From: Mobula hypostoma | Lineage: Eukaryota | Length of the DNA: 64,000 nucleotides | Reading direction: 5' to 3' | NCBI RefSeq assembly: GCF_963921235.1 | Contig: NC_086098.1 | Span: 237,956,001 to 238,020,000 of the forward strand | In this document: positions 1 through 64,000 of the stretch, piece after piece | Numbering within the stretch: position 1 is the stretch's first letter | Layout: every line of letters begins with the position of its first letter | Notes under the pieces: generated by a model | Seen by the model: only the letters and a program-made list of their open reading frames with translations | Databases searched by the model: none | What the model was told of the DNA's origin: nothing | Made by a program: the position numbers and the translations under genes

Positions 1-626
1 TAAGCCCAAAAGGAAACGAATTTTAGCTTTTCATACGGTGACATATGTGCACTTTGATTACAAATTTACATTGAACTTTGCAATTTGATTCCAAATGTCT
101 TTACTGTCGAGTACTTAAGCAATCTCCACGCTGACGTATGCAACTGGTTTCATAACCATGCATTCAGCAGCGCAGCAGATGCTCAATTGAGCTCCTGGAT
201 ATGCATGTGTCAGCTAATTATTATCTCATCGTGATAGTATTTGACTCCATTCTTTCCATTATGGTGCTTGTCGAGAATTGACCCAGCACAGCAACGCTTG
301 GCTGCCTGCTTACATTCGGCCTTGCCTAAGAAATCGGACAGTCGAGTCAACTAACTCTGAAGACTAGCAGTATTCGTTTTATATTTAGTTATTCCTTTCA
401 GCCGCAGTGCAGGCTTCGTTTTCCATTTTAGAGTTTTAGTTGACTGTCCTGCTTTGCCTTGCGTTTATTGTTTTATTTTCCCTCTAACTTCGTTCGCATT
501 GAAGTCTGTGAAATTGAGAAAAGGTTCTGCTTGAGGCCACTGCTGAACAGTCTGACTTTGTTTTCAAGCTTTTCTGCCTCATTCTGAACGCAACCGTCAC
601 CATCAACAACAAGCAATAGTTTTCGC

Positions 627-2576
627 AAACAACAGGAATTCTGCAGATGCTGGAAATTCAAGCAACACACATCAAAGTTGCTGGTGAACGCAGCAGGCCA
701 AGCAGCATCTGTAGGAAGAGGTGCAGTCGACGTTTCAGGCCGAGACCCTTCGAGAGGACTAACTGAAGGAAGAGTGAGTAAGGGATTTGAAAGTTGGAGG
801 GGGAGGGGGAGATCCGAAATGATAGGAGAAAACAAGACGGGGAGGGATAGAGCCGAGAGCTGGACAGGTGATAGGCAAAAGGGGATACGAGAGGATCATG
901 GGACAGGAGGTCCGAGAAGAAAGAGAAGGGGGGGGAACCTAGAGGATGGGCAAGAGGTATATTCAGAGGGACAGAGGGAGAAAAACGAGAGTGAGAGAAA
1001 GAATGTGTGCATAAAAATGAGTAACAGATGAGGTACGAGGGGGTGGTGGGGCCTTAGCGGAAGTTAGAGAAGTCGATGTTCATGCCATCAGGTTGGAGGC
1101 TACCCAGACGGAATATAAGGTGTTGTTCCTCCAACCTGAGTGTGGCTTCATCTTTACAGTAGAGGAGGCCGTGGATAGACATGTCAGAATGGGAATGGGA
1201 TGTAGAATTAAAATGTGTGGCCACTGGGAGATCCTGCTTTCTCTGGCGGACAGAGCGTAGATGTTCAGCAAAGCGGTCTCCCAGTCTGCGTCGGGTCTCA
1301 CCAATATATAAAAGGCCACATCGGGAGCACCGGACGCAGTATATCACCCCAGTCGACTCACAGGTGAAGTGTTGCCTCACCTGGAAGGACTGTTTGGGGC
1401 CCTGAATGGTGGTAAGGGAGGAAGTATAAGGGCATGTGTAGCACTTGTTCCGCTTACACGGATAAGCACCAGGAGGGAGATCAGTGGGGAGGGATGGGGA
1501 GGACGAATGGACAAGGGAGTTGTGTAGGGAACGATCCCTGCGGAATGCAGAGAGAGGTGGGGAGGGAAAGATGTGCTTAGTGGTGGGATCCCGTTGGAGG
1601 TGGCGGAAGTTACGGAGAATAATATGTTGGACCCGGAGGCTGGTGGAGTGATAGGTGAGGACCAGGGGAACCCTATTCCTAGTGGGGTGGCGGGAGGATG
1701 GAGTGAGAGCAGATGTACGTGAAATGGGGGAGATGCGTTTAAGGGAAGAGTTGATAGTGGAGGAAGGGAAGCCCCTTTCTTTAAAAAAGGAAGACATCTC
1801 CCTCGTCCTACAATGAAAAGCCTCATCCTGAGAGCAGATGCGGCGGAGACGGAGGAATTGCGAGAAGCGGATGGCATTTTTGCAAGAGACAGAGTGAGAA
1901 GAGGAATAGTCCAGATAGCTGTGAGAGTCCATAGGCTTATAGTAGACATCAGTGGATAAGCTGTCTCCAGAGACAGAGACAGAAAGATCTAGAAAGGGGA
2001 GGCAGGTATCGGAAATGGACCAGGTAAACTTGAGGGCAGGGTGAAAGTTGGAGGCAAAGTTAATAAAGTCAACGGGTTCTGCATGCGTGTAGGAAGCAGC
2101 GCCAATGCAGTCGTCGATGTACCGAAGGAAAAGTCGGGGACAGATACCAGAATAGGCACGGAACATAGATTATTCCACAAACCCAACAAAAAGGCAGGCA
2201 TAGCTAGGACCCATACGGGTGCCCATAGCTACACCTTTAGTTTGGAGGAAGTGGGAGGAGCCAAAGGAGAAATTATTAAGAGTAAGGACTAATTCCGCTA
2301 GACGGAGCAGAGTGGTGGTAGAGGGGAACTGATTAGGTCTGGAATCCAAAAAGAAGCGTAGAGCTTTGAGACCTTCCTGATGGGGGATGGAAGTATATAA
2401 GGACTGGACATCCATGGTGAAAATAAAGCGGTGGGGGCCAGGGAACTTAAAATCATCGAAAAGTTTAAGAGCGTGAGAAGTGTCACGAACATAGGTCGGA
2501 AGGGATTGAACAAGGGGTGATAAAACAGTGTCGAGGTATGCAGAAATGAGTTCGGTGGGGCAGGAGCAATAGTGGG
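627..2576 (-). mobile_element. Penelope-like retroelement, 5'-truncated: RT + GIY-YIG endonuclease + 3' pseudo-LTR; present only in unit A
   Basis: ORFs 2170-2724 and 1054-2166 are in one frame separated by a single TAA (2170-2172). RT motifs MDVQSLYTSI, GVAMGTRMGPSYA and YIDD; GIY-YIG-type VIYCVRC..YIGET..R..EH. 14-bp TSD GCAATAGTTTTCGC at 613-626 and 2577-2590; empty site at 38557-38570. Confidence 0.93.
725..760 (-). ncRNA. Degenerate minimal type I hammerhead ribozyme motif in PLE pseudo-LTR
   Basis: Minus strand AGTC-CTCTCGA-AGG GTCTCGG CCT-GAAACGTC-GACT. Stems I and II pair, but the core CUGANGA is mutated to CUCUCGA. Confidence 0.6.
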
Positions 2577-3374
2577 GCAATAGTTTTCGCCTTCTTTCTA
2601 ACCAGTGTTCAGAACCATTGGTGAAATTGAATTTTGGAAATATGTGAACATTATGCGCACAATGCTGATGATGTTTCAGCATGTCAGAGAATTGTAAAGC
2701 TCCATTCCCAATAATACCCAGCAAATTCTGAAACCAGGTGGTTTATCAGTTGTATAAATTAAAGTGTATTGATCAGGAGATGGGCCAGGCCTCGCCGGCG
2801 GTGGGTAAGGTGCATAAAAGCGGGAAAAGCAGCTGCTGGAATTTCCACGAGTGACCCTGTAGCGGTAGCAGAAAACACTAAGGAAGTGTCTCAAACAATA
2901 CATGATAAGCTAACAAATAAGGAGCTTTCAATTTCGTATCGCCACAATTTCGGACATTTCAACAAGAGTGAAAAATCCCTTCCAATTAATGGAACAGAGA
3001 GTCAAATAAACAGACTGGGTCATCGATTTTCCTCCGGTTGTTTGAGTGACCGCCGTCAACTCGATACACTGGGAAGGAATCAGTGTTGTTTGACCGTGGG
3101 ATTACTTAAACCAATATGCTTTAGGCGGATAAGGTTTGAGATGATTGTACGATCTAGCAGTGCAATACTGTCGCAATGCATGTTGGAAAATGCACCTATT
3201 CCACCAATGAAATTTGCCAAACCCCTTATACCCCTTAAACCCCTTACCCTCCACTAACCTGTCAATCCCGCTGACTTCAATACATTCCTAATTTGGGATT
3301 CAACAAGAGATTAATTGGGTCATAGAACACTTTAATAATGATCGCTAAATTTCAGTTTGTGTCCAGGAGATTAA

Positions 3375-4455
3375 TGTCCATTTAAGAATGAGATGTTCCT
3401 GAATCGCTGAGTGTATGCCTTCAGTCTTCTGTATCTCCTATTCGATGGCAACAGTGAGCAAAGGGCATGGCTTGGGTGCTGGAGGACCTTAATAATGGAC
3501 GCTGCCTTTCTGAAACACCGATCCTTGAAGATGTCCTGGATACTTTGTAGGCAAGTACCCAAGATGGAGCCGATTAAATTTATAACCCTCTGCAGCTTTC
3601 TTCGGTCCTGTGCAGTAGCACAACCACCCCTCCCCCCATTACGAAAATAATGATGCAGCCTGTAAGAATGCTCTCTACAGTACATCTACCGAAGTTTTTG
3701 AATGTATTTCTTGGCATACCAAATCTCTTTAAACTCCCAATGAAGCATAAACACTGTCTTGCTTTTTTTAATATTAATAGCTACACTAATATTTTGGGGC
3801 CAAGTTTGGTCCTCAGCGATCTTGACAACCAGAAATTTGAAACTGCTCACTCTCTCCACTTCTGATCCCACTGTGAGGACTGGCATGTGTTCCTCCGTCT
3901 TACCCTTCCGGAAGTTGGCATATCTCATTCCTGTCAGCCCTCCCGTCACAACCTGAAATTCTGCCAACAATGTTTGTATCATCAGCAAATTTATAGATTT
4001 TACTTCGGCTATGCATAGCCACACGGTCATGGGTATATAGCGAGTAGACCGGTGAGCTAGGTACACACCTCTGAGGTCAACCAGTGCCGATCGTCAGCGA
4101 AGTGATGATATTATCATCAAACCGCACAGATCATCGTCTTCCAGTTAGCAAGTCGAGGATCCATTTGCAGAGCGAAGTACAGAGGCCCAGGTTCTGCAGC
4201 GTCTCGGTCAGAATTGTGGGAATAATGGTATGAAATGCCGAGCTGTAGTATTTGCGGTGCCCAGCTGGTCTAAAACCGTGTGAAGAGCCATTGAGGTAGC
4301 ATCTGCCGTTCATCTGTTGTCGCGATCGGCAAATTGCAATGGGTTCAGGTTCTTGCTGACGCAGGAGTTCAGGCAAGTCATGGCCAAGCTCTTCAAGTAT
4401 TTCATCACTGTTAATGTAAGTGCTACAGGGCGATATCCATTAATCCAGCTCGCAT
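3375..4455 (-). mobile_element. Rex1/Babar-type LINE RT fragment, decayed
   Basis: ORF pieces [67 protein letters not shown]. Confidence 0.8.
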
Positions 4456-4489
4456 TATTATTCTGAACAGGTCATAACTCCTCCAGAAG

Positions 4490-5030
4490 AGATCGCAATG
4501 TTCCTGAAGTCCTGCCCCCTACACTCATTAATTTGCCAAAACATTCACTTTCTACCCTCACTGGCGCACGGCACGGGCAACAATCCAGAAATTAGGCCTC
4601 GCTTTCTAAATTCCCTTTTCAGAACCTCTCCGCTTTTCTTTGCTATGTCATTGGTACCAATATGTACCAAGAGGTCTGGCTGCTATCCCTTCGTCTCCAA
4701 AACTTTGTAGACGCGATCTGACACTTCCCTAACTCTGACACCTGAGAGGCAACATACCATGCGGGTGTCCCATTCACGTCCACGCAATCTCCTGTCTGTT
4801 CCTCTGACCATTGAGTCCCCTGTCACTCCCGGTCCCCTCTTCTTCCTCTTTCCCTTCTGGACCATGGATGCATGCTTAGTGCCAATAACCCGGTCTCCGT
4901 GCTTCTCCTGTGAGGTCACCCTACAACAGTATCCAAAGTGGTATACTTATTATTAAGTGGAATGACCACAGGGGTGCACTGTGCTAACTGTCTATTCACA
5001 TTTATCTTTCTCCTAACAGTCACTCAGTCA
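4490..5030 (-). mobile_element. CR1 LINE ORF1 (SGNH esterase-like) fragment
   Basis: GDSMVRGTDRRLRGREWDTRMVCCLSGVRVREVSDRV in ORF 4683-4919. Confidence 0.75.
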
Positions 5031-5329
5031 TGATCTTGCCATTGACTGGTAGTTATAGAAAACGCATTGGGACAGAAAAGTCTCTGGGCAGCATCCAGAG
5101 CAGGAAAGTTGCTATGGAAATGCAAGACCGTCTCATCGCATCGCTTCCCACATTTTCAGAATGGATGCATAGAAATTGTCATCAAGCCCAAACCACCTCG
5201 CCTAGATAATATTAAAAATTACTGTGAACTATTAAACCAGCATCAAATAAGCAGATTCATAGAATCACAGAATCCCACAACCCGGAAACAAATATTTCAG
5301 TTCAGCTGGTCAATGCTGGTCTACATGGT

Positions 5330-6305
5330 AATACAGACTGAAAAGCTTGAGCATGTGGATATTAAGAAAAAGGATGTGCAGGAGCTTTTTGAAAGTATCA
5401 AGTTGGATAAGTCTCCGCGACCGGACCAAATGTACCCCAAGGTAATGTAAGAGGCGAGGGAGCAGATTGTTGAGCTTCTGGCGGTGATTTTTGCATCATC
5501 AATGGGGATAGTAGAGCTTCCGAAGGATTGGAGGGTTGCGGATGTTATTCCATTATTCAAGAAACTAAATAGAGATAGCCCAGGAAATTATAGACCATAA
5601 GTCTTACTTCAGTGGTCGGTAAGTTGGTGGAGAAGATCCTCAGAGGCAAGATTTATGAATATTTGGAGAGGCATAATATGATTAGGAATAGTCAGCAGTT
5701 ACATGAAGAGTAAAAGGGAGCTGAGAGTTGATATTGGACCACTGCAAAATAATGCTGGTGATGTAGTAATGGGCGACAAAGAAATGACAGGTGATCTTAA
5801 TGGGTACATTGCATTTGTCTGCACAGTGGATGACACTAGCAGTATGCCAGAGGTCAGTGAGTGTCAGGCAGCAGGAGTAAATGTTACAGCTACTAAAAAG
5901 GAAAATGTGCTAGAGAACTAAAGGGTCTTACGGTGACTGAGAGAGGTCACTGAAGAGCAAACGGACGCATTAGTCATGATTTTTCAAGAATCACTTCATT
6001 CTGGCATGGTCACGGAGGACGACAAAATTACATATTTACTTCACCCTTTAAGAAATGAAATTGCATGCCCGTTAGCCTAACCTCCGTGTTTGGGCATTGT
6101 TGGAGTTTCTTACGAAGGATGAGGTTTCGGGATACTTGGAGACTAATGATAAACTAAGTTAAAATCAGCATGGTTTCCACAAAAGGAAATCTTGCACAAC
6201 TCTGTTAGTTCTTCGAGGAATTAACGAACAGTGTGGACAAAAGCGAGGCAGTGGACGTCATGTACTTGAATTTTCAGAAAGCGTTTGATAAGATGCCACA
6301 CTACA
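5330..6305 (+). mobile_element. CR1 ORF2 fragments, decayed
   Basis: LEHVDIKKKDVQELFESIKLDKSP, plus decayed NYRPxSLTS and FxKAFDK-like segments. Confidence 0.75.
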
Positions 6306-6662
6306 CTGCATGTTTATTTTTATGCATGACAAATAAAGCTATTTTTGTAATATTCAATGTACACTCCTTATGTTCATTGATTTTTCTGTTTTAGTGTTTT
6401 TAATGCGATTCACTATCCCTGTATTTTCAAAGATATTTTAAAACGTTAAAAATGTTAATTGTTGCATTAAACCAAGTGTGGGCTTCATTTACCCGATTGT
6501 TCATTGGATTTCTACCTTATGGACAGGATTTATTTTATCTAATGTAGCGCACATTGCTCTGCATTGTCCATACATAGAGTGATTAGTGTGGTTATTAATG
6601 GAAAGTGGAAGTCCAGGCACAGGTTGACACACCCAACCAGCATAAAAAACCTCATTAATGAC

Positions 6663-7380
6663 ATAGAAACATAGAAACATAGAAAATAGGTGCAGGAGTA
6701 GGCCATTCGGCCCTTCGAGCCTGCACCGCCATTTATTATGATCATGGCTGATCATCCAACTCAGAACCCAGCCTTCCCTCCATACCCCCTGACCCCTGTA
6801 GCCACAAGGGCCATATCTAACTTCCTTTTAAACATAGCTAATGAACTGGCCTCAACAGTTTGCTGTGGCAGAGAATTCCACAGATTCACCACTCTCTGTG
6901 TGAAGAAGTTTTTCCTAACCTCGGTCCTAAAAGGCTTCCCCTCTATCCTCAAACTGTGACCCCTCGTTCTAGACCTCCCCAACATCGGGAACAATCTTCC
7001 CGCATCTAGCCTGTCCAATCCCTTTAGGATCTTATACGTTTCAATCAGATCCCCCCTCAATCTTCTAAATTCCAACGAGTACAAGCCCAGTTCATCCAGT
7101 CTTTCTTCATATGAAAGACCTGCCATCCCAGGAATCAATCTGGTGAACCTTCTTTGTACTCCCTCTATGGCAAAGATGTCTTTCCTCAGATTAGGGGACC
7201 AAAACTGCACACAATACTCCAGGTGTGGTCTCACCAAGGCCTTGTACAACTGCAGTAGTACCTGCCTGCTCCTGTACTCGAATCCTCTCGCTATAAATGC
7301 CAGCATACCGTTCGCCTTTTTCACCGCCTGCTGTACCTGCATGCCCACTTTCAATGACTGGTGTATAATGACACCCAGGT
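6663..7380 (-). mobile_element. Young CR1 3' end (RT C-terminus + tail); present only in unit A
   Basis: Open 197-aa frame 6761-7354 (KALVRPHLEYCVQFWSP..RVVNLWNSLP) and (TTCTATGT)n-type tail near 6663. Absent at the paralogous site ~43005. Confidence 0.88.
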
Positions 7381-8498
7381 CAGATTTCTACACCAAATTC
7401 TTGAAGACATCAGCAGGTAAGACAACCGTAGGTAACTTGTGTGAAATGTTACTGAATTCGTTGTGTGTACAAGGACCTCAAACTCGCAGTCGTCTTATCA
7501 GTCACACCCTCCATAAAGACCACGCTATTGATCAAGCAAGATATAACTTTAACATAATTAAACGGTCTCTGCTGTCATCTTACGCACGTTTTGCGCTGCA
7601 GCAACTCTCTCCCACCTGCAATTACAGTCTTAGATCCAGCACGACAAGTTTCAGGAAGAGTTCAACCATCAGGCCCCTGAACCGAAGTGGATGACTTTAA
7701 CCACCACATCTCTGAACTGATTCCGCGATCAAACTCGTGTCCTCAGTATTATTTATGTTTTTATCCATTATACCTTTATCCTTTTGCTTATCTATTTATG
7801 ATTGATTGAGTTTCATGTGTGTTTTATTTATTTATCTATCTCTCTTTCTATCTAACCATTTATTTATTTGCAGTTATTCGTCTTTGTGCTTCTCAGTCTT
7901 TGTGTGTAGTTTTTCATTCCATCTATTCTACCTTTTTATTCTACTGTGAATATCTGTAAGAACATGAAACTCAGGGTCGTATATGAAGACGATTACAGAC
8001 TTTGACAACAAATTTACCTTAAACTTTGAACATACCTATGAGTTATAGAAGCTAGTGTGCGGATGTGGCGGGTGGTGACGGTGGTGTCAGGGCGGGAAGT
8101 GAGACCGATGCCTTCATTCAGGAACTAACGGGATCGATGGAGAGAATGGTCACGTCACGGGAAAACATCCATACAGTGTAACACTCCCAATGATGGTAAG
8201 ACGTTGGCCATAAGGCCGTGAGAATGATGATCTCCCTCCCACAGGGATGGTTGTAAATGAAGAGCAGAAGTGCAGGACGACGAGGAATAGAAGGTTCCGG
8301 TGAATGCGGGGGTGAGTGCCGACGGACAAAGAATGCTCAGGACACAGAGAGAAGTAAGCGGAATAAGATGTCGGAGTCGATTTAACTGTAATTCTGATTG
8401 GGGCTCCAAGACGGCATGTTGTCCACAACCATTCATCCCAACATACTCCCAGCAGCCCAGTAAATGCAAGACACGATAAATCTACCGCTGTTTCCTCT

Positions 8499-8504
8499 TT
8501 TATT
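8499..8504 (-). terminator. Candidate polyadenylation signal AATAAA for IgL cluster 1
   Basis: First AATAAA I found on the minus strand downstream of the C stop (~290 nt); conserved at 44162-44167. Confidence 0.6.
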
Positions 8505-8794
8505 TAGAGATATGTTACACAAATTCCAATCACAGCAGGGGACATCGCTCCTGAATCTAGACAGTGCGGTAGTTCAGACAGAGCACAGTGGGGACAATTC
8601 TACACAAAATTATCCCTCGCAAGAGATGGATTATTGTTGCCAACTGTTCTGAAATTATTAAACATTCTGATTGTTTCCATGAGCGAACATTACTATACAA
8701 TTACATTGCAATGGGCGGCTGCACAGACACAATGATTGCTTCACTGCATTAAACAAAAACAAACAATCCGCGTGTGCTGCCAGCCGGCACACTC

Positions 8795-9123
8795 TCACTG
8801 CGCACAGGCGGACGAAGAGATGGTGTTGCGCAGCGGCGAGCTCAGCGAGCTGTGGCTCACGCTGCAGGAATAACTCGAGCCCTTGTTCCAGGCAGCGGTG
8901 GTTACTCGCAGGTAACTGCTCAGCCTGTAGGTCTGGTCAGCGTCCAGGGCCACGGCGCCTGTCGTCACCCCGCTCTCCGTCTCGACTCCATCCACGCTCC
9001 AGCGCAGTGCTACCAAGCCCGGCTTAAAACCACTCACCAGACAGGAGAGAGTGGCCGAACCCTTGTCGGTCTCCTCCAGAGAGGGAGGGAGCAGGAGAAC
9101 TGAGGGCTCCCGGGAATCGCTAC
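8795..9123 (-). CDS. Ig light-chain constant exon, cluster 1 (sigma-cart/type I-like)
   Basis: Pyrimidine tract + CACACAG acceptor (AG at 9125-9124), phase 1. (S)SDSREPSVLLLPPSLEETDKGSATLSCLVSGFKPG..WSVDG..YRLSSYL..W..GSSYSCSVSHSSLSSPLRNTISSSACAQ*. Has the C1-set Cys/Trp/Cys and a C-terminal Cys. Confidence 0.96.
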
Positions 9124-9964
9124 CTGTGTGAGAGAGGAGACGGAGGGGAATAGAAACAATATTATTTCATAGCCGTTCAAAGATAGAAGCACCAGCGCCG
9201 AAATTAACACAGTCATTGGGACACCGTAAACGGCATACTTGACCCCTCGGGTACAAAGATTTGAATGAAGAGCTGCCCAGATTAATCGCAGCCTTGCGCG
9301 GCTACGACGTGACATCATTTATTTAAGAAAAATCTTTTTGAATCCACTCTGCTCTCGGTGCTGCATTGTGTTAAAAGATAACTTCGACACTACTCAATCC
9401 CTCCTCTGATTGCCCACACCGTGCCCATATGATTGGTCCCTCTCGGGAGACCAGTTCCTTGTTGTTCTCCAATAACTCCCCAAATCTTCAACTCTTAGGA
9501 CAATAACTGAGAATATTACACTTTCAGTTAATGATAGAAAGAAGGCTCTTTGGGATGTCCCGAGGTTGGGAAAACTCAGTGGATATCCAAGACTCGGTAC
9601 CCAGTGGCTGAAGAGGAAATGATGGTAAAAAGAGCTGGGCTGTGAACCGGAGAGAAGCGGGAAAAGGCGAAACGACTCGTTCAGCTCCAGATTTCATTCC
9701 GAACCCTTAATAACCCTCCTATGACTCTGTGACCAGTCAGTTGTCCGCCCAGCACCTTCCCCTAGTGTGTAGTATTTTAAATCTGACGTTTTACTCCTGT
9801 TTTGCCTACAATCATAATGACGCGGAAGTATGGAATATTCGCAACAAACATGTTCTCATAGGTGGTGAATGAAGTGGGAAAGTTAGATTTCATGCTTGCG
9901 GTAGCGACCCAGAATTAGGTGTGAACATCATTCAAGACAGTATGTGAGATAGCGATAGGTTCCA

Positions 9965-10450
9965 CAGTCAAGATATTTTCCCCAGGGCAGAAAGCTAAGC
10001 CGAGAGGAGAGTAATTTAGAGGATAAGTTCGGTGAATGTTTACTTTGTGTACAGAGTGATGGGTGCATGAGCTGGAGGAGGTAGATACGATAGGGACAAT
10101 TAAGAAGCTGTTCGACGGACACATGATTGTGCTGAGAATGGAGGGATATGGAGTATGTGCAGACAGTAGGCATTGGTTAAATTTGACATCATAGAGGGGC
10201 CATTGTAATATGACTATTAAATAGTTCTCTGGTACGATGAGATGGACTATTAACCTCACAATCTACCTCCTTATGATCTTGCAACTGATCGACCTGCACT
10301 GCATTTCCTCTGTGGCTGTTAACTTTTATTCTGCATTAAGCCGATGTTAACTCAATGCACCGTCATCACGTGATTTTATGGACAGTATGCAAGACAAATT
10401 TTTCATTGCATCTCGTGAAAAGTAGCAAAATTAAACCAATACTAATAATA
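9965..10450 (+). mobile_element. CR1 3' end plus a second LINE 3' tail inside the J-C intron
   Basis: Decayed CR1 RT C-terminal/3'UTR sequence (..gtgatgggtgcatg..gaggtagatacgataggg..tttaagaagctg..); paralog at ~45725-46210. Confidence 0.6.
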
Positions 10451-10725
10451 CAATGTACGGGGCCTATTGTGTTAAAGAGAAGGATTGACGGAAAGTATTG
10501 AATTGTTACACCGACTGAAGTAGATCAAAAGTGTCAACAACAAATTTGTTCACAAGGCCAGCGGTCATTAATTTGATTGTGGGCCTGACTCGATAGGCTG
10601 AACGGCCCTTATGCCAGACTGAGACAAATGGAACCTGCCCTCCCTGTCCGGGATTTTATCCAGCTGTGGGGAATGACAGTGGCTGCAGTAGGAATTGTTT
10701 GTAACAGAATGAGGAAGCGACTTAC

Positions 10726-11079
10726 TCTTAATGCCCAGGATGGTGCCTGGACCGAAGGCAGCTTCATTATTCCACGCTGCACAGTAATAGACGGCGGAAT
10801 CCCGGGGCTCCAGACTGCTAATGGTCAAGATGTGACTGTTGCTGGAGGTGTCTCTGGACGGTTGAAAACGGTCTGTGATCCCTGTCCCGCGGTTCATGCT
10901 ATTGTCTTTGTAATGAGTTAATACCCACTTCGGTCTCTCCCCGGGAGGCTGTCGGTACCAGCTCATGTAGTAACTTCCAACATTACCATTCTGCATCCGA
11001 CACTCTAAGCGGGCGGTTTGTCCCGCGGAAACAGGTCCCGACATTGGTGTCTGATTGAGCACTGGGGCCGCGTGGATAT
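10726..11079 (-). CDS. Germline-joined VJ exon of Ig light chain, cluster 1
   Basis: Acceptor TTTTATTGCAG|AT; 354 nt; DIHA-APVLNQTPMSGPVSAGQTARLEC..W..YYC-AAWNNEAA-FGPGTILGIK; donor AAGA|GTAAG at 10726/10725. No RSS between V and J. Confidence 0.96.
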
Positions 11080-11186
11080 CTGCAATAAAACACAATAAAA
11101 CCACTGGGAGACATGGAGCAAAATAAAAATCAGCAGTAATCCCAATTTTACCGGATAATCCGTGCGTCAACCAATCCGACTCTCAC

Positions 11187-11235
11187 CTGGTAAATGAACC
11201 AGCAGAACCCACAGGAGATGCAGCGCTGGGGACAT
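11187..11235 (-). CDS. Ig light-chain leader exon, cluster 1 (MSPALHLLWVLLVHLP/D)
   Basis: ATG at 11235-11233, 49 nt, hydrophobic peptide, donor CCAG|GTGAG. 107-nt intron splices in phase 1 to the VJ exon. Confidence 0.92.
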
Positions 11236-11353
11236 TCCTCCGGACAGATGCTGACAGCGAGCGCCCAAAAATTCCGACCGAACCATGCGTTGTTCTGCAA
11301 ACTTCGGAAACCCCTCCGCTTTCAGACCCAACAAACTGGGGTCTTCGGGTCCG

Positions 11354-11376
11354 TTTATTAATTGAGATGTAAATGA
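11354..11376 (-). promoter_or_regulatory. Variant octamer/decamer (TCATTTACAT) plus TATA-like TAATAAA upstream of leader 1
   Basis: ATTTACAT at 11374-11367 is 7/8 to ATTTGCAT in light-chain orientation, ~130 nt upstream of ATG; identical at 47131-47124. Confidence 0.65.
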
Positions 11377-13229
11377 GTGGGCGGCACCAGGAAAAGAACG
11401 TGGGCGGAGATTGACTTGCTGAACTTCGGAAACTTTGAATGGCAACTCTGCTGATTTTTAAAACCTTAAGCTCTAATTTCAAGATTGTTTCATCTTCAGT
11501 TGTATCACATATCCAGGCCTGTAGAACTTTGGAGAATACTCAAACTAAACTTATTTTAGATATTACTTCGGTTGCTTCCCTCTGGAACAGTAGGTGTGGG
11601 TGGAGGTGGCACTCGGCCCCTCGTCTCTGCTCAGAATGGCTAAGGAGAACAAAGCTTTTCAAGGTCACATCAAATTTCTAGAAGGTCTCTATGCCATCCC
11701 AAAATTACCTCGACAATACATTGGTTCCTATCTGAGAATATATCATTCCTACAGAAAGCATGTCGCTACACTGCTTATGAGAGAATAAAGTTTGTCACTA
11801 AATTGCGGAATTCTGAACTGACAAGTATTTTTCTCTGTAGTAGCTAAAGCGGGCCTCGGCAGAATTTCATTTAACGTCAGAAATTGGGGTAAGTCATTGT
11901 GCAAAGAAGTTGCAGTGGAACGCAATCAACGCAGCAAGGTGTCAGGAGTGCTCCTCTTGGCAGTGAGTCTTCCGGGTAACATTAGATGGGATTTAGGGAT
12001 GTTCAGAAATAATTGCACCGGTGATGCAAACGGATGCAGATGCTGCAATCTGGAGCAACTCAGAAAGAACTGGAAGGACTGAAATGGTCAGGCAGCATCT
12101 ATGCAGAGAAACAGACAGTCGCCGTTAACGTCCGAAAACGTTCATCTGAAACCCCATTCATGTAATTTTCCGACAATGAGATATTGAGGCACGCAACAAG
12201 ACTCCGAAAATAGTCATACGAGGCTGGAAGGAGCAAACTTCAGTCTGACTACATTAGTTCCAGCAATGGACCTTGTCAACTTGAAAGGATCTGACCACCA
12301 GCCCGTAACGTTCTATGACCTTACTTCGCCATCAAAATCCGGGGAGGACCACTGAGCAGAAAGCACTGGATTTATTAAATTGAGGCTTATAAATTAGTCA
12401 ATGGTCACAGGCTTGGAATTATAAAATTCAAAGTTCAAAATAAATTTACTGTCAAAGTGCGGTAAGTCATCATACACAACCCTGACTTGCATTGACTTGC
12501 GGGCATTCAAAGTACATATAAAGGAAACAATAGAAGCAATGAAAACCTAAGCACTAAGAACAACAAGCCGCCCATATGCCAAATAAGTCAAACTGTGCAA
12601 ATACAAAGAAACAAATAAATACATACAAACATGTATAGGTGCATACATAAACATTATGTTGCCTTACATAAACATTCACTTCCCACTTTATGTCAACTGG
12701 TCGATCTTCAGGCCATGCCACTCAGGCACTTGTGCTAATATCTACTTTCTGACTGCATGTTTTGGATCGTTACTGTATCTAATGTGTGTGGCTTTATCTA
12801 CTGTGTTTTTCACCTTGGCCTCAGAGGAAAGGTGTTTCGTTTGTGTACATGTGTATAGTTAATGGGCAATAAACGTCAACATGAACTTGCACACATGACT
12901 TCACCCTTTCGCCATTGAAAGAGACTCCAATTTAGAACATTTTTCTACACATGACCTCACGTTTTCCACATTTTATTCGGTATTTCGTATCCCTGTCTGT
13001 TTTGCTCTGTGAATATCAACTCAGTCATTCTGCTCTGTCCTGTTAATCCTGATAACCAACAAACATGGCAATATTACACTTTGTTCCCTTGTCCAGTTGT
13101 TTGGATGTACACTGTGAACAGCTGCATTTCCTTTCAAAGCGAACTCTTGAGAATCACTTCATAGGCGGCCTGCTGATAATCAACATGCACCATGTCCGCT
13201 GATTGCGAATCGATCCATTCCGTAAGTTA

Positions 13230-15560
13230 TGACACGATTACCAAGAGATCACCAAGAGATTTGCCGATCACGTTTTCTAACCCTGTTTCACGGGTAATCT
13301 GCAGGCACTTCCTTAATGACAGGAGAGCGAGGATATAATTGATCAAATCTACAGGGAAACAGTCACCTCGAAGTTACAGGAGGAGAGTAGCTGCGTGACT
13401 GTCAGGAGAAATGGAAATCGGCAGTTCGAGCAGAGTACCACCGTGGCCATTCCTCTCAAAAAAAGAACAAGTATACCGCTTTGGATACTTTTGTGGAGGG
13501 TGGCCACCTGACAGAATCCCACGGCGACCGGGTTGCAGGCATTTCACATGGGTCCGTGGTGCAGAAGGGAAAGACAGAGAAGGAGCGGTAGTGATAGGGA
13601 ACTCAATAGAGAGAGGAACAGGGAGAGAAGCAATAACGTGTGTTTCTGGGGGAAATGAGGAAGGTGCAGGACATTTGTATTCCAAAAATGAAGAAATACT
13701 CAAATGATAAAATAGTGTAACCATGGCTGACAAGGAAAGTCAAAGCTATTGTAAAAACAAAAGAAAGGGCATACAGCAGTGCAAAATATCGTGGGAAGAT
13801 AAAGGATTGGGAAGTTTTAAAAACCCTACAGAGATCAACGAAAAAAATTATTAGAAGGGGAAAGATGAGATATGAAAGCAAGCTGGTAAATAATATCGAA
13901 GTAGATAGTAAAAGTCTTTTTTCAAGTATGTTAAAAATAAAAGGGAAATGAGAGTGGATGTAGGACTGCTAGAAAATGAGGCAGGAGAAATCTTAATGGG
14001 AAACAAGGAGATGGCTGATGATCTAAATGAATATTTTGCGCCAATTTTCACTGTGGAAGACACAAGCAGTGTGCGTGATGTTGTAGAGTGTGAAGGAAGA
14101 CAGTGGTGCTAAATGTACGTAAGTCACCCGAACCAAAGGAATTGCACCCTTGTGTTCTGAAAGAGGTAGCGTTAGAGACTGTGGGAGCATGAAATATGAT
14201 CTTTCAGAAATATTTGGACTCTGGCATGGTACCAGACGAGTGTTAAATTTCAAATCTTACTCCACTCATTAGGAAAGGAGGAAGGCAGCAGAAAGGAAAT
14301 TATAGATTAGTTAGCCTGACGTCAGTGTTTGGGAAGATGTCAGAGTCAATTGTTAAGGATGAGGTGGTGGACTACTTGGTGACACAGGACAACATAGGAC
14401 GAAATCAATATCCTTTCCTTCAGGGAAAATCCTGCCTGACGATCCTGTTGGAATTCTTTGAGATTGGCGGTAGGATAAAGGGGATGCAGTGGATGTTGTA
14501 TATTTGGACTTTCAGAACTCCGTTGACAAGGTGCCACACAGGAGGCAGCTTACTAAGTTAACACCCAGTGGTATTACAGGAAAGTTATTAACATGGTTAG
14601 AGCATTGGCTGATTGGTAGCAGGCACCGAGTAGGAATAAAATAATCCTTTTCTGGTTGGCTGCCAGTGGCTAGTGGTGTTCCGCAGGGGTCGGTGTTGGG
14701 ACCACTTTGTTTTATGCTGTATATAAATGATTTAGTTGATGGAATAGATGGCTTTGTTGCCAAGTTTGCAGATGATAAGACGATTGGTGTAGGGACAGGT
14801 AGTGTTGAGCACAGGACTTATTCAGGTTAGCAGAATGGGCAAGAAGGTGGCAAATGAAATACAATGTTGGAAAATGCATGGTCATGCTCTTTGGGTACTA
14901 GAAATAAACGTGCGGCATATTTTCCAAACGGGGAGAAAATCAAAGTATCTGAGATGCAGAGGGACCTGAAAGTCCTTGAGCAGAACATTCTGAAGATTAC
15001 TTTCAGTTTGAGTCGGTGATTAGGAAGGCAAGTGCTACGTTGGCATTTATTTCAGGCGGTGTAGAATACAAGAGCACGGGCCCTTCATCTCAGAAAGGAT
15101 TTGCTGTCATTGGAGACGATCCATAGGAGGTTCACAATGATGATTCCAGGAATGAAAGGGTTATCATTCGTGGAAGGTTTAATGGCTCTGGGTCTGTACT
15201 CGCTGGAATTCAGAAGGATGGGGGGGGGGGGGATTTCATTGAACCCTTTCGATGTTGGAAGGCCCAGAGATAGTGGAAAGGATGTGTCCCATTGTGGGAG
15301 GATCTAAGACAAATGGGCACAGCCTCAGAATAGAGGGACGCCCTTTCAAAACAGAGATGCGGAGAAATTTCTTTCGACAAAGGGTGTTGAATTTGTGTAA
15401 TTGCATTCCATATGCAGCTGTTGAGGCCGGGTCGTTGGGTGTATTTAAGGCAGAGACTGACAGGTTTTTTATTGGGGTTGAGGAGGAGATTTTAAAAAGG
15501 ATCAGCCATGATTGAATGCAGGGGCGAACACGACAGGCCAGATGGCCTAATTCTGCTCCT
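13230..15560 (+). mobile_element. Decayed, internally deleted CR1 LINE (ORF1 remnant to 3' end)
   Basis: AVVIGNSIERG, ESIVKDEV..FLQGKSCLT..LEFFE, GVPQGSVLGP, RRFTMMIPGMKGL, RNFFRQRVLNL pieces with many stops and frameshifts. Confidence 0.8.
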
Positions 15561-15611
15561 GTGTCTGCTCCTGTGATTTATCCATCCCTCCATAACTACG
15601 ATCCTAAAAAC

Positions 15612-15759
15612 NNNNNNNNNNNNNNNNNNNNNNNNNNNNNNNNNNNNNNNNNNNNNNNNNNNNNNNNNNNNNNNNNNNNNNNNNNNNNNNNNNNNNNNNN
15701 NNNNNNNNNNNNNNNNNNNNNNNNNNNNNNNNNNNNNNNNNNNNNNNNNNNNNNNNNNN
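15612..15759. other. Assembly gap (148 N)
   Basis: Run of N. Confidence 0.99.
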
Positions 15760-18367
15760 TGACGGGACTAACCATATTCATAGTTTGGAACAGACTAGAT
15801 GGACCGAAAGGCGTGATTCGGTGTTGTGGTGCTCTATTACTTTATGACATTCCATGTTTATTTTAATCGGGTCCTCAGCACTCTGGGGCACAAACAACAA
15901 ATTTCACGACCTATGGCAGTGATATTATACCTGATTCTGTTGCTGATCATCACTCAACGAAGGATGTTATCAACAGTGAGTCACGTGTGGGACATCAAAT
16001 CTCCGTTCTCTTGTCCATGATTTAGTTCATCACCACCAAGCCTTCATTCTGCAACCATCTTAGGATACTGTGCAATAGATGAGAAGAAATTTCATCGAAT
16101 TAAAAGTTCGACCTATGTGAGACGATAACAACGTTTATCTAATAACGCCACTGTGAAACATTGGCCTTTGTTATTTGTGAAATGTTATCCTGCGGTTTGG
16201 GTTGCGTAAGTCTTGTTCTATTGATTACCTCTTGTTAGATAATTGGAAATGGTGATTAAAGTATGACCACGTGTCGTTCATAATCTGGGATATGGTAATT
16301 CTCCCTCAACCCCGTCCTGACCGTAGGACACTGATCAGTCCAGTTAACTTCTCCCTCATTCACTCAGGGGCTTTCAATTTTCTCTCCCAGGGCCCCATGA
16401 TTTTTTTAGTCGCTGACCAGAGTCGGGGATGGGACGGATAGATGGATAGGGTCGGACTGTCTGTGTTGTGAGCGGCACTGATGCAGCTGCGGACCGCGTC
16501 ATCTCCCCACGGGACCGGGACGGGGTTTGCACAGCCTTTATTTAGTGACAGTTACACAAATTGCTGCTGTTTCTGTCCTGTTTGTGAACTGGTGCAGGTG
16601 GCGCGGTCACGAGGTCCCGGGAAGTTAGGGGCGTTGATGAGATACGACAGAAATTTTAAATTCTCACAATCTGAGAAACTGCAATGGTAAGAACAGACTC
16701 ATTCTGAAACTAATTCTTAAAAATATAAGCTTACACAATTGTAATTATTTCTGACAAGCGATGAATGGAGGGACAGAGGGACAGGGAAAGAGAGAGGTAG
16801 AATGAGTTATGGGAAACAGAAGGGACAGAGGGTGAGACGCTGAGAGCGGCGAGATGGGAGAGGAGGATGGGGTGAAAGGAAAAGCACTGGCAAGTGAGGC
16901 AGAATGAGTAAGATAGGAATGTGAGCGGAGAGACTGTGTGAGAGATGGGGCGAGACAGAGATGAGAGAGACGGAAGGAAGGGATAGAGGGACAGATAGGC
17001 AGAGAAAGGGGGAGAGAGGGAAGGGAGAGGGGGAGAGCGCTAAGAGCAAGGGGAACGTGTCTGTGTGTGTGAGTGAGAGAGAAATAGGAGGGTGCAGGAG
17101 ATGATGATTCAGCCCTGTGTCTGATAAATGTATAGCTTTGGGAGGGGGAACAGAAAACTCACTTCAGGAACATAAGGGTTTGAGAAGAGCCCGGAGGGTG
17201 ACCATTGGCTCGATATCTCTCTCCATCTCTGAATCAACCCGCAGCATAATATAACCATATAACCATTACAGCGCGGAAGCAGGCCCTCTCGTCCCTTCTA
17301 GTCCGTGCCGAACTCTGTCCAACCTACCTGCACTCAGCCCATAACCCTGCATTCCTTTCCTGTCCATATAGCTGTCCAAGTTAACTTTAAACGACAACAT
17401 CGAAACTGCCTCAACCACTTCTGCTGGAAGCTCGTTTCACACAGTTACCACTCTCTGAGTAAAGAAGTTCCCCCTCAAGTTACCCCTAAACTTTTGTCCT
17501 GTAATTCTCAACCCATGTCCTCTTGTTTGAATCTCCCCCACTCTCAACTGAAAAAGCCAATCAACGTTAACTCTATCTATCCTCCTCATAATTTTAAATA
17601 CCTCTATCAAATCCCCTCAATCTTCTACGTTCCAAAGAATAAATACCCAACTTGTTCAACCTTTCTCAGGTGATGAAACCCGGGTAACATTTATAGACAT
17701 CTTTCCTGTAATCCGGTGACCAAAACTGTGCACAATACTCCGAATTTGGCCTCACCAATGCCCTGTACAATTTCAACATTACATCCCAACTCCTATACTC
17801 AATGCTCTGATTTATAAAGGCCCGCATACCAAAAGCTTTCTACACCACTCTATCCACATGAGATTCCACCTTCAGGGAAGTATGTACCATTATTCCTAGA
17901 TCCCTCTGTTCTACTGCATTCTTCAATGCCCTACCATTTACCATGTATGTCCTATTTTGATTAGTCCTACCAAAATGTAGCACCTCACATTTATCAGCAT
18001 TAAACTCCATCTGCCGTCTTTCAGCCCACTCTTCTAACTGGCCTAAGTCTCTCTGCAAGCTTTGAAAACCTACTACATTATCCACAACTCCACCCATCTT
18101 CGTATCATCTGCATACTTACTCATCCAATTTACCTCCCCATCATCCAGATCATTAATGTATATGACAAATAACATTGGACCCAGTACAGATCCCTGAGGC
18201 ACACCACTAGTTACTGGCCTCCAATCTGACAAACAGTTATCCACCCTCACTCTCTGGCGTCTCCCATCCAGCGACTGCTGAATCCATTTTACTACTTCAA
18301 TATTAATACCTAAAGATTGAACCTTCCTAAACAACCTTCCATGTGGGACCTTGTCAAAGGCCTTACT

Positions 18368-19744
18368 TCTCATGGACCGGTCCGTGAGGTCCGGATTCCG
18401 GTTCACAGGCCGGTCCGTGGACTCAGGACACCAGGTCTTCCAGCTGTCACTTGTTTTGGTTGAGTTAATCATAGGTACCTGATTCCCATCTTGGGGCTTG
18501 GAATATAAGTAGCCTTGGGGACGATTGGGGGCTGCTGGTTTGTCTTGTCTAGATTCGCTGGGAGCAACCTGCCGGTGGATAGCTACAGTGACCACTTGCC
18601 ATCTTTAGGCCGCGTTAGAGAACCATCGCTTCATGGAACCTTGCTGTCGGTAGTCGGAGCCATCTTTGGGATATGGATTCGGCCGTTTGCCGGGCCAACT
18701 GAGTGGCCGTCAGCCACTTCGATCTAGGTAGGGATCCAGCTGTTTCCATACCCAACCTAGGTTGTTGGCCGTAACTGTGACTTGGAGCTACCCCGATGCA
18801 GAGATGGGACTGTCCGTCGTTCTTTGGTGTTTGTCTCTTCTTGTTTTCGCCTCCATGGAGTGAGTCAGGCCCTGGTGCCTTTGCCCTCCGGGCGTTCTGT
18901 CTTGTCTTCTCCTCGCCTTCGTGGCTAAGTCAGGCAGTTCTGCGGTGCCCTGCGGGAAAAACTGTCTTGTCTTGTCTTTGCGTCTGTTGGGTAAGTCCGG
19001 CCATTCTGCCGTTCCCCAACGGAGGGACCTGTCCCACCTTGGCGTGGAGATGAAGTTGAGTCCCGGCTTGTCGAAGGATAAGTCCCTGCTCTATGTCTAT
19101 GTTCTGTCCAGTCTCATGTTGCTGTCATATCAAAGATGAGTTCCGGCTTTTCGAAGGATAAGTCCCGGCTCTATGTTTATGTACAGTTCCCAGTCTGTCT
19201 CCGAGTTCCAGCCTCCGAGTTATCAGCCCTAGCATCTCAAGACCCAGGTCCCAACCCGTCTCCCAGCTCAATCCTCAAGATTCCAGCCTGTCCCCCAGCT
19301 CAAGCCACAAGACCCCAGCCTGTCTCCCAGCTCAAGCCTCAAGACCCCAGTCTGTCTCCCAGCTCAAACCTCAAGACCCCAGAATGTCTCCCAGCTCAAG
19401 CCTCAGGACCCCAGCCTGTCTCCCATCTCAAGGCTCTAGACCCCAGCTACGTCCTGTCCTATAGTCATGTCCTATCTCTGCCTGGTTCTGGGGACCAAGC
19501 CGAGGCAAGACCCAGGTTACGGGTCCGTGTCCAGTCTCTGGCTCGGAGCCCGAGCCCAGGCTCCTAGTGCATAGTTCCTTCTCTGGGTTCCCTGTGTTGT
19601 CCATGTCCTAGCCCAAGACTGCTTTCTTGTTCCTGCTCCTTGCCTGTATCCTGTCACGTCCCTACTCTAATCAAGTCCTGTTCCGTGTACTTCAGTGTCT
19701 GTGTCTTGCATTTGGGTCCGACATCAACGCCTCCCTTTGTGACA
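18368..19744 (+). mobile_element. Solo LTR (Gypsy-like) inserted in CR1 RT
   Basis: Splits the CR1 KAFDKVPH/MDF region. Ends T(C/G)TCA...TGTGACA; 5-bp TSD TTACT (left) / TTTCT (right); TGCATTTGGGTCC near the 3' end. Paralog at 57290-58797. Confidence 0.75.
19248..19447 (+). repeat. 32-bp minisatellite, ~6 copies, inside the solo LTR
   Basis: Unit ACCCCAGCCTGTCTCCCAGCTCAAGCCTCAAG at a 32-nt period. Confidence 0.9.
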
Positions 19745-22700
19745 TTTCTGAAGTCCATATAGACAACATCCACCGCTTTACACTCGTCAACTTTCCTAGT
19801 AACCTCTTCAAAAAATTCAATAAGATTTGTCAAACATGACCTTCCACGTAGAAATCCATGTTGACTGTTCCTAATCAGAACCTCTCTATCCAGATGATTA
19901 TATATATCATCTCTAAGAATACTTTCGATCAATTTACCCACCACTGACGTCAAACTCACAGGCCTATAATTGTTAGGTTTAGTCTTAGAACCCATTTAAA
20001 AGAATTGAACAACATGAGAGATACGCCAATCCTCCGGCACCATCACCGTTTCTAATGACATTTGAAATAATTCTGTCAGAGGCCCTGCTAATTCCACACT
20101 AACTTCCCTCAAGATGCTAGAGAATATCCTGTCAGGACCCAGAGACTTGTCCGCCTTTATATTCCTTAAAAGCTCCAGTATTTCCTCTTCTTTAATCATC
20201 ACAGTTTCCATAACTTCCCTACCTGTTTCCCTTATCTTACACAATTCAATATCCTTCTCCTTGGTGAATACCGAAGAAAAGAAATTGTACAGAATCTCCC
20301 CTATCTCTTTTGTCTCTACACATAGCCGTCCACTCTGATTCTCTAAGGGACCAATTTTATCTCTCACTGTGCATTTGCTGTTAATGTAACGGTAGAAAAC
20401 CTTGGGATTTATTTTCACCTTGCTTGCAAAATCAACTTCATATCTTCTTTTAACTTTTCTAATGTCTTTCTTAAGATTCTTTTTACATTCTTTATATTCT
20501 TCGGGCACCGCATTTACACCATGCTGACCATATTTATTTTAGATATCTCTCTTTTTCCGAACCAAGTTTACAATATCCCTTGAAAGCCATACCTCTCTCA
20601 AAATTTTAACCTTTTCTTTCAACCGAACAGGAACATAAAGATTCTGTACTCTCAAAATTTGACCTTTAAATGACCTCCATTTCTCTATTACATTCTTCCC
20701 ATGAAACAAATTGTCCCAATCCACTCCTTCTAAATCTTTTCGCATCTCCTCAAAGTTAGCCTTTCTCCAATCAATAATCTCAACACGGAGTCCAGACCTA
20801 TCCTTCTCCATAATTATATTGAAGCTAATAGCATTGCGGTCACTGGAACCGAAGTGCTTCCCAACACAAACCTTCGTCATCTGACCTATATCATTCCCTA
20901 ACAGGAGATCCTACACTGCCCCTTCTCTAGTTGGTACCTCTATGTATTGCTGCAAAAAACTATACTGCACACATTTCACAAACTACAAACCATCCAGCCA
21001 TTATACAGTATGGCCTTCCCTGTCTATGTGTGGAAAATTAAAATCTCCCACAATCACAACCTTGTGCTTACTACAAATATCTGCTATTTCCTTACAAATT
21101 TGCTCCTCCAATTCTCGCTCCCCATTTGATGGTCTATAATACACCCCCGTAAGAGTTACTACACCTTTCTCATTCCTGAATTCCACCCAAATAGCCTCTC
21201 TAGACGAGCCCTCTAATCTATCCTACCAGAGCACAGCTGTAATATTTTCCCTGCCAGGGAATGCTACACCTCCCCCTCTTGTTCCTTCGATTCTATCACA
21301 CCTGAAGCAATGAAATCCAGGAATATTTAGTTGCCAAACACACCCCTCCTGTAACCATGTTTCACTAATAGCTACCACATCATACTTCCAGGTATCAATC
21401 CATGCTTTAAGCTCATCCACCTTTCTTATAATGCTCCTAGTATTAAAATAAATATATTTAAGAAAATTTCCAACTCTTACACTCAGTTTATCACTAATTG
21501 TGCAAATTGTGCACAACTTTACTATTTTCTTTTTCTTCCTTCTTCCCTACATCTGTTCCTACGCTCTGGTTCCCTACCCCCTCGTATCTAGTTTAAATCC
21601 ACCGGAGCCTCTCTAGCAAACCTACCTGCAAGAATATTTGTCCCCCTCCAGTTCAGATGTAGACCATCCCGCCGGAACAGTTCCCACCTTCCCTGAAAAA
21701 CTGCCCAGTTATTTATAAATCTGAAGCCCTCCCTCCAGCTCCATGTCTTCAGCCACGTGTTGATCTACGCTATCTTACAATTTCTAAACCCGCCTGCAAC
21801 TGGCACCGGTAGCAATCCTGAGATTGCTATCCTGGTGGTCCTGGAGGTCCTGTCCTTTAACTTGGCTCCTAACTCAATAAACTCACCTTTCAGGACCTCC
21901 TCACTCTTCCTGCCCACGTCATTGGTCCCACGACATCCGGCTGCTCACCCTCCCTCTTGAGAATACCGAGAACTCGATCCGAGATATCGCGGACCTTGGT
22001 ACCAGGGAGACAACATACCATCCGAGATTCTCGATCTCTTCCACAGAACATCTTATCTGTCCCCCTTACTATCGAATCCCCTATTACTACTGCTCTCCTC
22101 TTCACTCTCCTTCCCTTCTGAATTGAGGGTCCCATCTCGGTGCCACAGATGTAACCACTGCAACTTGTCCCTAGTAGGTCGTACCTATCAACAGTATCCA
22201 AAACGATGTGCTCCGATGGATTATTGGTGGGAACGGCCACAGGGGTGCTCTGCTCATTCTGTGTATTCCCCCTCCCTCTCTTGACAGTCACCCAGCAACC
22301 TGCCTCCTGACTCCTAGGGATGACTACCTCCCTGTAACTCCTCTCTGTTTCTTCCTTTGCCTCCCGAATGATCTGAAGTTCATCTAGCTTCAGCTCCAGT
22401 TGCTTAACTCGGTTTATCAGGAGCTGCAGCTGGATGCACCTTTCGCAGGTGTAGTTATTAGGGACGTTTGTGCTCGCCCTGACTTCCCACATCCTGCAAA
22501 CGGATCTGAGGAAACCGATAAATATTTCAATACCGGACACACAGGGGAATATATAAGATCTCGCATGGACCTCGGACACCTACTTCGCTGTTATCCAAGA
22601 TCTGAAATGGTCATAACCCCAGTACTGCCCAGCCGATACTCGCAGCGCTGAATCACGTTGAATCACATCTATCCATCCCAACCTGGAGTATGGTCGGCGA

Positions 22701-23739
22701 CTAAAAATGCACGGGGCATTTGAAGAGAAAATTGACCGGTCCTGACTGAATTGAGTTACGTCATCGTTGTTCATCCTATTCCCCCATCACCAATCCAGAG
22801 GAAAGAGATTTTTTGCGTCCTCTTTGTAATCGACTCATTATCCTGTCTTTCGGTGTATTCACTTTCCAGTTCCCTAAACTTCTTTGGTTTCCCTTTTACA
22901 GCTGTCATTACGGGTCAGAGAGCATGACCAGCCTGGGGCCATTCGATCCGAAGACACACCTGTTTCCTGTACTGAACAATTGTCATCCAACCAAAATGTC
23001 CCGCCCTCAAACTCCTTGGAAAAAGCCAATAATATTTCCCTCAAAGTTTATTGCACTTGGATGTTATTAACCTGCGAAGGATATAATTGATCCTTAGTTT
23101 TATTTGTTGTTATTAACTTCAAACATATTTTCTCCTTACATGTCAGTCCCTACAATAAATAATATTTATTATTATAAATATTCGGAGTCCTCGGAGTCGT
23201 TCTTCTTGAACTTCACTGACAACCAACTATGACACTAATTCTCTATCCCCGACAGCCGCGACATTTAGACGTACAGAGTTATACAGCACAGGAATAGGCC
23301 TTTCTGCCGAACCTGTCCATGCCGGCCAAGTTGCCTAACTCCGCTCATCCCATTTGTATGCGTTTGAATAATGTCACCATAAAATTTTAATATCCGTCTA
23401 ACTGCCCCGATGTCTTTTAAACTGCACAATTTTACTTCCCCTTACCGCTACCTCTGGCAGATTGTTGAACATATCTACCACTGGTCTTCAGATCTAAGTC
23501 TCCATGTAGGTCGTGCAATCTTTGTTTCCCTTGGGGAGAGGACTGACTCAAAGCCATGATCTTATCTGGCTGAATAGTGCCACACCAGCAATCTCTCACT
23601 GAGTGTCAGCAAAACCAAAGAACAGTTTATTGACTACAGGGGGAGAAAATCGGAGATCCTTCAGCCAGACCTCACCAGGAGATCAGAGAGGTTATCATTT
23701 CTGTCCAGGGTCCAGCCCACAACCGCCATTACAAAGAAG

Positions 23740-24430
23740 TAACTGCAGGGCCCCCAACTTTCTTCGAAGTTTACAAAGCTTTGGCATGATATCTAAAACT
23801 TTTACAAACGTCTATAGATGCACGATTGATCTATATTGACGGCTTGTATCGCTCCCTGCTGTGGTAACACCAGTAGCCTTGAACGGAAAGACCTAAAACA
23901 GTAGTGGATAAAGCCGAGTCTATCACAGGTAAAGCCCTCCCCAATGTTAAGCACACCTAAAGCGGAGCAGTCGCATGAAAGCATCAACCATCCTCAAGGA
24001 CCCCCTCCCCCACCAACCCCACCATGCAAGCCTTGGTCTCTTCACGTTGCTGTCATGAGAAGGATGTACATGAGCCTAAGGTCCCATAACACTATGAACA
24101 GTTATGGGATAGTTATCACCCTCTACTATCAGACTCTTGAATCAGAGAGATCAACTTCACTCAACTTCATTCATAACAACAAAGAACTGATTCCACCATC
24201 TATGGACACGTTCCAGAGGTCTTTAACTCATGTTCTTTATCTTTATTGCTATTTTATTTATTATTATTTTGGGTATTTGCACTTTGGCTCATTGTCCCTC
24301 TTTATTGTCTGCCGTTGTTCATTGATTCATTTGTGCGTCTTTGTATTTACTCTGAATGTTCACAAGAAAATGAATCCCGTAGGAGTATATGATGACATGT
24401 ATAACCTTCGATGCCAAATTTACTTTTCCT
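23740..24430 (+). mobile_element. Rex1/Babar LINE 3' fragment and tail, decayed
   Basis: Decayed GMxSKTxTNFYRCT / IKDPxHP / LFSxLPSGRRY-type sequence followed by an AT-rich tail. Confidence 0.65.
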
Positions 24431-24439
24431 TAGAGACAT

Positions 24440-25190
24440 AGAAGGAGACGTCAAGCTCTCTGAAGTTTAGGGAAATGGGAGGCAATCACAGTGCACATTA
24501 CTGAATTGAAAGCAAAAGGGATGCAAAGTCTGCCTCCTCTGTTGAGTTAAGGGTGGTGGTGTGGGGGTTCAGCGATGCTGGACAGGGTGAGAAAATTTGA
24601 TATCACCCTGTTCAGTCAGGAACTGACAGCTGATGAAATTCACTCTCTAATAGCCTCGCCAGATTCCAGGCTGGAATTGATATATGTATGGACATAACGT
24701 GATTCAGCATCATACATTTTGCCACTGGCGTCCTTCGGTCTCTCTGTTCTACAACACTCCCCAGTTTCTTGCAAATTGACGCGGAAGTTATTGCAGCTTA
24801 TCATCCCAAACTGCAAGATGCCAAGTATGCCAACTACTTTCGCATCCAAATGTTTATTATAGCCGATCAATCGTGGAGTCAGCACATGTCGCTGTTTTAC
24901 ACCATTGATAGCAGTCCTCCAGTGTGTAAAAGATAACTTCACCACCGCTCTCAATCCAATGCCACGAAAATATTTTTAGGTAATTGGCTCGCTCATCCCG
25001 TGCCTTATGTTTTCCAAGCTTCCGAACCAGCTTACCATGAGGATCCTGGACAAAGATCTTGCTAATCTTCACGTAAACACCAAGAGGTTCATTCACAAAA
25101 TCCGAATTTACCAAAAGGGCCATACTCTGGACTGGTGCCATCCTTCACTTCGACACATTCCTTCAGCCATTCATTGACTGTTTATTTCTT
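24440..25190 (-). mobile_element. Heavily decayed CR1 RT fragment
   Basis: SKIFVQDPHGKLVRKL..ANYLKIFSWHW resembles the CR1 KAFDKVPHGRLVQK..WIQNWL region. Confidence 0.55.
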
Positions 25191-25229
25191 TCCTGCTTGA
25201 AGGATTATCACACTTTCTCGTCTTCTACT

Positions 25230-26610
25230 AATTCAGGCATACTTCGTGATTGGGGAGCAAGCCAACTTTTCCTCCAACTTCCACGCTGTCCTCAAATTTA
25301 CTTCGTCTGTTTCCGACACCTCCGTCTCTTTTCTCAATCTCTTTCTCTCAGTCTTTGGAGACAGGCTTATCTACTGGTGTCTATTATAAACCCGCTGACT
25401 CTCACAGCTACTTGGACAATACCTCTTCTCATCAAGTTACCTGTAAAAGTGCCAACACCTTCTCTCGATTCCTCCGTCTCCGCCGCATCTCTTCTCAGGA
25501 TGAGAACGAAGATGTCGTCCTTCTTCAAAGACAAGTGTTCCCATCCTCCACCATCAACGCTGCTCTCAATCGCATTACTTCCATTCCAAGCACGTCAGCC
25601 CTCACCCCATTCCCCCGCCACCCTATCAGGGATAGGGTTCAGCTTGTTCTCACCTACCACACAACCAGCCTTCGCGTCCAGCACGCTTCTTTGTAACTTC
25701 CGTCATCCCCAGCGGGATCCCAACGCCAAACACCTTGCCCTCTTCCACTCTCAACTTTCTGGTTTCCGCAGTAAACGCGCTGTATGCGACTTCCTTGACC
25801 ATTCGTCCCTCCACACTGATCTCCTTCCTGGCACTTATACTTGTGAGCGGAACAAGTGCTACGCCGGCCCCTGTACTTCCTCCATCACTACCATTCAGGG
25901 TCCCAAACAGGCCTTGCGGGTGAGGCGATGTTTCACCTGTGAGTCTGTTGCGGTAATACACTGTATCTGGTGCACCCGGTGTAGCCTCCTGAATGTAGGT
26001 GAAACCCAACGTAGATTCGGATACCCCTTCGCCGAGCACCTACGCCAGAAAAAGCGGGATCTCCCGCTGTCCACGCAGTTTAATTCCACTTCCCATTCCA
26101 ATCTCGACATGTCAGTCCATGGCCTCGTCTACTGTCATGGTGAGGCCACACCCAGTCTGCAGGAGCAACGCCTTATCTTCCGTCCGAGGACCGTCCAACC
26201 TGGTGCCGTGAGCATCGTTTTTTTAAACTTCCAGATGCCCACCGCGCCCCTTTCACCATTCCCCATTCCTATTTCCCTCTCTCACTTTATCTATCACCTT
26301 CCTCTGGTGCTCCTATCACTGTTCTTCCCTCCATGGCTTTCACTCCTCTCCTGTCACACTACCCCTTCTCCCACCTGGTATCTCTATCACCAATCAATTC
26401 CCAGCTCTTTACTAAATATCACCTCCACAACGACCCAAACCCCTGGATTCACCCATCACGTTATGATTCTAATTCCCTCCCCACATCCTTCAGTCTCTGA
26501 ATTCTCAATTTTCCCTAGACCTGATAAAGGGTCTCAGCCCGAAACGTCGACAATTCTTTTCCATAGATGCTGATGGCCTTCTGAGTTCCTCCAGCATTTT
26601 GTGTCTGCTG
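25230..26610 (+). mobile_element. Decayed Penelope-like element (RT C-terminus, GIY-YIG, pseudo-LTR)
   Basis: LSTGVYYKPADSHSYLD..RFLRLRRISSQDE; FTCESVAVIHCIWCTRC..NVGETQRRFG..FAEHLR. Homologous to 1054-2166 but frameshifted. Confidence 0.85.
26517..26552 (+). ncRNA. Degenerate hammerhead motif in PLE pseudo-LTR
   Basis: AGAC-CTGATAA-AGGGTCTCAGCCC-GAAACGTC-GACA; core G8 changed to A. Confidence 0.5.
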
Positions 26611-27235
26611 CTGTTTCTTTCTTTCGCGCCTGATGTTTTATCGACATAGGTATCATTTTAAACAGTTAGGATTGACAGTACAAATGCCTACGGTGTCTGT
26701 TCAGAAATACTTCTTAATATTAAAGCATAAACATAGGAGCTGTATCAAACGATTCGGCCCATCACGTTTGACCCGCCGTTCCATCATGTCTTATTTATTA
26801 TCCTTCCGAACTCTGTCCCTGCCTTCTCGGTGGAATCTTTAACGCCGTTACTAATCAAGGATCCCTTAATTTCCGCTTTAAATATGCCTAATGACGAAGC
26901 TTTCACAGCTGTCTGTGGCAATTAATTGCATATCTAATTTTGATGCCTATGATGGAAAATGCTTGTCGAAACGAACGCCCCCGTGTCTTCCTCCGTTGCA
27001 AGCTGAAGTGGCCGAATGTCTTTACTACTCCCCATGTAACAGGTCCCGTGGGTTGTTACTTTTCTGCACCTGTGTATCAGTTCTGGGTATCCTCTTTCAC
27101 TTGTCTCACGTGAACGGTTGACGCATGAATATTCTCCCACCAGCAAATCCAAAATGTAACCAAATCAGCGGGTTATTCGATGGCAGCAGTAAATAGGAGG
27201 ATTGGGAAGAGAAAATGGAGGATATATAATAGTAA

Positions 27236-27785
27236 TCTCTACTCTTACCTCTTTATCAGGTACCTCCTGTGTGTTCATGGCCTGCTGCTGTTCGACACAG
27301 TTTGCGTTCAAAGGTGCTCCTCTTCATCACTGTTGAAACCCCTGGTGTGCACAACAGTGTTAATACAATCTAGTTACCGACACCTTGCTGTCAATTTGAA
27401 CCAGTCCGACGACCCTCCACCAGACCTCGCTCATTAACAAGGCGTTTTAGCTGCTGCTCATTGGATGACTTTGTTGAATTGCTTAGTTGTTTGTTTTTCT
27501 CATCATTCTCTGTAAACTCCAGTAACAGTTGTGCGTGAAAATTCCAGGAGAGCATCGGTTTCCAAAACACTCGAACCGCTTTATCCGGCACCAAATATCA
27601 TTCTGATCAAATTCACTTGGAGCACTTTTCTTCTCCATTCAGTTGGGTGGTCCAACCAACAACTGAACCTCTTGATTATATATGCCTACGTTTATGCAAT
27701 GCGTTGTTGCCATTTGATTGACCGATTAGATATTTGCATTAATGATCGGGTATATTGGTGTACAAAATAAGTGGCCTCTGGGTGT
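27236..27785 (-). mobile_element. Internally deleted, decayed Tc1/mariner-type DNA transposon remnant
   Basis: Minus strand reads like a Tc1 transposase N-terminus (..GATTTTCACGCACAAC..GAGTTTACAGAGAATG..AAACGCCTTGTTAATGAG..GACTGGTTCAA..). Degraded inverted ends CTTTATCAGGTAC and GTACAAAATAAGTGGCC. Family assignment is from recall. Confidence 0.6.
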
Positions 27786-28364
27786 ATTTCTGTAAGGTGG
27801 ATGACTTTAGTTCCTCTGTCACTCAATTGTACTCAACCCTTAAGGAAAGTAGAGCATTGTAACCAGCGTTATCAGCGGTCCCACAAAAACTTTAGCAAAA
27901 TTGATCATCCGGTTAGGAACGTGATGCCCTGCTTAATATATTACATAAATGACTACATCAATGAATTAACTGGTGTAAAGCTCTTGTTGTGCTACTGAAA
28001 TTCTGATTTGCGCAATCCAAGTTGAAATCTAACTCTATTTTACGTTGCTGACGCTGCTTTGGCAGTTTAGGACCGACTCCGGTCACCGATAGCTCTCTAC
28101 CGCCACCACATGTTCACCAGCGGAACTTCGAACACCCAGAGTTCTCAATTGCAACCCCTACCCCACCCCCACTACCTTTTATTGGTCATGTTGATGGAAT
28201 AATTCAATCCTTGAAAAAGAAAACTGTTGCTGCCCCTAATAAAGAGTTTCAGCACCAAGGGCCTTTCAGTAAGGGAGTTCCAGACCTGTATACCGATTCA
28301 ATCACTTCCCCTAGTTATCCTTCTAATTGTCTCGAATTTGACCCCACTGAGCAAGGAGACCCAA

Positions 28365-29335
28365 CTATGAGACTGTCACGACGTGCGCTGAAAACGACTG
28401 AACCCAGGTGCGTACGAACCACAGACTCGCATATCGAGAGAGCTTTAGATAAGAATTCCAAAAAGAACATCTGTGGCTTGACTGAGCAACAGCGAGTCGA
28501 ATCTTTCCCGAAACACCAGGACACCGCAATAAGTGCCAATGGGGAGTCTACCTTAAAGAACCATCGTACACAGAAAACACGTGTCAGTCAAAATAAACTG
28601 GACAAGATTAAACAGAAAGCAAAATGGGATAATGACTCTAGATAAAACAACAGTTAACAAAGTCACGTTCACAGCCCCGTCTGGCTGATGGCAATACATC
28701 ATTCCCCAAGGCCGGCACCTGTCGTCCTAAGGATCCCTAGGCTACTCGAGACAGGGTTGGTGAATTCGAAACAGACAGGATGCTCTCGAGAAAGTGTTGG
28801 GAAACTCGAGACAGAGCTGATACTCTGGAGACTGGACTGGTAAGCTCCAGACAGACCTGATGCTCTCGATAACATCAGTAACATGGCATTATCTCGGGAA
28901 TATGGAATATTCCTCGGAAACCTGTAAGTCAGTGGAAGTCATAGGAAAACTTATAAAAGAGCATCGACACGAGCACTGAGGATATAAGGGACGCTCACCG
29001 TTATCCAAGCGGCTGCTGAAACTCCGCTGTGTTCATTTGTGGCTCAGGATGCGAATGCCACTGTGTGCGCTGACAAACGACTGACCCGGGTGCGGAGGAA
29101 CTACAGACTCTCATGTAGAGACAGAAACAAGAGTGTATGCATAGTAATTCCAACAGAACATTGATGGCTTGTCTGAGCACCACCGAGATTAATCATTCGC
29201 GAAAAACCAGGACACCACCATAAGTGCAAATGAGGAATCCACCTTAACTGATATCAGTACGCAGAAAACCCGTGCCAATCAACATAAACTTGACAAGATG
29301 AAACAGAAATCACAAGGGTTAACGACACTAGATAC
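28365..29335 (+). repeat. Diverged ~290-bp direct repeat pair (about 28365-28650 and 29047-29335) of unknown origin
   Basis: Shared blocks such as ACAGACTC, GGCTTG.CTGAGCA, CCAGGACACC..ATAAGTGC.AAT, CAGAAAAC.CGTG and GACAAGAT.AAACAGAAA. Confidence 0.8.
28745..28884 (+). repeat. Degenerate 20-bp minisatellite (7 units) with 40-bp higher-order alternation
   Basis: CTCGAG-like hexamer at exactly 28745, 28765, 28785, 28805, 28825, 28845 and 28865. Confidence 0.8.
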
Positions 29336-29756
29336 GAAAAGCATTCGCAAATGCAGTGCACAAACACGCAGGACCATGAAACAGACGTTTTCTACGCTAA
29401 AGGCCCAAGCTGCGTCTGAATTATGTAGTCAACAACCTTATAGTTGTCCATATCACGCCTAATTTTCCTCTTATTACCGATTGATATCCTTTTTTATGGA
29501 TAATTCAATTTTCCAGTCACGTTCCTGCCCGTTTTTCTACAGTCCGCAGCTTTGGATACATTATACTTGATATATAACTCCTGAGAATGTGCCTGATATT
29601 TAAATGGAATATAAAGAGCTGAGGACAAATCAGAGATCTTTACAGAACAGAAATTATGAACAAAATAAATTCTGTAGATGCTGGAAATCCAAAGCAACAC
29701 AAACAAGATTCTGGAGAAACTGAGCAGACCAGGAAACATCTATGGAAGTTAATAAA

Positions 29757-29793
29757 CAGTCGACGTTTCGGGCCAAGACCCTTCTTCAGGACC
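29757..29793 (-). ncRNA. Intact-core minimal type I hammerhead ribozyme in an isolated PLE pseudo-LTR (pLTR ~29645-29800)
   Basis: GGUC-CUGAAGA-A-GGG UCUUGG CCC-GAAAC GUC-GACU: full CUGANGA/GAAA/UH core, stem II GGG/CCC, stem I GGUC/GACU, palindromic ACGU stem III. Confidence 0.75.
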
Positions 29794-29847
29794 AAACTAA
29801 TAAGGAAGTTTCACAGTGATTTTTAATCTTTGCTCCCTGCCTTTAAC

Positions 29848-30340
29848 TGTGACAAGGAACGAGGCGAACCCAAACGCAGGACACTGGCACGGGGACAGGG
29901 TTAGGGTGCAGACGAGGGCGTGAGCGTAGCTGGAACCTGACAGGAAGCGTTGCTGGAGTTGAACGGCAAACAGAAATGCAGACGGCAGGCAAACCTTATC
30001 TTGACACGGAACGTAGAAACGCAAGCGGTAGACAATACTTCTCTGGACACGGAGAGACGGAGTTGCACGGGAAAACCTCGATCCTGAAGTAAAACATCGA
30101 ATACTTATCCTGACACGGAGAAACAGAGTTACGCAGGTAAACCTCGATACTGAAGTAAAACTTAGAATGCACGATCCTAAGCGGCCGGGAACGTTAATGA
30201 CCACACTGGCTAAACAGCGATCTGGCAACGAGTGGATGCAAAGCCGGGGTTTTTAAGCTGCAGGTCTTGATGGGAACCAGGTGTGCCGCCATCAAAGGGA
30301 ATAAGGAGAAAATGGGCAAATAACGGTCGGGACCGTGACA
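29848..30340 (-). mobile_element. Probable solo LTR (~490 bp)
   Basis: Minus strand starts TGTCACGG and ends TGCGTTTGGGTTC..TGTCACA, similar to the 3' end of the other LTR; internal short direct repeats. No TSD found. Confidence 0.5.
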
Positions 30341-30449
30341 CAATCAAAGTGTATTAGGAGCAAATGGGGAATGAATGGTTGGGACCGTTACATTAGTTAT
30401 TCTTCGTTTTCCACTTAACATATTACCCCAGTTAATTTGAAACTGCGGC

Positions 30450-30750
30450 AACACACAGAAACTGCTGGAGGAACTCAGCAGATCAAGCAGCATCTATTGA
30501 TAGGAATAGAATCCTCGTTCACGGCAAAGACGCATCACCTATCCTGATGAAGGGACTCGACCCAAAACGTTGACTCTATTTTTTTTATTGTTGTTGCCTG
30601 ACCTGCTGAAGTCCTCCAGCGTGTGCGAATGTGTGTGCGTGTGCGCGTGTGTTTTTGCTCTGGATCTCCAGCATCTGCAGCATTCCTGTGTTTCTGATGA
30701 TATCACGGTGTCCAGTAGTCTGTGTTGTGAAATGCAAAATGGTCTATGGA
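30450..30750. mobile_element. Inverted pair of PLE pseudo-LTR remnants with a degenerate hammerhead (30541-30575)
   Basis: CTGCTGGAGGAACTCAGCAGATCAAGCAGC at ~30462 is inverted relative to GTTGCCTGACCTGCTGAAGTCCTCCAGC at ~30593. CTGATGA-GGG..CCC-AAAACGTT has GAAA changed to AAAA. Confidence 0.6.
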
Positions 30751-31969
30751 GTCGGACACTCAGTCCCGGTGATTTGAATCTGTGATCTATCGCTCAGTGA
30801 CGGTTGTTTATTATGCAGGGTCGCGTGTGTGCTTTATCACCTTTTAACGCAATTTAGCGTATCTCGAGGATGGGAAATGTCACATTATCAGTTGTGGTTT
30901 CATAAGGGAGTAAGGTTATCAGTGAAAATGAGTTAAGCTACTGGACAGGCGGAGTGTGATTGAAGGGAAGTAGATTCTGGAAGTTTTGACCCGCTTCTGC
31001 TCTTCGCTGGTGAGACCTGTAGTCTCTCCTGTATGCACGGTATTGACTGAGGAACACCCTTAACTTTTCCATGCGAATTCTGGAAGTTACTACTGGCCTC
31101 CGAATAGCTCATTGTGAATTTATGAACATCAGCAAAAAATGGTAATCCACGGGATATCAGCAATCCGACGGGAATTCGTAAAGGACATTTGCGGAGCGTA
31201 TGAACCTTGGTTTGCCGATTACATCCCGCGTATAACTGCCTTCTTCCAACACCACACGGCAGATGTTGCTTGGAGAAAATCACCTTTCCATTGGCAATTT
31301 AAACGTTTATGCCCAGTATGACTTGTGATTCAACAATAATATATTTAGACTGACTATTGTCGTTATAACTCCGCCATGGTTGGTCCCAAGACCGGTTGTG
31401 AAAGAAGGAGGGTTGGGCATTGGGCTAGCAACCCAAACCCTTAAGCCCCAGAGCTACAGAAACGCCAGGAGAAGATTCAAAGTCCCTATCGATAGCAGAG
31501 GAACGATCTGTCGGCTTTCAGTACTTCATTGGGGGTGATGTGCTTCAGACGAAGAAGAAGATATTGGCATTACAGCTGACACGGTTTATTTCGTGTTATG
31601 AGATATAAATCTGCAGATGCTGTACTGATTCGGAAAATAAATGTATCACCGGACATCCAGGAAAGGTATCAATCTGATGTGTTTTAATTCTTCCATGCAT
31701 TTAACTACTTTACGATCTATTCACTGCGAACCCAGAACAGGAGAAGCAGGCACTAAAAAGGCGGTCACTGAGATGCTGTTGCGCCAACCTTCCCCGAAAG
31801 ATGGTGCGAAAGATCACAACAAGTACATTTATACGGTACCTTTCATTTGTCGCGTGATTTCTATCATGCAAATCAATCTTGAGTTGCACAAAGGGATGTT
31901 GCTCCGAAGTGTGCTCCATAACATATCGTGTCATTCCAAGAGCAAAGGCAAAAATGTGATTAGTCTTAT

Positions 31970-32790
31970 TTGTCACATATATATCGGCTCAGACAGTGAA
32001 ATACAAAAACAAAAGAGATGGTTGTTGACTTCAGGAGGACATGGAGCGACCACTCTCCGCTGAACATCGACGACTCCTTCGTAGAGATCGTTAAGAGCAC
32101 CAAATTTCTTGGTGTCCACCTGGAGGAGAATCTCATCTGGCCCCTCAACAGCAGCTCCATAGCAAAGAAATACCAGCAGCGTCTCCACATTCTGCGACGG
32201 CTGAGGCAAGTCCATCTCCCACCCACCATTCTCACCATATTTGGCAGAGGTTGTATTGAGAGCATCAGGAGCTGCTGCATCACTGCCTGGTTCTGGAATT
32301 GCACCTTCTCGGATCGCAAGACTCTGCAGCGGATAGTGAGGTCAGCTGAGAAGATCATCGTGGTCTCTCTTCCCGCCATCACAGACATTTACACCACACG
32401 CTGCATCCGCAAAGCAAACGGCATTATGAAGGACTCCACGCACCCCTCATATAAAATCCTCTCCCTCCTGCCATCTGGAAAAAGATACCGAAACATTCGG
32501 GTTCTCACGACCAGACTATGTAACGGTTTCTTCCCCCAAACCATCAGACTCCTCATTACCCAGAGCCTGGCTTGACAACAACCTACTATACCTCCTACAG
32601 TTCCTACTGTCTTGTTTATTATTTATTATTATTTATTGTAGTGTCTCCACTGTTTTGTGCACTTCATGCAGTCCTGAGGAATAGAGTCCTGGATAGGTCT
32701 GTGGTCTAGTTTTGTGTTTGTATTGTTCCATGTAGCACCATGGTCCTGGAAAACTTTGGCTCATTTTACGATGTTCTGTACCAAAATTTA
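31970..32790 (+). mobile_element. Rex1/Babar LINE 3' portion
   Basis: 185-aa frame 32018-32575: MVVDFRR..KFLGVHL..QQRLHILRRL..KDSTHPSY..LLPSGKRYR..FFPQTIRLL. Confidence 0.88.
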
Positions 32791-34829
32791 TAAGACCATA
32801 GGACCATAAGACAAAGGAGCAGAAGTCGGCTATTCGGCCCATCGAAACTGTTCCGGCATTTTATCATGAGCTGATCCGTTCTCCCATTTAGACCCACTCC
32901 CCCGCCTTCTCAACATAACCTTTAATGCCCTGGCTACTCAGATACCTATCAATCTCTGCCTTAAATATGCCCAATGACTTGGCCTCCACTGCCGACCGTT
33001 GCAACAAATTCTACAGAGTCACCACACTCTGGCTAAAAAAAAATCTTCGCATCGCTACTATGAATGGGTGCCCTTCAATCCTTCAGTTATGCCCTTTCGT
33101 TGTAGACTCCCATATCATGGGAAACAACTATGACACATGCACACTGTCCATGCCTTTCAACACCCGAAATGTTTCTATGAGGTCTCCGGTCATTCTTCTA
33201 AACTCCAAGAAATACACTGCAAGAGCGGACAAACGCTCCTCATATGTTAACCCTCTCGTTTCCGGAATCATTCTCGTGAATCTTCTCTGTACCCTCTCCA
33301 ACGTCAGCACATCCTTTCTTAAATAAGGAGACCAAAACTGCCCACAGTACTCCAAGTGAGCTCGCACCATCGCCTTATATATCCTCAACATCACATCCCT
33401 GCTCCTATACTCTATTCCTCTGGAAATGAATGCTAACACCTATCTTCGTATCATAAGCAAACTAAGCCAGAAAGCCATCTATTCCATAATCCAAGTTGTT
33501 GATGTGCAACGTAAAAAGAAGCGGCCCCAACACGGACCCCTGTGGAACACCACTGGTAACCGGCAGCCAACCAGAATAGGATCCCTTTATTCCCACTCTC
33601 TGTTTCCTGCCAATCAGCCAATGCTCTATCCACGTATGTAATTTGCACGCAATTCCATGGGCTCTTATCTTGTTCAGCAACTTCATATGTGGCACCTTGT
33701 CAACGGCCTTCTGAAAATCGAAATATACAACATCCACTGCATCTCCCTTGTCTAGCCTATTTGTAATTTCCTCAAAAATTGTAATAGGTTTGTCAGGCAG
33801 GATTTTCCTTTAAGGAATCCATGCTGAGTTCTGACGATCTTGTCATATGCCTCCAGGTACTCTGTAACCTCATCCTTGACAATCGACTCCAAGAACTTTC
33901 CAACCACCGATGTCAAGCTAACAGGTCTATAATTTTCCTTTTGCTTCCTTGACCCTTCTTAAATAGCTGAGTGACATTTGCAATCTTCCAATCCTCCGGA
34001 ACCAAGCTAGAATCTATCGACTGTTGAAAGATCATCACTAATACCTCCGCGGTCTCCACAGCTACTTCCTTCAGAACACCAGGGTGCATTCCATCTGGTC
34101 CAGGAGATTTATCGACCTTTAGCCTATTCAGCTTCCTGAGTACTTTCTCTGTCGTAATTGTGATTGCGCACACTTCTCTTCCCTGCCACCCTTGAGTGTC
34201 CAATATACTGCTGATGTCTTCCTGAGTGAAGACTGATGCAAAATATTCGTTCAGTTCCACCGCCATCTCCTTATCTCCCATTACAATTTCTCCAGCATAA
34301 TTTTCTATCGGTCCTATATCTACTCTCATCTGTCTTTTATTCTTTATATACTTGAAAAAGCTTTTAGTATCCACTTTGATATTATTTGCTAGCTTCCTTT
34401 CATAGTTAAACTTTTCCCTCTTAATGACCTTCTTAGATTTCTTTTGTAAGCTTTTGAAAACTTCCCAATCCTCTGTCTCCCCACTACTTTTTGCTTCCTT
34501 ATATGCCCTCTCCTTTGCTTTAACTTTGGCTTTGATATCTCTTGTCAGCCACGATTGCATCCTTTTTCCATTCGGAAATTTCTTCTTTTTTGGAATATAC
34601 CTGTCTTGCACCTATCTCACTTCTCGCATAAACTCCAGCCACTGCTGCTCTGCCTTCCTTCCCGCCAGTGTCGCTTTCCAGTCAACTTTGGCCAGTTCCT
34701 CTCTCGTGCCACTATAATTTCCTTTACTGCACTGAAATAACGACACATCATTTATGGTTAAAATGACAATAAAAAGTGACTTGACTTGATAAAAATTATT
34801 TGTCCTCACATCCAAAATCTCTCAAACAC

Positions 34830-35158
34830 ATTCATGAATATACTCAGCAACTGACTGGTATCCATTCTGATATGTCTATCCGTGGCCTCCTCTACTGTCA
34901 GGATAAGCTACACTTATTTTCCGTCTGGGTAGCCTTCAACCTGATGGCATGAACATTGACTTCTGTAACTTCCGTTAATGCCCCGCCTCCCCTCCGTACC
35001 CAATCCGTTGTTGAGTCCTGACGAAGGGTCTCGGCCTGAAACATCGACTGTACCTCTTCCTAGAGATGCTGCCTGGCCTGCTGCGTTCACCAGCAACTTT
35101 TATGTGTATTGCTTGAATTTCCAGCATCTGCAGAATTCCTGTTGTTTTTATTTATTTT

Positions 35159-35227
<69 letters not shown>

Positions 35228-35580
35228 CTCCCTCTGTCCCTCTCACTATACTCCTTGCCCCATCCTCTGGGCTTCCTCCCTCCCCAGTTCTTTCTCCCTA
35301 GGCCTCCCGTCCCGTGATTCACTCATATCCCTTTTGCTAATCACCTGTCCAGCTCTTAGCTCCATCGTTCCCCCTCCTGCCTTCTCCTATCATTTGGGAT
35401 CTCCCCCTCCCCTCCCACTTTCAAATCTCTTACTATATCTTCTTTCAGTTAGTCCTCACGAAGGGTCTCGGCCCGAAAGCCGACTGTACCTCTTCCTATA
35501 GATGCTGCCTGGCCTTCTGCGTTCACCAGCATTTTTATGTGTGTTGCTTGAAATTCCAGCATCTGCAGATTTCCTCGTGT
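34830..35580 (+). mobile_element. PLE 3' end with two tandem pseudo-LTRs, each with a degenerate hammerhead (35014-35049, 35451-35485)
   Basis: GIY-YIG C-terminus (..RLGSLQPDGMNIDF-like) followed by two copies of AGTCCT.ACGAAGGGTCTCGGCC.GAAA..GACTGTACCTCTTCCTA.AGATGCTGCCTGGCC. Confidence 0.82.
35164..35226 (+). repeat. (TC)n microsatellite
   Basis: Direct reading. Confidence 0.95.
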
Positions 35581-35989
35581 TAACCCTGTTATTATTATTC
35601 CTTTCCAGAATCTGTCTCCCTATCTGCTCCTCGATGTCCCTTTTACTATTTTCTTACTATAAAAAACACCCACTAGAGTTAATGACCCCTTCCTATTGCT
35701 AACTTCCACCCATAGAGACTCCCTAGACAACCCCTCCATGACTTCCACCTTTTCTGCAGACGTGACACTGTCTCTGATCACGCTCCCACCTCTTTTGCCT
35801 CCCTCCCTGTGCTTTCTGAAACATCTAAAGCCTGGCACTTGAAGTAGCCGTTCCTGCTCCTGCACCATCCAAGTCTCTGTGATGGACACAATATCATAGC
35901 TCCAAATGCTGATCCACGCTCTGGCTCCGGGTTTTTGCAGGATAGGTTTTCTCGCCTCGTGCCCAACAAAGGGGCAACAAAGGGACCGT

Positions 35990-38020
35990 CGCAGAAAGCG
36001 GGTGATGGGCTACGGGACTGCTTCTAGTCGATGGATTGGGCCGCGTTCAGTGACACATCTGAATATCTGAATGAACACAGAACGGTGGTCACAGAGTATC
36101 TAAAAACAGCTGTACACGCGTGAGTACTCCGAAAATCATTCAGAATCTTTTCCCACCAGAGACCCTGGTTGAACTATGAGATCCGCAACCTGAAGCGGCC
36201 TAGATCACTAGATTTCAGATCTGGCATGAAAGTAAGATAGAAGACGTCCAGGTACGATTTTCGGAAAGCCATCTCACGGCGACGTAGCAATTCCAGACTA
36301 ATCTTCAATCACTAGACGATGCCTGGCAGCTGTGGGAAAGCTGGAATGTCATTATCTCTTACCAACCGAAACTAAGTGACATAGGCAACAGCAGGGTTTC
36401 GGAGTCAGATGAGCTCAATGCCTTCTAAAGTCGATTTGACGTCAAAACATGGAGAAACGTTCAGGAACTCCTACAGTCCATGATGGCCCTGTGATCTCAG
36501 TCTTGAGGTTGAAGTGTGAGCATCCTTCATACGAGTGAACCCACGGAAAGCATCCGGCTCAAATGGAGTACCTGGCTGGGTATGAAAATACCTGTGCTAA
36601 TCAACTGGCTAGAGCGTTCGCCAATGTCTTTAATCTCATGCTTTAGCAGTGTGATGTACTCGCAATCTTCAAACAGGCTTCCATTTTACCGGTGCCTTAG
36701 AAGATCGAGGGAATCTTCCTCAGTGACTGTCGTTCAGTTGAACTAATTACATCCACCGTGATTAAGCGCTTTGAGACGTTGGTGATGAAACATATCAACA
36801 GCTGCCTGATAAACGACCTGGATCATCTCCAATTTCGCAACTGGCATAACAGAAGCGTATCACGTACTTTTTCATTGCCTTCTCACTCACTACTGGAGCA
36901 TCTAGACAGCAAGAATGCAAACAACGGGTTGGTCTTCATCAACGACCGTTCGGCATTCGGCACCACCACCCCTGAAAACTAAACCAATAAGCTTCAAGAG
37001 CTTGGCCTTAATGCCTCCTTGTGCAATTAGATCCTCGATTTCCTCAAATCTAGACCCCAGCCCGTTTGGATTAGCAAAATCAATTCTTACACGAATTTCA
37101 ACAGCACGTCTGCACAAAAAGGACGTGTACTTAGACCACTATTTTACTCGCTGTACACTTATGAAGGTGAGGCTAAGCACAGCTACAAGCCATATATAAG
37201 TTTGCTAACAACACCATTGTTGTTGTCCCAGACAAAGCTGGAGACGAATCAACAGATCGGAGGAAGATTGAAAATCTGGCTAAGGGGTGCCATAACAACA
37301 TCCTTTCACTCAAAGTAAGCAAAGAAAGAGCTGAGGAAGGAGGAGGAAGCTGGAGGTCCAAGAACCAGTCCTACTTCGACGATCGGGGTGGAGAGGGTCA
37401 GTAATTTTTAAATCCTGGGCGTTTCTGTTTCAGAGAATCAGTCCTGGGCTTTGCACGAAAGTGCAGTTACAACGAAAGCACGGTACCGTCTTTACTTCCT
37501 TAGAAACTTACGAAGCATCGGCATGACATCTAAAACTTTTACAAACTTCCATAGATGTGCAGTGGAGGGTGTATTGATTGTTTGCATCGCGGCCTGGCAT
37601 GGAAACGCACCAATGCGCTTGCACGGAAAATCCTATAAAAAGTAGCGGCTGACGTCCAGTCCATCACAGTCAATCCGTTCCCACATTTTGAGACATCTGG
37701 AAGCAGAGCCTGTCCCTGGAAAGCAGTATCAATCATCGAACACACCCACCAAACAGACCATGCTCTCTTTTCTCGTGTTCTTTATTTGTCGGCTGTTTAT
37801 TTATTTTCATTTATTTATTATTACTTCTTTACTTTTATTTTATATTTACACAGTTTGTTGTCATTTGCTCACAGAGTGTATTTCTATTCTATTGGGTGTG
37901 GTCTTCCATTGATTCTGTTGTGGTTCATGGACTTACCGACTATGCCCGCAAGGAAACGAATTTTAGCTTTGTATATGGTGACTTATGTGTACTTTGATAA
38001 TAAATTTACCTTGAACTTTG
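35990..38020 (+). mobile_element. Rex1/Babar LINE, ~2-kb decayed 3' portion; its tail is also seen at window positions 1-80
   Basis: MIKRFETLVMKHINSCL..LDHLQF..LEHLDSK..FINDRSAFGT; RYRLYFLRNLRSIGMTSKTFTNFHRCAVE; tail matches 1-80. Confidence 0.85.
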
Positions 38021-39724
38021 CAATTTGAGCCCAAATGTCTTTAATTTGGTGTACTTAAGCAATCTCCACGCAGACATGTACAACCACGCATTCATCAGCG
38101 CAGAAGATACGCAATTGATCTCCTGGATGTACACGTGTCAGCTAATTATTATGTTATCGTGATAGTATTTGATTCCATTCTTTCCATCATGGAGCCTGTC
38201 GAGATTTGAACCCAGCACAACAACGCTTGGCTGCCTGCTTACCTTCGGCCTTGCCTAAGAAATCGGACTGTCCAGTCAACTAACTCTGAAGACTAGCAGT
38301 ATTCGTTTTATGTTTAGTTATTTATTTCAGCCTCCGTGCAGTCTTCGTTTTCGATTTGACAGTTTTAGTTGACGGCCCTGTTTGGCCTAGCGTTTATTGT
38401 TTTCTTTTCCCTCTAACTTTGTTCGCATTGAAGTCTGTGAAATTGAGAAAATTTTCTGCATGAGACCACTGCTGAACAGTCTGCCTTTGTTTTCAAGGTT
38501 TTCTGCCTCATTTTGAATTTTTCCATAACTCATCTCAACGGTCACCATCAACAGCAGCGAAAGTTTTCGCCTTCTTTCTAACCAGTGTTCAGAACCACTT
38601 TTCAGATCACCTTAATTTCCACATTAAAATCAGCGCTGAAACTTCAAACTCGTAGGGAAGATAAACCTATGCTATGAAACTTTCACATTGCTTGCTTTCG
38701 TGCGGCGAATACGCAGCCGAAAAGCTCACGACCAAAACAGGTGCAAAGACTGAAATTCCGCTGACACATGACATTAGGGCCAGAAGCATAAGTAACTCGA
38801 CTGAAGAAATCTGCGGGTTTAAGTTCTCTGGAAAAGGATGTGATGGGAGTCTTCACAATTTTTCTGCGGTATTATTGAGCCGAATTTACATATGCTTCTG
38901 GATAATGTGTGGAGTTGATTTATTTCTTTTAAGGAAATGAATTACTCCATCGGTGAAACTGAATTTTGGAAATACGTCAACATTATGCACAGAATGCTGA
39001 TGATGTTTCAGCATGTCAGAGTATTGTAAAGCTCCATTCCCAATAATACCCAGCAAATTCTGAAACCAAGTGGTTTGTGAAAATTTAAATGTACTGGTCA
39101 GGAGATGGGCACAGGCCTAGCCGGCGGTGGGGACGGGGCATAGAAGCGGGAAAAGCAGCTGCTGGAAATTCCACGGGTGACCATGTAGCGGTAGCAGAGA
39201 ATACTAAGGAAGTGTCTCAAACGAGACATGATAAGCTAACAAATAATGAGCTTTCACTTCCGTATCGCCTGTCACAATTTCGGACATTTCAACAAGAGTG
39301 AAAAATCAATAAACTTCTTGGTTTGTGTGCTGTCTTCCAATGAATGGGACAGAGAGTCAAATAAGAAGACTGGGTCATCGATTTTCCTCCTATTATTTGA
39401 GTGACCGCCGTCACCTCGATACACTGGGAAGGAATCAGTGTTGTTTGACCGTGGGATTACTTAAACCAATACGCTTTAGGCAGATAAGGTTTAAGATGTT
39501 TGTACGATCTAGCAGTGCAATACTGCCGCACTGCATGTACGAAAATGCACCTATTCCACCACTGCAATTTGCCAAACCCGTTATACTGTTACCTCCACTG
39601 ACCTGTCAATACCGCTGGCTTCAATACATTGCTAAATTGGTGATTCAACAAGAGTTTCATTGGGTCATAGAACACTTTAATAATGATCGCTAAATTTCAG
39701 GTTGTGTCCAAGGGATCAATGTCC

Positions 39725-40805
39725 ATTTAAGAATGAGATGTTCCTGAATCGCTGAGTGTATGCCTTCAGACTTCTGTATCTCCTATCCGATGGCAACAGT
39801 GAGCAAAGGGCATGCCTTGGGTGCTAGAGAACCTTAATAATGGACGCAGCCTTTCCGAAACACCGCTCCTTGAAGATGTCCTGGATACTTTGTAGGCCAG
39901 TACCCAAGATGGAGCCGACTAAATTTATAACCCTCTGCAACTTTCTTCAGTCCTGTGCAGTAGCACAACCACCCCTCCCCCACCATACTAAACAATGATG
40001 CAGCCTGTCAGAATGCTCTCGACAGTACATCCATCGAAATTTTTGACTGTATTTCTTGGCATACCCAATCTCTTTAAACTCCCAATGAAGCATAACCACT
40101 GACTTGCCTTCTTTAATAATAATAATAGCTACATTAATATGTTGGGACCAAGTTTGGTCCTTTGAGATCTTGACAACCAGGAAGTTGAAGCTGCTCACTC
40201 TCTCCATTTCTGATCCCTTTGTGAGGATTGGTATGTGTTCCTTTGTCTTACCCTTCCGGAAGTTGGCATATCTCACTCCTGTCCGCCCCCACCACCTGAA
40301 ATTCTGCCAACAATGTTTGTATCATCAGCAAATTTATAGATGTCAGTTCGGCTATGCATAGCCACGCTGTCATGGGCATATAGAGAGAAGAGCGGGGAGA
40401 TAAGTACACACTCCTGAGGTCAACCAGTGCTGATCGTCAGCGAAGAGATGATATTATCATCAATCCGCACAGATCATCGTCTTCCGGTTAGGAAGTCGAG
40501 GATCCAGTTGCAGAGGGAAGTACAGAGGCCTAGGTTCTGCAGTTTCTCGGTCAGGATTCTGGGAATAATGGTATGCAATGCTGAGCTGTAGTGTTTGCGG
40601 TGTCCAGCTGGTCTAAAACCATGTGAAGAGCTATTGAGATTGTATCTGCCGGTGACCTAATGTAGCGATCTGCAAATTGCAATGGGTCCAGGTCCTTGCT
40701 GAGGCAGGAGTTCAGGCTAGTCATGGCCAAGCTCTTCAAGTATTTCATTACTGTAGATGTAAGTGCTACCAGGAGACATTCATTAAGCCAGCTTGCATTA
40801 TTAGT
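39725..40805 (-). mobile_element. Rex1/Babar fragment (paralog of 3375-4455)
   Basis: [28 protein letters not shown]; MERVSSFNFLVVKISKD. Confidence 0.8.
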
Positions 40806-40819
40806 CTGAACAGGTCATA

Positions 40820-42650
40820 CCTCCGCCAGAAGAGATCGCAATGTTCCTGACGCCCTACCCCCTGCACTCATTAATTTGCCAAATCATCCTCTTTCTAACC
40901 TCACTGGCGCATGGCAAGGGCAGCAATCCAGAAATTAGGCCTCGTTTTCTAAATTCTCTTTTCAGGACCTCTCCGCTTTTCCTTCCTATGTCATTGGTAC
41001 CAATATGTACCAAGACGTCTGTCTGTTCTCCTTTCATCTCCAAAATTGTGTAGACGCGATCTGACACGTCGCTGACTCTGCCACCTGCGAGGCAACATGT
41101 CATGCGGGTGTCCCATACACGTCCACAGAATCTCCTGTCTGTTCCTCTGACCATTGAGTCCCCTGTCCCTCCCTATCCCCTCTTCTTCCTCAATCCCTTC
41201 TGGACCGTGCATGCATGCTCAGTGCCAATAACCCGGTCTCCGTGGTTCTCCTGTGAGGTCACCCCACAACGGTATCCAAAGCAGTATACTTATTATTAAG
41301 GGGACTGGCCACAAGGGTGCTCTGTGGTAACTGTCTATTTACATTTATCTTTCTCCTAACAGTCACCCCAGTCATGATCTTGCTATTGACTGGCACTTCT
41401 CAGAAACCGCATTGGGAAAGAAAAGTCTCTGGGCAGCATCCAGAGCAGGAAAGTTGCTATGGAAATGCAAGACCGTCTCATCGCATCGATTCCCACTTTT
41501 TCATAATGAATGCATAGAAATTGTCATCAAGCTCAAGCCACCTCGCATAGATAAGATTAAAATTGACTGTGAACTGTTAAACCGGCATCAAATAAGCAGA
41601 TTCATAGAATCACAGAACCCCACAACCCGGAAACAAATATTTCAGTTCAGCTGGTCAATGCTGGTCTGCATGGTAATACAGACTGAAAAGCTTGAGCACG
41701 TGGATATTAAGAAAAAGGATGTGCAGGAGCTTTTTGAAAGTATCAAGTTGGATAAGTCACCAGGACCGAACAAAATGCACCTCAAGCTAATGTAAGAGGC
41801 GAGGGAGCAGATTGTTGAGCTTCTGGCAGTGATTTTTGCATCATCAATGGGGACAGGAGAGGTTCCGAAGGATTGGAGGGTTGTGGATGTTATTCCATTA
41901 TTCAAGAAACGGAGTAGAGATAGCCCAGGAAATTATAGACCAGTAGGTCTTACTGAAGCGGTCGGTAAGTTGATGGAGAAGATCCTTAGATGCAGGATTT
42001 ATGAATATTTGGAGAGGCACAATATGGTTAAGAATAGTTTGCAGTTACATGAAGAGTAAACGGGAGCTGAGAGTTCATATTGGACCACTGGAAAATACTG
42101 CTGGTGACCTAGTAATGAGGGACAAAGAAATGGTAGATGATCGTAATGGGTACATTGCATTTGTCTGCACTGTGGATGACACTAGCAGTATGCCAGAGGT
42201 CCGTGAGTGTCAGGCAGCAGGAGTGAATGTTACGGCTATTACAAAGGAAAAAGTGCTAGACAACTGAAGGGTCTTAAGGTGGCTGAGCGAGGTTACCGAA
42301 GAGCTAACGGACTCATTAGTCGTGATTTATCAAGAATCACTTCATTCTGGCTTGGTCACGGAGGACGACAGAATTACACATTTACCTCACTCTTTAAGAA
42401 ATGAAATTGTATGCCTGTAAGCCTAACCTCAGTGTTTGGGCATTGTTGGACTCTATTACGAAGGATAAGGTTTCGGGATATTTGGAGACTAATGATAAAC
42501 TAAGTTAAAATCAGCATGGTTTCCACAAAAGGAAATCTAGCACTACTCTGTTAGTTCTTCGAGGAATTAACGAACAGTGTGGACAAAGGCGAGGCAGTGG
42601 ACGTCATTTACTTGAATTTTCAGAAAGCGTTTGATAAGATGCCACACAAC
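40820..42650. mobile_element. CR1 fragments: ORF1 esterase (minus, ~40820-41370) and ORF2 (plus, ~41690-42650); paralogs of 4490-6305
   Basis: MVRGTDRRFCGRVWDTRMTCCLAG..; DWRVVDVIPLFKKRSRDSPGNYRPVGLT. Confidence 0.78.
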
Positions 42651-44161
42651 GCTGTATGTTTCTTTCTATGAATGACAAATATTTCTGCAATATTTAATGT
42701 ATTCTCTTTATGTTAATTGATTTTTCTGTTTTCGTGTTTTATAATGCGATTGACAGTCCCTGTATTTTCAAAGATGTTTTAAAACGTTAACAATGTTAAT
42801 TGTTCCAGTAAACCAAATGAGGGCTTCATTTGCCCGATTGTTCATTGGATTTCTACCTTATGGACAGGATTTATTTTCTCTGTTGTAGCGCACGTTGCTC
42901 TGTATTGTCCATAAATATAGTGATTAATATGGTCATTAATAGTCGGTGGAGTCCAGGTACAGGTTGACACCACCCAACCAGCATAAAAAAAACCTCATTA
43001 ATGACGAAGGCAGATTTCTACACCAAATTCTTGAAGAAATCAGCAGGTCAGGCAACAGTAAATAACTTGTGTGAAATGTTACTGAATTCGTTGTGTGTAC
43101 AAGGAACTAAAACTCGCAGTCGTCTTATCAGTCACACCCCCCAGAAAGACCACGCTATTGGTCAAGCAAGGTATAACTTTAACATAATTAAACGAGTCTC
43201 CGAAGTCATCCTACACTTGTTTTGCGCTGCAGCAACTCTCTCCCATCTGCAATTACAGTCTCAGATCCAGCACAACAAGTTTCAGGAAGAGCTCAACCAT
43301 CAGGCCCCTGAGCCGAAGTGGATGACTTTAATCACGACATCTCTGAACTGATTCCGCGTTCTATAGACTCACTTTCAAACTCATGTCCTGAGTATTATTT
43401 ATATATTTGTCCATTATACCTTTATCCGTTTGTTTATCTGTTTATCATTGATTGAGTTTAATTGATTTATCTATACATGTATGCATTATTTATTTATCTA
43501 TCTCTCTTTCAATCTATCCATTTATTTATTTGTGGTTGTTTGTCATTGTGCTTCTCAATCTTTGTGTGTAGTTTTTCATTCCATCTATTCTACCTTTTTA
43601 TTCCACTGTGAATATCTGTAAGAACATGAAACTCAGAGTCGTATATGAAGACGTTTACAGACTTTGACAACAAATTTACCTTAAACTTTGAAGGTAACTA
43701 TGAGTTACAGAAGCTAGTGTGCGGGTGTGGTGGGTGGTGACGGTGGTGTCAGGGCGGGAAGTGAGGCCGATGGCCTTCATTCAGGAACTAATGGAATCGA
43801 TGGAGAGAATGGTCACGTCACGGGGAAACATCCCGACAGTGTAACACTCCCAATGATGGTAAGACGTTGGCCAAAAGACAGTGAGAATGTTGCTCTCCCT
43901 CCCACAGGGATGGTTGTATATGAAGAGCAGAAGTGCAGGACGACGAGGAATAGAAGGTTCCGGTGAATGCGGGGGTGAGTGCCGACGGACAAAGAATGCT
44001 CAGGACACAGAGAGGAGTAAGCGGATTAAGATGACCGAGACGATTGAACTGTAATTCTGATTGGGGCTCCTAGACGGCACGTTGTCCACGACCATTCATC
44101 CCAACATACTTCCAGCAGCCCAGTAAATACAAGACACGATAAATCTACCGCTGTTTCCTCT

Positions 44162-44167
44162 TTTATT
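44162..44167 (-). terminator. Candidate polyadenylation signal AATAAA for IgL cluster 2
   Basis: Paralogous to 8499-8504, ~290 nt after the C stop. Confidence 0.6.
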
Positions 44168-44456
44168 TAGAGATGTGTTACACAAATTCCAACACAGCAG
44201 GGGAGATCGCTCCTGAATCTACACAGAGCGGTAGTTCAGACACAGCACAGTGGGGACAATTCTACACAAAATTATCCCTCGCAAGAGATGGATTATTGTT
44301 ACCAACTGTTTTGAAATTATTAAACATTCTGATTGTTTGCATAAGCGAACATTACTATACAATTACATTGCAATGGGCTGCTGCACAGACACAATGATTG
44401 CTTCACTGCATTAAACAAGAACAAACAATCCGTGTGTGCTGCCAGACGGCACACTC

Positions 44457-44785
44457 TCACTGCGCACAGATGGACGAAGAGATGGTGTTGCGCAGCGGCG
44501 AGCTCAGCGAGCTGTGGCTCACGCTGCAGGAATAACTCGAGCCCTTGTTCCAGGCAGCGGTGGTTAGCCGCAGGTAACTGCTCAGCCTGTAGCTCTGATC
44601 GGTGTCCAGGGCCACGGCGCCTGTCGTCACCCCACTCTCCGTCTCGACTCCATCCACGCTCCAGCGCAGCGCTACCAAGCCCGGCTTAAAACCACTCACC
44701 AGACAGGACAGAGTGGCCGAACCCGTGTCGGTCTCCTCCAGAGATGGAGGTAGCAGAAGAACTGAGGGCTTCCGGGAATCGCTGC
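44457..44785 (-). CDS. Ig light-chain constant exon, cluster 2 (sigma-cart/type I-like)
   Basis: Acceptor CACATAG|GC; 329 nt; (S)SDSRKPSVLLLPPSLEETDTGSATLSCLVSGFKPG..YSCSVSHSSLSSPLRNTISSSICAQ*; about 95% nt identity to cluster 1 C. Confidence 0.96.
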
Positions 44786-46482
44786 CTATGTGAGAGAGGA
44801 GACGAAGGGGATAGAAACAATATTATTTCATGGACTGTTCAAAGATAGAAATACCAGCGCCAAATTAACGCAGTCATTGGGACACAGCAAACGGCACATT
44901 TGAAACCTCGGGTACAAAGCTTTGAATGAAGAGTTGCCCAGATTATTCGCAGCCTTGCGCGGCTACGACGTGACATCATCTATTTAAGAAAAATGTTTTT
45001 GAATCCACCCTGCTCTCGGTACTGCCTTGTGTTAAAAGATAACTTCAACACTACTCAGCCTCTTCGCTAATTCCCCACACCGTGCCCATATGATTGGTCT
45101 CTCTAGTGAGACCAGTTCCTTGTTGTTCTCCAATAACTCCCCAAATCTTGAACTCTTAGGACAATAACTGAGAATATTACACCTTCAGATAATGATAGAA
45201 AGAAGGCTCTTTGGGATGTCCCGAAGTCGGGGAAGCTCAGTAAATATCCAAGACTCGGTACCCAGTGGCTGAAGAAGAAATGATGGGAAAAAGAGCTGGT
45301 CTGTGAACCGGTGAGAAGCGGGAAAAGGCGAAACGCCTCGTTCAGATCCAGATTTAATTCCGAACCCGTAATAACCCGGCTATTGCCGCTCGACTCTGTG
45401 ACCAGTCTGTTGTCTGCCCAGCACCTTCCCCTAGTGTGTATTATTTTAAGTCTGACGTTTTTCTCCTGTGTTTTCTACAATCATAATGACGCTGTTCCTA
45501 ATCAGAAACTGCAAATTGCGTTAATCTGAAGCGGTCAACATCCTGTCCTTTGGTCCAGGATTTACCACACGCAGAAAAATTATGGAATATTCGCGAGAAA
45601 CATGTTCTCAGAGGTGGTGAATGAAGAGGGAAAGGTAGATGTCACGCTTGCGGTAGCGCGCCGAATTAGGTGTGAACATCATTCAAGACAGTATGTGAGA
45701 TAACGATAGGATAGACAGTCAAGATTTTTTTTCCCCAGGGCAAAAAGCTAAGCCGAGAGGAGAATAGTTTACAGGAGAAGTTTGGTGAATGTTTACTTTA
45801 TATACAGAGTGATGGGTGCATGAGCTGGAGGAGGCAGATACGATAGGGACGTTTAAGAAGCTGTTAGACGGAGACATGAGTGTGCTGAGAATGGAGGGAT
45901 ATGGAGTATCTGTAGACAGCAGGGATTGGTTTAATTTGACATCATAGAGGGGCCGTTATAATAAGACTATTGAATGGTTCTCTTGTACGGTAAAATGGAT
46001 TATTGACCGCACAATCTACCTCCTTATCATCTTGCAACTTATCTACCTGCACTGCATTTCCTCTGGGGCTATTAATTTTTATTCTGCATTAAGCTGTGTT
46101 TAACTCAATGCACCGTCATCACGTGATCTTTATGGACATTATGCAAGACAGATTTTTCATTGCATCTTGTGAAAAGTAGCAAAATTAAGCCAATACTAAT
46201 AATATAATGCACGGGGCCTATTGTGTTAAAGAGATGGCATATCGGAAAGTATTGAATTCTGCTACACCGACTGAAGTAGATCAAAAGTGTCAACAAAAAA
46301 TATGTTCACAAGTCAAGCGGCCATTAATTTGATTGTTGGGGCTGACTCGATAGGCTGAACGGCCTCTTGTGCCAGACTGAGACAGATGGAACCTGCCCTC
46401 CCTGGCCGGGATTTTATCCAGCTGTGGGGAATGAGAGTGGCTGCAGTGGGAATTGTTTGTAACAGAATGAGGGACCACTTAC

Positions 46483-46836
46483 TCTTAATATCCAGGATGG
46501 TGCCTGAACCGAAGATAACTCCATTATCCCACGCTGCACAGTAATAGACGGCGGAATCCCGGGGTTCCAAACTGCTGATGGTCAGAATGTAACTGTTGCT
46601 GGAGGTGTCTCTGGACGGTTGAAAACGGTCTGTGATCCCTGTACCTCGGTATATGCTATTGCCTGTGCTATGTGATAACACCCACTCCGGTCGCTCCCCG
46701 GGACGCTGTCGGTTCCAGCTAATGTAGTAACTTCCAACATTACCGTTCTGCATCCGACACTCTAAGCGGGCGGTTTGTCCCGCGGAAACAGGTCCGGACA
46801 TTGGGGTCTGATTGAGGACTGGGGCCGCGTGGATAT
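46483..46836 (-). CDS. Germline-joined VJ exon of Ig light chain, cluster 2
   Basis: Acceptor TTTTATCGCAG|AT; 354 nt; DIHA-APVLNQ..C..SYYISWNRQ..SHSTGNSIYRG..YYC-AAWDNGVI-FGSGTILDIK; donor AAGA|GTAAG. No RSS between V and J. Confidence 0.96.
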
Positions 46837-46943
46837 CTGCGATAAAACACGATAAAACCAGTGGGTGACTTGGAGCAAAATAAAAATCAGCAGTGATCCC
46901 AATTTTAACGGATAATCCGTGAGTAAACCAATCCGACTCTCAC

Positions 46944-46992
46944 CTGGTAAATGAACCAGCAGAACCCACAGGAGATGCAGCGCTGGGGACAT
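46944..46992 (-). CDS. Ig light-chain leader exon, cluster 2
   Basis: 49 nt, identical to leader 1; donor CCAG|GTGAG; 107-nt intron. Confidence 0.92.
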
Positions 46993-47110
46993 TCCTCCGG
47001 ACAGGTGCAGACAGCGAGCGCCCAAAAATTCCGACCGAACCATGCGCTGTTCTGCACACTTCGGGAACCCCTCCGCTTTCAGAGCCAACAAACTGGGGTC
47101 TTCGGGTCCG

Positions 47111-47133
47111 TTTATTAATTGGGATGTAAATGA
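47111..47133 (-). promoter_or_regulatory. Variant octamer/decamer (TCATTTACAT) plus TATA-like TAATAAA upstream of leader 2
   Basis: Same motif and spacing as cluster 1. Confidence 0.65.
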
Positions 47134-48229
47134 GTAGGCGGCGCCAAGGAAAGAATGTGGGCGGAGTTAGACAAGTTGACCTTCGGAAATTTTGAATGGC
47201 TACCTTGCTGATTTTTAAAACCTTAACCCCAAATTTCAAGGTTGTTTTATCTTCAGTTGTATTACATATTCAGGTCCGTAGAACCTTGGAGAATATTCAG
47301 GCTAAATTTATTTTAGACATTGTTTCGGCTGCTTCCCTCTGGAACAGTAGGTGTGAGTGGTGTTGGCACTCGGCCACTCGTCTCTGCCCAGAATGGCTAA
47401 TGATAAAAAAACTTTTCAAGATCACATCAAATTTCTACAAGGTCTCTTTGCCATCCCAAAAATACCTCGACAATGCATTGGTTCCTATCTGCATATCCTA
47501 TTCCTGCAGAAATCATGTCAGTACTATGCGTATCAGAGACTAAAGTTTGTCGCTAAAATGTGTAACTCTCAACCGACCAGTGCTTTTCTCTGTGGTCTCT
47601 AAAGCGGGTCTGTGCAGAATTTCATTCAACGTCAGACCGTCGGGTCAGTCATTCTGCAAAGGGGTTGCTGTGGAACGCAATCAACGCAGCAGGGCATCAG
47701 CAGTGCTCCTCTTGGCAGTGAATCTTCCGGGTAACATTAGATGGGAATTAGGGATGTTTAGCAATAATTGCACCAGTGATGCAAACGGATGTAGATGCTG
47801 CAATCTGGAGCAACTCGGAAAGAACTGGACGGACTGAACGAGTTAGGCAGCATCTATGCAGGGAAATAGACGGTCGGCGTTTAAGTCTGAGAACGCTCAT
47901 TTGAAACCTCATTCATGTAATTTTCCGACAGTGAGATATTCAGGCATGGAACAAGACTACGAAAACATTCATACAAGGCGGTTAGGAGCAAAATATACTC
48001 TGACTACATTAGTTCCAGCAAGGGGCTCTGTCAACAGGAAAGGATCTGACCACCAGCCCGTGACGTTCCATGACCTTACTTCGCCATCAACATCCGGGGA
48101 GGACCACTAATCAGAAAACACTGGATTCATTAAGTTGAGGCTTATAAATTAGTCGGTGGTCACAGGCTTTGAATTATAAAATTCAAAGTTCAAAGTTAAT
48201 ATACTGTCAAATTCCGATAAGTCATTCTT

Positions 48230-51012
48230 TTACATAGCAAAGTACAGCACAGTACAGGCCCTTCGGTCCACAATGTTGTGCCGACCCTCAAGCCCTGCCT
48301 CCCACATAAGGCCCAACCTTAAATTCCTTCATATTCCTGTCTAGTAGCTTCTTAAACTTCACTAGTGTATCTGCCTCCACCACTAACTCAGGCAGTGCAT
48401 TCCAAGCACCAACCACTCTCTGAGTAAAAAACCTTTCTCTAATATCCCCCTTGAACTTCCCACCCCTTACCTTAAAGCCATGTCCTCTTCTATTGAGCGG
48501 TGGTGTCCTGGGGAAGAGGGGCTGGTTATCCACTCTATCTATTCCTTTTATTATCTTGTACACCTCTATCATGTCTCCTCTCATCCTCCTTCTCTCCAAA
48601 GAGTAAAGCCCTAGCTCCCTTAATATCTTATCATAATGCGTACTCTCTAAACCGTGCAGCATCCTGATAAATCTCCTCTGTACCCTTTCCAATGCTTCCA
48701 CATCCTTTCTATAGTGAGCCGACTAGAACTGGACACAGTACTCCAAATGTGGCCTAACCAGAGTTTTATAGAGCTGCATCATTACATCGCGACTTTTAAA
48801 CTCTATCCCTCGACTTATGAAAGTTAACATCCCATAAGCTTTCTTAACTGCCCTATCCACCTGTGAAGCAACTGTCGGGGATATGTGGACATGTACCCCC
48901 AGATCCCTCTGCTCCTCCACACTACCAAGTTTCCTGCCATTTAGTTTGTACTCTGCCTTGGAGTTTGTTCTTCCAAAGTGTACCACCTCACACTTCTCTG
49001 GGTTGAACTCCATCTGCCACTTCTCAGCCCACTTCGGCATCCTATCATTGGCTCTCTGAAATCTTTGACAATCCTCTACACTATCTACAACACCACCAAC
49101 CTTTGTGTCGTCTGCAAACTTGCCAACACACCCTGCTACCCCTGCATCCTGGTCGTGAATAAAAATCACGAAAAGTAGAGGTCCCAGAACAGATCCTTGT
49201 GGGACACCACTAGTCATAATCCTCCAATCTGAATGTACTCCCTCCACCACCACACTCTGCCTTCTGCAGGCAAGACAATTCTGAATCCACCTGGCCAAAC
49301 CTCCCTGGATCCCATGCATTCTGACTTTCTGAATAAGCCTACCGTGTGGAACCTTGTCAAATGCCTTACTAAAATCCATATAGATCACATCCACTACACT
49401 ACCCTCATCTATATGCCTGGTCACCTCCTCAAAGAACTCTATTAGGCTTGTTAGACACGATCTGACCTTCACAAAGCCATGCTGACTGTCGCTGATCAGA
49501 CGATGATTCTCTAAATGCCCATAGATTCTATCTCTAAGAATCTTTTCCAACAGCTTTCCCACCATAGACGTAAGGCTCACTGGTCTATAATTACCCGGAC
49601 TATCCCTACTACCTTTTTTGAACTAGGGGATAACATTCCCCTCCCTCCAATCCTCCGGTACCATTCCCGTGGACAACGAGGACATAAAGATCCTAGCCAG
49701 AGGCTCAGCAATCTCTTCTCTCTACTCGTGGAGCAGCCTGTGGAATATTCTGTCAGGCCCCAGGGACTTATCCGTCCTAATGTGTTTTAACAACTCCAAC
49801 ACCTCCTCTCCCTGAATATCAACATGCTCCAGAACATCAACCTCACTCATATTGTCCTCACCATCATCAAGTTCCCTCTCATTGGTGAATACCGAAGAGA
49901 AGTATTCATTGAGGACCTAGCTCACTTCCACAGCCTCCAGGCACATATTCCCACCTTCATCTCTAATCGGTCTTACATTCAATCCTGTCATCCTTTTTTA
50001 CTTCACATAATTGAAGAATGCCTTGGGATTTTCCTTTACCCTACTCGCCAAGGCCTTCTCATGTCCCCTTCTTGCTCTTCTCAGCCCCTTCTTAAGCTCC
50101 TTTCTTGCTTCCCTGTATTCCTCAATAGACCCATCTGATCCCTGCTTCCTAAACCTCATGTATGCTGCCTTCTTCCACCTGTCTAGATTTTCCACCTCAC
50201 TTGGCACCCATGGTTCTTTCACCTTACCATTCTTTATCTTCCTCAGCGGGACAAATTTATCCCTAACATTCCGCAAGAGATCCCTAAACATCGACCACAT
50301 GTCCATAGTACATTTCCCTGCAAAAACATCATCCCAATTCATACCCGCAAGTTCTAGCCTTGTACCCTCATAATTTGCCCTTCCCCAATTAAAAATTTTC
50401 CCGTCCTCTCTGATTCTATCCTTTTCAGTGATAATGCTAATGGCCAGGGAGCGGTGGTCACTGTCCCCCAGATGCTTACCCAGTGAGAGATGTGTCTCCT
50501 GACCCGGTTCATTACCTAGTACTAGATCGAGTATGGCATGACCCCTAGTCGGCCTGTCCACATACTGTGACAGGAATCCGTCCTGGATAGACTTAACAAA
50601 TTATGCCCCATCTGAACCCTTGGAACTAATCAGGTGCCAATCAATATTAGGGAAGTTAAAATCACCCATGATAACAACCCTGCTATTTTTGCACCTTTCC
50701 AAAATCTGCCTCCCAATCTGCTCCTCTGTATCTCTGCTGCTACCAGGGAGCCTATAGAGTAACTGCTCCCTTCCTGTTCCTGACTTCTACCCATACTGAC
50801 TCAAAAGAGGATCTTGCTACATTACCCACCCTTTCTGTAGTTGTAATAGTATCCCTGACCAGTAATGCCACCCCTCCTCCCCTTTTCCCCCGCTCTCTAT
50901 CCCTTATAAAACACTGAAATCCAGGAATATTAAGAATCCATTCCTGCCCTGGTGTCAGCCAAGTCTCTGTAATGGCCACTACATCATAATTCCATGTATG
51001 TATCCAAGCTCT
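48230..51012 (-). mobile_element. CR1 LINE ORF2 (APE to 3' end, ~2.8 kb); present only in unit B
   Basis: Long frames 50752-51018 (YDVVAITETWL), 49998-50561, 48723-49580 (285 aa; FSKAFDKVPHG, FADDTK) and 48288-48701. No counterpart near 12470. Confidence 0.9.
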
Positions 51013-51819
51013 CAACACAGAGATTCATTTCATTGCGGGCAATCACAGCAAATACAAGAAGAAAGGGAGAAAAAAAAAGTTCAAAATCAATTTACTATAA
51101 AAGTGCGGTAAGTCATCATACACAACCCTGGCTTTCATTGACTTGCGCGCATTGAAAGTACTTTGTACATACAATGGAAGCTATGAAAAGCTAAATACTA
51201 AGACGAACAAACAGCCAATGTGACGAATATACAAACAAACAAATAAATACATACATAAATAAATAGATGGATAAATAAACATTATTTTGCCTCACATAAA
51301 CATTCACTTCACACTTTATCTCACCTGGTTGATCTTCAGGCCATGTCACTCAGACACCTGTACTAATATCTATTTTCTGACTGCCTGTGTCGGATCGTTA
51401 CTGTATCTAATGTGTCTGGCTTTATCTACTGTGTTTTTCACCTTGAACTCAGAGGAAAGGTGGTTCGTTTGTGTACATGTGTATGGTTAATTGGCAATAA
51501 TCTGCAACATGAACTTGCACACATGACTTGAAAGAGACTCCAATTTAGAACATTTTTCTACACATGACCTCACGTTTTCCACATTTTATTCGGAATTTCG
51601 TTTTCCTTCCCATTTTTGATCTGTGAACATCAACTCAGTGATTCTGCACTGTCCTGATAACCCTGGTAAACAACAAACATGGCAATATTACACTTAGTTC
51701 CCTTGTCCAATTGTTTGGATGTACACTGTGAACAGCTGCATTTCTTTTCAAAGCGAACTCTTGAGAATCACTTTACAGGCGGCCTGCTGATAATCAACAT
51801 GCACCATGTCCGTTGATAG

Positions 51820-53990
51820 CGAATCGATCCATTCCGTAAGTTATGACACTATTACCAAGAGATCACCAAGAGATTTGCCGATAACGTTTTCTAACCCTCT
51901 TTCCCGGGTGATCTGCAGGCACTTCCTTAATGTGAGGAGAGCGAGGATATAATTGATCAAAGTTACAGGGAAGTAGTCACCCCGAAGTTGCAAGAGGCGA
52001 ACAGCTGCGTGACTGTCAGGAGAAATGGAAATGGCAGAGCAGAGTACCCCTGTGGCCATAACCCTCCAGAACAAGTATACCGCTTTGGGTACTTCTATGG
52101 AGGAAGACCACCCGAGAGAATGCCACGGCGACCAAGTTGCAGGCACTTCGCATGGGTCCGTGGTGCAGAAGGGAAAGAGAGGGAAGAAAGGAGCGGTAGT
52201 GATAGGGAACTCAATAGAGAGCGGAACAGGGGTAGCAGCAATAACGTGTGTTTCTGGGGGAAATGAGGAAGGTGCAGGACATTTATATTCCAAAAATGAA
52301 GAAATACTCAAATGATAAAATAGTGGAACCATGCCTGATATGGAAAATCAAAGCTCTTGTAAAAACATAGGAAGGGCATACAACAGTTCAAAAATTGTGG
52401 GAAGATAAAGGATTTTGAAGTTTTAAAAACTCTACAGAGAGCAACATAAAAAAAATTATTTGGAAGGGAACAGATGAAATATGAAAGCAAGCTAGCAAAT
52501 AAGCTAGCAGTGTGCGTGATGTTGCAGTGTGTGAAGGAAGAGAGAAGGTGCTAAATGCACATAAGTCACCCGAACCAAAGGAATTGCACCCGAGTGTCCT
52601 GAAAGTGGTAGCGTTAGAGACTGTGGTGACATGAAATATGACCTTTCAAAAATAATTGGACTCCGGCATGGTACCAGATGACTGTGAAATTTCAAATCTT
52701 ATTCCACTCTTTAAGAAAGGAAGAAGGCAACAGAAAGTAAATTATAGACTAATTAGCCTGACGTCAGTGTTTGGGAAGATGACAGAGTCAATTGTTAAGG
52801 ATGAGGTAATGGACTGCTTGGTGACACAGGACAACATAGGACGAAATCAGTATCCTTTCCTTCAGGGAAAATCCTGCCTGACGAACCTGTTGGAATTCTT
52901 TGAGATTGCCAGTAGGATAAAGGGGATGCAGTAGATGTTGTGTATTTAGACTTTCAGAAGGCCTTTGACAAGGTGCCACTCATGAGGCTGCTTACCAAGT
53001 TAAGAGCCCATGGTATTACAGGAAAGTTACTAACATGGTTAAAACATTGGCTGATTTGTAGGAGGCAGCGAGTAAGAATAAAATAATCCTTTTCTGGATG
53101 GCTGCCAGTGACTAGTGGTATTCCGCAGGGGTAGGTGTTGGGACCACCTCGTTTTATGCTGTATATAAATGATTTAGTTGATGGAATAAATGGCTTTGTT
53201 GCCAAGTTTGAAGATGGTACGAAGGTTCGTGGAGAGGCAGGTAGTGTTGAACAAAGGACTTAGTCAGGTTAGGAGAATGGGCAAGAAAGTGGAAAAAGAA
53301 ATATAATGTTGAAAAATGCATAGTAATGCTCTTTGGGTAGTAGAAATAAACGTGCGGCCTATTTTCCAAACGGGAAAAAAAAATCAAAGAATCTGAGATG
53401 CAGAGGGACTTGGAAGTCCTTGCGCAGAACATTCTGAAGATTACTTTCAGCTTGAGTCGGTGATGAGGAAGGCAAATGCTACGTTGGCATTTATTTCAGT
53501 CGGTGTAGAATACAAGAGCACGGGCCCTTCATCTCAGAAAGGATGTGCTGTCATTGGAGACGATCCACAGGAGGTTCACAATGATGATTCCAGGAATGAA
53601 AGGGTTATCATTCGTGGAAGGCTTAATGGCTCTGGGTCTGTACTCGCTGGAATTCAGAAGGATGAGGGGGGATCTCATTGAAACCTTTCGAATGTTGACA
53701 GGCCTAGAGAAAGTGGAAAGGACGTGTCCCATGGTGGGAGAATCTAGGACAAATGGGCACAGCCTCAGAATAGAGGGGCGCCCTTTCAAAACAGAGATGC
53801 GGAAAAATTTCTTTCGACAAAGGGTGCTGGATTTGTGGAATTTGTTTCCATATGCAGCTGTTGCGGCCGGGTCGTTGGGTGTATTTCAGGCAGAGATTGA
53901 CAGGTTTTTTTATTGGGGTTGAGGAGGAGATTTTCAAAAAGGATCAGCGATGATTGAATGCCGGAGCAAACTCGTCTGGCCAGATGGCCT
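51820..53990 (+). mobile_element. Decayed CR1 (paralog of 13230-15560)
   Basis: KKGAVVIGNSIESG; NYRLISLTSVFGKMTESIVKDEV; RRFTMMIPGMKGL..RKNFFRQRVLDLWN. Confidence 0.82.
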
Positions 53991-55913
53991 AATTCTGCTC
54001 CTGTGTCTTACGGTCTTTTTAGCCATCCCTCCATGACTAAGATCCTAAAAACATGTTCTCTTGCCTTCTCCTCTCCGCTCTCTCGCTCTCTCTCTCACTC
54101 TCTCTCTCTCTTTATCTCTCTAACTATATATATTTTGGTATTGGATATCGGTGGCTTTTTCTTGACCAAAAACACCTTCTTAGACATACCGCCTGCAAAG
54201 AGTGATAGAGTGTCACGTTGGCCTTTCGTTTACCGACGCTTTATTTATTTACTGTCGAGCGTTCCTATTCTGAATGTGAAATTGATCCAAGTTAACATTC
54301 CATCTTAACCTTTTTCCTACATACTTATTTTGGTAGTCCTGGTGGATCTTCATGTCTCCAACAACGCCACTCCAGCGGGATATAGCAAGGGTAAAATATT
54401 AGCAGACTATTTTCCAATGATATAGGGTGAGACTACAACTAGAGGTCTGGCATAAGGGAGAAAGCTGAAATGTTTAAAGCGAACTTCGGGAGAAGCTTCT
54501 TCACTCAAAGGATGGTGAGAGTGTAGAAAGAGTTACCAGCAGTTGTGATGGATGAGGGTCGATTTTAACATTTAACAGAAATTTGGATGGAGGGCGGGGT
54601 ATGCATGCCAATGGTCCGGGTGCAGAATGACGGGGACTAACCATATTAATAGTTCGGAACGGACTAGATGGACCGAAAGGCGTGATTCGGTGTTGTGGTG
54701 CTCCATTACGTTATGACATTCCATGTTTATTTTAATCACGACCTCAGCACTTTGGGGCACAAACAACAAATGTCACGACATATGGCAGTGATATTATACC
54801 TGATTCTGTTGCTGATCATCACTCAACGAAGGATGTTATTAACAGTGAGTGACGTGTGGGACATCAAATCTCCGTTCTCTTGTCCATGATTTAGTTCATC
54901 ACCACCCAGCCTTCATTCTGCCACCACCTTAGGATACTGAGCAATAGATGAGAAGAAATGTCATCGAATTAAAAGTTCGAACTATGTGAGACGATAACAA
55001 CGGTTATCAATTAACGCCACTGTGAAACATCGGCCTTTGTTATTTGTGAAATTTATCCTGCAGTTTGGGTTGTGTAAGTCTTGTTCTATTGATTACCTCT
55101 TGTTAGATAATTGAAGATGGTGATTAAAGTATGACCACGTGTCGTTCATAACCTGGGATATGGTAATTCTCCCTCAACCCCGTCCTGACCGTAGGACACT
55201 GATCAGTCCAGTTAACTTCTCCCTCATTCAGTCAGGGGCTTTCAATTTTCTCACCCAGGGCCCCATGATTTTTTTTAGTCGCTGATCAGAGTCGAGCATG
55301 GGACGGATAGATGGATAGGGTCGGACTGTCTGTGTTGTGAGCGGCACTGATGCAGCTGCGGACCGCGTCATCTCCCCACGGGACCGGGACGGGGTTTGCA
55401 CAGCCTTTATTTAGCGACAGTTGCACAAATTGATGCTGTTTCTGTCCTGTTTGTGAACTGGTGCAGGTGGCGCGGTCACGAGGTCCAGGGAAGGTGGAGG
55501 CGTTGATGAGATACGACAGAACTTTTTAAAATTCTCTCAATCTGAGAAACTGCAATAATAAGAAGAGACACATTTTGTTACTAATTCTTGAAAATAAAAG
55601 CTTACACAATTGTAATTAGTTCTGACCAGCGATGAATGGGGCGCCAGAGGGACAAGGAAACAGAGAGGTAGAATGAGTTATGGGAAACCGGAGAGACAGA
55701 GGGTGAGTCGGTGAGAGGGGGATGTGAGAGGGGGATGGGGTGAAAGGAAAAGCACTGGCAAGTGAGGCAGACTGAGTAAGATAAGAATGTGAGCGGAGAG
55801 ACTGTGTGTGAGAGATAAGAAGAGACAGTTAGGAGAGAGACGGAGGGAGGGGAGATAGAGACAAGAAGCAGAGAAAGGAGAGAGAGAGAAGAGAAAGCGT
55901 GAGGAGCGAGGGG

Positions 55914-55916
<3 letters not shown>

Positions 55917-55948
<32 letters not shown>
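55917..55948 (+). repeat. (GT)16 microsatellite at the end of a GA-rich tract
   Basis: Direct reading; much shorter at the paralogous site ~17058. Confidence 0.95.
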
Positions 55949-55949
<1 letters not shown>

Positions 55950-57289
55950 AGAAAGAGAGAGAGAAATAGGAGGGTGCAGGAGATGATGATTCAGCCCTGT
56001 GTCTGATAAATGTATAGCTTTGAGAGTGGGGAACAGAAAACTCATGACAGGAACATAAGGGTTTGAGAATAGCCCGGAGGGTGATCATGGGCTCGGTATC
56101 TCTCTCCATCTCTGAATCAACCCGCAGCATAATATAACCATATAACCATTACAGCGCGGAAACAGACCATCTCGGCCCTTATAGTCCGTGCCGCACTCTG
56201 CTTCTCACCTAGTCCCACTGACCTGCACTCAGCGCATAACCTTCCATTCCTTTCCTGTCCATATAGCTGTCCAATTTAAATTTAAATGACAACATCGAAT
56301 CTGCCTCAACCACTTCTGCTGGAAGCTCGTTCCACACAGCTACTACTCTCTGAGTAAAGAAGTTCCCCTTCATGTTACCCCTAAACCTTTGCCTTTTAAC
56401 TCTGAACTCGGGTCCTCTTGCTTGAATCTCCCCCACTCTCAATGGAAAAAGCCAATCAACGTTAACTCTATCTATACCCCACATAATTTTAAATACTCTA
56501 TCAAGTCCCCCACAACCTTCTACGTTCCAAAGAATAAAGACCCAACTTGTTCAACCTTTCTCTGTAACTTAGGTGATGAAACCCAGGTAACATTCTAGCA
56601 AATCTTCTCTGTACTCTCTCTAATTTGTTGACATCTTTCCTATAATTCGGTACCAAAACTGTGCACAATACTCCAAAATTGGCCTCACCAATGCCTTGTA
56701 AAATTTCTACATTACATCCCAACTCCTATACTCAATGCTCTGATTTATAAAGGCCAGCATAACAAAAGATTTCGTCATCACCCTGCCCACATGGGATTCC
56801 ACCTTCAGGGAACTATGCACCATTATTCCTAGATCCCTCTGTTCTACTGCATTCTTCAATGCCCTACCATTTACCATGTATATCCTATTTTGATTAGTCC
56901 TACCAAAATGTAGCACCTCACATTTATCAGCATTAAACTCCATTTGCCATGTTTCAGCCCACTCTTCTAACTGGCCTAAATCTCTCTGCAAGCTTTGAAA
57001 ACCTACTACATTATCCACAACTCTAACTATCTTCGTATCATCTGCATACTTACTCATCAAATTTACTCCCCCATCATCCAGATTATTCATGTATATGACA
57101 AATAACATTGGACCCAGCACAGATCCCTGAAGCACACCGGCCTCCAATATGACAAATAGTTATCAACAACCACTCTCTGGCGTCTCCACACAGCCACTGC
57201 TGAATCCATCTTACTACTGCAATATTAATACCTAAATATTGAATCTTCCTAACCAACCTTCCATGTGGGACCTTGTAAAAGGCCTAGCT

Positions 57290-58797
57290 TGTCATGGACC
57301 GGTCCGTGAGGTCCGCATTCCGGTTCACGTTCCGGTCTGTGGAATCAGGACTCCGGGTCTTCCAGCTGTCCCTTGTTTTAGTTGAGTTAATCATAGGTAC
57401 CTGATTCCCATCTTGGGCTTGGAATATAAGTAGCCTTGGGGATGACTGTGGGCTGCTGGTTGGTCTTGTCAAGATTCCCTGGGAGCAACCTGCCGGGGGA
57501 AGGCTACAGCGGCCACTTGCCATCTTTAGGCCTCGTTAGAGAACCATCGCTTCATGGAACCTTGCTGTCGGTAGTCGGAGCCGTCTTTGCGGTATGGATT
57601 CGGCCGTTTGCCGGGCCAGCTGAGTGGCCGTCAGCCACTCCGAGCTAGGTAGGGAAAGCGGCTGTTTCCATAGACAGCCTAGGTTGCTGGCCGTAACTGT
57701 GACTCGGAGCAACCGCGATGCAGAGATGGGACTGACTGTCGTTCTTTGGTGTTTTTCTCTTCTTATCCTCGCCTCCGTGCAGTAAGTCAGGCCGTTTCGC
57801 CGTTGCCTTGCGGGGGGATCTGTCTTGTCTTGTCCTCGCCTCCGTGGGGTAAGTCAGTGCGCTCTGCGGTTGCCTTGCGGGGGAACCTGTTTGTCTTGTC
57901 TTTGCGTCTATTGGGTAAGTCCGGCCATTCTGCCGTTACCCGACGCAGGGACATGTCCCACGTTGGTGTGGAGATGAAGTTGAATCCCGGCCTGTCTAAG
58001 GATAAGTCCCAGCTCTATGTCTATGTTCTGTCCGGTCTCATGCTGGTGTCATATTAAAAATGAATTCCGGCTTTTCGAAGGATAAGTCCTGGCTCTTATG
58101 TTTATGTACAGTTCCCAGTCTGTCTCCGAATTCCAGCCTCCGAGTTATCAGCCTCCGCATCTGAAGACCTAAAACCCCAGCCTATCTCCCAGCTCAAGCC
58201 TCAAGACCCCAGCCTGCCTCCCAGCTCAAGCCTCAAGACCCCAGCCTGTCTCCCAGCTCAAGCCTCAAGACCCCAGCCTGTCTCTCAGCTCAAGCCTCAA
58301 GACCCCAGCCTGTCTCCCAGTTCAAGCCTCAACACTCCAGCCTCTCTCCCAGCTCAAGCCTCAAGAACCCAGCCTGTCTCCCTGCTCAAGCCTCAAGACC
58401 CCAGACTGTCTCCCAGCTCAAGCCTCAAGACCCCAGCCTGTCTCCCAGTTCAAGCCTCAAGATCTCAGCCTGCCCCCCATTTCAAAGCTCTAGACCCCAG
58501 CCACGTCCTGTCCTGTAGTCATGTCATGCCCTTGCCTGGTTCTGGGGCCCAACCCGAGGCAAGACGCAGGGTATGGGTCCTTGTCCAGTCTCTGGCTCGG
58601 AGCCCAAGCCCAGGCTCCTAGTGCATAGTTCCTTGTCCGGGGTCCCTGTCTTCTCCATGTGCTAGTCCAAGACTACTTTCTTGTCCCTGCTCCTTGCCTG
58701 TGTCCTGTCACGTCAACACTCTAGTCAAGTCCTGTTCCGTGTACTTCAGTGTCTGTGTCTTGCATTTGGGTCCGCATCAAGGCCTTCCTTTGTGACA
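57290..58797 (+). mobile_element. Solo LTR (paralog of 18368-19744)
   Basis: TGTCATGG...TGTGACA termini; right flank TTACT. Confidence 0.78.
58174..58500 (+). repeat. 32-bp minisatellite, ~10 copies
   Basis: ACCCCAGCCTGTCTCCCAGCTCAAGCCTCAAG at a 32-nt period from 58174. Confidence 0.92.
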
Positions 58798-61700
58798 TTA
58801 CTGAATTCCACATAGACAACATTCACCACTTTACAATCGTGAACTTTCCTAGTAACCTCTTCAAAAAATTCAATAAGATTTGTCAAACATGACCTTCCTC
58901 GTACAAATCCATGTTGACTGTGCCTAATCAGATCCTGTCTATCCAGTTAATTACATATACCATCTCTAAGAATACTTTCCATTAATTTACCTGCCACTGA
59001 CTTCAAACTCACAGGCCTATAATTGCTAAGTTTGGTCTTAGAGCCCTTTTTAAACAGTGGAACAGTATGAGCAATACGCTAATCCTCCGGCACCATCACA
59101 GTTTCTAATGACATTTGAAATATTTTGTCAGAGCCCTTGCTGTTTCCACACTAACTTCCCTCAAGGTCCTAGGGAATATCCTGTCAGGACCCGGAGATTT
59201 ATCCTCCTTTACATTCCTTAAAAGCTCCAGTACCCCCTCTTCTTTAATCATCATAGTTTCCATAACTTCGCTACCTGTTTCCCTTATCTTACACAATTCA
59301 AATTCCTTCTCCTTAGTGAATACCGAATAAAACAAATTGTTCAGAATCTCCACTATCTCTTTTGGCTCCACGCATCACTGTTCACTCTGATTCTCTGAGG
59401 GAAATTTTATCGCTCACTATCCTTTTGCTATTAATATAACGGTAGAACCTAAGTATTTTCACCTTACTTGCCAAAGCAACCCCATATCATCTTTTAGCTT
59501 TTCTAATTTCTTTCTTCAGATCCTTTTTACATTCTTTATATTCCTCGAGCACCTCATTTCCTTAATGCTGCCTATATTTATTATAGATATCTCTCTTTTT
59601 CCGAACCAAGTTTCCAATATCCCTCGAAAACCATGCCTCTTTCAAACGTTTAACTTTTGCTTTCAACCTAACAGGAACATAAAGATTCTGTACTCGCAAA
59701 ATGTCGCCTTTAAGTGACTTCATTTCACTATTACATTCTTCCCATAAAACAAATTGGCCCAATCCATTCCTTCTAAATCCTTTCGCATCTCCTCAAAGTT
59801 AGCCTTTCTCCAATCAAAAATCTCAACCCTGGGTCCAGACCTATCCTTCTCCATAATTATATTGAAACTAATAGCATTGTGATCACTAAACCTGAAGTAC
59901 TCCCCAACACAAACCTTCGTCATCTGATCTATCTCATTCCCTAACAGGAGATCCAACACTGCCCCTTCTTTAGTTGGTACCTCTATAGATTTCTGCAAAA
60001 AACTATCCTGCACACATTTTACAAACTCCAAACCATCCAGCCCTTTTACAGTATGGGGTTTCCAGTCTATGTGTGGAAAATTAAAATCTCCCACAATCAC
60101 AACCCTGTGCTTACTACAAATATCTGCTATCTCCCTACAAATTTGCTCCTCCAATGCTTGCTCCTCATTTGGCCGTCTATAATACACCTTTCCCGTTCCT
60201 CAATTCCACCCAAATAGCCTCCCTAGACGAGCCCTCTAATCTATCCTGCCAGAGCACCGCTGTAGTATTTTCTCTGACAAGCAATGCAACACCTCCCACT
60301 CTTGTCCCTCCGATTCTATCATACTTGAAGCAATGAAGTCCAGGAATATTTAGTTGCCAATCAGACCCCTCCTGTATCCACGTTTCACTAATAGCTACCA
60401 CATCATACTTCCAGGTATCAATCCATGCTTTAAGCTCATCCACCTTTCTTATACTGCTCCTACCATTCAAATAAACGTATTGAAGAAATTTTCAACCTCT
60501 TAGATACTGTTTATCACTAATTGTGCAAACAACTTTACTATTTTCTTTTTCTTCCTTCTTCCCTGCATCTGTTCTTACACTGTGGTTCCCCTACCCCCTC
60601 GTGTCTAGTTGAAATCCACCGGAGTCTCTCTAGCAAACCTACCTGCAAAAATATTTGTCCCCCTCCAGTTCAGCTGTAGATCGTCCCGCCGGAACAGGTC
60701 CCACCTTCCCTGGAAAACTGCCCAATTATCTACAAATCTGAAGCCCTCCTTCCTGCACCATGTCTTCAGCCACGTGTTGAACTGCGCTATCTTACTATTT
60801 CTTAACCCGCCTGCAAGTGGCACTGGTAGAAATCCTGAGATTGCTGTCCTGGAGTTCCTGGAGGTCCTGTCCTTTAAGTTGGCTCCTAACTCCCTAAACT
60901 CACCTTTCAGGACCTCCTCACTCTTCCTACGCACGTCATTGGTCCCACGACATCCGGCTGCTCACCCTCCCACTTGAGAATACCGAGGACTAGCTCCGAG
61001 ATATCGCGGACCCTGGCAGCAAGGAGACAACAGACCATCCGGGATTCTCGATCTCTTCAACAGAACCTCTTACCTGTCCCCCTAACTATCAAATTCCCTA
61101 TTACTACTGCTCTCCTCTTTTCCCTCTTTCCCTTCTGTGTTGAGGGTCCCATCTCGGTGCAAGAGACGTAACCAATGCAACTTGTCCCTCGTAGGTCGTC
61201 CCTATCAACAGGATCCAAAACGATCTACCTATTATTGGTGGGAACGGCCACAGGGGTGCTCTGCTCATTCTGTCAATTCCCCTCCCTCTCCAGACAGTCA
61301 CCCAGCTACCTGTCTCCTGACTCCTAAGGGTGACTATTTCCCTGTAACTCCTCTCTATTTCTGCCTCTACCTCCCGAATGATCCGAAGTACATCCATCTC
61401 CAGCGCCAGTTCCCTAACTCGGTTTGTCAGGAACTGCAGCTGAATGCGCCTTTCGCAGGTTTAGTTATTAGGGACGTTTGTGCTCGCACTGACTTCCCAC
61501 ATCCTGCAAACGGATCTGAGGAAACCGATAAATATTTCAATACCGGACACACAGGGGAATATATAAGATCACGCATGGACCTCGCACACCTGCTTTGCTG
61601 TTATCCAAGATCTGAAATGGTCATAACCCTAGCACTGCCCAGCCGATAACCGCAGTGCTGAATCACGTTGGATCACATCTATCCATCCCATCCTGGAGTA

Positions 61701-62749
61701 TGGTCGGCGACTAAAAATGCACGGGGCATTTGGAGAGTACATTGACAGGCCCTGACTGAATTGAGTTAGGTCATCGTTGTTCATCCTATTCCCCCATCGC
61801 CCATCCAGAAGAAAGATTTTGCGTCCTCTTTGTAATCGACTCATTATCCTGTCTTTCGGTGTATTCACCTTTCAGTTCCCCGAACTTCCTGTGTTTCCTT
61901 TTCACAACTGTCATTACGGGTCAGAGAGCATGATCAGCCTGGGGCAATTCGATCCGAAGACACACCTGTTTCCTGTACTGAACAATTGTCATCCAACCAA
62001 AATATCCCGTCCTCAAACTCCTTGGAAAAAGCTAACAATATTTTCCTGACAGTTTATTGTACTTGGATGTTATTAACCTGCGAAGGATATAATTGATCCT
62101 TAGTTTTATTCGTTGTTACTAACTTCAAACATATTTTCTCCTTACATGTCAGTAAAATAAGTACAATAAATAATATTTATTAGAAGCCATAGGAGTCGTT
62201 CTTGTTGAGCATCACTGACAAACAACTATGACATTAATTCTCTGTCTTTGACAGCGGCGACATTTAGACTTACAGAGTTATACAGCACAGGAATAGACCT
62301 TTCTGCTGAATCTGTCCATGCCGGCCAAGTTGCCTAACTCTGCTCATCCCATTTGTATGCGTTTGACTAATGTCACCATAAAATTTTAATATCCGTCTAA
62401 ATGCCCGGATGTCTTTTAAACTGCACAATTTTACTGCCCTTTACCACTACCTCTGCAGGTTGTTGAACATATCTACCACTGGTCCTCGGATCTAAGTCTC
62501 CATGTTGGTCGTGCAACCTTCGCTTCCCTTGGGGAGAGGACTGACTCAAACACATGACCTTATCTGGCTGAATAGTGCCACACCAACAACCTCTCACTGA
62601 ATGTCAGCAAAACCAAAGAACAGTTTATTGACTACAGGGGGAGGAAGTCGGAGATCCTTCAGCCAGACCTCATCAGGAGATCAGAGAAGTTATCATTTCT
62701 GTTCAGGGTCCAGCCCACAACCGCCGTTACAAAGAAGTAACTGCAGGGC

Positions 62750-63430
62750 TCCCACTTTCATCGAAGGTTACAAAGCTTTGACATGATATCTAAAACTCTT
62801 ACAAACTTCTATAGATGCACGATTGATCTACATTGACGGCTTGTATCGCTCCCTGCTATGGTAACACCAGTACACTTGAATGGAAAGACCTACAAAAAGT
62901 AGTGGATAAAGCCGAGTTCATCACACGTATAGCCCTCCCCACAATTAAGCACACCTCAAGCGGAGCAGTCGCATGAAAGCAGCAACCATCATCAAGGACC
63001 CCGCTCCCCCACGAACCCCACTATGCAAGCCTAATCTCTTCACGTTGCTGCCATAAGAAGAATGTACATGAGCCCAAGGTCTCACAACACGATGAACAGT
63101 TGTGGAACAGTTATCACCCTCTATTATCATATTCTTGAATCAGAGAGATCAACTTCACTCAACTTCATTCACAACAACAAGGAAATGATTCCACCACCTA
63201 TGGACACTTTCAAGAGCTCTTTAACTCATGTTCTTAATCTTTATTGCTATTTTATTTGTTATTATTTTCGGTATTTGCACATTGGTTCATTGTCCCTCTT
63301 TATTGCCTGCCGTTGTTCATTGATTCATTTGTGCTTCTTTTTATTTACTCTGAATGTCCACAAGAATATGAATCTCGTAGGAGTATATGATGACATGTAT
63401 GAACTTCGATGCCAATTTTACTTTTTCCTT
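62750..63430 (+). mobile_element. Rex1/Babar 3' fragment (paralog of 23740-24430)
   Basis: Collinear match to 23740-24430. Confidence 0.65.
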
Positions 63431-64000
63431 AGAGGCTGAGAAGGAGACGTCAAGCTCTCTGAAGTTTAGTGAAATGAGAGGCAATCATATTACACGTTAC
63501 TGAATTGAAAGCAAAAGGGATGCAAAGTCTGCCTCCTCTGTTGAGTTGGGGGTGGTGGTGTGGGGGTTCAGCGATGGTGGACAGGATGAGAAATGTGATA
63601 TCACCCAGTTCAGTCGGGAACTGACAGCTGATGAAGTTCACTCTCTAATAGCCTCGCCAGATTCCAGGCTAGAATTGATCTATATATGGACATAACGTGA
63701 TTCTGCATCATGCATTTTGCCACTGGCGTCCTTCGCTCTCTCTGTTCTACATCACTCCCCAGGTTCTTCCAAATTAGGTGGAAGTTATTGCAGCTTATCA
63801 TCCCAGAGTGCAAGATGCCAAGCATGCCAGCTACTTTTGCATCCAAATGGTTATTATAGCCGGGCAATCGTAGAGTCAGCACATGTCGCTGTTTTACACC
63901 ATTGGTAGCAGTCCTCCAGTGTGTAAAAATTGCTTCACCACCGCTCTCAATCCAATGCCACGCAAACATTTTTTGGGTAATTGGCTCGCTCATCCTGTGC

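What the first reader, a model, noticed from the sequence alone, without database searches (positions are those of the whole stretch)
46483..46836. Germline repertoire building: replacements concentrated in CDR2/CDR3, silent changes in frameworks
Hand comparison of the two VJ exons gives 34 nt differences and 17 aa changes. FR1 has 4 synonymous and 0 replacement changes. FR3 (from RGTG) has 7 synonymous and 1 replacement (H/Y). The CDR2 stretch THYKDNSMN vs SHSTGNSIY has 6 aa changes from 8 nt. CDR3 WNNEAA vs WDNGVI has 4 aa changes from 5 nt with no purely silent codon. The leader is 49/49 identical and C is ~95% identical. Inference: purifying selection on the fold and diversifying selection on the binding site of genes that cannot gain junctional diversity, so the repertoire is being hard-coded by duplication and selection.
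Basis: partly seen in the sequence, partly recalled or inferred. Interest (0 to 1): 0.7.

Follow-up and report, generated by a model that had tools for sequence, protein, structure and literature searches.

The report
Devil-ray pre-joined antibody light-chain genes
Two neighbouring copies of a devil-ray antibody light-chain gene, inherited already assembled, differ mostly in their antigen-binding loops while the scaffold is conserved; the pattern is real, but it was already published for skates in 1995.

Summary
The window is from Mobula hypostoma and holds two light-chain clusters (leader, fused VJ exon, C exon) on the minus strand. They sit in a tandem segmental duplication about 36 kb apart. 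The VJ exons differ at 34 of 354 nt and 17 aa, the leaders are 49/49 identical, and the C exons are 94.8% identical.

The genes belong to the type I (sigma-2, sigma-cart) class. Copy A is 76% identical to a Leucoraja erinacea type I chain and is exactly XP_062888284.1.

- **Frameworks:** clearly under purifying selection (dN/dS 0.16, P = 2e-4).
- **CDRs by dN/dS:** 0.96-1.16 for all CDRs and 1.5-1.8 for CDR2+3, not significant. Two copies cannot prove positive selection.
- **CDRs against the neutral rate:** 20.7 kb of co-duplicated non-coding DNA gives 9.3% divergence. CDRs changed more than that predicts (15 observed vs 9.0 expected, P = 0.04; CDR2+3 13 vs 5.3, P = 0.003, chosen post hoc). 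This is suggestive only.
- **Family:** 24 Mobula paralogues are most variable in the three CDRs and in FR2, the framework before CDR2.
- **Expression:** spliced RNA contigs match copy A exactly. Copy B was not detected in RNA.

Anderson et al. 1995 reported the same pattern and conclusion for at least 89 germline-joined type I clusters in skate. This is a new member of a known kind. The scan also noted copy B on this window (s1-144258).

The parts
46944..46992 (-). Copy A leader exon (49 nt; MSPALHLLWVLLVHLP plus the first base of the next codon)
   Evidence: Read directly and translated. RNA contigs join 46944 to 46836. Identical in copy B.
46837..46943 (-). Copy A leader-VJ intron (107 nt, GT..AG)
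   Evidence: The joint 'skips 107' appears in RNA-like runs X5 and X6, which have zero depth in the intron. 9/107 differences from copy B.
46483..46836 (-). Copy A germline-joined VJ exon (V-set domain running straight into the FGSGTILDIK J motif and a splice donor)
   Evidence: Pfam V-set E = 1.9e-16. Identical to XP_062888284.1 (P0077).
46718..46756 (-). Copy A CDR1 (RMQNGNVGSYYIS)
   Evidence: Bounded by the conserved Cys and Trp. Translated. 1 silent and 1 replacement change against copy B.
46640..46672 (-). Copy A CDR2 (HSTGNSIYRGT)
   Evidence: 6 replacement and 2 silent nt changes. 8 differences against 3.0 expected if neutral. Depth of paralogue contigs dips here.
46514..46537 (-). Copy A CDR3 (AAWDNGVI), identical to the family consensus
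   Evidence: 5 replacement and 0 silent nt changes against copy B.
44457..44785 (-). Copy A C exon (C1-set domain, with stop codon)
   Evidence: Pfam C1-set E = 1.3e-22.
11187..11235 (-). Copy B leader exon
   Evidence: 0/49 differences from copy A.
10726..11079 (-). Copy B germline-joined VJ exon (CDR2 HYKDNSMNRGT, CDR3 AAWNNEAA)
   Evidence: Pfam V-set E = 3.4e-19. Forms the first part of the fused public model XP_062925920.1 (P0080).
8795..9123 (-). Copy B C exon (with stop codon)
   Evidence: Pfam C1-set E = 4.6e-23.
38947..64000 (.). Duplication unit that holds copy A; collinear with 2615-25003
   Evidence: Self-BLAST. Non-coding p-distance 0.0926 over 20,994 aligned nt.
2615..25003 (.). 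Duplication unit that holds copy B

Best explanation
These are two adjacent members of the devil-ray (Mobula hypostoma) family of type I (sigma-2, sigma-cart) immunoglobulin light-chain clusters. Each cluster is a compact leader, VJ and C gene of about 2.6 kb whose V and J segments are already fused in the germline. The two arose by tandem duplication of a unit of about 36 kb.

Shown here:
- The fold-determining frameworks, the leader and the C domain have been held by purifying selection since the duplication.
- The antigen-contact loops, above all CDR2 and CDR3, changed at or above the neutral rate.

Inferred:
- Because no junction is made somatically, the primary light-chain repertoire of this class is the set of germline copies. 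Gene duplication followed by CDR divergence, most likely favoured by selection for distinct binding sites, builds it.
- Somatic hypermutation can diversify it further. That rests on the literature and was not tested here.

Copy A is transcribed and correctly spliced. Copy B is intact but was not detected in the available RNA.
For: Identity:
- V-set and C1-set domains.
- 76% identity over 226 aa to Leucoraja erinacea 'type I immunoglobulin light chain'.
- Copy A is exactly XP_062888284.1 of M. hypostoma.
- V runs into J with no spacer and a donor follows directly. No RSS consensus in the window.

Duplication: collinear blocks of about 22-25 kb, 9.3% non-coding divergence.

Selection:
- FR dN/dS 0.16, P = 2e-4. 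C exon pN 0.029 against 0.093 neutral, P = 9e-5. Leader 0/49.
- Replacement:silent ratio, CDR vs FR, P = 0.017.
- Differences against the context-specific neutral expectation: all CDRs 15 vs 9.0 (P = 0.04), CDR2 8 vs 3.0 (P = 0.013), CDR2+3 13 vs 5.3 (P = 0.003), third codon positions 14 vs 11.4 (not significant). Only 0.7% of non-coding 57-nt windows reach 13 differences.

Family:
- 24 Mobula paralogues have mean column entropy 0.72, 1.18 and 1.11 in CDR1, CDR2 and CDR3, against 0.25-0.33 in FR1, FR3, FR4 and C.
- Paralogue pairs differ at 28-50% of CDR residues but at 5-16% of FR residues.

Expression: RNA-like contigs cover exons only, carry the leader-VJ splice joint and match copy A with 0 differences.

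Precedent: the same pattern and conclusion for at least 89 skate type I clusters.
Against: - dN/dS in the CDRs does not differ significantly from 1 (0.96-1.16; CDR2+3 1.5-1.8, P of 0.38 or more), so neutral drift of unconstrained loops is not excluded.
- The excess over the non-coding rate is modest for the a priori test (P = 0.04). It is strong only for CDR2+3, which were picked after seeing the data.
- Nei-Gojobori synonymous divergence in the exon (0.17-0.19) is itself above the non-coding rate, although third positions are not.
- About 48% of informative site pairs among subfamily proteins are phylogenetically incompatible. That is compatible with gene conversion as a source of clustered differences.
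- Copy B's exact exon is absent from the RNA contigs.
- FR2 is as variable as CDR1 across the family, and 7 of 17 aa changes lie in frameworks.
Confidence: 0.62

Rival explanations
1. Relaxed constraint only. After the duplication the CDR loops simply drifted neutrally while the frameworks stayed constrained. No selection for diversity is needed.
For: CDR dN/dS is 0.96 (1.16 with kappa = 2.1) and cannot be told apart from 1. CDR1 shows no excess (2 observed vs 3.7 expected) and CDR3 alone gives P = 0.08. Some likely orthologue pairs between M. hypostoma and M. birostris keep their CDRs almost unchanged (0/32 and 1/34 differences), so continual diversification is not universal.
Against: CDR2+3 hold 13 differences against 5.3 expected from co-duplicated non-coding DNA (P = 0.003; 0.7% of non-coding windows). 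All five CDR3 changes are replacements and all fall on copy B's lineage, because copy A equals the family consensus. Skate data report replacements exceeding neutral substitutions.
Confidence: 0.22
2. Patchy gene conversion or unequal exchange among the many tandem paralogues imported short diverged tracts into CDR2, FR2 and CDR3. That would make the A/B differences clustered and above the local neutral divergence without new point mutations.
For: There are mosaic similarities. Copy A's CDR2 (STGNSIY) resembles M. birostris P0079 (TTGNSIY), whose FR2 (QPPGERPKWVL) matches copy B instead. 48% of informative site pairs are incompatible. A and B are no closer to each other in V (85%) than to several other paralogues. 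Synonymous divergence in the VJ exon is nominally raised.
Against: The PHI-type test on the protein alignment is not significant (P = 0.16). Third-position divergence fits the neutral expectation. Copy B's CDR3 has no close donor among the 24 proteins. Homoplasy at selected sites produces the same incompatibility.
Confidence: 0.12
3. Mutation bias. The germline differences are the footprint of AID-type or CpG-driven hypermutability of the CDR sequence, not of selection.
For: 9 of 34 differences fall on WRC/GYW hotspot bases, which make up 51 of the 354 positions (P = 0.07).
Against: Among G/C sites alone there is no enrichment (P = 0.49). Only 5 of 34 differences lie at CpG sites, which make up 47 of the 354 positions. 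Adjacent double substitutions are not in excess (5 observed vs 4.2 expected, P = 0.40). Silent sites in the CDRs are not raised (3 of 18.7).
Confidence: 0.03
4. Artefact. The two copies are mis-assembled haplotypes, or the CDR letters are consensus errors.
For: None found.
Against: 9.3% divergence with indels over 21 kb, plus a retroelement insertion present in only one unit, is far beyond allelic variation. Independent DNA and RNA contigs reproduce copy A exactly, and DNA contigs carry a letter specific to copy B's CDR2.
Confidence: 0.01

Closest known systems
Germline-joined type I light-chain clusters of the little skate, Raja (Leucoraja) erinacea (Anderson et al. 1995, J Exp Med 182:109; PMC2192082)
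   Same: Same light-chain class (76% identity). Same leader, VJ and C cluster with V and J fused in the germline, and a multi-copy family. The paper reports the same pattern: amino-acid differences preferentially in CDRs, replacements exceeding neutral substitutions, and joined genes expressed.
   Different: A different batoid order (Myliobatiformes, not Rajiformes). The family seen here is smaller: 12 M. hypostoma members recovered (11 separate public models plus copy B inside a fused one), and up to about 18 paralogue contigs per DNA run carrying one variant, against at least 89 clusters in skate. The chromosome-scale context shows a tandem unit of about 36 kb, and the co-duplicated non-coding DNA gives an internal neutral rate that the 1995 work did not have.
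Nurse-shark sigma-2 (NS5, type I) loci and horn-shark type I genes
   Same: Same isotype. One nurse-shark locus is germline-joined in frame (review PMC5192425).
   Different: In horn shark the type I genes are split and rearrange. In nurse shark only one of four loci is joined. In Mobula every model recovered reads as fused VJ, though I verified this on DNA only for the two copies in the window.
Germline joining by RAG activity in germ cells (Lee et al. 2000, J Exp Med 191:1637; PMC2193156)
   Same: It gives the accepted origin of fused VJ genes and the idea that a joined gene is a receptor freed from somatic rearrangement.
   Different: That work concerns recently joined kappa-type (NS4) genes. 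Here the shared CDR3 length and the WDNGVIFG-type junction across paralogues and species point to an old joining event followed by duplications. This is an inference.
Positive selection on CDRs of germline V genes (Tanaka & Nei 1989, Mol Biol Evol 6:447; cited)
   Same: Same logic: replacement exceeds silent substitution in CDRs but not in frameworks among germline paralogues.
   Different: Mammalian V segments still gain CDR3 by rearrangement. Here CDR3 is also germline-encoded and takes part in the divergence.

Membership tests
Type I (sigma-2, sigma-cart) Ig light chain of cartilaginous fish, germline-joined cluster form | One V-set domain followed by one C1-set domain, preceded by a split leader | tested here: met
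   Pfam V-set (E = 1.9e-16 and 3.4e-19) and C1-set (E = 1.3e-22 and 4.6e-23) for both copies. A 49-nt leader exon and a phase-1 intron.
Type I (sigma-2, sigma-cart) Ig light chain of cartilaginous fish, germline-joined cluster form | Sequence groups with named type I chains rather than with other isotypes | tested here: met
   76% identity over 226 aa to Leucoraja erinacea 'type I immunoglobulin light chain'. The hit lists also hold the Heterodontus francisci light-chain entries. No explicit tree against kappa, lambda and sigma was built.
Type I (sigma-2, sigma-cart) Ig light chain of cartilaginous fish, germline-joined cluster form | Compact cluster: leader, V(J) and C within a few kb, repeated many times in the genome | tested here: met
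   Leader start to stop codon spans about 2.5 kb in both copies. Two clusters about 36 kb apart. 12 M. hypostoma members, 11 as separate public models, all on one 252-Mb chromosome.
Type I (sigma-2, sigma-cart) Ig light chain of cartilaginous fish, germline-joined cluster form | V and J contiguous in germline DNA, with no RSS or spacer | tested here: met
   An open frame runs from FR1 through YYC, CDR3 and FGxGT to the splice donor. No heptamer-spacer-nonamer consensus in the window (exact match only). Genomic DNA contigs span the V part of the exon up to the start of CDR3, or run from the J end into FR3.
Type I (sigma-2, sigma-cart) Ig light chain of cartilaginous fish, germline-joined cluster form | Transcribed and spliced as a light chain | tested here: inconclusive
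   Copy A: met. Exon-only coverage, the leader-VJ joint and contigs with 0 differences in two RNA-like runs. Copy B: RNA runs hold only 6-15% of its exon words. The run type is the tool's guess, supported by zero intron depth.
Type I (sigma-2, sigma-cart) Ig light chain of cartilaginous fish, germline-joined cluster form | Pairs with an Ig heavy chain through a C-terminal cysteine | not testable with these tools
   A Cys is present three residues from the C terminus in both copies. Pairing was not tested.
Germline V genes with positively selected CDRs (Tanaka-Nei and Anderson pattern) | Replacements concentrated in CDRs relative to frameworks | tested here: met
   Replacement:silent ratio in CDR vs FR, Fisher P = 0.017. 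Replacement density P = 0.001. Family entropy is 2-4 times higher in the CDRs.
Germline V genes with positively selected CDRs (Tanaka-Nei and Anderson pattern) | dN significantly greater than dS in CDRs | tested here: inconclusive
   omega is 0.96-1.16 for all CDRs and 1.5-1.8 for CDR2+3. One-sided P is 0.38-0.66, and only 2-3 silent changes are available.
Germline V genes with positively selected CDRs (Tanaka-Nei and Anderson pattern) | CDR substitution rate above an independent neutral rate | tested here: met
   15 observed vs 9.0 expected (P = 0.04) for all CDRs. 13 vs 5.3 (P = 0.003) for CDR2+3, using 20.7 kb of co-duplicated non-coding DNA. Empirical window test 0.7%. The margin is modest and the stronger figure is post hoc.
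Germline V genes with positively selected CDRs (Tanaka-Nei and Anderson pattern) | Site-model omega above 1 across the paralogue family | not testable with these tools
   DNA of the other Mobula clusters could not be fetched because the sample file is too large. Read laying listed only 40 of 244 variant positions.

The most novel reading that the evidence does not exclude
In a tandem array of germline-joined sigma-2 clusters, the binding-loop codons may evolve faster than the non-coding DNA duplicated with them. The figures here are 2.4-fold for CDR2+3, and five replacement changes with no silent ones in copy B's 8-codon CDR3 on a single lineage. If this held across the whole array, it would mean a sustained, directly measurable adaptive or conversion-driven 'germline hypermutation' of hard-coded antibody specificities. 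Different copies could then be partitioned by expression, as copy A is transcribed and copy B is silent in the sampled tissues.
Probability: 0.12. Interest if true: 0.55.

Novelty: new member of a known kind. Interest (0 to 1): 0.25.

Why it matters
It extends to devil rays (Myliobatiformes) the classical skate result that a whole light-chain class is inherited pre-assembled and diversified in the germline. The held paper library has no paper on Mobula light-chain genes.

It also shows that chromosome-scale assemblies supply an internal neutral yardstick, the co-duplicated intergenic DNA, for testing selection on each cluster.

It does not change the current picture of antibody evolution. Its main practical value is for annotation: the public record calls these genes 'lambda-1 light chain-like' and fuses copy B into a 1151-residue chimeric model.

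Tried and rejected
- **Fetching DNA of the other Mobula paralogues** for a site-model dN/dS. The look-up of encoding contigs returned no DNA for the M. hypostoma assembly. It did return a thorny-skate locus (L001), but that holds only one VJ exon, so I did not pursue a cross-species codon analysis.
- **Read laying at 80% likeness** to harvest paralogue variants. Only the 40 best-supported of 244 variant positions were printed, and CDR2 paralogues were too divergent to align. The 30 exon variants listed (FR 13 silent, 4 replacement; CDR 5 silent, 8 replacement) are a biased sample and I did not use them as a test.
- **First protein search with the 117-aa VJ exon** missed the family because of the length filter. 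I re-ran it with full-length hits.
- **Raised synonymous rate in the VJ exon** (Nei-Gojobori pS 0.186 against 0.093). I considered it as evidence for local hypermutation. It largely dissolves when third positions are compared with a context-specific neutral expectation (14 vs 11.4) and when kappa is taken into account.
- **WRC/GYW hotspots, CpG sites and tandem doublets** are not enriched.
- **PHI-type recombination test on proteins** is not significant.
- **Immunoglobulin octamer** (ATTTGCAT) is absent near either promoter.
- **RSS consensus** is absent (exact match only).
- **Haplotype or mis-assembly explanation** is rejected.

Full report
**What is there**

The stretch 46483-46836 is a 354-nt exon on the minus strand. 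It follows an AG acceptor and is followed by a GT donor. It encodes an immunoglobulin V domain that runs without interruption through YYC, an 8-residue CDR3 and the J motif FGSGTILDIK.

- A 49-nt leader exon lies 107 nt upstream at 46944-46992 and encodes MSPALHLLWVLLVHLP.
- A C1-set constant exon lies 1.7 kb downstream at 44457-44785.
- Pfam confirms V-set and C1-set domains.
- A second cluster with the same architecture lies at 11187-11235, 10726-11079 and 8795-9123.
- tblastn finds no further V or C exons in the window.

**Context**

A self-comparison shows that 2615-25003 and 38947-64000 are collinear copies. The window therefore holds about 1.75 units of a tandem repeat of roughly 36-39 kb, with one cluster per unit. 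The rest of each unit is retroelement debris: RVT_1 ORFs at 17840-18595 and 48723-49580, and a weak GIY-YIG match at 1054-2166. Outside the exons the two units differ at 9.26% of 20,994 aligned positions.

**Species and family**

Copy A's product is identical to XP_062888284.1 of Mobula hypostoma, except that the public model starts at an in-frame ATG 51 nt further upstream. Copy B is the first part of a 1151-residue fused model, XP_062925920.1.

The closest named relatives are the 'type I immunoglobulin light chain' of Leucoraja erinacea (76% identity over 226 aa) and the horn-shark light-chain entries in the hit lists. [quoted passage not shown]

I recovered 12 M. hypostoma members (11 separate public models plus copy B inside the fused one) and 12 M. 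birostris models. All read as fused VJ and all lie on one chromosome in each species.

**Check of the observation**

I set the CDR limits from the conserved Cys, Trp, YYC and FGxG landmarks. They agree with alignments to solved antibody V domains.

**Read support**

Logan contigs of two DNA runs and two RNA-like runs of the same species were laid on 46400-47000.

- The RNA-like runs have zero depth in both introns. They carry the joint 46836 to 46944, which skips 107 nt.
- They include contigs with 0 differences across CDR1 and CDR2 of copy A, and one contig with a single difference across CDR3. Copy A is therefore real, transcribed and correctly spliced.
- DNA contigs carry a letter specific to copy B's CDR2, the G-to-D codon.
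- The RNA runs hold about half of the words of copy A's 801-nt stretch, which is half exonic. They hold only 6-15% of the words of copy B's VJ exon. Copy B is not detectably expressed in those samples. Contigs can drop rare transcripts, so this is not proof of silence.

**Selection tests on the pair**

Nei-Gojobori counts:

| Region | Silent changes / sites | Replacement changes / sites | dN/dS |
|---|---|---|---|
| Frameworks | 12 / 62 | 7 / 196 | 0.16 (P = 2e-4) |
| All CDRs | 3 / 18.7 | 12 / 77.3 | 0.96 |
| CDR2+3 | 2 / 11.7 | 11 / 45.3 | 1.5 (P = 0.44) |

Weighting sites by the non-coding transition/transversion ratio (kappa 2.1) raises the CDR values to 1.16 and 1.79, still not significant. 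The classical test therefore shows purifying selection on the scaffold but cannot separate positive selection from relaxed constraint in the loops.

A second test uses the co-duplicated non-coding DNA as the neutral yardstick, with separate rates for CpG, other G/C and A/T sites:

| Region | Expected differences | Observed | P |
|---|---|---|---|
| Whole exon | 34.2 | 34 | not tested |
| Third codon positions | 11.4 | 14 | not significant |
| FR1 | 8.0 | 3 | 0.04 (deficit) |
| CDR2 | 3.0 | 8 | 0.013 |
| CDR3 | 2.3 | 5 | 0.08 |
| CDR2+3 | 5.3 | 13 | 0.003 |
| All three CDRs | 9.0 | 15 | 0.04 |

Only 0.7% of non-coding 57-nt windows reach 13 differences. The a priori test on all CDRs is marginal. 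The stronger figure rests on a choice made after seeing the data.

Copy A's CDR3 equals the consensus of the 24 proteins, and contigs of the other paralogues mostly carry copy A's letters there. All five CDR3 changes, every one a replacement, are therefore inferred to lie on copy B's lineage.

**Mutational alternatives**

The differences are not enriched at WRC/GYW hotspots once base composition is allowed for. They are not enriched at CpG sites or in adjacent doublets either.

**Family level**

Among the 24 Mobula proteins, mean column entropy is 0.72, 1.18 and 1.11 in CDR1, CDR2 and CDR3. It is 0.25-0.33 in FR1, FR3, FR4 and the C domain. FR2 is also variable at 0.92.

Paralogue pairs within M. 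hypostoma differ at 28-50% of CDR residues and at 5-16% of FR residues. At 80% likeness the pile-up of paralogue contigs drops about four-fold at CDR2.

Two likely orthologue pairs between the Mobula species keep their CDRs nearly unchanged (0/32 and 1/34 differences), while others differ more.

About half of all informative site pairs are mutually incompatible, and some paralogues look mosaic. For example, P0079 has copy A's CDR2 type with copy B's FR2 type. A positional test for recombination is not significant, however. Gene conversion is neither shown nor excluded.

**Comparison with what is known**

Anderson et al. 1995 (PMC2192082) described at least 89 germline-joined type I clusters in skate.

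Lee et al. 2000 (PMC2193156) give the accepted origin of such genes, namely RAG-mediated joining in germ cells. The held library has no paper on Mobula light-chain genes.

**Verdict**

The feature is real and the description is accurate. I class it as a new member of a known kind, of low to moderate interest.

The decisive analysis, site models and recombination tests on all paralogue exons with their flanks, could not be run because the paralogue DNA was not retrievable. The assembly gap at 15612-15759 was left untouched.

Noticed in passing
window 1-64000 (blocks 2615-25003 and 38947-64000): The whole window is about 1.75 units of a tandem repeat of roughly 36-39 kb, with one light-chain cluster per unit. 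The non-coding parts of the units are 9.3% diverged.
   Followed up: yes
window 48225-51076: A block of about 2.85 kb is present only in copy A's unit, about 1.2 kb upstream of its leader. It holds a reverse-transcriptase ORF (48723-49580, RVT_1 E = 1.4e-28), so it is a retroelement insertion after the duplication, or a deletion in the other unit.
   Followed up: partly
window 10726-11079 (copy B): Copy B is intact and has good splice sites. Its exact VJ exon is held at only 6-15% of words in the RNA-like runs that hold copy A's exons in full, so the two neighbours may be expressed differently.
   Followed up: partly
window 8795-11235 and beyond the window start: The public model XP_062925920.1 (1151 aa) fuses copy B, the next light-chain cluster downstream (identical to XP_062888272.1) and an unrelated V-C1-C1 transmembrane receptor. 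It looks like an annotation chimera. The family is also labelled 'lambda-1 light chain-like' although it is type I/sigma-2.
   Followed up: partly
window 47041-47043: An in-frame ATG lies 51 nt upstream of the leader ATG, and the public models use it (adding MVRSEFLGARCLHLSGG). The 108 nt upstream of the leader are more conserved between the copies (6/108 differences) than the next 300 nt (39/300).
   Followed up: no
window 46712-46714 (copy A, FR2): Copy A has Asn (WNRQ) where most family members have the Tyr of the WYRQ motif. It also has lineage-specific Tyr for His in FR3 and Ser for Pro in the FGxG motif. Even so, it is the copy seen in RNA.
   Followed up: partly
L001:10185-23227 (Amblyraja radiata): One germline-joined type I VJ exon is followed by three near-identical C exons spaced about 5 kb apart.
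   Followed up: no
window 46484-46834: Against solved structures, the best-scoring aligned stretches of this light-chain V domain are heavy-chain V domains. FR2 and FR3 look VH-like (RQxPGxxxEWV and RFxxSRDxSxN).
   Followed up: no
window 15612-15759: A run of 148 N (assembly gap or masked stretch) lies inside copy B's unit. I left it as it is.
   Followed up: no
window 1054-2166: A 370-aa ORF on the minus strand has a weak GIY-YIG match (E = 2.4e-4, below Pfam's cut-off). It may be a Penelope-like element remnant.
   Followed up: no
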